The notes under the pieces are model-generated. The model saw only the letters and a program-made list of their open reading frames with translations, ran no database searches and was not told the DNA's origin. Positions 1-64,000 of a DNA stretch of 64,000 nucleotides are shown one piece after another. Source of the DNA: Daphnia carinata (lineage: Eukaryota); contig NC_081331.1 of NCBI RefSeq assembly GCF_022539665.2, positions 5,766,001 through 5,830,000 of the forward strand, given 5' to 3'. Numbering within the stretch: the first letter of the stretch is position 1; every line of letters begins with the position of its first letter. A program made the translations under genes and the position numbers.

Positions 1-729
1 CCCCCCCCTGCAGATCAATCAGAGAGAGATGGAAAAAAGAGTCGGGGCTGGAAGGATAATGGGAGAAGGAGGAGGGTTAGATGTTGTTGTTATTGTTATT
101 GCATTCCACACAAGGGTCTGGCGGGCTTCCCTCACGTAGCACACACAAGAGTCCCCCTCTCTTTGCGTGGTGGCCTTGGGAAGGCAAATAATAATAATAA
201 GGAGAAGAAGTAGCAGCAGCAGCAAGAACAGCAGGAGGGCTACCTCTCCTTTTACAAAGGCATCCAGCCAGCGGGGATATGTGAGAGGAGAGGGAGAAAT
301 CGTCTTTTCATCCCCCTCGGCTCCCCTTTTCTTTCTTCGTATTTCCAACATTTTCTACCTGAAAAAAAAAGGGTGAAGTCGTTAACGGGCTGCCTCGCGT
401 GCTGCATACTAATGATATACAGGAGGAGGAATGGGTGGGTCCAGCCTATCCAAGATGGAGAAAAGAATTTTTCTCCTCTTTGAGAAAATAACCCTTCGGC
501 TTTTTTTTTCTTGTCGGATTTCAGTTGGCTGGACCAAAAAAAAAAAGCGGACATATTATTATCATCAGGATTTAAGGGAATTTTTCGATGAACGAGGGGA
601 GAAGTAGAAAGGGGGGGGGATAAATATGGGTGCAGGTGTGCAACTCTCTCCTGCGCCTACTAAACATATTAATTCCCCCTTTTTTTTTTTAAATTATTTA
701 TTTGACATTTTTTTTTTCTTTTGTTACAG

Positions 730-3700
730 AGGAAAAAGTTTGAAATCCGAGCTGTTGGGTGTCCCGAGAGCCGCAAGTTCACTTACTACACGAGTAGCGA
801 CGACAAGTCGAAACACTTGCTCTACCTGTGCAGAGTGACGCATCAGTTCAGCATGGCCATGCAGCCCAAATTGGCCGAACTTCGGAAACTCGAAGAAGAA
901 GGTAAATCATCAATAAAAAAACAAAACAAAAAAACAAGATGATGATGTAACATGACCATTTTTGGGATTTTTGAATTAGCCAATCGGCATTACCAAGAAT
1001 CCATGGGCGAAGGGACGGCCGTTGAACTAGGCGGATGGTGTGATGGAGGGAGTAGTCTGGAGAGACCAGACAGGCTGAGCTTACGTGGCTACGGCTCTTT
1101 GTCCAAAGGCCGTGGCGGAGGCAGCCAAGCTCACGGCGATCAGCGCATCTCCGTCATCAGCAGCACGTCATCCAATACCACGTCGGGCATCGTGTCAGAC
1201 AAGGTCCAGAGCGTCGATGAAAGCGAAGACGAACTGGACTTGGACGAACGAGCTCGACCCTCGCCCGCTGCAGCCCCGTCGCTCGAATCTCTGGCCTTGG
1301 CCCACCTTCGCGATTCGTGCGACTCCTTACCTGCCGAATTGGAACGTCGCAACGAGTCCGAATCGGCCATGCAACTGAGACCTGCAGCTCAAAATTTAAC
1401 GTCCGGCCAGCAAAGTGGAAGTAGCAACAGCAGCACGACCTTACCACGACGCTTAGCTGGATTAGGCGCCCGTTTAGCCCGAGTCGGACGATCGAGCAAC
1501 AAGACGACAACATCGACGGCTGCGACATCCAGCGCCACCACTACGCTGCGGACGTCCAGCGAAATGTCTCGAACAGGAAGCCTGCACAGCTCCTCGTCCC
1601 AGCACAGCGCATCCACCATCCACTCGAGATCGCGTTCCAAACCTCGCGTTTCCTCGTCAACGACGAACGGCTGGCCTGGATGCGATCTGAATCCATCTTC
1701 CGACAGGGTGGCAAACGATAGTCCGGCGTCTTCTTGGCTGAGGTTGAACAGCGTCGACGTAACGGACGGCATCGCTTCGATGCGGCTCCAAGCGTCCGCC
1801 GAAGAGAATCAAAGACGTTCGGATATGGTTGGATCCAGCAATAATAGCGGAGCGACGGGCGATCAAGCCCAAAATTCCGGCATGGAGGAGGAAAACCAGT
1901 ATTGGTATTCTTGCGACGATGACGTCAGTGAAACGGGTTCGACCAACGGCGAGAAATGCCCAGCCGGCGTCCTCTGCACCGACTGTCGAATGGGAATCGT
2001 CTGCTGTAGTGGCTCCCAATCTCAACAACACCACCGCCACCGGCACGAGGATCTTCCCGATCATCATCACCACCACCATCCGCATCATCATCATCACCTA
2101 CACCACGCCAAAGGCCCTTCGGAGAGCAGCAGCCTCTGCGTCAGTGTTGATCACACGGCGCAGGACTCGACGCTCTCCGACTGCCAGAGCTATTTCCACA
2201 GTCACGTCAGCAGCGTCGATTCGTCGCTGGGTTCGGCTCCACCCCATCCGCTCATTCCTCCTCCCGAAATGGCCAACACTCCATTAGCCGCTACCGTTTC
2301 GGCATTGAGCAACGGCGGATCGTTGCGATCGTTACGTAGCGCTAAAGTGAGCGTGGCTTCCACGTCGGACGATTGCGGTCCAGCTGTGGATTATTCCGTT
2401 CAAAGTGGTCCAGCGGGTGATACGTCATCGTCTGCTTCCACGTCGTCGGCAGCCGCCGCAGCTGCCATGTGCGCCAGCCCCAAACTGGACTTTACCGTCA
2501 CCAGCGCCGTGCCCAACACTGGAACTTATCCCCGACGCAGTACCGTCAGCAACACCCTGGATTCGGACAGTGATTACGTCACTCTGCCGCCGCTTTGCCC
2601 GCGGATGCAGGATAATAACGCAGTCATGGGTGCGAGCAGTTACGTCTTCATGGAACCCATGCAGCCCAAAAATGGCGGCCAGGTCACAGTGGCCTGCGTC
2701 AATCAGCTGTCCCTGCGACATGCCATCAGTTGTAAAATGGTGGACGATGCGGCCTCGACGACCTACTCGGCCAGCTCTTGTTCCAGTTCTCAATTAATGG
2801 GTTTGACCAGGCCCGTCTCGGCTGCGGCTTCTGCGGCCGCAGCGGCCGAAGCCGCTGCCCGTTTCATTACCACCCGGCCTACAATCAGCATCCTCCAAGC
2901 GCACGCCGCTTCGGCCGCTCCGGCAACTCCTCCGAGTTTCGCCACTCCGGCTCAACATCTCATCCCTCCACCACCTTACGATATCCGGCAGCATCCTCTG
3001 TACAACCAACAGCAGCAGCAACAACAACAGCAACAGAGTTACCATCCAGCTCAAATCCAGGCGCAGTTCCAATCGATGGATCCTTCGTCTTCATCGGCAG
3101 GATTGACGTGCTGTCAGTACGTTCCTCCACCGGCCGGCTATTCGTCGTGTCAGCAGACGGACGCTTTCGAACCACCTCCACCTCCTCCGCCTTACCCGAT
3201 TCATCTACAGGGTCAAGTGCAAGCTCCTTTGACGACGGCCAATTTGGGCCTCCATTTGAGCCAGCAGTCCGTCTCTTCTCTGGTCTCGAAGCACAGTTTG
3301 AATAGCATGGCCAGCAGCGCCAGATCACTGGAAGCAGTTTCGGACTCGCACCGGATAGCACCGCAGTCCAACAGCCACGCAGTCTACGCCGAAGATGTTG
3401 CCAGTCTCAACGATACCAAGACGAACGGAAGCAGTAGCTTGTACGGAGTCATAACGACAGACGCAGATGTGGCAGCTGCAGTAGCTTCCAACAACGGCGG
3501 ACAGGTGGCACCAGTGATTGGTAAAAACAATTACCTGGACCTCCACGCTACCAATACGCTGTCCAGACGGCCTCAGCATCCCATTCCAACTAACGCTCAG
3601 CAACAACAAACTGCGACGACTCAAACTGTCCAGCAAGTGAATGGAACTGTGGCCGGAGGAGCTTCGGTACCGTACGAGCAATACCACCTAGGCATTCCGC

Positions 3701-5670
3701 CCCCTCCGCAATATCCGGGCAATGGCGGTGGTGGCAGTGGTGTCAACAGTAGCAAGCCGAGTTTTGCTACGGTGTACACGAACCAGGTGACGCAGAGCCA
3801 GATCGAGCAGTTCAAGGCACAACTCTATTCGGATGTCGACTACGTCATTTATCCGCACAAGGATCCATCTCTTAGCCAACAAGAGTACCTGGACACGAAA
3901 GAAGCCGCTTCTTTCATCTCCTCGGCCGCTAGCAGCACCTACAGCGACCAAGGCCAGCTGATGTTGATGGGCGACGGAGCTTACCTGCCTCCGCCGCCTC
4001 CCTATCGCGCTCCTTCCACCAAATCCGGCACCTCCTCCGTGTATCGTTCGTCTCCTTCACCCAATGTCCACCTTCCACCGGTGTCCAGCACGGGCGGGAT
4101 AGTATTGAGCGGAACGACTCCGGCCAGCCACCCGCCTCTCCAGCATTTGGGATATGGGTACAATTCTCATCACCCAGGAGGAGCTGGAGCCAGACCGGCT
4201 TCCATCCATTATGCGTCCAATCAGAGTCTGTCGAGTGGGAACTATTCCAGTTCGTATTCGACGTCCAACTACTCGTCCAACTATTCGGCCCAAGTCCCGA
4301 TGGCTTATGTTCCTTACCCGAGCAAGTACTTGTCATGCCAGTCGCTGGCCAGCAGCCACTCATCTAACCCTAGCGCTGCGTACTCGGCTAGCGGCTGCTA
4401 CTCGGCCTCATCTTCGCACAGTCTGACGGGCAGTTACGAGCCGATTGGAGCGGCTATCCAGCACGCCGGAGCGGCTCTCAGATGCAAACCGATGGCTCCG
4501 CCACCTGTCCTCTCTCGGGTCCATTCAGAGGAGAACATTCTGACTTACGATCTCCCCGAAGTGACAACTCTCAGCTCGGCGATTGCCCGTCACCAGGAAG
4601 CCAGAGGCCTGTTGCCACCTCCTCCACCCTATCGCAAGCAAAGTCTCGACACACCTTCAACTCCGGGATCGACGTGTTCGTCCAGCGCTCCGTCTATAGC
4701 TCCTGAAGGATCGAGTAGCGCATCGGATGGGGGACGATTGCCTGGACAAAAGACTCCGCTGGACATTAAGACGTTGAGAGAGAAGAGCCGCAATTTGGAT
4801 CTGCCTTTGATTTCCGCATTATGCAACGATACGACGCTCTTGAATCAGGCCAAACGGAAACCGAGTTTGGGACAACAACAGATCCAGCAGCAACAACAAC
4901 AACTGCAGCAACAACAACAACAACAACAACAACAGACTCAACAATTGCAACAGCATCAACAACAGTCCGTTTCTAATATTCAGAGTATGCCTCTACCTCC
5001 GACACCGATCGAAGCTGCCCAGGGTAAAACGACGGGCCAACCGCCTCCCAAACCGGGCGGACAGGTGAACGGACAGCATGCCTACGTGATGCCTCGTCAT
5101 CCTGCATCGTTGTCCATGAGTCAGGCGGAATCTTCCACTTGTCGAAGGCCGGCACTTACCACCCCCCGGCGCAATCCGGTCACTGCGGTCCAGCAAGCGT
5201 CTCAGTCCCGACCGACCTCGTGGCATATCGACGGTAACAACTGGAACGCCGGACAAGGTGATCCTGCCCTCAACGGAGAAAAGAGCAGCGCTCCTCCACC
5301 ACCACTCCCTCCCCCGAATTCCAATAGTGCCATCGAGGCAAAGTTGCAACAGTTGCAGAAGGCAGCGGTGGCCATCGCTACCGGCCCGGGTTCCATCATC
5401 GCCGAAGATGGCAAAATCGCTAAAGCTTTGAATCTTCCAGCTTTCGCCAAGTCAGTCAAGAACTCTTATGTCGTCTCGCCCAGTCGGAAGCATCCAGTTT
5501 CCGGACTGTATGCCGTTACGGAGTTGGGCAAACCGCCGTCTGGTTCCCGCAAAATAACCCCAACTGCATTTTCACATCCGCATAATAACGCGGGTTCCAA
5601 AGTGACGCAACACACGCCCAATCCATCATCGTTGTCCAATGGCAAAACATCGTTCAGTGTTGTCCCTTAA
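730..5670 (+). CDS. ex: Expanded/FRMD6-like FERM protein, 3' part (exons ~730-901 and 980-5670; upstream exons lie outside the window)
   Basis: Exon 730-901 encodes KKFEIR...RKFTYYT...KHLLYLCRVTHQFSMAMQPKL, resembling the FERM-C lobe of FRMD6/Expanded. Intron 902-979 is GT..AG and joins in frame (G+CC). The long terminal exon has several PPxY motifs and the C-terminal LREKSRNLDLPLISALCND block. Confidence 0.85.
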
Positions 5671-8145
5671 ATATTTTGTTCAAACTGTGCCATGAGGTTC
5701 GGCAACGCTCGTTTGCCTCAGTGTAAAAAAAAGAAAAGAACCCATTTTTTTGAAATTCCGCTCAAATCCTTTTGTTTATGCAGTCAGTGGTTTCCGTGAC
5801 TCACCGAAGAAAATTGTAAAATCCGGTCCCAGACTTTCTCCCCTTCCCGCTATTCATTTTTAAATGCCATTGAGTTCTTTTATTAAGTCTGGAAAAAAAA
5901 AAAAAATGAAAACAAAAAAATATTAAAAGACAAAAGATGAATTGGAAAAAGATCTAAAAGTGGTGACAAAGTATACAGCCATGTTCTCAGGGTTCTCCTC
6001 CTTTCAAAGTGTTTTTTTTTGTTCGTGACAAACGTCCGCTAAAAGAAAAAAAGGACAAATGAAAAATCAGAAAAATCGAAATTTTTTTTTTTTCTCCATC
6101 AAAATTTTTTGTTTTTGTTAAATGAATAAGCAACGAGAACAAGTGTTTTTAATTCCTCGAGCTGCTGCTGACCATTTGTAAATAGCTGGTGTTGATATAA
6201 AGAAGCCGACTTATCGATTTGAAATGTCCCCATGTCCCATCCACCTTTCTTTGCTCAAGATGAGCGAATTTGTTTTTCTCGCAAAATTTGCACTTTGTCG
6301 GATGAAAATGTTTTGCAAACGTGACCAATAGTGCGTGAGAGCCTCGGCGTTCATTGGGGGACCAGGTCCAGTGCTCTTATTTCTCTACAAGTGAAAAGAA
6401 ACAATCATTTTTCTGTCAATGTTGTTTACATAATTATATATATATATTTTCATGCGTCTTTGTGCCGATCAGTATAAATTTGACACATTTTGTATTATGG
6501 GATTTCGATGTGGATATAGGCAAAAATCTCCTATTCTTGTAGCATAATCACCCACCCCCGTGTTTTTTTGGACAAGTTTGGATGAAAACGTTTCATTTCT
6601 TTGTGTGTCTTATTCTTGTCTTTATATATAAAATGGCGTTCATTTTGTATCCCCCCCCCAGCCCCCTAAATTTTTTTTTTTCATTATTCATTTTCATTTT
6701 GTGACCATTTGATTTCTAATGTTTCTTCGGTGACATATTTGTATATTTATCCTGTGGAAAGTTTAGGATTCTAAACTTTTATTTCTGTGCTGTAAAATAA
6801 AACTTAATCAAATATGATTAGTGCTATTTATTATTAGCCAACCGCTTGTGCCAAACTTTTGCATGCTTTCGTAATGAGAAATGGACCCCACGCTTGAATT
6901 CCCGGATTCTCACGCGTGAGTCATTATTGCACAATGCACTTTAATATCGTAGCTGTACGCTAGGTGGCAGCAGCGTTACGCATACATTCACGTTTTTATT
7001 ATATATACTTCCAGCTGTGCATTAGCTCTCAGGTGGTAGTGCTGCTAGTAACAGCGTTCTCGTGCGTGAGGGAATCAGTGTTTGTTGAGTTCAATGGTCT
7101 GAAACGTCTCAAAAGAAACATCATCTTGTAAATTATTGCGTGAAAACCATCGATTTTACCTGACAGCAACGCCATTACAGGTTGGACATATATTTTATTT
7201 CCGGTCATGCGATTCGTCGCTCTCGTTGACGCAGTGTTAAAAAAACAAAACAAAAAGTCGGCGCGCCCGAGTCCTTATTTGGATGTGCAGCTGCGGAATC
7301 CACTATATATTGGACGGGGAACGTTTGGGCGTTGCTCAGAAAATTCTTTTCTCTCTGTTTTCCCTCCGCCTCCCTTAACGATTTGCTCGACGGTCGAAAG
7401 CCTCCAAAGCTATTCACGCCCTTAGTTGTCAGCCCTTATTCCTCTCGCCATGATTCATTGTCTATTCCGAGAGGGTAGGATGTTTATCTTGTACAGTCCT
7501 CGAACAAAAAAAAAAAAGAAATACGTTGAACACGGGCAAGAAGTGAAAATTTTCAGGTGAATATTTTCAGACCTTAAGTACTTGAAGGTTCATGCACTGC
7601 CGGATGTTAGACCTTTATCAGGAAACCAGATGTATTTCATTTGTGTTTTAACTCCCTCCCCTCGTCTCTTTGGGACTTCCAAATTTGTTGCAGAAGAGTT
7701 GGCTGCCGCTTTTATTTTGACTTGAAGTCCCCTAGACCTTTGCTGTGTGTTCTGCTGGTTTAGGGTTACACGCTGGTCGCTCACACCCTCATCTGTTATT
7801 TTTCTGTCGCCCTTTAGGTTGACCCTTTTGTCTTTCAGTTTTCTAAGTGTTTCCAGCAAAAAATAGAACATTGAATTTATCTGGCTAACAAATAAGCTGA
7901 GGTGTTTTCTTTCAGGTAATCTTGCTAATTCGCTCTAGAAATCATGCCAAGCAGCGCTTATGTGTTTTCAAGCTATTTTTAGGTATGACTTTTCAAGAAC
8001 TTCCTGTCTGTAGGTTTTTATTTTTACGTCAGCGTTTCCTTAAGTGCGTTTTCGAGTCTTGAAAAAGAAAATGGCGCCTTTGGATCGAAAATATCTACTT
8101 TGACAGACTTTGTTAACCCTTTCCTATGGTTTAATTCATGCAGGA

Positions 8146-11100
8146 ATGAGGTTGAGACTTGGCAGTTGGTGCCTACTTCCCCTAGTGGCTGGGCTGGTGC
8201 TTGCCCTCAATTATGCTGCTGCACAACAGTTTCGGGGAATAAGTGCAGACCCCAACCCTTGTGTTTCCAAACTCAATTGCAGTGAATGTATTCGTACACC
8301 TACCTGTGCCTGGTGTGCCCAGCCTGTAACCAATATAGAATCTCAAAGATTGACGGGGAGCTTATCAACTTTTTCTGCTTATAGGACTTTGGTACTGCTG
8401 ATGGTGGCAGATTACCAAGATGTAATCAACAAAATAAATACATAGACGGCCCACTCTCTGGTCAGTGCAGACTGGAAGACATCATCAACCCTGATTCAGA
8501 ATTCAGGGCAATTTTAGATTTGGCATTGTCCAAAGCCAAATCTGGAATTGATTTGGAGGGCACAGAAGGCAGAGATGCTGTCCAAATCAAACCTCAGCGA
8601 GTATCACTTAAATTGAGAATCAGTAAGTCACATTGGCAGATCCACAAATGACTGTTATTCATAAATTCTTTCCTTCCATTGCATAAACAGATGAGGCATA
8701 TGATATGCATATGCAATATGCTCAAGCAGAGGACTACCCTGTAGATTTATACTACCTGATGGATCTGTCGAAATCTATGGAAGACGACAAGGACAAGCTG
8801 TCGGAATTAGGCAACCTTCTTGCCGAAAGAATGCAGAGCATTACATCAAATTTCAGACTGGGTTTCGGATCATTTGTTGACAAAGTTGTTATGCCTTACG
8901 TCAGCACCGTTCCTGCCAAGTAAGTAGCCGCCCTGCCATTCTCTTTGTATTATTGGTAAATTGAAATTGTTGCACACAAATTAGTTCAGCTAAGAGTGAA
9001 CTTAGATTTTATGAAACAAATATTCAAAGCTCCTCTCGGGTGGCCATATTCACACTATTAGGTTAGTAGAGCCGTGTGATGGCTGCAAAGCGCCTTATGG
9101 TTTCAAGAACCATATGCCTCTGAGTCTGAACTCCACCATGTTTTCAGTAAGTTGGTCACGATTTTTAGATTCCCAGATATTGTTACACTTGACAGATCTG
9201 TGATGCAACTATCTATGGTGCACTCTGGGTTCCCTCGTAGTTGTGTGAGGGATAAGAGGGTGTCATGCAAGTCTATTTTTTCTTTTCGTTAGTTCTTAGT
9301 TGTTGATGGTTATACCTCTTTCTCCTACCTAATCTCAGTTGTTTTTCCCAATTTCTCTTTCTCTACATTACCCTGTATCCCCACCACACTCCAAATCTAT
9401 AGTTTATTGGCGCCGTGCGAAGGATGTGCCGCACCTTACGGGTTCATCAATGCGATGCCACTCAGCACAGATACTTTTCGGTTTGAGGCAAGGATCCGGA
9501 CAGAAATTTCCCCTATAGAAAGCTTATCCTTTCAAGAGAGGAAACAAAAAGCGAACAGTTTATACTACATTTTGCCATTAGTTTTTGAGCGTGCCTATTT
9601 TTTTCTTTTTTTTTTTGAACTGACACCTAGATTTAGAAATTCTATAGCCCTTTTTTTAAAAAAATATTATGCTTGCAAGCTTAGCGCCCTAGCTTTTGTT
9701 CCAGTGTGCTATTTTGCAGTCTTTTGGATTTTCGCAAATCGACAGGGCGTGTTGACAGTACGGACAGTGGTCATTTTCGATTTGATCCCAATGTTCAAAC
9801 ATCTTTACGCAAAAAAAAAAATTCAACCTTTTGCTGGTTAGCCTACAAGCTTACAAAATTTATTTTAACGCGCGCGACGTTACAACATAGACAACAGCCT
9901 ACGTACGACCCAACTCCAATGCCAGAAAAACAAACACTAATTCCCGCTATTTTTCTCCTTTTTTTTTTCTTCTTTCCTTTTTTCTCTTTCGCATGCCTAA
10001 GCTCTTTTTTTTTAACCCTTTTCTTTCATATGTTTTTGGAATAGCTAGTTTGCTATTTGATTTCTACGCTTTATTAACACTTCTACATGTCTGCTAGTTT
10101 CTCTTTCGGTTTGTAGCATTGAATAATATTCGTCGCTGATTCCGGTCCATCTTATAACCGTTTCCCCATTTATCACGCCACAGAGCCAAGTGAGGAAAGC
10201 TGCCGTATCTGGTAATTTGGATGCTCCAGAAGGTGGCTTTGATGCCATTATGCAAGCAATTGTTTGCAAGGAACGCATTGGATGGAGAGACCGCGCTCGT
10301 CGTCTTTTGGTCTTCTCCACTGACGCAAGTTTCCATTATGCAGGCGATGGCAAAGTATTTTACAACGCATTTCATTGATCGTTTTGATTACATTTTAATG
10401 TACTTGTTTCCATCAGCTTGGAGGAATTGTGAAACCTAACGACGGACTTTGTCATTTGAACAATGATGGCGGTTATACTCACTCGACGACGCAAGATTAC
10501 CCTTCAGTCTCGCAAATCAATCAAAAAGTTAAAGAAAGCTCAGTCAACTTAATTTTCGCCGTCACAAAAGAACAGTACCACATTTACGAGCAGCTGAACA
10601 AACATGTTGAGGGAGCTAGCTGTGGTGTCCTTTCTAATGATTCATCCAATGTTGTCGAACTAGTACAAGAGCAGTACAACGTAAGTATTAACTTGTCTCT
10701 TTATTATGCTTCTAGCATTTCAACTTTTTGCAAGAGGCAATGTTTTTGCTCATAGAAAGTTAATCTCTTCGAAAATCTTTATCTAGATAAGCTTGAGCTA
10801 ACAAAAGGTGTTCGAAAGGCATTATTTGCATAAAAAATTTGTGTTGATTTTAGAAAATCACGTCTTCCATCGAGATGAAAGATAACGCCACTGGTGCAGT
10901 AAAAGTGACTTATTATTCTTCCTGTTTGGGTAACGGACCAATGGTACAGACCAACAAATGTGACGGTCTGAAAGTTGGTACTGTTGTCAATTTTACCGCT
11001 AGAATTGAGGTATGAAACCTGAAAACCTGTCTGATAATTTTGAATTTATTTTAAACATTGTTGGTTATAAAGTTATCGGGCTGTCCAGTTGATCCGAAAG

Positions 11101-12586
11101 AATGGCGCCAACTATTCCAAATCTATCCTGTTGGTATTAACGAATCGCTAGTTGTTGATCTTCAAATGCTATGCGATTGCGATTGCGAGCGACCCGGCAA
11201 CTCGGTGAGCTTCTTGCCCTTATCCTTTTTGATCTACTTAAATTACGAACTGTGATTTTGTAGGGATACATCAGTAATGCTGACCAGTGTAATGGTGGTG
11301 GAGATTTGAAATGCGGCATCTGCCACTGCGACGACTCTCACTCGGGTCGTTTCTGTGAGTGCGACTCTAACACGGCGGTTCTCGGAGATCACGAAGCTGC
11401 TTGTCGTTCTGACAACACGTCTGATATCTTGTGCAACGATAGAGGAACATGTGTATGTGGCGTATGCGAATGCCAGCCGCGCCCTAACCCAACTGAGGTA
11501 TCTTCTTTTCCAAAAAGCCCATTATACTGTGAATTGAATTCTGTTGCGTTATTTGCAGATTATCACGGGACAGTTTTGCGAATGTGATAACTTTTCGTGC
11601 GATTACTACAACGGATTGCCGTGCGCGGGATCGGATCACGGAACGTGCGAGTGTGGCAAATGTGTTTGCAAACCCGGCTGGAAGGGTTCCGATTGCTCTT
11701 GCAGAGACAGCATCGACACTTGTATTCCTCCTCGTAGGTTTCATAAACTTATATACCACAATTTGGATTTATTTCCATGAAGATATTCTCGTTCAATACA
11801 GGAGGAGGTGAAATTTGTTCTGGCAAAGGCGATTGCGTTTGCGGCGAGTGCCAATGTTTTGAAGAAGATGGCGGTCGTTATTCGGGAAAATACTGCGAGG
11901 AGTGCCCTGTAAGTCTTTGATCTACATCAATTCCAAAGCCATAATTAATTTCTCTTTATATTAATGTTATACTAGACTTGCCCGAGTAAATGTCCCGAAT
12001 ATACTCCGTGTATTCAATGTCAAGTTTTTGAATCTGGTAAACTAACCAAAGAAGAATGTGCAAACTGCTCTTTCACACCCGTTGAAGTGGATGTTGTTAA
12101 AGGTAACAAATGTTCTTTCGAAGTTTTCTATTCATATGTATGACTCTTAATCTTATCGATTAAATTTCAGAGGAGTTCCCATCAGACAGACAATGTTGGT
12201 TTTACGATGATGACGATTGCCGTGTAACTTTTGTTTATGGATATGATGACGAAGGAGAATTTGTCGTTCGAGTTCAGAAAACCAAAGAGTGTCCACCTGT
12301 TTTAAATATTCTTGGGATTATTCTTGGTGTCATTGGAGCCGTTGTAGCAATCGGCTTTGCCTTACTGCTACTCTGGAAGCTGTTCACAGTTATTCACGAC
12401 CGAAGAGAATTTGCCCGTTTTGAAAAGGAACGGCAGATGGCCAAATGGGATACGGTAAAATACGTTTTATTTTTACCTTTATCTAATTATTTTTCAATGA
12501 CCAATTTATTTTTTTAGGGAGAAAATCCTATTTATAAACAAGCTACATCAACTTTCAAAAATCCAACATATGGTGGCAAACAATAG
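8146..12586 (+). CDS. mys: Integrin beta subunit (betaPS/myospheroid type). Exons 8146-8325, 8385-8622, 8691-8919, [9062-9146 or 9403-9487], 10184-10354, 10417-10680, 10854-11009, 11073-11204, 11264-11497, 11559-11733, 11802-11908, 11976-12102, 12171-12454, 12518-12586
   Basis: Signal peptide, PSI cysteines (CSECI...CAWC), beta[40 protein letters not shown], Cys-rich EGF repeats, a TM segment, and a cytoplasmic [13 protein letters not shown]...NPIY...NPTY tail. Splice sites join in frame. Confidence 0.96.
9062..9146 (+). CDS. mys: Integrin beta mutually exclusive exon A ([28 protein letters not shown])
   Basis: 85 nt, TAG acceptor, GTAAGT donor; same length and phase as exon B. Confidence 0.9.
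9403..9487 (+). CDS. mys: Integrin beta mutually exclusive exon B ([28 protein letters not shown]), non-canonical GC donor
   Basis: 85 nt paralogue of exon A after a pyrimidine tract and TAG; ends GAG|GCAAGG. Confidence 0.82.
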
Positions 12587-13167
12587 AACGTGTTTCTCTA
12601 TTTTCCTCAGAATTTTAACTATATCGAGTGTTTCGTTCGTCTAAACATAACCACATTTCAAGTGGATCTTTTTTTAACTATCATGGACAAAAGTCGTAAC
12701 TACTGGATTCAATCATTTCCAAAAGCTTTGCATAACAAATGTACGTTGGTTGGGTTTGTAGTTTAATATCTCATGCGTGTTAAGTGCCAAAACTACAAAT
12801 CATCAAGCATTTTTAATTTTTAAATCACTTAAAAATCTCATCATGGATAGGGCAAGAGTTGTCAAACTCTTTCACGTTACTGTACAATTTCAACTATTAT
12901 CTGCCGCTAATCTCATGACTTATTCTAGACAAATATGCCTTTAGAACTTGCAAATTGTTCGTACCACGTTTTACTGTAGCAAGCCGTCCCTTTATTTCTG
13001 GCACGAAGCCTTACTCTTCACTTACAGCAATTTAACTCAATCCCATCGAACCCAAACAGAAATATTCGCACAAGCCTTGTAATTGGATCGCGAAATACAT
13101 AAATTGCCATCTCACATTATACAGTTGACACTAAACATTGCAGCGAAACTCCATTGTACCATGTTGC

Positions 13168-14085
13168 TTATTCTCCTAAGTACGTAGGCGTTCGTTTTTC
13201 CCGGAAGGCTTGTAAACCTTCCATGCGATCTCTGGTTGGGATGACTTGGGCATAGCAGGTTTCCTCAAATGCTAATCCAGTTGCAAGGTCCACTTCAGAC
13301 CCATAATTGATTGCCAATTTAGCCATACGTACAGCAATGGGTCCATTGCGCGAGATTTCTTCTGCCAATTCCAAGGCACGGTGGTAGGCTGCATCTCCGT
13401 CTTTGTTCTGGTCAACAACATGATTTACCAAACCAATTTCATGTGCACCTTTTCCATCGATGACACGACCAGTGAATATGAGCTCCTTAGCCAAAGGGAC
13501 ACCGATTAAACGAGGTAATCTCTGACTCCCACCAGCTCCAGGTAATATGGCAAGCTTTGCTTCAACTAATCCCATTTTTGCAGATGAGGCTGCAATTCGC
13601 AGGTCACAAGCTAGAGCAATCTCCAATCCACCACCCATTGCAGCTCCATCCAATGCAGCAATTACTGGAGCAGGTAAGGTAGACAATCCAGAAACCATTG
13701 CTCTCAGCTTACTTACAAAAGGACCAACATCTGACTGTGCCATTTTTGCTCGTTCTTTAAGATCAGCACCTGCACAGAAAATTCCTTGCACATTGCTGCG
13801 AACTATAACAGCTCTCACAGACTTATCATGTTTTAAAAATTCTAATGCTTCTGTAAATAAATGTAAAAAGCGGACACTGATGGCATTTTTGGCCTTTGGC
13901 CGATTTAGTGAAATAACTGCAACTCCAGATCTTTCTCCCTCACATCGGTCTAGTTGTACTTCGTCTTTCAATAAGTGACGACTTCCTTGGTCACTAGGAG
14001 AAACATGGCACAAACGACATTGGTTATTAAGCGTGAGATAAGAAACATAACCCTTTCCCTTGGAGACGTTAAGCCTTGAAAGCAT
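13168..14085 (-). CDS. AUH: Methylglutaconyl-CoA hydratase (AUH), crotonase family, intronless CDS
   Basis: 305 aa ORF with a transit-peptide-like N-terminus, [47 protein letters not shown] and [10 protein letters not shown]. Confidence 0.92.
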
Positions 14086-14670
14086 CGCTGGAAGTAAGTA
14101 ACTTGCTTGGGTTTAATTGTACGTTAGATTTCGTGAGAAATCCTTTTTCGCTTGTGGTAAACAAGGCTGTTCCAAAGTCCATGTTTACTTTTTAGTCATA
14201 TGTTTTAAATGTGTAAAATGAGGGAAAAGGCCATCGGATAGTATTGACCAATCATCGAAAAGGTCGGGCTTATTTTATCGGGCTTAATTTTGAGTATGAC
14301 AGAAATTCAGCCTTATAATTTTAACATAAAATAGGACTCAAATTAAACTATAATGTAAATATTTTTTATTTTCAATTTTACCGGAATCAGCATTCAATTT
14401 TGAGTATATCCTGTGATTTTCACCCAATTCCAATGAGTGTACGTTTTTGCAGGTATAAATATGGCAATCCGTTTTACATAAAAAAAAAAAAAAAAAAAAT
14501 GGCGGAAAAAAAAAAAATCGCACTTTTTTCTCTTTTTTCTACCCGTAGCCATCTATCAGTCGGTTTCGTTATTACAGGCATGTAAGCAATTTGAGTTAAT
14601 TGTATCCCATTAGCAATTAATTGAGTAGCGTGGCTGGAGAACAACGCGTGGCTGGAGGAACAATTGAAAA

Positions 14671-15243
14671 ATGGATAAGATAATAAAACAAAAAAATGGT
14701 AAGTATAAACATTATTATATTGGTTTTCAATTATTAATTATTGTTTATTAGATCAAATTATGAAGCTGCAGGCCCAATTATTGGAACAACACAAAATATT
14801 AGATAACAAAGCTAAGGATCGTAGGCCTAACACGTAATGATTCTATTTATTTGCTTTTATTCATTCGTGTTTTGTAGCTCAAATTTTGAGTCTACAAGCT
14901 CAGCTAGGGGAAAAGAACAAATTGGAACGGAACAGTTTCCAAACAGTGAAGGAGGTTTTTCAAAACTCATCTCTAACTGAACGTGAGGATGAGTTGGCAT
15001 TAGGTGAACACAGCCAGGTACCTAAAGTTTTCAAATAAGAATTCAAAATAAGTATAGAATTTTAAAAAACAATTATTTATTGCTTAGTTATTCAGTCCAC
15101 CACATGACAGTGTGTTAAATTTAAATTCTGTTAGTGCTGCACTAAAAGAATCGTTAGTAATAAGCTCATGCAGTGAAGGAACTGAACAATTGTGGGAACG
15201 TATTTGGGCCGAAAATGGGTGTGGTACAGAAACCCAGAAATAG
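14671..15243 (+). CDS. Unknown ~130 aa coiled-coil protein in the left palindrome arm (exons 14671-14698, 14752-14820, 14878-15017, 15088-15243); further exon-like segments follow
   Basis: Canonical GT-AG introns join in frame: MDKIIKQKNDQIMKLQAQLLEQH...QILSLQAQLGEK...ETQK*. Confidence 0.5.
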
Positions 15244-16720
15244 CACAAGTTCAACATGAAACATGGATTAGGTACTTTTCGGTTTTTTGTCTATCGAAAA
15301 AGTATTTTTAATGCTATTATTTTGCATTCACAGATTTTAACGGGGGATCAAATCAAGTCTGGAAGTGTTACAGGATGGAAGAGTGAGCCTACAGATGAAA
15401 AAACACTGAGTGCATTACCGTAAGGTGTGAGGTAAATTAATAGAGTAATGCAAATTGCCTAATGAGAAGTACCATCTTGTGTTAATGAATCCAGTACAAC
15501 AGGAATCCTTTATAGTTCTGTCACAGCTAGAAGCCTCAAATAATTCTGCTTCTCTTGCTAAAGAACAACTTATCCTTTATGTTCAGAGTGTTGGGGAAAC
15601 TGGGTATTTAAATGGCCCTAAAGATGTTTTAATTTTGCTGCTATTGCAGAGATGAACATCATACATGGACTCTTTAGGTATGAAAGGATTTTTCTTCAAA
15701 TAATTTTGAATTTATGACGAAGAATTTCTCCTCCTTTTTGCCAACCAGGTCTTATCTACCAAAAAAAATTTTATCCAATAGGAAAAGATTTTCATGTACT
15801 GGGAAAACAACTATCAACAATGCAACATTCTACAGGTGCTAGTTTATCATTCAAGAGCCTTATACAATGAAGTTAATCTGCAATTTGTATGTCCTTTCCC
15901 AAGCTTCCACCAGAAGTTGAATCTATGAGTCATGTAAGTTCCATGATCAACAATTGATGCGTTTAACGGTGTTGTTTTTCTTTTCTCAATATAGGTTAAT
16001 AGTAACATTGGATCTGAAAAGATTCTTGGTTGGGGCAAGACACTGAATAAATTGTATTGATTGGATGGATGACATGACATTGCTATACTTAATTCGGATT
16101 CCCCAGACGGTATTTGATATTTAAAAAATTGAAGTGCATATCTGGGCTCCCTTCTTTTCTGAAGCCCCGTTTCCCCTTGACTCATAATAAGCCCGTAGGG
16201 GGTCATGCCCCTACTGTACGGTATATATAAAAACAACATATACCGAGGTTTGGAGGGCTCTGGCCGGAAAGGGGACGTGGGGTGCCGCTTCGTCCGATGA
16301 TGTGTTCACGGAGGGTGATGTGGCTGCCCACAAATCCGAACTAAAGGTTAATCGCTCCTGTAAAAATGTTCCAAATCTTCAGCTCTTCTTCCGGCTTCTC
16401 TTAGCCAATCACCGGGTAATCTCCCCGGTGGGTCAACAAGGCAGTGTCTCCCCCTGCCTGGGTTGACGGCAACTTTTGAAAGGGCTATTGTGCCTTTTTA
16501 AAGTTGCAAAAATAATTGTAATGTGCAGAGAATTGTCAATAAAATTTTTTTTATAAAATATTTTTTGCAAAATTCGTTTCTTTCATTGTCTGTGTTAGCT
16601 TTGTTCACACATTACATTTATCAATTTTTTTTTTTGGCTTTGCTTTATTTGTTTTTGTCACATATGCTGGTAAGGTGACGGGTATTGGTTTATCGTTTAA
16701 CTGTAAGCATTCTATTATTA

Positions 16721-16787
16721 TCCAGGGATCGAACCCTGGATGTTCGGCATACCTCGCCGATGCTCTACCAATGAGCCACGAATCATA
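16721..16787 (-). ncRNA. tRNA-like / SINE-head Pol III module
   Basis: Minus strand: A-box/D-arm TGGCTCATTGGTAGAGC, stem-loop TCGGC-GAGGTAT-GCCGA, B-box GGTTCGATCCC inside a CCAGGG/CCCTGG hairpin. No good acceptor stem. Confidence 0.55.
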
Positions 16788-16907
16788 TGATTTTAAGTTG
16801 GCTTTTTTTTCTAGTCACTTGTGGACTTGCATTTACACTTAGAATAAAACTGAAATGCAATTCTGCAATATACTTTTGTACAATATTCTACTTCATTTTT
16901 ACACATC

Positions 16908-16973
16908 TACTGAGGTTTGAACCCAGGGTAACAGGTATCGCAGATAAAAGCTCTACCACAGAGCTAAGAACCT
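16908..16973 (-). ncRNA. Second tRNA-like Pol III module
   Basis: Minus strand: TAGCTCTGTGGTAGAGC (D-arm) and CTGGG-TTCAAAC-CTCAG (T-arm with B-box). Confidence 0.5.
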
Positions 16974-17071
16974 TATGGAACCAATAGAAAGATAAACATA
17001 TAGTTGTGAAAGACTGCATAAACATCCTAGACGATAACATATGATATGCGATAATAAAAAATTTAAATATA

Positions 17072-17138
17072 TCTCGTGGCTCAATGTTAGAGCATCGGCG
17101 TTGCACGCTGAATGTCTGGTGATCGGTTCCCATACGAG
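17072..17138 (+). ncRNA. Third tRNA-like module, an inverted and degenerate partner of 16721-16787
   Basis: CGTGGCTCAATGTTAGAGCATCGGCG...GCTGA; the B-box is degraded. Confidence 0.4.
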
Positions 17139-18711
17139 TAAAACAAAATACAAAATTACTTCATAAAATATCCAGATTGTTCCTTGAATCTAAGTTGAAC
17201 AATTCAAAGAGTGTAATAAATAATACTTACAGATAAACGATAAACCAATGGAAACAATGCTTACCATCAAAGGTGACAAAAACAATAAAGGTGACAAAAA
17301 CAATAAAGGTGAATTAAGCAAGCTAAATATAAAAAGTGTAACGTGTGAACACAGCTAATACAGACAATGAAAGAAACAAATTTGCAAAAAATATTTTATA
17401 AAAAAAATTTTATTGACAATTCTCTGCACATTACAATTATTTTTGCAACTTTAAAAAGGCACAATAGCCCTTTCAAAAGTTGCCGTCAACCCAGGCAGGG
17501 GGAGACACTGCCTTGTTGACCCACCGGGGAGATTACCCGGTGATTGGCTAAGAGAAGCCGGAAGAAGAGCTGAAGATTTGGAACATTTTTACAGGAGCGA
17601 TTAACCTTTAGTTCGGATTTGTGGGTAGCCACAGAGCCCTCCGTGAACACATCATCGGACGAAGCGGCACCCCACGTCCCCTTTCCGGCCAGAGCCCTCC
17701 AAACCTCGGTATATGTTGTTTTTATATATACCGTACAGTAGGGGCATGACCCCCTACGGGCTTATTACGAGTCAAGGGGAAACGGGGCTACGGAAAGGAA
17801 GGGAGCCCAGATATGCACTTCAATTTTTTAAATATAAAATACCGTCTCGGGAATCCGAATGAAGTATAGAAATGTCATGTCATCCATTCAATCATTACAA
17901 TTTATTCAGTGTCTTGCCCCAACCAAGAATCTTTTCAGATCCAATGTTACTATTAACCTATGCTGAGAAAAGAAAAAAAACACCATTAAGCATCTCAATT
18001 GTTGCTCATGTGACTTACATGACTCATAGATTCAACTTATGGCAGAAGCTTGGGAAAGGCCATACAAATTGCAGATGAAAATCATTGTATAAGGCTCTTG
18101 AATGATAAAATAGCACCCATAGAATGTTGCATTGTTGATAGTTGTGTTCCCAGTATGCTGAAAATCCTTTCCTATTGGATAAATTTTTTTTTTTTTAGAT
18201 TAGACATGGTTGGCAAAAAGCAGGAGAAATGCTTTGTCATAAATTCAAAAAATTTTCAAGAAAATTCCTTTCATACCTAAAAAGTCCATGTATGATGTTT
18301 ATTGCTGCAATGCCAACGAAATGAAACATCTTTAGGGCCATTTAAGTACCCAGCTTCACCAACACTCTGAACGTAAAGGACAAGTTGTTCTTTAGCAAGA
18401 GAAGCAAAATTATTTGAGGCTCCTAGCTGTGACAGAACTATAAAGGATTGCTGTTACACAGGATTCATTCACACAAGATGGTACTTCTCATTAGACAATT
18501 TGCATACTCTATTACTTTACCTCATACCTTAATGGTAATGCACTTTCAATGTTTTTCAACTGTAGGCTCACTCTTCCCTCCTGTAACACTTCCAGACTTG
18601 ACTTGATCCCCCACTAAAATTCTGTGAATGCAAAATAATAGCATTAAAAATACTTTTTCGATAGACAAAAAACCGAAAAGTACCTAATTCATGTTTTATG
18701 TTGAACTCGTG

Positions 18712-19287
18712 CTATTTCTGGGTTTCCGTACCACACCCATTTTCAGCCCAAATACGATCCCACAATTGTTCACTTCCTTCGCTGCATGGACTTATTACTA
18801 ACAATTCTTTTAGTGCAGCACTAACAGAATTTAACTTTAACACACTGTCAGGTGGTAGACTGAATAACTAAACAATAAATAATTGTTTGTTAAAATTCTA
18901 TACTTATTTTGAATTCTTATTTGAAAAGTTTAGGTACCTGACTGTGTTCGCCTAATGCCAATTCATCCTCATGTTCAGTTAGGGATGAGTTTGGAAAAAC
19001 CTCCTTCACTGTTTGGAAACTGTTCCGTTCCAATTTGTTTTTTTCCCCTACTGAGCTTGTAGATTCAAAATTTGAGCTACAAAACACAAATGAATAAAAG
19101 CAAATAAATAGAATCACTACGTATTAGGCCTTACCATCCTTAGCTTTGCTGTTATCTAATATTTTGTGTTGTTCCAATAATTGCGCCTGCAGCTTCATAA
19201 TTTGATCTAATAAACAATAATTAATAATTGAAAACCAATATAATAATGTTTATACTTACCATCCTTTTGTTGTATTATCTTATCCAT
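18712..19287 (-). pseudogene. Inverted copy of the coiled-coil gene in the right arm, frameshifted (approximate coordinates)
   Basis: Same exon/intron layout, but CAG-CTA-GGG of the left arm reads CAG-TAG-GGG here (1-nt loss near 19050), creating a stop. Confidence 0.5.
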
Positions 19288-19542
19288 TTTTCAATTGTTC
19301 CTCCAGCCACGCGTTATTCTCCGTCCACGCTACTGAACTTACTGCGAATGGCATCCAATGGACTGAAATTGCCTACGCCAGTAATAACGAGTCTGAGCGG
19401 TAGATGGCTACGTGTCGGAAAAAAAGAAAAAAGTGTTTTTTTTTGTTTTTTTTTGACGAAATTTTTTTTTTTTTTTTTGTGTAAAACGGATTGCCATAGA
19501 TTGCCATAGAAATCAAGTTTATTTTTCAATAGGTCTTATAGT

Positions 19543-19777
19543 CAGTGTATTGGATTTTGGCAAATAAAATCCGAAGCAAATCCAATTTTTTGCGGATTTG
19601 CATTGGATTTTTGAATCATTCAAGACAGCAAAAGTCCTTGAGTAACCTAACCTAAACTAACCTAAGCTAACTTTAACTAACCTAACCAACAAAATCCAAT
19701 TTAATCCACATCCGCAAATGATGTGATTTGGATTTGATTTGATTTGAGGATTTTATTTGTTAAAATCCAATACACTG
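19543..19777. mobile_element. 235-bp MITE, hAT-like
   Basis: Terminal inverted repeats CAGTGTATTGGATTTT / AAAATCCAATACACTG, a perfect 8-bp target-site duplication CTTATAGT (19535-19542 and 19778-19785), and internal AACCT/AACTA repeats. Absent from the left arm. Confidence 0.88.
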
Positions 19778-20456
19778 CTTATAGTTTTAAAATTATACGT
19801 CAAAAACACAAGTCAGGCTTATTTTGTCGGGCTTAAAATTTATACCTGCAAAAACGTGCACTCATTGGAATTGGGTGAAAATCACAGGATATACTCAAAA
19901 TTGAATGCTGATTCCGGTAAAATTGTTTCTTTTCCGATTCAGTCAATCGTTTTTTTAATACACCAAATATTTGATAACGCTAGCGCGCCAGTACTCTACG
20001 GCGCGAAGGAAGTGTCACTAACAGCAGTTTGTTTTCTTTTATTTTCAAAACGGCAGGGTTAAGGAGAAAACTAATAGCTGAATCGAAATCAGCGTTCAGT
20101 CATTATACTGGGTGAGTTTCTGCCAACTTGCATTGGCTACGAAATAAATAGGCGATTCCTTCCAAGTCTATTACCTATTTCATTTTGATGCACCATTTCC
20201 GCAAATTTCTGCTGTCGCTAAAAAAAATAACGGGCTCGCAAACAGAAACATCTTACCCAATCGTCAAAGTCGATAAACTGTCACAAAATCTGAATACTAA
20301 CTAAAAACATTATTAAATAAAATGAACACAAAATAGCGAATCGCAAATAAGTTTTATTGGTTTTGAACCATATGTGGTCAAACCATCTGTGCCCATCTAG
20401 ATGTCCTAGGGCATTAGGACAAAAATGTTAAAAGAAATTGTACATTTTCAAGTTTT

Positions 20457-21469
20457 TCATTGAGCTACTACAAACGTAACATTGTGCATGCCACCAAGAG
20501 TGTTTCTGATATTTTGTAGTTGCCCGTGCGTAGTTTTGATTATTGCAGTTAACACATCGTTGGCGGCGTCTGACTGCACTGGCGGTTTAATCTCCACTTC
20601 AAAGTGTTTGTCGTATAGGACTTGAAGATTTTGCTGCGACAGAGCAGCTATTTCGACCGTCACTTCTTTCCTAAAAGCATTAGGACAGTTGAAGTTTGTT
20701 AAATATTAAACCAATGTACAGGCATGATACTTTTCAAAATGCAATAAGTTTAACTTACAAGGATGACCTACTAATCGGCTTTTCTTTAAATAATGCGACG
20801 CAGATGACTGCAGCAACGATTATGGCTGTTGCAACACTCAAGATAAGGACGTAAAGAGTTTGCCGTCGATTCCAAAACTTTGCGGGTTCCTTCTTCACTT
20901 GTTGCGTTGTCATTCTGTTTGCTAACTTCTAAACAATAAAATCTTGGACGCAGATTTAGTACGGCCGTAGATACTTCTTGAGTAGTTGACGACTCTTCTT
21001 GTAGACTACATAAGTAGAACAACTTTCCCCAAAAAGTGGAACTGGCTTCTTGTCCACTACTAGCCACGACCCTTCACTTTTCTTTCCAAACTATAACATC
21101 AGCCCTTCGGCAATTTGGATAAGCAGTTTGTGTCTTAGAAGGAACAAAGTCCTTTCGCCGAATTAAAACAGTTATCCACGGTACATCTATGGCAAAGTCA
21201 ATCAGAACAGCTAATGGCGATTTCATTTTTGACGGCAAATTGTTTTCAATTTTGGTTACTTTAAAAACCAAATACTACTGCGTCCCTTAGTTAGGTTCGT
21301 TACTTCCTTAGGTAGGATTAATTGCAATGTAATTTATTTGATAAAACCAGGTTTTTATACCCATATTCTAACCCCAATTTGGCCGCAGTGTCGCCCACTT
21401 TCTTCGTTTGGTTACTTGCGGTACGGATCACTTTAAATTTTAGCTTGCAGAACCGTCTCGACTCGTACA
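20457..21469 (-). pseudogene. Possible degenerate gene of unknown function immediately downstream of the WD40 gene
   Basis: Exon-like ORF pieces 21469-21361, 21271-20786 (with an in-frame TGA at 21074-21076) and 20670-20457, with splice-like signals. No clean in-frame model could be built. Confidence 0.3.
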
Positions 21470-21480
21470 TTCAACAATGG

Positions 21481-23033
21481 TTATCTGTTCAATATTGCAT
21501 TAATAACTCGAAGCAATTGATTGAAATTATAATACATTACCATAACACTGTGGTTGGCAACAACTAAGTTGGTTGATTGCGGATTCCATTTGAGGCTATT
21601 GATTTCTAAAACGTTGCCAGCACATTGACATCTCACCAGTGGAGACCAATCCTATCAAACAAATATTCCAACATATATTAAAAGCAAAGAATAATACCAT
21701 TCTACATTTAAATTTTTTACCGTTGTCGACCAAACAATGACTACCCCGTATGTATCGGCTGAGGCCAGGTACTGCCCGTCTGGGGAAAAAGAAACTGCTG
21801 AGACAAGGCTGCGATGTTCGCGCAGTACTTCCTGGCTGTGGCATAAACTGCTATTTGTGTTCCATATCCGGACGTTTCGATCGTCTGCCCCACTTTTGTT
21901 TTGGATCTTTGATAACTTCACAGCACTCGCTTTCCTTAATAACTGAACGTTTACCTTGCTAACAAACTTGAGTGTTCGCCTTCCTTCCAGCAGATAGAGT
22001 AGATTCCAGCGCTATGTCCTTTCCATTCACGGGTGACATCTTGCCCCAGCGACCATAACTGTGAAAAGTTTAAATGTATTAAGGGTTAGCCTGCTGATTC
22101 TGTAGCGCAAAAAGAGGAGATGACACCCACCGTAATGTTTGTTTCGTAGGAAAAAAAAGCTAGAGAATCAAGTTTCATGTTGTAACGAATGGCTAAAATG
22201 GCATTCTAGTTGTGCAGAGAGAAAGGCAAAACGAAAGGTAATGCAGAAAGTTAAAATAAGGACATTTTGTGGGGATGCTAATTTTAATTACCTCATTGAA
22301 TAACGAATTCAATGGCTCATCGACGCCGACACGACAGACATAGATGCTCCCGTCCATGGAACAAGAGGCAAACGTCTCTTTCGTCAGCCACTGAATATCG
22401 CGCACGCTGCATGTGTGAAGTGAAAATGTCTGTATAGGTAAAGGGGTGGGCTTTGACGAGTCCCATACCCCGACAGTCTGGTTCAACAAGGAAATAAACG
22501 ATTAGGTTATCATTATTCAACAAAATAAATAATAAATCCAATTGCTTACCCCGTCATCAGATGAGGTCAGTAACATGTGAATGGATCCTTTGCGATTCCA
22601 TTGAACCTTCGTTAACTTACCGGATATCTCAGTGAAAGACAAAAGTTGGCCATCAATACTTGAGAAAATAAAAAAGAGATTGTGGTAATCTCCAGCCACT
22701 AATTTGGTTCCATCAGCCTAAAAGAAAAATTTTATTCGATTTTTCATCATACGTAAAGATAAGGTAGTTAACATTTTTTTTTACTTTCCAATCAACTTGA
22801 AGAATAGTTGCTTTGTTCACAAGTAACGACGAGAGAGCTCGAAATATGGTTCTTTCCCATTTTTCTATCACATCACCACTTTCCACGTTGGCACTAAATA
22901 CAAATACGCGATGATCTCCGAACGCGCACGCAAGTTTTTTGCCAGTGGTATCAAACGTACAGTTCGTTATTTCCTTGGGTGATTTGGGATTCTCGTCAAT
23001 ACACGCCAGTTTATAATGTCGAAAGGCTGCCAT
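21481..23033 (-). CDS. Multi-exon WD40-repeat protein, divergent TBL1/Ebi-like, lacking LisH/F-box N-terminus
   Basis: HTCSVRDIQWLTKETFASCSMDGSIYVCRVGVDEP, LWSLGQDVTREWKGHSAGIYSICW and EHRSLVSAVSFSPDGQYLAS parallel consecutive WD repeats of TBL1XR1. Last exon ends TAA at 21481-21483. Confidence 0.75.
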
Positions 23034-23857
23034 TTAATTAAGGTTGAAGTTCGCGTTAAAGATTAATGCCCAGTGAACTACGAAATCCTCTTGGAAGTCA
23101 CTCGGTAAAGCTCAGTTTTCGTCCTCCCGTTTAAAGCCAGCAAATCTACTGAATGAAAATGGGGCTACAACGATGTTGATCACTAAGTGAGAAGCTAGCC
23201 GCAGTTGCAACACAGTAAATGATATTAATGGAAAAACCATCAATAAACTGAGCAAGTGAAGAAGAATGATGAATCTTTTTCGCTCGTAACTGTATCACGT
23301 TTCGAATATTCTACTTTTTTCCAACTAACAAACCGATGCCGTGTGTTGCTATCAATGGAATTTTACATTAGAAAAAAGAATAAAAACATACTAAATTATT
23401 GCCCTGTACTTTGTCAAATATAAGATAACAGTTCTTATCGCGATAGAAGCAGTTCAAACAAAATGCATGCACAATGGACTTAATACATCTCTCATGATTC
23501 TGCTCATGTCACTACCGACCTTGATGTGTCCAAAAACAATCAATAGAGCCATCATAATGAGAAGAGACAAAGATCATGATAAAAACAGCAATGTTGCTTC
23601 AAACTTTCTAGTAACATTGTTGTATTAAAAATAATTTATAAAAATCAGAATGTTAAAAAGTCACCAGGAATGTTTAAAATTTTTGTGCCAAATTTATACT
23701 TATAGGGGTATAGTAGGTCTACAGGCTAAAGATTTCTATCTAAAGCCACATGATTGGCAAAAGAGAGATATTTGAGATTTTCTGATTAGTCAGAGAATAG
23801 TTTTCTTATTAAATTATGAAACATGGATATGTCATAATTTATGAAACTTTACTTAGT

Positions 23858-24034
23858 TCATTGAACAGCCTTTGGTTGAACTCCAAAGTAAATAAAGATA
23901 ACAATGAAGAGCCAAAAACCTGCAAATGCAGGAAGAGCTACGCTCAGTAACTTGTCCTTGTTGGTTAGGAATTCTTGTTTCCTTTGGCGTTTTTCCCGGG
24001 CGGTTTCTTTTGTTTTACCTTTTAGTTGGCGCAT
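23858..24034 (-). CDS. SMCO4: Single-pass membrane and coiled-coil domain protein 4 homologue (58 aa)
   Basis: MRQLKGKTKET...KRQRKQ followed by one hydrophobic helix, the characteristic SMCO4 pattern. Confidence 0.88.
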   Translation of the reverse strand: MRQLKGKTKETAREKRQRKQEFLTNKDKLLSVALPAFAGFWLFIVIFIYFGVQPKAVQ

Positions 24035-24699
24035 ATTGACTAAATCATAAAAGCAACAATTTAATTGGAGTCTGGTACACACACACAGTTTTAAAAACTC
24101 TGAGAAATATTTTAAATGACTGTCACACTCACCTGAATTGTTTTTCTACTGTGTAAGAAATCTCAGCAATTAATGCTATTATGATGAGATAATTGTAGCT
24201 TATTTAACTGTTCAATTGTGCAAGACGATTAAGTGCACGAGACAAGTCTGAAACGTTTAATTAACACAGAAAATGAACAAGTACAACAAGTCAGGGAAGT
24301 TTTTTGAAAACCATTCCCTCTCAAGTTAGAGGAAATTAAGCTATGGCAGGATGACGTTAACAATGCGACAGTGCCACCTTTTGCAAAAAAATTACCATAA
24401 TAAAAAAACAAAAAACAAAAATCAACAACTAAATTTTTTAACAATTAATGACAAAAAATAAGAAATCCAGGTGCTATCGCATTCTGTGTGTTTGATGATG
24501 TTGACATAAAATATGAATAAATTTTTATTTTACTTTTCTAGCCACTGTTTCTCCAGTGTGTTTAGGGATGTTGGTCAAGCAATTCCAAAAGTGGTTGTCA
24601 TTTATTTTGAATGTTTATGCTTGGACGTTTTATTTTTGCAAGTGAAGTAATGATTAACTGGAGATTTTAACCTTATAACAATTTTGTTATATCTATATT

Positions 24700-27168
24700 A
24701 TGACTAAAATGATTCCGGCTGTTCGACTAGCATCTCACGAAGTTGAGGAATTAACAAAAAACCGCTTTCGTGAAGCTCGCTTAAAACGTTTGCATCAGGT
24801 GAGATATAGAGTGAACAAATTTAGAACGTAAATAACCGGAATGTGTCGCTCAATGCAAATCGTAGGTACGCGAACAATCATCTCAGTTTGCAAGAAACAT
24901 TCGAGATGCAAGGGAGGAAAAAAAAGAAAAAATTTTAAAAGGTATGGAGATCAAGCTAAAGCAAAAAATTGATTCTGAGGTGAAGACCATGATTCAAGAA
25001 ATGGAAGAAGAAGTTTTAACCTGCTTGACAAAGTTTGGAGGTGCTCATGCACGAGCAAATCAAGAAAATGAAGAAAATTATGAGGCTATTCGTCTGGAAC
25101 AGTTAACCAAAAACCGAATGAAAGCAACACACCTAGGAAAAGATGCTTTAAAGGAACTCAAGTTACAGAGGCAACAGACATCTATTGAGCAAAATAAAAA
25201 AATATTGCAAAGGAAACAAGCTCTTGATACAGAGGCTGTGAGATCATCTTACATTGCATCTTTACCGCCTGTTCAAGTAGTTGCAGAAACTGTCAAAGAA
25301 GATCCACCTAAAGTCATCCGGTTTGACAAATCAACACTGTTTCAGACAGAATATGTGATTAAGCATAAAATTGTAGAAGCGGTTAGAAGCCCACAGGTAA
25401 TAAAATCCCCTGCTATTGCCTTAATATTATTATATATTACCCTTATAATTATTATTTCATTGCAATAATATTTCATTTACAGGATGCCAGACAAGCAGCT
25501 ATGCTGTCTGAAATGGAAACCAATGAGTTTGTAAAGAAAAAGGAGGAGAAAAAAATGGAAGATGATAAAAAAATCCTGAAAAGGGGAAAGGAAGCTTTGG
25601 TGAAGGAGAAAAGCCACAGCAACTATTTGCGACTCCTGGATGAATTGGACAAAATGGAACAGAAACCTGAAAAAGACTGGGACGTCGAGAGCACGTCGAC
25701 CACCATTGACCGATCGTCTTCTGAAACTTCATCTCGAGCTACTTCCCCTCCGACCTCTGCATGCCTTAGCACAGACCGCGGGAAAAGTCTACCTATTGAA
25801 AATCCTTCAGATGCTCCTCGGTCTCAGCCTACTGAAGAAGCTTGTCGGCAATGGTCATCAGATGAAGAAATGGTTCCAGTTAGAGATAGCACGGCAAGAA
25901 AGCTTATAGCCCCACCGAAGCTCAATGCCAAAGATACCCAACAGCTTAACGAAATCGGCCATTTACTTAAGGAACTTAAAGAGGAGCAGGAGCGATGGAT
26001 TGCTTCCGATCAGGCAAATATTCTTAAAGGAGTTGAATCAAAATCCACTTCAAGTTCTATTCGGAGCTCGTCTTCGACATCTGATGGCCTGGTTCTGTTT
26101 AGTGACGATGATCTGGAAATCCGTTTTGACGTAATGGAGAAATCGGATACTTCGTCTGACGATTCACGACTTCGCAAGAATCTGGCTAACGCATTGAATG
26201 CCATTCGGAAAGAGCGTATTCAGCTGGATAGCATCTTAGAATCTAGCAAGCCAACAAAACGCCCCGGAATTCTTCGCAGACCAAATTCTATGCCGGATTC
26301 TTGCGCAACATCAACTCCTTTGGCAAACAACAATGCCAAACAGGCAAGCACCGAAGATAATCGAAAACAAGTTCTGAAACATTACGTCCAAAAGCTGCTA
26401 GAAATGAAGAGTCAGGACGTCCGAGAACTCAGCATTAGTACTTCCTCGAGCAGCAATTCGACATCCACACCAAAATCACTAACAGGATCGATTCCGCCTT
26501 GTCGTCCGGCGCCTACTACGCCGGAAGGAGCTGAGTGGTCTACAAGGACAGATTCTTCGCCATCGGCTTACGATTCCCCGGCATCCAGTACGGAACAATC
26601 ATCGTCAAAGATCTCGAATGCCTCTTCGTTGCCCCTGGGAGCAGAAGCTTCCGCTTATCGAAGATCGGATGCTGGAAAATGGGATTCAAATGGACTCTTC
26701 ACTCTAGGACCATTGTTGGATGTGTATAACGACGTTTACCAAGCGTATAACCAACGCTTGCGCGTTATGGCAGAAGAACGACGCAGCCCTCAGCAGACTC
26801 CTCCATGGCAAGAGTCGTCAACCGAATCCTCTTTCATGTCGTTGACTTTATCGGCCACATCCACCGAGCGATCGACGGTCTCTAGGCAACGATCGTGTGG
26901 CTTCCCCGGAGATCGTTCCTCTTTCAGTGTCGGGCTCTCCCTTTCCTCTTCCTCGTCGGGTAATAGTAGCCGGGAACCAAGTTCTGTACAGGACTGGGAC
27001 AAAGTTTCAGTTAGGTCTAAAGTATGCACCTCGCTTAGCAGTACCATCTCTGACCTGAAATCGATCAATTTGTCCACCACAAGCAGCCAAGATGTTTCCA
27101 TGCCGGACGTTGATGAAGCACTAAAGCGCCTCGGTCTACCATCTATGCAGTCTGTCTTAAGACGCTGA
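24700..27168 (+). CDS. CEP295/Ana1-like centriole protein (exons 24700-24798, 24866-25396, 25483-27168)
   Basis: N-terminus RLKRLHQ|VREQ...FGGAHARANQENE...RKQALDTEAVRSSYIASLPP matches the conserved CEP295/Ana1 N-terminal region, followed by a Ser-rich tail. Introns join in frame. Confidence 0.75.
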
Positions 27169-28657
27169 AACACATTCCTTTTTTTGTTTCACGAAATTTA
27201 GAATTTTTTTTGTTTCAAATGAGTTCCGACAGCGAAATGCGATGTTTCTTCCATGTCAAAGAGTATTTTTACGTACATCTTTTTTTTTTTAGACAAACCG
27301 CATATGAGGCGGTTTTCACATTTCGTTGAAATTATTTATTCACAGTGTGTCATTTCAAATTCATCCATCAAAATTCACGTGTAAGTTTTGTTTTAGGAAA
27401 TGGGACCTGCAACGAAAATGGGAATAATGTAAAGTAGAGAGGCGGGCAAGGGGATGGGTAATGATATATGTACAAGACTCACAATGTGAAAAAATAAATT
27501 GGCACGCCTTTAAATGAAAAAAAAAAAAAAAAAAAAAAACACGGAGGAAATAATAAATTGATGTAAAAACCGCACGACGTTTGTGGTTACTGAGGGGGTG
27601 AAACATGACCATCACACATGTTGGAACTTACTCTTTTTTTTGTTTGTTTGGTTTTTCAAGACGAGTTCACGAAAATGACACAGACATGACAGCGGTGCAC
27701 TTAAAAAAGAGTCAATTCAATTCGACCCACTTATATACAAGTACGGACATATAAATTTAAATTTCTTTTTTTTTTTTTTTCTAAGTTTAAACAAGGGAAG
27801 AAGAATTTTTGTTACATAAAAAGAAAAAGGTCAATGGCGGTGAACATCTTCTCTGTGTGCGCAATTCACTTGCAACAGATGGCGATCGTCAACCGAATTG
27901 TATCTTGTGAAAATCTTGTTCCTCTCTTTCACACGCCGCTTCAATGCCGGCGAACGGGCGAGGGATTTTCGTATTTTAATTTTGTTTTTGTTTTTTTCGG
28001 GAAAAAAAAAGAAGTTACACGGCATGTGGCTCGCAATCTGCCAAGTTCCAAATTCCTTCTGTCGTCTCACCTTTTCATTGTTTCATTTGGCCGTGACTAG
28101 AGAACTAGGCGCCATTTTCAAAATAAAAAATTCGTGTTTCTCTTTCCTCTCACATCGCCTTCACATTTCGCTAAATACTTTTCTTTTTTTTTTTTTTTGC
28201 CCACAGACGTGGAACCGTCTTGCGATTGAAAAGAGGGGGTGGAATAAGCTAGCTCGCAATTAAGACATATCCTCATAATTACGGGATTCTTAAATAAACT
28301 TTTTACCCAAAGAGGGAAGGGGATCTCTGTTGGAACAACCAACGAAAAAAAAAAAAAAAGAGCGTGGTTCATTGAAAATGTACAATCCATTAAAAAAAAG
28401 GGTGGGGGGGGGGGGGGGGGGGGAAGGGGAGGCCGTGAAGACGGATTTGCGTCGCTGTGTGGGGATTGCGCGGACTTTGCGTCTCGCTCCTGAAACTTAT
28501 TTATATATTTATAAATGTATACCTGTCGCTTGCTTTGGCTCAGAAGAATAAAAAAAAAAATAATAATAATAATAAATGAAGCAAGTGAAACGATCACAAG
28601 CATGCGGGATTTAAAAAAGAAAAAAAAAGGAGGAGGGGGATTTGTCGTGAGACATTT

Positions 28658-31600
28658 TTAAAACATGTTGCCTAGCCACATGACGACGATAGGCACGAGA
28701 TAGCTCGTCAGTGCTTTGTTGGGGCTCAGCGGTTGTTGAGTGCTGTCAGCCGGCGGAGCGGACGAGGTGGTCGGTATTTTGTTCTCTGGTTTCGGAGCAA
28801 TTCCTCCCTGCGTGAATTCAATATCATCGTCTTCTTCTTCATCGTCGTCATCTGCATTGCCGGCATTATTCCGCGGAATGCTGTCGTATGGGTTGGGTTT
28901 GCTCTTGGGCTGTTGCCGGTTTGAATCGATTCCGGGGACGGCACTAGCGCCACCGCCACGGTTGGCGCTATTCGCGTTGTGTCCGCCGCTGGGATGTCTT
29001 CCTCGCTCGCGATCCTCGTCGTCATCTTCCTCCATCGAGTCGGCACCGTCTCCCGAACCACTTCCACTTCCGCTCCCGTTCGAGGAGGAATCTACTGGAA
29101 ACAATGGACAGCGATTGGTTGATGGAAAACAAATGGGGGGAGAAATGCAGCCGGATGTGTGCCTACCATCCCATTCAACGTCCATTCCATTGTAGGCATT
29201 CTCGAGCTTGTTGGTGATGAGTCGCAGCGTGAAAATTTGATCATTGACCAGAGTATTGGGCCGGCTGGCATCCAGCGTCACCTCGGGATTACTGGCCTGA
29301 GCCGCCACACCGTCAGCCATCAAGGCGGCAGAGTATCTGTTTATTAGTGAAAACAAAACAAAACACACACACATAAGCCCAATAGTTAAACATCACAAAT
29401 TTTCCAGTCCGTTTGATTACAAACAAAACAGAAACACCAGAAGCAAATATGTAAAAATAAACAAAATAACGGCATACCGAGCTCGTTCGCTGCCATTCCA
29501 GCAGTCTCCTTCGGCACTGCCAGCCAATGGTGCGAGTTTCTCATGGGCGCAAATCGTCTGCGGCAGTTTGGACCAATAACCACGACTAGCTTTGACCTGC
29601 CATGCAAAGGAAACACAGAGCATAGAGAGAAAGTTGTAATACAAATGGATACAGTCGAGGAGGAGAGCGGGGGGACGGAGGAGGGTGCTAGAATACACTA
29701 AGATGGGGAAGGTCTCTCTTTGACAGACTTATCGCTTTAATCTTCTACGAGCCGTGGAACAAACCGAGAGCGACGAACCCTCTCGGTATGTACAAGATGC
29801 TTTGAAAAAAAATCCGGTTGACTGAATCCAACCAGAGATGTCGCGCCAATAAAAGAATGAGGTGGCAAAGAGCGTTTCCACTTAGGTAACAGGAAAAATC
29901 AGGGGACAGTGGTTAGCGGGGATATTTTTTGTAAGAAACAAGAGAGAAAAGCTTTAAAAAAGAAAACGAGGCACACCTTCTGTTTAATGTCACGAACGAG
30001 GCGATCGAGTGACGTGCCAGCTGCCGTGGTCGGCCGAGCGCTGGCGCCGCCAGTGCCACCACTGCCAGCCCGATCGAATTTCACGCTTTCGAAATTGATC
30101 TCTGACGAGGGTGCACTACGTTTGCCGAGCCGTGGCTGTCCGCATCCCTTAAACACCTAAAAGAAAAAATGAAAAGGAAATAATGTACTCAAGTTATTCG
30201 AATAACACAACAACAATATCAATATGGGTAACGAAACTTGATGCCCGTCTCTCGCAACACCCACAGACGGAATTACATGGCGACATAGCACGAGGCCATT
30301 TTTGAATTTTTTTTTTTTTTCGACCCGTCATCAACACCACAATGTCGCTTAATGGCAGCTGACGTGACTTTTCAATCTTTTCATCCCCCCTCCTGAAATG
30401 CTGGGCGCAATTTTCTCTTTTGATGCTCACGGTAGAAGGGGAGGGAAAACGGACAACTGTGAACTGCCGAATCATTGCCTCCCCTCCGTTCCAAAAAGAA
30501 CGAAGAGACAGATAAAAAAAAAAAAAAAAAAAAAAAAAAACAAGTTGGCGAAGCGCTGGATAAACTCTCCCAACAAGCCACATCATTCGAGAACGCATCG
30601 ATATAAAAATCATTTCAAAAATGAATAGATTGTTAAATGTTTAGTGGGGGTACGTACCTTTTGAGAAATCTCGTAGCCATTCTCTTGAAAATTCATAATG
30701 GCGTCAGAAATTTTGATATCGATCGGATCGACAACCAGTTCAATATTGAAAGGGCCCAAGAGCCGGTCGGCCACTTTCATCAGAGCATCTACATGGTTAG
30801 AAAAGACAAGATTGACATGTCAAAAAAAAAAATCAAATTCAATTTTTCAAGAGATCAAAAGGACAGGTCGTACCGACATAGTTGTCCCATTCGACTCCGA
30901 GATCTGCGTGATACGCCAGACATCCTTTAAAGACGTTGAGGCAGTAGTGGCCGCACGGTTTGACCTCGCCGAGTCCTTGACAGAGCGGGCACATGGACAT
31001 ACGCATCACGGCACGCATACAGTCGCCACTCGCTTCCATCTGTTACAATACACACACACACACACGCAAAATTATTTTTAACTTTCGTTGATAGAACCGA
31101 TTAAGATTTTCATATTTTTCTTTCTGCTCTAAAATAAAAGCGTGAATCGTTAAAACAGAAAAAAACAAGCAGAGTCCGGTTTAACGGGTTACGTAAGCAC
31201 GACAAACAAGTCATTTTTCTTTCTAGTCTGTACCGATTGCATTTTGGCGATGACGTCGCGTCCGACATTGAGCGCTTGCGTGAATGTCCTGGTAGCAACG
31301 AACGAGCGTTTCACCTGAACCGACAACTTTTTAGGGACGTCGCCGAATGGCTTCAATTCCTTCATGTGCGTGTTGACGCAGATCAAATACCTTTGTTTCA
31401 AATGATAGGTTAGGGTGGCACAAGAAGGGGGGGGGAATTGAAATGTCATAGATGTTGTCATTATTCAAAGTTTAAATTACTGTGTAACAAGTATTTAATA
31501 TATTTAGGTAGTTATTGTGGTTTCGTGTGCTTTAAAAAAAAATAATGAATGTATATTTACTTGTCGTCAAATCGGAATTGGGCGTTCAGAACGGTAAACA

Positions 31601-34600
31601 TGCGCTGGTACAGGGCTGTGAAGAAGTGATCCATAGCTTCTTCTAGGTCGAGTTTGCCTCGAGCGTAGTAGTCCTCGAGATCGCGGAAGAGATCGGTAAA
31701 GACCTCGCTGTTCTGCTCGTAGAGGATGCCATAAGTCCGTTTGAACATGTCGTGGAAGTCGCGCTTGGAGTTTTCCAGCAGTTCACGGAAGAATTCTAGA
31801 CTTTTTCAAAGGAAAAAAAAAAAATTAAATACAAAAAATCAAAGCACAAACACGTACTCATAATATTCCCCCATTAACATTCTAAGCTTCTCACTTTTTT
31901 CTTTACAAAAAAAAGAAGTTCTACATGTTTTATTCATTCAACGCGGACGTATAATCAGGCATCATTTGTCAGCATATGGACTGTCAGAAAGCTGAAACAT
32001 TCGTCTTCCACCACAAAAAAAAAAAACGAGATCCCCATTGAAAACAGAAAATCCTCGCCTGGATTTCAACCAACGCGCTAAACTCGCACACGACAACAGT
32101 GTGTGGACAGTGAATTATATCAAAAAGACGATATGAATGGTTGGCGGTTACACATGGCGGGCATAATCCGCTTGGGCGGCTCGACCCTTTCTTTTTACTT
32201 CCTACACCGATGGCCGGGAGCTCTGTCGAATTGCTTACATTCCCTTTGGCCAGTGAGTTTGCCTCTTCAGAAAAAAGAACTCCATGGATGTTCCCGAAGG
32301 CAGTAGCGGGCGTGAACGTAGAGAGGGGAAAAAGAAATAAGCGGGACACAAAGACGCTGTAGGCACCGATCGTTCGATGAGGCTCTCTTTCTTTTTCTTC
32401 GCCTCTAATGGTTTGTATAACCCTGGTAACAATTTTCTTAGACTTTAATTTTTTTTTTTTTTTAAAGGCAAACCAACCAACATCTGAAAAGAGAGACCCT
32501 GTGTGGATCAACGACACAGGAAGGGAACGCTGCGGTGTATAACATAAATATTTAAATCGTAGAGGGGAAGTTGTACACACGAAAGAGAGTCTGGCTGACA
32601 CTCGGAGGAGGAACGACTGGAACGTATTTTTTGGGAAGGGAGACGAAAGATGGAAAAAAGGGACGTATGGTGGAGGGGAATAAACACGTGTCACGTGACA
32701 TCAATCTGGCCGAGGCAGGCCACGAGAGAGAGGCTCAAAAGAAGAAGAAAAAAGCCGCCATCTTGGCATCTTCTGGAATAACATTTCGTCTCATTCCAAA
32801 AAAAAAAAATGAAAAGGATTTTTTTTTTTCCTGGATTGTTCGGCCCAGAAGATGAAGTCTACATCATCTGAAATAAGCCCCAGCTCGGTCCATTTATACG
32901 TTTATCTCGGATGAGAATCAATCATATTTTTCAAACGTTAAAGAAAAAAGGGGGAAAAGAACGGTCATCAAGAGCCAAGCGGGTCTGTAATAAACGAACA
33001 TAATCACGTCAGACAACAACAAACACATAAGCAGACAAGCATTCCTGCAGACATTTATGGCCCGAAATTGAACCGTATAGTTTCTACTGCCATAAAAAAG
33101 AGAAGAAAAGAAAAAGGCGGAATGGAATCGAAATGTCGTTCAAAGTGAAATTTCGAATCTCTTGATTAACACAAAAATCCATTTTTCCTTACATTGCTCT
33201 AAACAACAAGAGAAACCGAGAGAGAGAGAGAGAGATTTGAAAAAAAAAAAAAAAAAAAAACATTGCTAAAAAGAGAAGGCGCTAGCCCCAGACGGGCCAC
33301 TGATCACGTGCTGGCCTCGTCTTGCCCTTGTATAGCCATCACGAAAGGAACGAGAGACTCGAGAAGAAGAAAAGACGATAGGGTCGGGCATAACGTATGT
33401 GTGTTGTCGGGACAAGAGCAACGAAACATAGGGAAGTGGAATTAGAAATACCGCGAAAAAGATGCTCCCATGTAAGATTCAACCAAGACGGGATTCTTCT
33501 TACTATATTTTTTATGTTTTGTTTAGCAGACACGCCCGAAAAACTTCCAAACCAGATACCCTTATTGTGTGTGTGTGTACGCCATGAGTCACAACAATTC
33601 TTTCTCTCCCTTCCATAAAGAAGAAAAGAATTTCCCATTTTGATTTATTTACATTTTTATCCATCATTTCCCCAATGTTTTTCTTTACTGGGGTCGACTG
33701 TTGCACTACAGAAAACGGTACGCCCGTTTGTGTGTAAACACAAGATCCCAGCATCAATATCTCTCAGCCTCTGTCACACAGACACACATGAAAACACCTG
33801 TTATTACGTTACAGTGTCAAAAAAAAAAGAAGAGAGTTATCTTATCTGTGTGTTGAAGACAAAAGAAAACGTTAAGCAACTTGGTGTAAAAAAAAAAAAA
33901 GAGTCAATATTATTCCTAGAAAAGAAGGTGACTATTGACCAAACATTGTGGCCGTTGTAAAGCAGCAACGAGCTGTACACCATTCGGGAGGTTACATCCC
34001 CGCCAGGTATGACAGAAACACAACGAGATGAGAACAGTTAAAGTGTGGCCAGTGGGAAACTGGAAATACGTCATTTGAATATTTTTTTTTCCACATTTAT
34101 CTTTTAGATTTTTTTTTGTTTTTCGTTAACTACGAAGTGATTGAATAGTAGCTCTCCTCCCCACTTTGGAAATCTCAAACAAGGAAAATGATGGATGAAT
34201 GGAGGGCGCGTCCTGAGAATGTCGACTTCCAAATGAATATTCTCCACACACACACACACACAAAAGGAAAGTATAAACAAGTTCTAATTAAGGGGCTGAG
34301 ACCAAATTGACATACACACACATACTAAGCGCATTTAAAGCTGTACGGAGGGGCAAAGAAAAAGACGTAAAAGAAGAATAAACATTTCCATTTACGAAGT
34401 GGTACGCAATCGACGCAAAGAATTCCCGCCGCAAAATCATAACTAACTATAAAAAAAAAAATAACCATAACGTGTTTTAATGTTAAAACATGTGCATCAA
34501 CATCATTAGATCGAAGCACCTTTTTTTTCCCCGAAAAATTTAATGAAAATGAACGATAGTCACGCGACATGTTTCACATTCCCAAACGCAAGACAGCGCC

Positions 34601-37600
34601 CCTTATTCTTTTTTTTGGTATGTTTATGATGATTATTATTGCTTTTCGTCCAGTCAATAAAAAAAAAAGAAGAAGAAGAAAAGAAAATGATTACCGTCGA
34701 ATTTCTTGGCGCGGGCGGTGAAGGTAGCCGACAGAGAAGAAGTGGCGTTGCGCACCACTAGCTCGTACTGCTGGCGGCTGGCATCGTTCAGCCGGTTCTC
34801 CATGGCCTCGGTACAGCATGTCGGCGATGACCCGGCTGCAGTGGCGGCGCCTCTCGATCCGCAAAACCGCAACTGATGACTTCCTATACACACACAGAGA
34901 GAAAAGAACACACGAATTAGCTAGACGTAACACGAGGCACAAAAAGGGGAAATATAGCAGCAATTTTGACGCTAAAAAATAAAGAATAAGGACAAATGAG
35001 TCAGATAAATGCTTTCTCTCCTCGTTTTCACCATCGGCATTAGCGTGGCTCTTTGAGCCGTTTAACAACGATGATTTACAGTGGTGAAAACAAGGCAGTT
35101 ATGGACGAAAAAAAAAAAAAACTCGACGGACGGGACTTTCTATTCTTTTTCGGCTTCATTCAACAACAAAAAAAAAAAAACTTCCCTCCTTTCTAAATTT
35201 TTTTTTCTTACAAAGGCGGCAAAAGAGACAATGGGAGGAAACCAGCGTGTATAACGAGATTAATTAGCGCCTGCACCCAAAACACCTTATTTTCTCACAC
35301 ACACACACATCCACAAGGTGCCAGTGAATGTACACACACAAGAGAAATACATCGATACCACGGACACTCTTTCGTTGTTCGATGGGCGAATATTTTAAGT
35401 GACACTAGGTGGCGTCCAAGTAAATAATATTAAATTTTAAGGAATCTAAAATTAAAACAAAACAAAAAAGGAGGCCTCCCGCTCCCGGCCGTGATCGGTT
35501 TCCAATTGCTCGAGGCATCCGACCGCTTCGAATGGTTTTGCTTTGGTGCGATACGCTGGTTCCCTTCTTTCTTTGTATCCGAGATAAAAACAAAATACAG
35601 TTACTCTTGTCTAGAATTAGAAATAGCAACAACATCAACAACAACAACAACAGAGGTAACTTTGTTTTCTCGTTTGAGAGAAACCAATAGACAGTTCAAC
35701 AAAAATCGACTTGAGACCAAAAACAACCATATGGAGCGGCGTGATAAGAGGCCGCCGCCGTTAAATGCGGGCCAGCGGTCCCGTCTATTAAAGGGACCGA
35801 AAAAGGGGGGTAGAGAAGGAAAATGAAAGGCCCCGCGCGCCATTTTTCTTCTGTATACGGTCATCATCATCAGAAATGAGAGAATGGAATTTGAATGGAC
35901 TGTGGGCCGCGCGATTGCTCCCATCTTCCAATTTATGGGAGCGCGTGTCTGCGGACGCGGACGCAACATGTTGTCTATTACACACTCACATATGCTCAAC
36001 ATCATTTTCAGAAATAAAAAACAAAACAAAAAAACATTGATGATGAATCCAGACTGACCTACATGCATTCGATATTTATTTTCTAAATTTTTCTTTTTTT
36101 TTTTTCTTCCTTTGGTTGGAACGGACTCTAACGTCCATTCGATGCCAGCGTGGCGTGTTCGTGAAAATCGATTATTTCCCTACGTGGCAACTTCACACTA
36201 TCGATCCCTTTCTTTTTTGTCTTCAGGTCCAATTTTTAAGGAACATTTCCATTCGAATAAATGCACTTGTGTTATTGCTTCCGTGTTCAATCGGCAAGAG
36301 CGACCCATCAACTTGATGCGGGGTACAGTAATCCAATTAACAAAGTCGATTTTTTCACGACGATGCAATTGAAGAAACGAGAAATCTACGCCCCGGATTT
36401 ATTACAAGTAAGTCTTCCTTCTAACACTTTTGTTTTCTTCCCTATTTTGAATTCATTTTAGTTAGTCAAAGAGACGATTTGGGGGGGGGGGGGTTGCGTG
36501 TGTACAAAAAGAAGAGGGGGAAATGTCGTATCAGCTGTATAATGACTTCCGGAAATTCAGGCTCATGCCAGACATATCGGAAGTGACCTCCCCCACCACG
36601 ACCATATCCCCCCCCCCCTTTCCTTAACCTTTTTTTTTTAACTTCTAAACAAGACGACGAAAGAAAGGAAGAAAATTGTTTTAAGTTGTGCGACAAACAT
36701 TTTCGTCTAAGCATTTTTACATTTAGAGATGCGGAATGAGTTTGAGTCGATTAAAATGTCAAAAAGAGACGAACAGCTCCCCGAAAAAAAGGGCCCATTC
36801 TGTTCGGCCACCTCTTGAAAAAAAAAAAACAATAAAGAATCGGCCAAGTTGACAGGAGCGGTCGAATCCCCCCCCCCCCAAAAAAAAGGATCAAAACATC
36901 TACGGGGATTTCAACATATTTTTTGTTTTTTTTTTTTCCTCAAAACATCTGCTCTTTGACACACGCATATAAAATACACACGCACTATCCGGAGTATTTA
37001 TTATAGAGCTAGCTATTAGATCCCCTCTCTCTTGAAGATGGATGCGATTGGTATATTGATGTTAGTGTGTGCTGGGGGGGATTCCTACTTCATACTTATT
37101 TTTTCATTTTTTTTTTTATGATTTCTTCTTTAAAAAGTCCGTTTTTTACTTTGTCGTCTTGGTGCGTGTGTGTGGGAAAGCCTCTGTAGAGACCAATAAG
37201 GGTTTTTGGAACGCGTTCCGGAATATATATATATACACATCCTATGCATCAAGAAAAAAGGAAGAGGGGGAGAGAGATCGAGGGAATGAAGAAATAAGGA
37301 TTTTCTTTTTTTTTTTTTTTTCAAAGAAGGTGATAGAGAGACAGGGGAATGTACTTGTATTCCTCGGTGGTATTGCAATATAGGCCTATTTTCCCAGAGA
37401 CATTCCAAGCATTTGCCCTCCCTCCTCATTCCGGAACGAAATTCGAAACGACAGTCTATATATATTGGGTGGGATAGCAATTGAACCCAAAAAGGTATGA
37501 CTATAGTATTTTATGTATGTCCCCGAACTGTCTTTTGATTGCGACCCACCCAAAAAGAAAATTGTGTTTTATACATTTTACCCTAAAAAAAATTTAATAG

Positions 37601-40096
37601 ACATACGATGGTTAAATCAACTGAAACTGCTATATACAATGAGAGGTTGCATTCAGAGGCCACACACACAAGTCCTTTTTTTTTCCCCTCTACACATGTA
37701 TATATAGCCTGTGTATACACTCTAGAGCCCTCAATAAGGTAGAGGGAGTATGGGAGACTGAAAGAAAAGGCGAGGTTATTGATTAGAGAAGAAACACGAG
37801 GGGTGAAGCAGTCGGGGGGTGATTCACCGAGGGTGTAGGCTCTTGTGTTGGGTAAGAAAAAGTTCTAGGACTGACCCTCCATTTTTGGGAAGACTGTTAC
37901 AAACGACTGGACAGAAACAAACACGGGAGAAGAAGGAAAAAAAAAACCTTGGCTTGCACACACACACACACAAGAGAAAAGATGAAAACGAACAGATAAA
38001 CCATCGCCTGCCCCCCCCGTTGAAGAGAAATGCGCTTCAAACAAATGTTGGACTGTTATTTCTCTACTCTGCAACATTCCTTCCGTCACCAGGCTCCACA
38101 AACGTTCATTAATAAATGTCTTCAGGAATCAAAACGACTCAATGATTTTACGAGGAAAAGGAAAAGAAAAAATTGTGTCACTCTTGCCGGTTGTGCCATT
38201 CTTTTTTCGAATCATTCCAAAGGTTGTGATGTGTTTATGTTTACGATGTCAACAAATGCAGCCGACGCGTGTCAATGACAGATTCCCAATTATTTTTTGG
38301 TAGAAAATTGAAGGACCGACTGCTGTGCCAGACGGGCCAGCCCAGTCAATAGAGGAACGCGCGTCTCTTTCTTTGACATGACGGACGGTCAAAATGGATT
38401 TTCTTTTCTGAAAGAACACACAGACACACATACAAAAAAAAAAAGAAGGGAGGTAACCATCGAATTCGGGCGTTGCTCGAGTTCTCCGGTGAGTATGCGT
38501 GTTTTCTATTCATCGTTTAGGAATTTCGTTGGGACTTCTATTTTCGGACATGGACCGGTTAGGACCCCCCGAAACGAAATGAAAACGAATCGTCGTAGTT
38601 TAAAAAGAAAAAGAAAAGAAAAAAAAAAAAGGAATTGTGAGGCTAACGTAATGTTGACACGGACAGGGCCCCCCACTATCAGCTGGGCCAGCTGCTCGCA
38701 TCGTACACTCGCAAATGGACTATGGGGGTCGATCAAACAAGGCCATATCAATGTCTTTGTAGAATAAACTAACACGAACATATTTTTAGCTCTTTTCTCG
38801 CTCCTATTGCTATCGTCTCTTTTCTTGCTCTGCATGTCTTCCTGTCTGTGTGTACGCGTAATGTAGACAGACATGACGGACACACGGATGGGCATCCAAA
38901 CAAGTCTTGAAGCTCGTGTTAAGACTTAAACTTGACTAGCGTCTCTTGTCTGCCGCAAAAGTTTAACGCGTACAAAAAAGGAACTTGTGTTCCAAAACAG
39001 AAACACAAAGTTCTGTCAGTCAAGAGTTTGGACATTTTTCAACAATAAAAAAAAAGAAAAATTCTATTTTCGAAGATTAGATACTACCCCCTCTCAGCTG
39101 CGGATGATGCCCTCTTAACACTGTGCAATCAACGCTCTCGATAAACAAATACGTGGAACAAATCCAGACGCTAGAGAAAAACAACAAACCGTTTTACACG
39201 AGACAAAAGAAAATTTGGGAAAAGAATTTCTACCACCTGGTAGATAAAAAAGAAAAACAACATTTATCTAAGAAAGAAAAAAGAAAAACCAGCTACTCAA
39301 CGTAATAAGAAGGAAAGAAAAGGTGATGTCAGACTTTTTTTGGAAGGTCGGCGCCACATTGATCAAATGTCCCCCCCCCCTTCTCCTTTCCCACATTTTC
39401 ATTCGACAGGTCTGAAGAGAGACGATCGAAAATCGTTTAATTATTCATAATACTCGCAGCGGCTTAGAGAAACACTGTTAAATACAAAACGAGCTAGTAG
39501 GAGCCTCATCCATATTGAAATGAGAGAGCCCTTTTTTCTTTCTCTCTCTCTCAAGGAAGGTTCATATTTCTGGTGTTTGTTTTATAACGTTGGCTGTGTG
39601 GTTATCGACCAACAGCTTTCGCCTCCTTCCTCATTATGAATACAGTGAAACAAGACTCGTTCTTTTTTTTTTTCTGACAGCGAGAACCGCAGGGAAAATG
39701 GGAATTCAGCCAATTTGTAATCAGCGTTTGCACCGCAATTGCAGCAGACGGGCCATGTATCTGATCGGACATTGGTTTCGTCATTAGTACGAATGGATGT
39801 CGACACAAAAACAAGCGTTTTCAAACAAGACGAGACACAAAGCTTTCTTTTCTCTCATCAGTTCAATTGCAAAGGAGGAAAATGCTCATTAACCCCTGTT
39901 GATTTTCAATGTCGTGAATCCTTTTTTTTTTTTTTTTACGTCGTCCAACCCCCCACTACTAGACCAAACTACTTTCAACACACAAAGTTTCTCACTCTCT
40001 CCATGTGGTTCTTCCTTTCTACCATTTTGTTTCATTAAGTGGAAACTTCCTAAACGAAATGACTCTGGATGAAAAGACAGAAGTTACCAAAAACAA

Positions 40097-40131
<35 letters not shown>

Positions 40132-42241
40132 AAAATGGTAAAATAATGAAGGAAAAAGTTTTTTTTTTCTTCCATAAAGTTAATGCCCGGACACGTACTT
40201 AATACGCACCCAAAGTTAGAAAGGGGGGGGGGGGGGGGGGAGGAAAGTTTTTTTTCCGAAATCCAGAAGCCCCTCAAACCACAAAAAGCAAAAAAAAAAA
40301 AAAAAAAAAAAAAAGAAAAATACTTGATGGTTGTTGTACATACGGTACTACAATAATTTTAAATGGGAGTGGAGAGGAAATAAGTTTTTCCAGTTTAGAA
40401 AAACGGGTCAAACATTTGAACAGCTGGGGACTTGAAACCTGCAAAATCTATTCCACCCTCATATTTCCCAAAAGGTTCTTTCTCCCTCTTTTTTTTTTTG
40501 TTAAATGGAACAAGAATAGGAGGAGTTGTGTGATGACATTCTGACGGCCTAATTGGCAGGGGGTGAACACGCTCATTCCTTTAGCCCAGCAGGTATGCAC
40601 TTACTCAGGTAGCGACTTTTCTTCAATGACCCTCTGTTGTTAAGAAGCACGTCCCTACAAAAAAACTTTTTGTTTCAAAACTTAACGAGAAAAGCTCAGA
40701 AGCTTAACTCGACCGATTTATTTATTGTTTTTCTTTTTTTCTACTGAAATCAACCAGTTCCTCCTTTTTGTTTTGCCCCCCGCACCTTTGGTTTTCACTG
40801 GATATTGAACGGATGACAGGAATTGATTATTTTTCAGAACCCATCCCAATCGCCTTAACGAAGAAGAAAATGTTCAGCTGCTTCGATATGTTTAGAAGAA
40901 AAAGAAGAAAAAAAAAAAGGATTTTTGAATTCTAGTTGTGAATTGAAAAGGTGCCAACAGACAGAAAGAAGAAGAAAATTCCATGGAAACGAATCCGGAA
41001 TTGGACACGGGCAGCGGAGCCCAAAATTTCAATGGAGCGGAAAACGTTTCGACACAGTTGTGCCGACACAACGAGGCGTTCAGGAGGAAACTTCTCGGAT
41101 TTCAATTAACAGCCTCCCCCCACCCCTAACCCTCCGTCTACATACAAGCAATTTAGACATGGCTATAGTGTAGTAGTACACGAAAAGTTAGTAGCAGCGA
41201 AAAGTTTCGAAACTTTTGTGGATGAGAAAAACCGGATGGGTCCTTGTCACATGTCACACAGCCAGCCCTTTAAGTTCTACATCGACCGAAATATAACATG
41301 TCTATGAAAAAGGAGTCCATTTGAACAGATACACACGAAATAAAGGCTTCCGGCATCCGCTCTCCTAAAAAAGGGAAGACGGAAAGAACACACGTGCTAA
41401 CGGTGCCCAAAAGAGTTTTTTCACATCCAAAACACGAAAAGGTAAAGACATGTCAAGTGATTCTCACATTCAATAACGTTTGAATGATGATGGCATTGTT
41501 TAATAAAAACAAAAAAATTCCTAACCGACACACGTGATCGATAAATTAAATGGAGCCCAAGACATTTCCGTCAGCCACAAAAGAAAAGAAAAATGCCGAC
41601 TGCAAATAAACAGAGGGAAACGGAAAGACTTATTTCTCGGTAGACACTCAAATTGGTATATTAAATAACTAGCTAGTAGAGAGAAAAAAATGTTAAAGCA
41701 AAAGGAAAAAAAAATGGGGGATTGAAAGTCTAATGATATACACAGTTGCAACAAGTCCTCCTCTTTGAATTGGGCATTCATTGTCTTCTTTTTTTTTGCT
41801 AAGCACCTGGATTCGTTGGCTTTGTTTTCTACATTTTTTGTGTTTCACGATGCGCACGGCTTCACGTGATTATAGGGGAACTGCTGATGCGTTTGAACGA
41901 TTGACACGACTAAAGACTTGCAAAGTATCAGTTCAATCTGACAAACCCCACACACAGTAAAAAAAAAAAAACGAGACTGTTCTGATCAGTCACACGATCG
42001 AGATTTTCAAGGCTGGCTAGAGACTATTTGTAAACACTTATTGTTTTAATTTACCTGCTGCAATGGGAAGTGTGGATTGTGGGACGTCTCGGTCGGGCAA
42101 TCCTCTGGCGCGATAGGCCGAACGAACCGACGAGCAGCTCACGTTGTTACTGGGTGATGTTGGCAGAGAGGCGTTAACGATGGTGAACCAAATCAGCAAC
42201 AGGAGCCATCGGTGAGAAATGAAAACTAAAGGAGAAGCCAT
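28658..42241 (-). CDS. dlp: Glypican, dally-like/GPC4-6 type. Exons 42241-42055, 34883-34695, 31795-31561, 31390-31234, 31039-30874, 30788-30658, 30156-29977, 29596-29478, 29336-29167, 29094-28658
   Basis: Signal peptide, [64 protein letters not shown], a GSGSGSGSG heparan-sulfate site with acidic flanks, and a hydrophobic GPI-signal-like C-terminus. Confidence 0.92.
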
Positions 42242-43474
42242 TTTCACTTTTGGGGGTTGGTCAAAACTTGTTGCCCTTTTTTCGATTTTTGGCACGATGC
42301 GACTCCAACGGCGTGGCGAGAAGAATGGCCGCTGTTTTTTTTTTTAGTTTCAAATATTAAAATAGAAAAACCACAAGGAAATGTGTGTTTTTAACTTTTT
42401 TTTTTTTTTCTTTTCTAATTTTCTTCCCCCTTTTTTTTTGACGGCCTTGGAATGTTTTCGAGATGGAAATTTATACAAATCACTCCCGGCTGCCGAACGG
42501 ATGAATCACCATCGTTATTTTGTTGTTTTCTAAACTTTTCGATGGCTCTCTCTCAAAACGACCCACAATAAAACACACAAGGGTTTGAGGATTAATAAGG
42601 GAATTGTGCACACTGCCGACCAAAACTGTGACGACTGAAACCAAATTTTTTGTTAAAACTTGGCTTACAGCAACGAGGATGAGAAACAGAATATGAACAA
42701 GCGTGGAGAGACAGGACGCGGCAGGACGCACACGCGAACCGATCGTTACTTGACTCTCGACTGATTCGACTCGGAACTTTAGCAGCGAAACCAAGAAGTC
42801 TCTCCTCCCCTTACCTTCGTCGCTATCCAAACGACAACAGCACCAAACAGACTGCGCGCGACAATGGCGCCAGGCTCTGATGCCTCTAGGGTTTGGAGGG
42901 GGAGTGAGCAAAATATACCGAAGAATTAAAGCGTTACGCCATCTATCGGTCGCATTGAAAGTACGGCGCTAAAAACCTTGCCTTATTTTTTTATTCTTTT
43001 TCTAACAACGAGCTTGCAGCTTACTATTCTTATTAAAATCTTGCATTTCTATTATTATTATAGTGAAAAAGTAAACTATTTCGACTCATGATGCCAACTG
43101 ATGTGAATTTCACAATAAATCTAATGAGTTTGGCTATAAGTCATCAGCATGATCAACAAGTGGTCGGCCGGAACATTGCCGTCTCGATATTCGGCGTTGA
43201 GGTAATTATTTCAGTCATATTTTCTGATTTTAAATGGAATATAAAGAAAACTAGTATCTGAAATGCATTTGAAAAAAACTACTGAACGCGAAAACATAAA
43301 AGATAATGCCACAATTTTGAAATTGAACTTTTAAAATCAAAATTTCGAGTTCAAACGACAAGGAAAACGAAGTTCGTCATGAGATAGGTACTTAGGGAGA
43401 GCAAGCTAAGCAGAATCTAATCGATATTTTCCTGACTTTAAAGCTCGTCATCAGCGACTTGCAAGTTATCGAAA

Positions 43475-45448
43475 ATGCCTATCAATACTTCATTTCCAAT
43501 TCCCAAACCTCTCCCAGGATTGAAGAAAGCTTTTCCAAGTGTATCAGCGCGTGTCAACTCTTTCAGAGACCGCAAAGCTGTTTCCAAGTTACCAGCCACT
43601 TCTGCGGTTCCTCAAAGTTCCGGCAACGGTTCGAAATCTACCAACGTGAGCCAATCCCCGAGATCGCGTACTTATCACGATTCCTCTGGTGTTTCAGCTT
43701 GCCTCAAACCTGCCAACCCAGAAAAAGTGGAAGTTAAATCGAAAGTACCAGCACAAAAGCCGGTTGTTTCCAAAGCACCGGTGCCCCGGAAGAACACCAT
43801 CCGGGCAGATAGCGCAGTTGTGGTGGAATCCCCTCCAGTAGACTTTGTGCGCCAACCTTTCCGGGCCACACCTGCTCCTTCGAGCACCTACAAACCACCA
43901 AAGGATGGCTCGGCAGTTAAACAAGAACCTCAACGACCGGCCAAGAAAGACGCGGCCAAACCACCGCAGCCAGAAAAGGTGAAATCCGTACCTTTCCGTG
44001 CTCGACCTGTTCCTGCTAGCACATACAAGCCGTCTTTCCAACCGACGATGCGCAAAATCAACAAGGTCGTTATCGAAACCGAACAAGCCCCCGTGGAAAT
44101 TGTCAACGAGCCCACAATCGCCAATGAAGTGGAAATTGCTGAACCTACACACGAACCTGTTAGCTGCGAAACATCGAAGGTTTGTGAAACAGTGGCTTGT
44201 GAACCGGTGGTTTCTGAACCCGTGGTTTGTGAAGCGGTGGTTACTGAACCCGTGGTTTGTGAATCGGTGCCCGTGGTTTGCGATAAATTGGCTAAAATCC
44301 ATGCCCGAAAAGTCCGGAGGAGAAAATGTCGCAAGGCAAAGAAAGCGGCCGGGAGAGCCGAAAGGGCCGCTCAAGAGCAACAAGCAGCTCCCACAGAAGT
44401 ATCTGAGAAGACGGATTTGGTTACGGTAGCAGATACGAGTGAAAAGGAACCCGTGGTTTGTGAATCGGTGGTTTGTGAACCGGAGGTGTGTGAGCCGGTG
44501 GTTTGTGAACCGGAGGTGTGTGAGTCGGTGGTTTGTGAACCGGAGGTGTGTGAATCGGTGGTTTGTGAGCCCGTGGTTTGTGAGCCGGTGGTTTGTGAAC
44601 GCGTGCTTTGTGAACAGGTAGTTTGTGAACCGGTGGACGCACCGGCTGAAGCAAGCAGCTTGAACGCAGACGCTCGTCCATTTTTACCCCATCATCCCCA
44701 AGGGCCGGACGTGCCACCTTTCCTGCCAAAAGTGTTTATCAAGGATTGCATAAGAACTTATGTCCCTCAACAATGGAACCATTACACCCAACCACCTGAT
44801 TACGGCAACCTCTACGATGCAAATGGCACACCCTATTGGGACAGATCCATGGCCAGCTATCATTGCGTTCGCATGACAGAAGATAATTTCTACCAACATT
44901 TCCGTAAACATGGTGCTGCTGATGGACCCTTGCGAAGAGAAGCTGATGTCCAAGGCAATGGCGATCAAACGGCTAACGTCCATGTCCGCAAAGCCCGGTA
45001 TAGAAAACCCAAGAAGGCCGAATGGAATGCGTCGTACCAACGTAGGTTGGCCAGGAGAGCGGCCGAGAGAGCCGCTCAAGAACAACAAGCAGCTCCCACA
45101 GAAGTACCCGAGAAGACGGATTTGGCTACAGTGAGTGAAAAGGCAGATGAAAACTTAGATGCTTCCGTCGTTGTGGACCCGATTTCAGCTTCCATCGAAG
45201 AGGTTGGGTTACCTGAATCGACGTGCACTGCTGCTGTAGAAGAATGTTTACCTGTTTACACCCAATATGAATCCGTCGTTTATGTTTCTTCTGTTCAGCG
45301 TGAGAGGTCGGTCGTTAGAACTGCTAAATCAGCTGCATATGTCCGTGTTCGTGGAAGTAGAAAGAAGAGATCACGGGGTGAGTCCTACCGACGTAGATTG
45401 GCCCGGCGAGCACAAGAGAGAGCAGAAAGAGCTGCAATGGAAGCATAG
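43475..45448 (+). CDS. Intronless 657 aa protein with two PFRA(R/T)PxPxSTYKP motifs, EPVVC pentapeptide arrays and repeated basic helices (copy 1)
   Basis: Long ORF conserved in the duplicate. The F(R/K)ARPxP motif resembles TPX2/FAM161-type microtubule-binding motifs. Confidence 0.75.
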   Translation: MPINTSFPIPKPLPGLKKAFPSVSARVNSFRDRKAVSKLPATSAVPQSSGNGSKSTNVSQSPRSRTYHDSSGVSACLKPANPEKVEVKSKVPAQKPVVSKAPVPRKNTIRADSAVVVESPPVDFVRQPFRATPAPSSTYKPPKDGSAVKQEPQRPAKKDAAKPPQPEKVKSVPFRARPVPASTYKPSFQPTMRKINKVVIETEQAPVEIVNEPTIANEVEIAEPTHEPVSCETSKVCETVACEPVVSEPVVCEAVVTEPVVCESVPVVCDKLAKIHARKVRRRKCRKAKKAAGRAERAAQEQQAAPTEVSEKTDLVTVADTSEKEPVVCESVVCEPEVCEPVVCEPEVCESVVCEPEVCESVVCEPVVCEPVVCERVLCEQVVCEPVDAPAEASSLNADARPFLPHHPQGPDVPPFLPKVFIKDCIRTYVPQQWNHYTQPPDYGNLYDANGTPYWDRSMASYHCVRMTEDNFYQHFRKHGAADGPLRREADVQGNGDQTANVHVRKARYRKPKKAEWNASYQRRLARRAAERAAQEQQAAPTEVPEKTDLATVSEKADENLDASVVVDPISASIEEVGLPESTCTAAVEECLPVYTQYESVVYVSSVQRERSVVRTAKSAAYVRVRGSRKKRSRGESYRRRLARRAQERAERAAMEA

Positions 45449-45785
45449 AAGGACGTGGCTTAGGCTGCAGTGCCCCAAGTGCCTCAGTGAGTCATTTACT
45501 TTCTATTTTCAACACAATGTGTATCAAAATTCTCAAGTTTAACCTTTTTTTCGGCTTTCCTTTAATTCTAAACTTGTAAAGATGTCCTTCCCCAGTAGCA
45601 AACCAAAGGGACTAGGAGGTGAACCCGTAAACGGAGTTGTTCGTTGTCGTATGTGGGGGCTAACCTATTAATGTTTTCTTTCTGTTTCAATTGTCTTCTT
45701 CACGGCACAAGTTTGCGGTGCAAGTGACGGGATGGTGAGCAATATTGCCATCTCTCACTAGCACGCACTCGCCGGAAGAAGGCCA

Positions 45786-45890
45786 TCACGAGAGTTGAAT
45801 GTCTCGTGATGTTGGCAGAAGTTAACAAGTTGTCCCTCACGAGAGTTGATTGTCTCGTGATGGTGGCAGAGTTAATAGGTTGTCCCTCAC
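45786..45890. repeat. Two ~51-bp tandem units, each containing a CACGAGA...TCTCGTG hairpin (second copy at ~54050-54154)
   Basis: tcacgagagttgaatgtctcgtgatg...gttgtccc is repeated directly. Confidence 0.7.
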
Positions 45891-46471
45891 CTCTGCGAGA
45901 ATGCGCAATTACCTTTAGGGGGGAGTTTTTCCTTAAATGAGCCAATCAGTTCTGGAAGTGCGCTGCTATGGAGACATCTGAGCAAGTATTCTTCTCCTTT
46001 TTTCCTCTTTTTTCCTTATTCTTTTGCTGTTGTTTTTGTTCGGCTTGTCATGTTGTTAATTTACTGTTCTGTCAGTTGATTACGGCTTGTCATATTGTTA
46101 ATTTACTGTTCTGCCAGTTGATTACAAACAAAATTTTAAATCAATTTATTACCTTTGTTTTCTTTATTAATAATTGGATTTCAATCCAGTTCGTGCGTTG
46201 TTCAGGGTTATCCGCTAAGTATTTCCAAATTATTGCACTTTATTCGGTCAGAAGCTCCACAGTTATCAAGCAAAGGCAGTATGGGCGAATACATTGGATG
46301 TCTTGTTCCCAGTTTTCTTCCCCAAATATTCATTAGACAAAGCTAGATAGCACAAAGCAAGAGATATTACAGATGGCAATTTTATAATGGCAGAACAATT
46401 TAAACAGGCAAGATTAGTTCACAACGATTTGGATCTCCTGTTGTTTTACTACTGGGCATTACATGCCAAAT

Positions 46472-48961
46472 TTAAACTGAACCTCCATCTTTAAGAAATG
46501 CTGGCATTTGGATGAAATGATATTCATCCTTTCTATCAATCTTGCTAGTTTCATGGGCAATGTCTTCCGTTTTACATTTGCGAAATCGAATGTATTTTTT
46601 CAGGCTTACAATCGATTCCAGCGTTTGCCGCTGCTTTGGTTCTACGTTTTCTAACTTTTCATTTACTTTATCCTGGGCACATTTAACTACGCTTTCGAGA
46701 TCAGCATACGAGGGTTTTTCATTCAAATATGCTTCCCACAAAGCCTCACAGAGAGCTTGAATAAAAGAACTACCCAAATACTCTCTCACTTTACCGTTCT
46801 TGTATAATCGGTTGGCTTCGAAGCCGGCCAGAGTTGCTTTGATTGTTATGAAATCCATCAGTGGAGGATACTTCGTAAGTTTTTGTGGTGTCTCGCTTTC
46901 ACGGTTAGTATTAACTTCCATTCTTGGCGATTGGGCTATGGGAGGTGATTGCCCTTTACCTAGATAGAAGGAAAATCAAATCAAATTATTGCACGAAGGG
47001 TATTGATGAACTGAGAAATGTGAGTAGGTGAGTTACAAACCGAGTGCAAATAAAACGGTATTCCACATGTGGGAAATCAGCTTCGTAACGACGTGTGGCG
47101 AATGGCGAGAAGGATAAACTATATCCGTTTTGCTCTGGCTCAGTTCCCCCTGACAAGCCTGGACGATGAATATTTTGGGTTTGCCGTACAGACTGGGGCA
47201 CTTAGCTAAAGAGAACTCGTACTTAAGTTCATTAATATTAACGTAAAGACCATCGTAACACATGATTGTGTTCTCGGTTCCATGAGACAAAAGACATACA
47301 ACAAGGCAACCATAATCCTTCCAATTTTTTTTGGCCAGACTGTTGATATCGGATTTCAAATCAAACGATGCACTATTTTCAATAATTTTAATTTCGAAAC
47401 CCAATTCTTTAAATGCATCCTCTAACTTATCTCGGTCTTTGTCGCTCCCACCGCGGTTCTAGATTAAAACAACATAAAAGTAAATCAATAAAAATGATGG
47501 AGGATCAAATGGCGTTTGATAGTTGTTAGAATTTCCATCGTGGTACCTGTTTTTTATCTTGAAAAACCTGTTGGTTAAAGATAACACAAAGGCCAGGTTT
47601 CTTATATTTCTTATCACCTATCTTATAATCTTCGGAAGGGTTGTAATAAGGACTGCGAAGGACTTCTTCTAATTCTGGACGTTCACCCTCGTTGAACTTC
47701 AACATCGACTTGATAAGCTTTACTACGTTCTTGTTCTGATCGCTGAGAACGAACTCATGGTTTTTTTGATAGACGAAATACGTAGTATCTCGTATGTTGT
47801 CCCGACGCACTCCGTGATTGCCAAATGGATGTTTGGGTTCGTTGTTGCCCGTCCGTGCGGTTAGGACATAGTGATAGAAACAACCTAGAATGAAGACATC
47901 CAATTTTGTGCTGAGATCTTTTGTCTTATCCCCGCTTTCCGGTGCTTCCCATCCTTCTGATGCAGCAGATCCCGATTGCTTAATATCGTTCTCAGGGTCA
48001 TGCCTTCTGGTCAGACGAAAATCAGTTATTTTAACCACATATCGGCATGCACTGTTAACGGACGAATCCAATTTCTTAATAAGGAAGTTATTTGGCTTGA
48101 TGTTTCGGTGGATAAAGTTGTTTTCATGCAAATAATGGAGTCCTCTCGTTGCCTGTCGCAGGATTTCTTTCTCTGGCAAATCCAAGAGAATTTCTTGATC
48201 CAAACAGAATTTGTTGTTGAGCTCTCGATCCAAAAGATCTGCCACAGAACACAGGCACAGTTCTGTTGCAAGGTACCTGTGTAAATAATCAAAAAAGGTT
48301 TCAAAGTAAAGAATAAAAGGATAAATGCTGGTTGCTGATATACATATAGAACGAGTCCATTTCGTGAGCGAAAAAGCGGATAAAATTTTCGTGGGCTCCT
48401 AATTCCTTTAATATTCGACACTCCCGTTCAATTTCTTTCTTCTGATCTTTGCTGTGGTCTAACAATGTCTTTACGATGGCCACTGGAACATCGCAGTTGT
48501 AGTTGTAGAACCCTTTAACAATTTGTCTTTTGTTCCTTAATGAAGTTTTTTTTTTTTTATATTTTCTTCTCCTTCTGGATTGCCGGACAAATATAGAAAA
48601 ACGGGCTCTCCATTTTTGCTTTCAGTGTAAGCGTAGTAAAGATTACCATTATCCTCATGTTCTGCGACAAATAGAGAGAATTTCAAACAAGTGTTTTTAG
48701 TGATTAAACGTTTTTGGTTTCCCCCATGTCAGACGCAATCACAGGAAAATGAGACATACCGATATTTGGAATTTTCTCCTGAAGTGGAATGGGTAGCAAC
48801 GTTTCGTCGTCCGATTCAACCAGTGTTCCATCTCCTTGGCTTGGACTGGACTCCTGGAAATTGCGATCTAATCCTAATTGGCTGGTATCCGTAGCAGTAC
48901 TATTGGAGTTGTCAGCCTCCGTAGATAACACCCTGTGTCTTCTGAAGGTGCTCCGTTCCAT
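46472..48961 (-). CDS. IRE1-like pseudokinase-caspase fusion, copy 1 (exons ~48961-48760, 48661-48344, 48276-47547, 47458-47041, 46959-46472). Start uncertain; apparent frameshift in an A13 run in exon 2
   Basis: Kinase: HENFIRFF, GLHYLHENNFIHRNIKPNN, ITDFRL, SEGWEAPE, DVFILGC, HPFG. Caspase: PGLCVIFNQ, RGGSDKD, LSHG, KPKIFIVQACQG, GSSFIQALC. Confidence 0.85.
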
Positions 48962-50602
48962 TTTTTTGTTCCAGATGTACACACTGTTTGATGTCGTAAC
49001 ACAGTGTTTGATAAGTAGCCTGATTCTGTCCAAGTCGTTCTTCAACCACTCGTTGTGTCCGCTCACTGAACGTCTATAATATCAGATATATCCACGCATT
49101 TACATAAAACTTATGTGCAGAAAGTCGTTCGTTTTACTATCAGTGTAGTCTATAACACAATACGTTTTATCAGTAGTTAACAGATTAACCTTTTCACCTG
49201 TAGATATGAAATTATAGCTGGCGTTATCTGTCCTATCGGTTAACAACAACATTTGCTAGGTAAAAAAGCCATTTATTTATTCTTTTTTTCTTTTTTCTGC
49301 TGAAATCAAACAGTTCCTCCTTTTTTTTTTTGCTCCCCCCCCCCACCTTTGGTTTTCACTGGAAATTGAACGGATGACAGAAATTTATTATTTTTCAGAA
49401 CCCATCCCAATCGCCATAACGAAGAAGAAAATGTTCAGCTGCTTCGATATGTTAAGAAGAAGAAGAAAAAAAAGGATTTTTGAATTCTAGTTGTGAATTG
49501 AAAAGGTGCCAACAGACAGAAAGAAGAAGAAAATTCCATGGAATCGAATCCGGAATTGGACACGGGCAGCGGAGCCCAAAATTTCAATGGAGCGGAAAAC
49601 GTTTCGACACAGTTGTGCCGACACAACGAGGCGTTCAGGAGGAAAAACTTCTGGATTTTAATTAACAGCCTCCTTCCCCCTTTACCCCCCGTCTACATGC
49701 AAGCAATTTAGACATGGCTATAGTGTAGTAGTACACGAAAAGTTAGTAGCAGCGAAAAGTTTCGAAACTTTTGTGGATGCGAAAAACCGGATGGGGTCCC
49801 TGTCACATGTCACACAGCCAGCCCTTTAAGTTCTACATCGACCGAAATATAACAAGTCTATGAAAAAGGAGTCCATTTGAACAGATACACACGAACTAAA
49901 GGCTTCCGGCATCCGTTCCCCCCAAAAAAGGAAGGACGGAAAGAACACACGTGCTAACGGTGCCCAAACACAAAGAGTTTTTCCACATCCAAAACACGAA
50001 AAGGTAAAGACATGTCAAGTGATTCTCACATTCAATAACGTTTGAATGATGATGGCATTGTTGAATAAAAAAATTCCTAACCGAGAAACGTGATCGGTAA
50101 ATTAAAAGGAGCCCAAGACATTTCCGTCAGCCACAAAAGAAAAATGCCGACTGCAAATAAACAGAGGGAAACGGAAAGACTTATTTTTCGGTAGACACTC
50201 AAATTGGTATATTAAATAACTAGCTAGTAGAAAGAAAAAACTGTTAAAGCAAAAGGAAAAAAAAATGGGGGATTGAAAGTCTAATGATATACACAGTTGC
50301 AACAAGTCCTCCTCTTTGAATTGGGCATTCATTGTCTTCTTTTTTTTTGCTAAGCACCTGGATTCGTTGGCTTTGTTTTCTACATTTTTTGTGTTTCACG
50401 ATGCGCACGGCTTCACGTGATTATAGGGGAACTGCTGATGCGTTTGAACGATTGACACGACTAAAGACTTGCAAAGTATCAGTTCAATCTGACAAACCCC
50501 ACACACAGTAAAAAAAAAACGAGACTGTTCTGATCAGTCACACGATCGAGATTTTCAAGGCTGGCTAGAGACTATTTGTAAACACTTATTGTTTTAATTT
50601 AC

Positions 50603-50789
50603 CTGCTGCAATGGGAAGTGTGGATTGTGGCACGTCTCGGTCGGGCAATCCTCTGGCACGATAAGCTGAACGAACCGATGAACAGGTCACGTTGTTACTG
50701 GGTGATGTTGGCTGGGAGGCGTTAACGATGGTGAACCAAATCAGCAACAGGAGCCATCGGTGAGGAAAGAAAACTAAAGGGGAAGCCAT
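50603..50789 (-). other. Duplicated glypican first coding exon (signal peptide) with its promoter and intact donor
   Basis: [24 protein letters not shown]...PIAAG|gtaaat, a paralogue of 42241-42055. Confidence 0.85.
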
Positions 50790-52006
50790 TTTCACTTTTG
50801 GTGGTTGATGAAAACTTGTTGCTCTTTTTTCGACTTTTGGCACGATGCGCCTCCAACGGCGTGGCGAGAAGAATGGCCGCTGTTTTTGTTTTTTTTATTT
50901 CAAATATTAAAATAGAAAAACCACGAGGAAATGTGTGTTTTTAACTTTTATTTCTTTTTTTTCTAATTTTCTTCCACCTTCTTTTTTCGACGGCCTTGGA
51001 ATGTTTTCGAGATGGAAATTTACACAAATCACTCCCGGCTGCTGGACGGATGAATCACCATCGTTATTTTGTTGTTTTCTGAACTTTTCGATGGCTCTCT
51101 CTCAAAACGACCCAGAATAGAACACACGAAGGGTTAAAAATTGATAACGGAATTTGCATACTGCCGACCAAAACGGAGACGATTGAAACCAAATTTCTTG
51201 TTAAAACTTGACTTGCAGCAACGAGGAGGAGAAAACAGAATACGAACAGGCGAGGAGAGACAGGACGCACATGCGAACCGATCGTTACTTGACTCTCGAC
51301 TGATTCGACTCGGAACTTTAGCAGCCAAACCAAGAAGTCTCTCCTCCCCTTACCTTCGTCGCTATCCAAACGACAACAGCACCAAAAAGAATACGCGCGT
51401 CAATGGCGCCAGGCTCTAATGCCTCTAAGGTTTGGAGGAGTGAGCAAAATACGCAAAGAAATTGATTCGTTTACGACATCTAGCGATCGCTTTGAAAGTA
51501 CGGCGCAAAAAACCTTGTCTTTTTTTTTCTTTGTTTTTCTAACAACGAGCTTGCAGCTTACCCTTCTTATGAAAATCTTGCATTTCTGTTTTTATTATAG
51601 TGAGCTTAAACTATTTCGTTTCATGATGCCAATTAAATTGAATTTCATAACAAGTATAATCAGTTTCACTATAAGTCGTCAGCCTGATCAACAAGTGGTC
51701 GGCCGAAACACATTGGCGGCTCGATATTCAGCGTTGAGGTAATCATTTCAGTTATATTTTCTAATTTCACATGGAATATAAGGAAAACTAGTATTTGAAA
51801 TGCATCTGAAAAAAAAATACTGAACGCGAAAACATAAAAGTTAATGCCACAATTTTGAAATTGAATTTTTAAAATCAAAATTTCGAGTTGAAACGACAAC
51901 GAAAACGGAGTTCGTCATGAGATAGGGGCAGAGCAAGCTAAGCCGAATTTTATCGATATTTTCCTGACTTTAAAGCTCGTCACCAGCGACTTGCAAGTTA
52001 TCGAAA

Positions 52007-53731
52007 ATGCCTATCAATACTTCATTTCCAATTCCCAAACCTCTCCCAGGATTGAAGAAAGCTTTTCCAAGTGTATCACCGCGTGTCAACTCTTTCAGAG
52101 ACCGCAAAGCTGTTTCCAAGTTACTATCCACTTCTGCGGTTCCTGAAAGTTCCGGCAACGGTTCTAAATCTACCAACGTAAGCCAATCCCCGAGATCGCG
52201 TACTCATCACGATTCCTCTGGTGTTTCAGCTTGCCTCAAACCTGCCAACCCAGAAAAAGTGGAAGTTAAATCGAAAGTACCAACACAAAAGCCGGTTGTT
52301 TCCAAAGCACCGGTGACACGGAAGAACACCATCCGGGCAGATAGCGCAGTTGTGGTGAAATCCCCTCCAGAAGACTGTGTGCGCCAACCTTTCCGGGCCA
52401 AACCTGCTCCTTCAAGCACCTACAAACCACCAAAGGATGGCTCGGCAGTTAAACAAGGACTTCAACGACCGGCCAAAAAAGACGCGGCCAAATCACCGCA
52501 GCCAGAACAGGTGAAACCCGTACCTTTCCGTGCTCGACCTGTTCCTGCTAGCACATACAAGCCGTCTTTCCAACCAACGGTACGCAAAATCAACAAGGTC
52601 GTTATCAAAACGGAACAAGACCCCGTGGAAATTGTCAACGAGCCCACAATCGCAAATGAAGTGGAAATTGCTGAGCCGACCCACGAACCTGTTTGCTGCG
52701 AAGCATCGAAGGTTTGTGAAACAGGGGCTTGTGAACCGGTGGTTTCTGAACCGGTGGTTTGTGAACCGATGGTTTCTGAACCCGTGGTTTGTGAACCGGT
52801 AGTTTGTGAACCGGGGGTTTCTGAATCGGTGCCCGTGGTTTGCGATAAATTGGCTAACGTCCATGCCCGAAAAGTGCGGAGGAGAAAACCTAACAAGGCT
52901 GAATGGAATGCGTCGTACCAACGTAGATTGGCCAAGAGGGTGGCCGAGAGAGCCGACAGGGCCGCTCAAGAGCAACAAGCAGCTCTCACAGAAGTATCCG
53001 AGAAGAAGGACTTGGTTACGGGAGAAGATACGAGTGAAAAGGAACCCGTGGTTTGTGAGCCGGTGCTTTGTGAGCCAGTGGTTTGTGAACCGGTGGCCGC
53101 ATTGGCTGAAGCAAGCACCTTGAAAGTAAACGCGCGTCCACTTTTACCTCGACATCCGCAAGGGCCGGGCGTGCCACCTTTTCTGCCAAAGGCGTTTATC
53201 AAGGACTGCCTAAGACCTTATGTCCCTCAGCATTGGGACCAGTACACCCAACCACCTGATTACGGTAACCTTTGCGATGCAAATGGCACGTACTTTCGGG
53301 ACATATTCATGGCCAACTATCACTGCGTTCGCATGGCTGAAAATAATTTCTACCAATACTTCCGTAAACATGATGTTGGTGATGGAGCTGTGCGAAGACA
53401 AGCTGACGTCCAAGGCAATGACGACGTCGTGGACCCGATTTCAGCTTCCATCGAAGAGGTTGGGTTACCTGAATCGACGTGCACTGCTGTTGTAGAAGAA
53501 CGTTTACCTGTTGACACCCAATATGAATCCGACGTTTATGTTTCTTCTGTTCAACGTGAGAGGTCGGCTGATAGGACTGCTAAATCAGCTACAAATGTCC
53601 CTGATCATGGACAACAAGAAGAGACCACAAGGAAGAGACCACGAAATGCGGCCTACCGACGTAGATTGGCCAGGCGAGCTCAAGAGAGAGCAGAAAGAGC
53701 TGCAATGGAAGCAGAGAAGCAGGTGGCTTAG
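52007..53731 (+). CDS. Intronless 574 aa EPVVC-repeat protein (copy 2)
   Basis: Paralogue of 43475-45448 with different repeat numbers; the indels keep the reading frame open. Confidence 0.75.
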   Translation: MPINTSFPIPKPLPGLKKAFPSVSPRVNSFRDRKAVSKLLSTSAVPESSGNGSKSTNVSQSPRSRTHHDSSGVSACLKPANPEKVEVKSKVPTQKPVVSKAPVTRKNTIRADSAVVVKSPPEDCVRQPFRAKPAPSSTYKPPKDGSAVKQGLQRPAKKDAAKSPQPEQVKPVPFRARPVPASTYKPSFQPTVRKINKVVIKTEQDPVEIVNEPTIANEVEIAEPTHEPVCCEASKVCETGACEPVVSEPVVCEPMVSEPVVCEPVVCEPGVSESVPVVCDKLANVHARKVRRRKPNKAEWNASYQRRLAKRVAERADRAAQEQQAALTEVSEKKDLVTGEDTSEKEPVVCEPVLCEPVVCEPVAALAEASTLKVNARPLLPRHPQGPGVPPFLPKAFIKDCLRPYVPQHWDQYTQPPDYGNLCDANGTYFRDIFMANYHCVRMAENNFYQYFRKHDVGDGAVRRQADVQGNDDVVDPISASIEEVGLPESTCTAVVEERLPVDTQYESDVYVSSVQRERSADRTAKSATNVPDHGQQEETTRKRPRNAAYRRRLARRAQERAERAAMEAEKQVA

Positions 53732-54735
53732 GCTGCAGTGCCCCAAGTGCCTCAGAGTCATTAACTTTCCATTTTCAACACAATGTGTATCAAAATTCTC
53801 AAGTTTAACCTTTTCTTCGGCTTTTCTTTAATTCTAAATTTGTAAAGATGTCCTTCCCCATTAGCAACCAAAGGAACTGGGAGGTGAACCCGTAAACGGA
53901 GTTGTTGTTGTCGTATGTGGGGGCTAACCTATTAATGTTTTCTTTCTGTTTCAATTGTCTTCTTCACGGCACAAGCTTGCGGTGCAAGTGACGGGATGGT
54001 GAGCAATATTGCCATCTCTCACTAGCACGCACTCGCCCGAAGAAGACCATCACGAGAGTTGATTGTCTCGTGATGTTGGCAGAAGTTAACAAGTTGTCCC
54101 TCACGAGAGTTGATTGTCTCGTGATGGTGGCAGAGTTAATAGGTTGTCCCTCACCTCTGCAACAATGCGCAATTACCTTTACGGGGGAATTTTTCCTTAA
54201 ATGAGCCAATCAGTTCTGGAAGTGCGCTGCTATGGAGACATCTGAGCAAGTATTCTTCTCCTTTTTTCCTCTTTTTTCCTTATTCTTTTGCTGTTGTTTC
54301 TGTTCGGCTTGTCATGTTGTTAATTTACTGTTCTGTCAGTTGATTACGGCTTGTCATATTGTTAATTTACTGTTCTGCCAGTTGATTACAAACAAAATTT
54401 TAAATCAATTTATTACCTTTGTTTTCTTTATTAATAATTGGATTTCAATCCAGTTCGTGCGTTGTTCAGGGTTATCCGCTAAGTATTTCCAAATTATTGC
54501 ACTTTATTCGGTCAGAAGCTCCACAGTTATCAAGCAAAGGCAGTATGGGCGAATACATTGGATGTCTTGTTCCCAGTTTTCTTCCCCAAATATTCATTAG
54601 ACAAAGCTAGATAGCACAAAGCAAGAGATATTACAGATGGCAATTTTATAATGGCAGAACAATTTAAACAGGCAAGATTAGTTCACAACGATTTGGATCT
54701 CCTGTTGTTTTACTACTGGGCATTACATGCCAAAT

Positions 54736-57120
54736 TTAAACTGAACCTCCATCTTTAAGAAATGCTGGCATTTGGATGAAATGATATTCATCCTTTCTAT
54801 CAATCTTGCTAGTTTCATGGGCAATGTCTTCCGTTTTACATTTGCGAAATCGAATGTATTTTTTCAGGCTTACAATCGATTCCAGCGTTTGCCGCTGCTT
54901 TGGTTCTACGTTTTCTAACTTTTCATTTACTTTATCCTGGGCACATTTAACTACGCTTTCGAGATCAGCATACGAGGGTTTTTCATTCAAATATGCTTCC
55001 CACAAAGCCTCACAGAGAGCTTGAATAAAAGAACTACCCAAATACTCTCTCACTTTACCGTTCTTGTATAATCGGTTGGCTTCGAAGCCGGCCAGAGTTG
55101 CTTTGATTGTTATGAAATCCATCAGTGGAGGATACTTCGTAAGTTTTTGTGGTGTCTCGCTTTCACGGTTAGTATTAACTTCCATTCTTGGCGATTGGGC
55201 TATGGAAGGTGATTGCCATTTACCTAGATAGAAGGAAAATCAAATCAAATTATTTGGCACGAAGGGTATTGATGAACTACGAAATGTGAGTAGATGAGTT
55301 ACAAACCGAGAGCAAATAAAACGGTATCACAAATGTGGGAAAGCAGCTTCGTAGCGGCGTGTGACGAATTGCGAGAAGGATAAACTATATCCGTTTCGCT
55401 CTGACTCAGTTCCCCCTGACAAGCCTGAACGATGAATATTTTTGGTTTGCCGTACAGATTGGGGCACTTAGCCAAAGAGAACTCGTACTTAAGTTCATTA
55501 ATATTAACGTAAAGACCATCGTAACACATGATCTCGTTCTCGATTCCATGAGATAAAAAACATACAACAAGGCAACCATAATCCTTCCAATCTCTTTTGG
55601 CCAGATCCTTGATATCGGATTTCAAATCAAACGATGCACTATTTTCAATAATTTCAATTTTGAAACCCAATTTTTTAAACGTCTTCTCTAACTTATCACG
55701 GTCCTTGTCGCTCCCACCGCGGTTCTAGATTAAAACAAAATAAAAGTAAATCAATAAAAATGATGGAGGATCAATTGGCGTTGATAGTTATTAGAACTTC
55801 CATTGTGATACCTGTGTTTTATCATGAAAAACCTGCTGGTTAAAGATAACACAAAGGCCAGGTTTCTTATATTTCTTATCACCTATCTTATAATCTTCGG
55901 AAGGGTTGTAATAAGGACTGCGAAGGACTTCTTCTAATTCTGGACGTTCACCCTCGTTGAACTTCAACATCGACTTGATAAGCTTTACTACGTTCTTGTT
56001 CTGATCGCTGAGAACTAACTCATGGTTTTTTTGATAGACGAAATACGTAGTATCTCGTATGTTGTCCCGACGCACTCCGTGATTGCCAAATGGATGTTTG
56101 GGTTCGTTGTTGCCCGTCCGTGCGGTTAGGACATAGTGATAGAAACAACCTAGAATGAAGACATCCAATTTTGTGCTGAGATCTTTTGTCTTATCCCCGC
56201 TTTCCGGTGCTTCCCATCCTTCTGATGCAGCAGATCCCGATAGCTTAATATCGTTCTCAGGGTCATGCCTTCTGGTCAGACGAAAATCAGTTATTTTAAC
56301 CACATATCGGCATGCACTGTTCACGGACGAATCCAATTTCTTAATAAGGAAGTTATTTGGCTTGATGTTTCGGTGGACAAAGTTGTTTTCATGCAAATAC
56401 TGGAGTCCTCTCGTTGCCTGTCGCAGGATTTCTTTCTCTGGTAAATCCGAGAGAATTTCTTTATTCATCAGGAATTTATTTTTGAGCTTTCGATCCAAAA
56501 GTTCTGCCACAGAACACAGACACAGTTCTAGTGCAAGGTACCTGTGTAAATAATCAAGAAGGCTTTCAAAGTAAAGAATAAAAGAACAAACGCAGGTTGC
56601 TGATTCATACACAAAGTCCGGGCTCATTTCGTGAGTAGAATAGCGGATAAAATTTTCGTGCGCTTTTAGTTCTTTCAATATTCGAACCTCTCGTCCAATT
56701 TCTTTCTTCTGCTCGTTGGTGGACACTGGCAATTTTACGATGGCTACTTGAACATCGCAGTTGTAGTTGTAGAACCCTTTCATAATTACTCTCCTTTTCT
56801 CTCCCAAACATTGAGGAACTTGGCTTCCATCTTTTAGAATGTATCCTCTGAAAAGTTCACCATTATCTAAAGAGAAAATTTCAAACAAGTTTTTTAGTGA
56901 TTAAACGTCTTTTGGTTTCCTCCACGTCAAAAAAAATCACAGAAAAGTGAGACGAACCGACAATTGGAGTTTCCTCCTTAAGTAAGGGTATGTCTTCGTC
57001 TTTCAATTCAACCGGTGTTTCATCTCGTGGGGTTGGGCTGGGCTCTTGGATATTGCGCTCTAGCGTTACTCGGTTGGCCGTCGCAGCATTCTCAGAGCTG
57101 TCACCTTGCGCAGCAAACAT
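54736..57120 (-). CDS. IRE1-like pseudokinase-caspase fusion, copy 2 (exons ~57120-56958, 56866-56611, 56541-55812, 55724-55307, 55223-54736). Start uncertain
   Basis: Open, in-frame spliced model with HRNIKPNN, DFRL, GWEAPE, SHG and QACQG. Confidence 0.88.
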
Positions 57121-58487
57121 TCTATGTTTTTCGAACTTGGTCCGTTCACTTTTTTTTTCAGATGAACTAAAGCACTATTTGGTGTACGTGGCACAATGTT
57201 TGATGAGTAGCTTTATTCTGTCCTCGTCTTAACTGAAAGTTTTCTAATATCAAAGAAATCTATATATATTTGCTTGAACGACGTATCTGCTATAATTCGT
57301 GCGTTTATCAGTGTGTATTAGTTGTAAACAGATAACTTAAACCCCGTTGCATATGCATTTTACTGCTGGACCGTTATCGTTCGGTTAACAATAATATTAC
57401 TAGATAAAAAAAACCACACAATGGGATCTCAAGTTAGCGTATGCGTGAAATCTACTAATGCATGGAATTAAAAGCTTATGCAAACTGGACAAATAACTTT
57501 TATTCTAGCTAGGCCGTACAGTGTTGACCCCTTTTACTGTCATATAAGTACCTTGCGCTCACCAACTGCGCCACGAGAAATGATCTACTAGTTGCTTTCA
57601 CGAGTTAGATTGACGAGATTAGATATGAAAAAGTATGCCTTGCCTTGTCGCATAGGTCAGACGGGCTGAACCCAATCGCAATAAGAAATCCATAGTTAGA
57701 ACCCAGGCTTACAAGAACGAATTCAATTGTTCATTTCAGGTTTTTTTTTTGCAAATATCTATCCTGATTGTTCTGCCTTTCGCTACCTTTGCCTGTTTCA
57801 TATTTTCCTAGTTAACAGCTGCCTAATGTATGAACTTTCTTTGCCCTTACCTAAACGAAGTTTACAACGTTGGTTTATAGGAAATGAACGGGGTGCAATA
57901 TATATCAGACATTCCTTTTTCCCCTCTTTTTCCTTATTCATTTGCTGTTGTTCTTGTTCGGCTTGTCATGTTGTTAATTCACTGTTCTGTCAGTTGATTA
58001 CACACAAAATTTTAAATCAATTTATTATCTATTTTTTCTTTATTAATAATTGGATTTCAATCCGGTCCCTGCGTTACTCAGCGTTAGCTGCAAAGTATCC
58101 CACCCTGCAAATTATTACACTTATTCGGTTTAGAAACTCCAATTATTAGGTAAAGGCCGTTTTATAGTAGAGGGGATCGCCGAGACGAGGTTTGAAAACC
58201 CGCCTCTTATCCACAAATAAAATAATATTGACAATTTACAAATAAAATCGAAACAAATACTAAGCGTTTACCGATAGTGATACTAGGGAAACAAGGTGAT
58301 TTCATACTGGTTGTATTTGTTGTTTCATAAATGCTGATTATGGTTTTGGCTTCAAACATTCTAAGTTCTGAGTTTTTCTAAGAAAACGATTTACGAACTT
58401 TGGACTATTTCGTATATGTAGAGTTTATTAAACACAATTTGCATCTCTCATCGGTTATTGTTGGATACTAAATGCGCACATATTTTT

Positions 58488-60810
58488 TTAGAAGCTCGAT
58501 GTAACGTCAGTGCCCTCGGGGTCACGTTTCCGGAATCGAATATTTTTACTTAGGCATGCTTCCCATACCACAGTTTGCCGTGAGTCCCTTCCTGAACGTT
58601 CGTTGACTTTGTCCTGAACACATTTAAGTAATTTTTCAAGATGCTTGTTCTTATGTTTGGTTCCCGTTTCCTCCTTCAAACATTCATCAGACAAAGTCTC
58701 ACAAAGAGCTTGAATGAAACAGGTACCGCTTACGGGATTCCGGTAGGCAACGAAACCAGGTAGAGTGGATTTGATTGTAAAGAAATCCATAAGCGGCGGA
58801 TTTCTTTGAGCGCTGTCATGAATTTTCTTTTCACGTAACTCTCTTTCGTAATTGCAGATCTCGTTTGTCGGTTGAACTACGGATGGTGATGAATGCAATT
58901 TACCTGGATAGCAGGAATTTAAAAAAAATTTATTACTCTGCATGAAAGGTATCGGTGAACTGAAGAAGACGAGAAAATCAGTTACAAACCGGTGAAATGC
59001 AAGTAAACGACACCAGGAACGGCCCACAGCTTTGAAATGAAGGTCGTTTGATGGGCAGAAGAAGCTTTTATTCCCTCTTCCTGTTGTTCAAGTTTTCCCT
59101 GGCAAGCTTGGACTATGAAGATTTTGGGTTTTCCATACAGACTAGGACACTTGTTCGAAGAGAACTCGTATTTTAATTCGTTTATGTTAACGAATTTGCC
59201 ATCGTAACATAAGATTGCATTCTCAATTCCATGAGACAAAAGGCACACAACTAAGCAACCATAATTCTTGAAATCTCTTTTGTTGGCCAGTTCGTTGATT
59301 TCAGATTTCAACTTATCCGAATTTAGATTTTCGTGAACTATAAAATCGAAACCAAGCTTTTTAAATATATTCTTTAACGCTTCTTTATCCTTGTCGCTCC
59401 CTTCACGGTTCTGGTAGAAAATGAAATAAATTGATAAACAAAATTTTGGAGAATTAGGGATAACAACCAGTGTTTGACAAGTAGGAACTTCCGTAGTACC
59501 TGTTCCGGATCTTCAAATTCTTGCTGGTTGAAGATAACACAAAGGCCGGGTTTAACATCTAGATCAGCATATATCCTGTAATCTTCGGAAGGTTTGAAAT
59601 AAATATCGTCAAGAACATTTTCTAATGTTGGACGTGCGTCCTCCTTGAACTTCAACATCCAATTTATAAGGTCTTCCGCCTTTTTCATGTCCTTGATATT
59701 TTCACTGGTAGCGAACAGAAAGCCATTTTTATATAATAGATAACATGGATCTTGAATGTTTATCCCACGAGTACGTTCATCGCCGAATGGATGTCTGGGT
59801 TCTTTCTTGCTCGTCCATGCGGTTAGGACATAGTAATAAAAACAACCGAGAATGAAGACATCCAATTTTTTGCTGAGGTTTTTTGTCGTATCTCTGCTTT
59901 CCGGTGCTTCCCATCCTTCTGATGCAGCTGGTCCCGATAACGTCGAATCATTTTTAGGATCATATTTTCTCGACAGGCGAAAATCTGTTATTTTTACCAC
60001 AAATCGGCAAGTGCTTTCACCTGTTTTATTAATTTCTTTAATAAGAAAATTATTTGGCTTGATGTTGCGGTGGACAAAGTTGTTTTTGTGCAAGTAATTG
60101 AGTCCATTCGTTGCCTGTCGCAGGATTTCTTTCTCTGGTATTTTGAGAATATCTTCTTTCATGGGGATTCTCTTACCGAGGGCTGGATCTAAAAGATCTG
60201 CCACAGAACACTCACACATTTCTATTGCAAGGTACCTGTGTAAATAATCAAAAAGATTTTGAAATCAAAGCAAAGAATAAAAGAATAACCGAAGGTTGCT
60301 GATTCATACACGAAGTTCGAGTCCATTTCGTAAGTGAAATAGCGGATAAAATTTTCGTGGGCCTCTAGTTCCTTCAATAATCGAATCTCCCGTTCAATTT
60401 CTTTCTTCTCCCCTGGGCTGTAGGCCGGCAATTTTACGATGGCTACTAGAAGATTGTAGTTGTAGAACCCTTTCATAATTTCTCTCGTTTTGTTTCCCAA
60501 ATATTGGGTATCGTGGCTTCCATCTTTTAGAATACAACCTGCGTAAAGATTACCGCTACCTAAAGAGAAAATTTCAAACAAGTTTTGAGTGATTATACGT
60601 CTTTTGGTTCCTCCACGTCAAACAAAATCACAGGAAAGTGAGACGTACCGACAATTGGAGTTTCCATCTTAAGTAAGGTCGTGTCTTCTTCTTCCAATCC
60701 CACCGGTGTTTCATCTCGTTGGACTGGACTGGGCTCCTGGATATTGTGCCCTAGCGTTACTAACTTGGCCGTAGCAGCACTCTCAGAGCTGTCAGCTTGC
60801 GTAGAAATCA
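58488..60810 (-). CDS. IRE1-like pseudokinase-caspase fusion, copy 3 (exons ~60810-60648, 60559-60310, 60235-59500, 59410-58990, 58903-58488). Start uncertain
   Basis: Same five-exon structure with HRNIKPNN, DFRL, GWEAPE, LSHG, QACQG and GFVAYRNPVSGTCFIQALC. Confidence 0.88.
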
Positions 60811-61399
60811 TTCTGTGTTTTTCGAACGTGGTCCGTTCATTTGTTTTTTCCAGATTTACTAAAGCACTATTTGGTGTACGTGACACAATGTTTGATAAGT
60901 AACCTGATTCTGTCTTTGTCCTAACTGAACGTTTTCTAAGGTTTTTAAACTACGTTCTAAGGTAGCGTTATCAGAAATATCTACGCACTTGCTTAGCTTT
61001 ACTATCAGTGTATTGTACAATACGTTCTATCAGTTGTTAATAGATTAACGTTATTACCCGTGGATATGAAATTATAGCTGACCGTTGTCTGTACTATCTG
61101 TTAACGGCAACATTTACTAAGCAAAAAAAGCCACAAAATGCGATCTCAAGCTATCGTATGTGTGGAATCTACCAATGCATCGGTAAAAAAGCCTGTACAA
61201 ATTGTACAAGTTTATTTCGTGCTAGCTAGCCTATACAGTGTTCAGCCATTTTACTGTGATTTTAGTATATGAGATTATATACGAAAAAGTACACCTTGTC
61301 TTGTCGCCTAGGTCAGGCTGTCTGAACCCAATCGAAATAAGAAAATCAAGGTTAGAACCTAGGCTTGCAAGAACGAATTCAATTGCTCATTGCTTGCTG

Positions 61400-61910
61400 T
61401 GTAGAAAGCATTCTGTTCGTTGTTTTTAAGTTGGTTCACTCACTTTTTTTCAGACGTACTAAAGCACTATTCGGTGTACGTGGCACAGTGTTGATACTGT
61501 CCTGTTGTAGCTCTGGTTGCAGAAACGAAACTGCACGTTTATTGCTCTAGCGGCCCCCCCCCCCCCCCTCCGAGCTGCCGGAAATCTGTGGCGTCACTTG
61601 TGGACAACCTTGACATGTTTTAGTCGTTCCTCAGCGACTCGCTGTGTCCAATCACTGAACGTCTTCTAATATCAGATATATCTACGCACAAGCTTAAAAC
61701 TTATCTGCAGTAAGTCGCTATTCATTTTACTCTTAGTGTGTTGCAAAATACCTTATATATATTGTTAATAAAGAACTTTATCACCCGTAATATGAATTTT
61801 GCTGCTGGCCACTGCCTGTTCTATCGGTTAACAGCAATACGTACTAGACAAAAAAAGCCACATAATGGGGTCTCAGGCTATATCGTATGTGTGGAATCTA
61901 CTATTGCATG
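61400..61910 (-). pseudogene. Relic 5'/promoter fragments of a kinase-caspase gene
   Basis: 61404-61500 resembles 57110-57220, and 61650-61910 resembles the upstream regions at 49065-49270, 57240-57470 and 60960-61180. Confidence 0.55.
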
Positions 61911-62094
61911 GAACAAATTCTTTTGCTGTGGTTTTTGTTCGCTTGTCATATTGTTAATTCACTGTTCGGCTTATCAACTTCGTTTCCTTTGTTGATAATA
62001 GGATTTCAATCCAATCCCTTCGTTATTCAGGGTTACCCGCAAAAATTTCCAAATTATTACACTTATTCGGCCAGAAGCTCCATAACTATCAGGC

Positions 62095-62378
62095 AAAGGC
62101 GGTACGGGTGAAGACATATGACGTCTTCTTCCCCGCTTTCTCCTTCAAATATTCATTCGACAAAGCGTTATAGGGAGCTTGAATGAATCAGCTACCTTCC
62201 CCCGGCATCCCGGTAGGCAATGAAACCAGGTAAAGTTGATTTGATTGTAAACAAATCCATAAACGGCAAACTTCTTTAAACACTGTACCGACTTTCATTT
62301 CTCATAACTTTTTTAAATAATAGTTGAATTTTATGTCCTCGTTTGCCAATTGAACTGTGGACGGTGATGATTCCAATG
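62095..62378 (-). pseudogene. Orphan caspase small-subunit exon with nonsense codon
   Basis: Translates PFMDLFTIKSTLPGFIAYRDAGEGS*FIQAPYNALSNEYLKE, closest to copy 3. TGA sits at the position of the usual GSWFIQ tryptophan. Confidence 0.7.
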
Positions 62379-62765
62379 TGTCGGTTTCTCCCGTTTTCCG
62401 TGTCCTTTCCACGTCAACTAATCATATATGCATAATATTATAAACGATTCATTTGTTTTCCTGGTATAATTAGATGTGTTAAACTAACAGTGGCTTTTAG
62501 GATCATGGCTTTGAGCGGATTTGGAGGGAATACAAATTCAGTTCAATTTTATTAGTCTTTCTGAGTGGTCTTTGGCTGAAGATATCCAATGTATTGGCTA
62601 GAGATGTTACAGATGACAATTTATAAATCACAGAACATTTTCAACAGACAGGATTTATCAACAGCAACTTGGATCTCCTATTGTTTTACTACTGGGAATC
62701 ACGTACCAAATTCAAACTGAACCTCCAACTATAACAAACGCTAGGGTTTTACGATGAAATGGTAA

Positions 62766-64000
62766 TCATCCTTTCTTTGAATCTGGCTTAGGTGTAACGT
62801 CTTTGCCTTTGACTGCACAGTTGCGAAATGTAATGTTTTTGCTCAGGCATGTTTCCCATTGCATGGTTTGCCAGAAGCACTGACACACACCTTGTTGCTG
62901 GCCCTCACCTTGGTTCTTGCACTCAAATTGGTGCATGACATTCGCCATCTCTGCCCTTGAAAATGCATTGATTTTATCCTGAACACTCATTTTAAGTAAG
63001 TATTCCAGATGATGGGGATTATCTTTCTTCATTTCTTCGGACAAAGTATCACAGAGAGCGTTGATGAAAAAAGTACCTAGATCCTTGTTCCTGAAGGCTT
63101 CGAAGCCGGCCATAGCTGCTTTGATTGTTATGAAATCCATTAGTGGAGGATACTTCATAGCGTCTTGCCTTATTTTGCTTTCATAGTTGGGATTAATTTC
63201 CAATTTTGGCCATTTGACTTCGGTAGGTGATTGCCATTTACCTGGATAGCAGGAATACAAAGTCAAATTATTTTGCACGAAGGGTATTGATGAACTGAGA
63301 ATGTAAGTAGATGAGTTACAAACCGAGAGCAAAGGAAATGGTATCCCACATGTGGGGAAAAATGTCGCCGTTTTTACTCAATGGCACCTGACAAGCCTGG
63401 ACAATGAAAATTTTGGGTTTGCCGTACAGACTGGGGCAATTATATAAAGAGAACTCGTTCTTGAGTTCAGTATAATTAACGTATCGACCGTCGTAACACT
63501 GAATTGCGTTCTCGACTCCATGAGACAAAAGGCACACAATAAAGCATCCATAATCCTTCCAATCTCTTTTGGCCAGATTTTTGATTTTGGATATCAAATC
63601 AAACGATTCAAGATTTTCATAAACTTCAGTGTCGATACCCGATCCGTGAAACATAAGCTTTAACTTTTCTCGATCCTTGTCGCTACCTGCGCGGTTCTAG
63701 ATTAAAATAAAATAAAAGTAAATCAGTAAAAATGATGGAGTATCAACTGGCATTAAATAGGTAATAGAATTTCCATTGTGATACCTGTTCTTTATTTTTA
63801 AAAAATTGCTGGTTAAAGATAACGCAATGGCCAGGTTTCATCTCATTTCTCTTATTATATATATCATAATCTTTGACAGGGCTGAAATAAAGGCTGCAAA
63901 GGACTGCTTGTAATGTTGGACGTTCGCTTTCGTTGAACTTCAACATCAATTCCATAAGCCTTACCACGTCCTCGTTCCCATCACTGAGAACGAAGTCAAG
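62766..64000 (-). CDS. IRE1-like pseudokinase-caspase fusion, copy 4, 5' part outside the window (exons >64000-63785, 63696-63324, 63241-62766)
   Basis: Kinase C-lobe end LMELMLKFNESERPTL, then PGHCVIFNQ, RAGSDKD, LSHG, QACQV and GFEAFRNKDLGTFFINALC. Confidence 0.85.

Follow-up and report, generated by a model that had tools for sequence, protein, structure and literature searches.

A Daphnia carinata gene array joining an IRE1-like putative pseudokinase to a caspase domain

The window analysed is a 64,000-nucleotide stretch of the Daphnia carinata genome. Its part from 46472 to 64000 holds four kinase-caspase genes, all on the minus strand; a segmental duplication and a relic copy are listed with them:

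40716..48523, no strand assigned: first unit of a tandem segmental duplication of ~8 kb (partner unit 49271-56787)
46472..48961, minus strand: copy 1 (exons 48961-48760, 48661-48344, 48276-47547, 47458-47041, 46959-46472)
47547..48276, minus strand: junction exon of copy 1, from the kinase hinge through the C-lobe (HRN, DFR) into caspase strand 1
48546..48558, minus strand: A13 homopolymer with a frameshift in exon 2 of copy 1, either a real lesion or an assembly error
54736..57120, minus strand: copy 2 (exons 57120-56958, 56866-56611, 56541-55812, 55724-55307, 55223-54736)
58488..60811, minus strand: copy 3 (exons 60811-60649, 60559-60310, 60235-59500, 59410-58990, 58903-58488)
59500..60235, minus strand: junction exon of copy 3 (spliced model, Pfam)
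62132..62377, minus strand: relic of a further decayed copy, a caspase small-subunit exon (blastn, tblastn)
62766..64000, minus strand: 3' part of copy 4 (exons 64000-63785, cut by the window end, 63696-63324, 63241-62766)

The initial annotation had proposed minus-strand fusion genes at this locus, and the spliced models bear this out. Their introns are GT..AG and 67-98 nt long, with phases 1,2,0,1 in copy 3 and, once the start is placed at 57120, also in copy 2. In copies 1-3 the junction-exon ORF has a Pfam Pkinase match, and in all four copies the next two exon ORFs match Peptidase_C14. A single exon encodes both the kinase C-lobe and, without a break, the first caspase strand in 4/4 copies, as had also been proposed, and the same intra-exon junction occurs in the metagenomic loci L001-L004. 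A gene-model artefact is ruled out because the junction lies within one exon in the four copies and in these loci.

The reading of all copies as genes held for copies 2 and 3, which are open, and failed for copy 1, which is frameshifted in this assembly. Copy 3 (661 aa) is identical to the D. carinata RefSeq protein XP_057370249.1. Copy 2 is open over 684 aa; RefSeq covers just the last 520 aa (XP_057370248.2, P0015) and is identical there. The part of copy 4 inside the window is the C-terminus of P0008 (713 aa). In copy 1, the frameshift at the A13 run leads to a stop at codon 109, and copy 1 is therefore not a full-length gene in this assembly; its RefSeq model (P0022, 550 aa) starts downstream of the lesion. 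Copy 1 is also a chimera, with a copy 4-like 5' part (83/100 identities to P0008 over the first 100 aa, vs 29/71 to copy 2) and a 3' part nearly identical to copy 2 (60/60 in the last windows). The source of most of copy 1 is the ~8 kb tandem segmental duplication, whose units match at 90.8% over 3872 nt and 94.7% over 3374 nt. The relic matches the p10 exon of copy 3 at 74% in blastn (tblastn E 4e-6).

Pfam gave kinase and caspase domains only, with a Peptidase_C14 match at E 1e-47. No KEN domain (PF06479, Ribonuc_2-5A) was found in P0002, P0008, P0197 or P0342, with IRE1 controls positive, and the fusion proteins showed no CARD or DED prodomain, with DED and Dredd controls detected, and no ankyrin repeats. 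The N-terminus is short, disordered and hydrophilic; there is no separate sensor domain, and hydropathy gave no signal peptide or TM segment (maximum over 19 residues, 1.52). Pfam and hydropathy thus agree with the initial annotation, which had expected Pkinase plus Peptidase_C14 and no KEN, CARD, DED or TM segment. In copy 3 the protein is laid out as follows:

residues ~1-45: disordered N-terminus
residues ~78-351: putative pseudokinase
residues ~354-488: caspase p20, with R385, H443, Q484 and C486
~70 aa: linker between p20 and p10
residues ~561-649: caspase p10, with R578

The caspase begins ~6 residues after the kinase end, like KEN in IRE1 proteins, where KEN starts 6-7 residues past the end of Pkinase (e.g. 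496 then 502). The Pkinase match of copy 3 stops at 351, and its alignment to the caspase fold starts at 354.

Sequence, fold and tree all mark the kinase as IRE1-like, as the initial annotation had claimed from its motifs. The best PDB sequence matches of the fusion were IRE1 (E 3e-29), and the top 10 Foldseek matches of the better copy 3 model were all IRE1. In a kinase tree of 35 rows, the fusion kinases formed one clade (support 100/100). The clade fell within the IRE1/RNase L group (100/98) and there joined the IRE1 side (97/83). This tree is without mammalian RNase L, and a grouping of the fusion with RNase L-like kinases was not rejected (AU test, p 0.074). The stem branch of the fusion kinases is long, at 0.91 changes per column. 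The caspase tree did not place the donor lineage, with P0452 excluded and the P0453 row cut at wrong coordinates.

Conservation was scored in an alignment of 85 rows with column denominators that vary; the counts are partly shaped by the selection, because the rows were picked by hand from ranked matches. The HRD Asp is Asn (HRN) in 78/80 rows and the DFG Gly is Arg (DFR) in 71/80. The beta3 Lys column reads V14 L5 R3 E2 I2 K1 of 27, and the GxGxxG Gly-loop is absent. HRN, DFR and VAIVK stand as first described, with the precision that in VAIVK the catalytic Lys position is not shifted but occupied by the second Val. Likewise the kinase appears dead in copies 1-3 as proposed, but not in these alone, since that of copy 4 is degenerate too in P0008. 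With the beta3 Lys, the HRD Asp and the Gly-loop lost, the residues of the fusion kinase support its assignment as a pseudokinase. That the kinase is atypical but active, and controls the caspase by autophosphorylation, is highly improbable: such a kinase could draw on the DFG Asp (79/80 rows), the catalytic-loop Lys and Asn and the alphaC Glu, all of which are kept, but would have to work with Asn as catalytic base in 78/80 rows, the beta3 Lys in just 1/27 and no GxGxxG loop.

The structural residues are largely kept. This holds for the activation segment and for the R-spine (L116 27/28, Y128 27/33, H193 78/80, F223 76/80). In gap-free register with the IRE1 motif, in the numbering of Joshi et al. 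as it appears in the part of that paper used here (PMC4536996), the IRE1 alphaC-beta4 dimer residues have equivalents in the fusion: E612=E112, R617=K117, D620=E120 and R627=R127. Their character is conserved, with K/R at 117 in 22/26, E/D at 120 in 22/26 and R/K at 127 in 26/33. The partner of D620 in the human IRE1 dimer is R594 according to the same part of that source (PMC4536996), and the copies displayed in the alignment do not retain its equivalent. A homodimer prediction for the copy 3 kinase (76-358) scored 0.00, in a run without an alignment and with controls that were not folded, which speaks neither for nor against a dimer.

In the caspase part, the copy 3 model superimposes on caspase-3/-8/-7 with Z 31 and an rmsd of ~2 A. 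The claim of an intact catalytic site stood for SHG and QACQ and for the S1 Arg/Gln/Arg, the last with equivalents in all four copies (R385, Q484 and R578 in copy 3); the full QACQG is confined to copies 1-3, with QACQV in copy 4. We take the Arg/Gln/Arg motif to be the S1 residues for a P1 Asp. Across the alignment, H443 is conserved in 34/38, C486 in 44/48, R385 in 32/36 and R578 in 28/30. Some members have altered or dead sites (QACQV in P0006 and P0008, QSCQS in P0004, none in P0049).

The architecture is not confined to this locus. The survey that the initial annotation had called for found relatives in six named species of Daphnia, spanning both major groups, with at least nine diverging paralogues in D. 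carinata, and an ESM Atlas kinase-caspase cluster of 92 members. The architecture is already in databases, under misleading automatic names (caspase-8, MAPK4, IRE1-like, LRK10L-like). A D. pulex locus is modelled as separate kinase-only and caspase-only isoforms. In comparisons with copy 3, kinase dN/dS was 0.62-0.65 (CI 0.44-0.93) vs 0.25-0.29 for p20. Such rates, the D. pulex models, and the frameshifted copy 1 with its neighbouring relic could be read as signs of an ordinary caspase that carries an inert kinase in decay, or of an array made up mostly of pseudogenes. This is very unlikely. The kinase core is the most conserved region (0.90 in the catalytic-loop region and 0.91 in alphaF, vs 0.74 in p20), the dead-site substitutions HRN and DFR are themselves conserved across both Daphnia groups, the kinase dN/dS CI excludes 1 in both copy 3 comparisons, and the junction is present in 73/85 aligned rows.

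The AlphaFold model of copy 3, built from the 85-row alignment, had a mean pLDDT of 81 and a pTM of 0.84. This pTM and a pLDDT >90 over the kinase-caspase junction indicate a fixed inter-domain orientation and suggest, on the basis of one model, that the kinase packs rigidly on the caspase. A shallower alignment gave pLDDT 57 and pTM 0.50, and the ESM Atlas's own model has pTM 0.49. Rigid packing would also fit a pseudokinase that is an autoinhibitory clamp and tripwire instead of a dimeriser. The caspase would then stay inactive until the pseudokinase is modified or bound by an upstream kinase or a pathogen effector, in the manner of MLKL or RKS1, or until the long variable linker is cleaved by a foreign protease. 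In favour of a clamp, conservation is lowest in the linker (53-76 aa, column identity 0.46), kinase divergence between paralogues is fast, the activation segment and R-spine are kept, and PMC8141879 offers precedent. However, a clamp leaves the retained alphaC-beta4 dimer charges unexplained, and no pair has a linker dN/dS significantly >1 (every CI includes 1). Together with its possible triggers we consider it a minority possibility, and not mutually exclusive with a dimerisation switch.

The retained interface residues and IRE1-type ancestry could also serve an ER-stress death adaptor, whose pseudokinase docks back-to-back on oligomerised canonical IRE1 and thereby clusters and activates the caspase. 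An upstream platform would be needed because the fusion is without its own sensor domain. One conserved partner fits poorly with the nine or more diverging D. carinata paralogues and with the long kinase stem branch, and we regard this adaptor as unlikely.

In IRE1 and RNase L, the kinase module gates an RNase, with back-to-back kinase or pseudokinase dimers controlling KEN. The fusion resembles IRE1 in kinase sequence and fold, R-spine, alphaC-beta4 dimer residues and an effector directly after the C-lobe, but lacks luminal domain, signal peptide and TM segment, and pairs a degenerate kinase with a caspase in place of KEN. With RNase L it shares the kinase superfamily, a predicted cytosolic location and a pseudokinase directly before the effector; unlike RNase L, it has neither ankyrin sensor nor KEN, and its kinase lies on the IRE1 side in the best tree, where the RNase L-like grouping was not rejected. 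Animal initiator caspases are switched on via CARD/DED adaptors. Caspase-8/Dredd and caspase-9/Dronc match the fusion in fold, His-Cys dyad, QACQG, S1 Arg/Gln/Arg and a large N-terminal regulatory region; in the fusion, however, this prodomain is a putative pseudokinase instead of CARD, DED or Dredd_N, and no linker Asp near the Cys is conserved across the family.

We favour, with moderate confidence, a single chain in which an IRE1-type pseudokinase, working by dimerisation or allostery, serves as the on-switch of the caspase, in line with the sensor or dimerisation switch that the initial annotation had suggested. A duplicated IRE1-type kinase would have shed its luminal/TM part and acquired a caspase domain in the place of KEN, and the kinase, no longer an enzyme, would have been retained as a conformational switch packed on the caspase. 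A cytosolic trigger (nucleotide or ligand binding at the pseudo-active site, a modified activation loop, or a partner) would favour a dimer-competent state; dimerisation would activate the caspase as in initiator caspases, linker cleavage probably not being needed, and the output may be Asp-specific proteolysis that acts in cell death or immune signalling. Pseudokinase switches gating effectors are described for MLKL and RKS1-ZAR1 in the part of PMC8141879 considered here. For a death effector the likeness is one of analogy only: MLKL and plant RKS1/ZAR1 belong to unrelated kinase lineages, and their effectors are pore-formers, not proteases. Counting against a switch are the lost R594, the high kinase dN/dS, the pTM of 0.50 and 0.49 in the other models, the altered or dead caspase sites of some members and the missing sensor domain.

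More tentatively, the fusion is possibly a water-flea innate-immune sensor-executioner, in which the IRE1-derived pseudokinase senses a pathogen signal or effector and fires the caspase directly, without a death-fold adaptor or apoptosome-type platform, with duplication and recombination diversifying the array in the course of an arms race between host and parasite. On this reading and on the favoured one, a role in defence would fit the tandem expansion, the chimerism and the rapid change of the proteins. Daphnia is a main model of host-parasite coevolution, and the fusion provides a concrete candidate family there, with an IRE1/RNase L-type kinase module sitting directly on a protease. A working switch would mean a new way of activating a caspase, and it would serve as a natural experiment on the portability of kinase-dimer allostery. 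We found no description of a Daphnia kinase-caspase family in the open literature searched. The available part of a published Daphnia caspase survey reports D. pulex-specific clades, which could be the same proteins, and leaves out the prodomains because they vary too much for alignment (PMC2685406).

Kinase and caspase domains also share a chain in the alewife Alosa pseudoharengus, where XP_076138190.1, a predicted gene model from one species, combines pyrin, an RNase L-type kinase and a caspase. Unlike the Daphnia kinase, its kinase keeps HRD, DFG and the beta3 Lys, and it has a pyrin domain and a spacer of ~65 residues. A common origin was rejected (single clade, AU p 5e-6), and the alewife fusion is, by this sequence comparison, independent of the Daphnia family. 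If the sensor-executioner reading held, the alewife fusion would mean that animals have coupled an IRE1/RNase L switch to a caspase on at least two occasions. Actinobacterial proteins, in a cluster of 91 members, likewise carry both domains in one chain.

The DNA of the window is animal and rich in introns. Six-frame translation combined with Pfam revealed four minus-strand blocks holding parts of kinases and caspases, which agrees with the initial annotation of at least four fusion genes, except that copy 1 is frameshifted at an A13 homopolymer (48546-48558). The exons could be chained across introns of 67-98 nt bounded by GT..AG. This gave copy 3 a protein of 661 aa that matches the Daphnia carinata RefSeq entry XP_057370249.1 exactly, and copy 2 an open model of 684 aa. 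The 3' part of copy 4, which is cut by the window end, was identical to the end of the 713-aa protein record P0008. Copy 1 sits within a tandem duplication of ~8 kb and is a chimera: its residues 1-100 are identical to P0008 at 83/100 positions, and the 3' part hardly differs from copy 2. In all four copies (4/4), a single exon runs from the kinase C-lobe into the first caspase strand. Because of this, faulty gene modelling does not explain the fusion, in line with the initial argument. Further features of the window were:

946-5670, plus strand: low-complexity ORF of 1574 aa, no Pfam match
8104-12517, plus strand: integrin beta gene, an ordinary neighbour
13168-14112, minus strand: single-exon enoyl-CoA hydratase-family gene, an ordinary neighbour
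14460-16720 and 17214-19498: inverted repeat of 2.3 kb, 90.5% identity
28658-29392, minus strand: 3' end of a glypican gene (Pfam Glypican)
43442-45448 and 51974-53731, plus strand: duplicated long single ORFs of 668 and 585 aa
about 50586-50894, with a partner near 42000-42300, minus strand: signal-peptide-like first exon, copied inside the tandem duplication
about 62132-62377, minus strand: relic small-subunit exon

The inverted repeat may be a transposon or have arisen by inverted duplication, and the signal-peptide-like exon probably belongs to the glypican gene. The 668- and 585-aa ORFs carry two PFRA-P-P motifs, which we take to be TPX2-like, together with 12 and 5 copies of an EPVVC-type repeat; their only Pfam match is a weak one to Keratin_B2_2.

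IRE1 supplied the best PDB sequence matches of the fusion kinase, the top ten Foldseek matches of a good copy 3 model, and the best structure rows in the ESM Atlas. In a kinase tree of 35 rows, the fusion kinases formed one clade (100/100) inside the IRE1/RNase L group (100/98), bearing out the family assignment first proposed. This clade was placed on the IRE1 side (97/83) and outside the well-supported eight-row core IRE1 clade; a grouping with the RNase L-like set was not rejected (p 0.074). The beta3 Lys is kept in 1/27 rows, the HRD Asp is replaced by Asn in 78/80 and the DFG Gly by Arg in 71/80, and the Gly-loop is absent. Judged by these losses, the domain is therefore a pseudokinase, as its HRN and DFR motifs had been read before. 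Set beside them, an active kinase is barely credible. The R-spine positions are kept in the family alignment. Using residue numbers and roles from a human IRE1 study (PMC4536996), the equivalents of E612, R617, D620, R627 and Y628 are kept in a gap-free register, and that of R594 is lost. A fusion protein serving as an adaptor that docks on IRE1 is unlikely. Comparing copy 3 with copy 1 or 2 gave dN/dS values of 0.62-0.65 (CI 0.44-0.93) in the kinase and 0.25-0.26 in the p20 caspase subunit, kinase comparisons with copy 4 being short and uninformative. Despite its dN/dS, the kinase core is the best-conserved part of the protein, and the variable parts are the post-alphaF region, the N-terminus and the linker. 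Given this conservation, a pseudokinase carried along as an inert passenger is less likely still than such an adaptor.

The fusion shares its kinase type with IRE1 and RNase L but differs from them by a caspase in place of the KEN RNase domain. The caspase (Pfam E 1e-47) superposes on caspase-3, -8 and -7 from residue 354 of the copy 3 model (Z about 31), three residues past the end of the Pkinase match; in IRE1 controls, KEN begins 6-7 residues past the kinase. His443, Cys486, Arg385, Gln484 and Arg578 (copy 3) are present and conserved in the family alignment, so that the annotated His-Cys dyad and Arg/Gln/Arg S1 residues are intact. P0049, a divergent member, has a caspase lacking both His and Cys and is a possible decoy. 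Pfam returned Pkinase and Peptidase_C14, and no CARD, DED, KEN, ankyrin, signal peptide or TM segment was found in the fusion proteins, much as initially described; unlike CARD/DED initiator caspases, the fusion thus has a caspase domain without either prodomain. The linker spans 53-76 residues. Copies 1 and 2 have Asp at the usual processing position, which we presume from caspase-3/-8, many paralogues have Gly there, and Asp was not found in the first 25 linker residues of copy 3. Because of this replacement and absence, the conserved switch, as far as sequence indicates, is probably something other than linker cleavage. The caspase tree included seven fusion caspases from named Daphnia, and these formed one clade (100/99) with the protein P0062 outside it, and no donor caspase lineage was singled out.

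With the copy 3 junction exon as query among longer proteins, 19 of 21 matches had both Pkinase and Peptidase_C14; 18 came from named Daphnia (carinata, magna, sinensis, galeata) and 1 was the window's own. A profile search found both domains in at least 10 (8 named Daphnia, 2 environmental) among 120 listed of 168 matches, and D. carinata-type models number at least 9 (7 on one contig, 2 on another). Members were also found in D. pulex and D. pulicaria. Since they occur in both groups, the family predates the split between magna/carinata and pulex, put at 145 My or more in PMC11500718. The junction is common to many divergent fragments, being spanned by 73 of the 85 rows that we chose from ranked matches; 61 of these 73 have HRN/DFR and none has HRD. 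Four metagenomic loci showed breaks at matching positions, and one of them, L002, is likewise tandem. RefSeq isoforms of D. magna members differ by small in-frame insertions, and P0049 and P0062 are continuous across intron sites, which offers indirect hints of expression. The fusion family is real. At one D. pulex locus (P0054, P0204, P0200), the gene models put kinase and caspase in separate isoforms, and the reading frame changes where the two would join; P0197 of D. pulicaria, 97% identical to the proteins of that locus, is fused. P0001 of D. sinensis joins two tandem units in one 1194-aa model.

Novelty had been left unconfirmed. The architecture is already in databases, as a 92-member arthropod cluster with automatic names in the Atlas, and no description of the family was found in the literature searched, which excluded subscription journals and some supplements. 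An immune survey of D. pulex (PMC2685406) gives eight caspases and leaves out their prodomains; the word "kinase" is absent from its text. The Daphnia family falls outside IRE1, RNase L and the initiator caspases with CARD or DED, and its members are caspases whose regulatory domain is of a new kind.

Copy 3 modelled on the 85-row alignment reached pLDDT 81 and pTM 0.84 with a confident junction (shallower models: pTM about 0.5). As this pTM was obtained despite two domains and 98 low-confidence residues, kinase and caspase are predicted to be packed in a fixed orientation. Initiator caspases are activated by dimerisation. According to PMC8141879 and PMC4536996, back-to-back kinase dimers assemble the effector in IRE1 and RNase L, and the pseudokinases MLKL and RKS1 serve as switches controlling death effectors. 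Together, these precedents favour a pseudokinase switch, in which dimerisation or an allosteric change would gate the caspase; we prefer it over the four rivals and give it about an even chance. For the same packed domains, a pseudokinase acting as an autoinhibitory tripwire on the caspase is possible, at distinctly lower probability. Beyond the preferred switch, we infer a trigger, caspase activity and an immune role for the fusion.

Kinase and caspase matches occurred together in 17 of 147 representative proteins scanned, and HRD in only 1/17. This was P0082 of Alosa pseudoharengus (XP_076138190.1), a predicted model in which pyrin and a caspase share one chain with an RNase L-type kinase that is intact. 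It was the only one with a caspase among 120 listed of 1142 matches, and it may be a read-through. Its relatives join pyrin (Clupea, Sardina) or CARD (Coilia, Salminus, Colossoma) to the same kinase. A common origin of the Alosa and Daphnia fusions was rejected (p 5e-6), and by this comparison the Alosa fusion is independent. The Atlas also holds a bacterial kinase-caspase cluster of 91 members. Two further proteins, P0057 and P0073, combine LRR, two kinase domains and KEN, and are other sensor swaps within the IRE1/RNase L superfamily.
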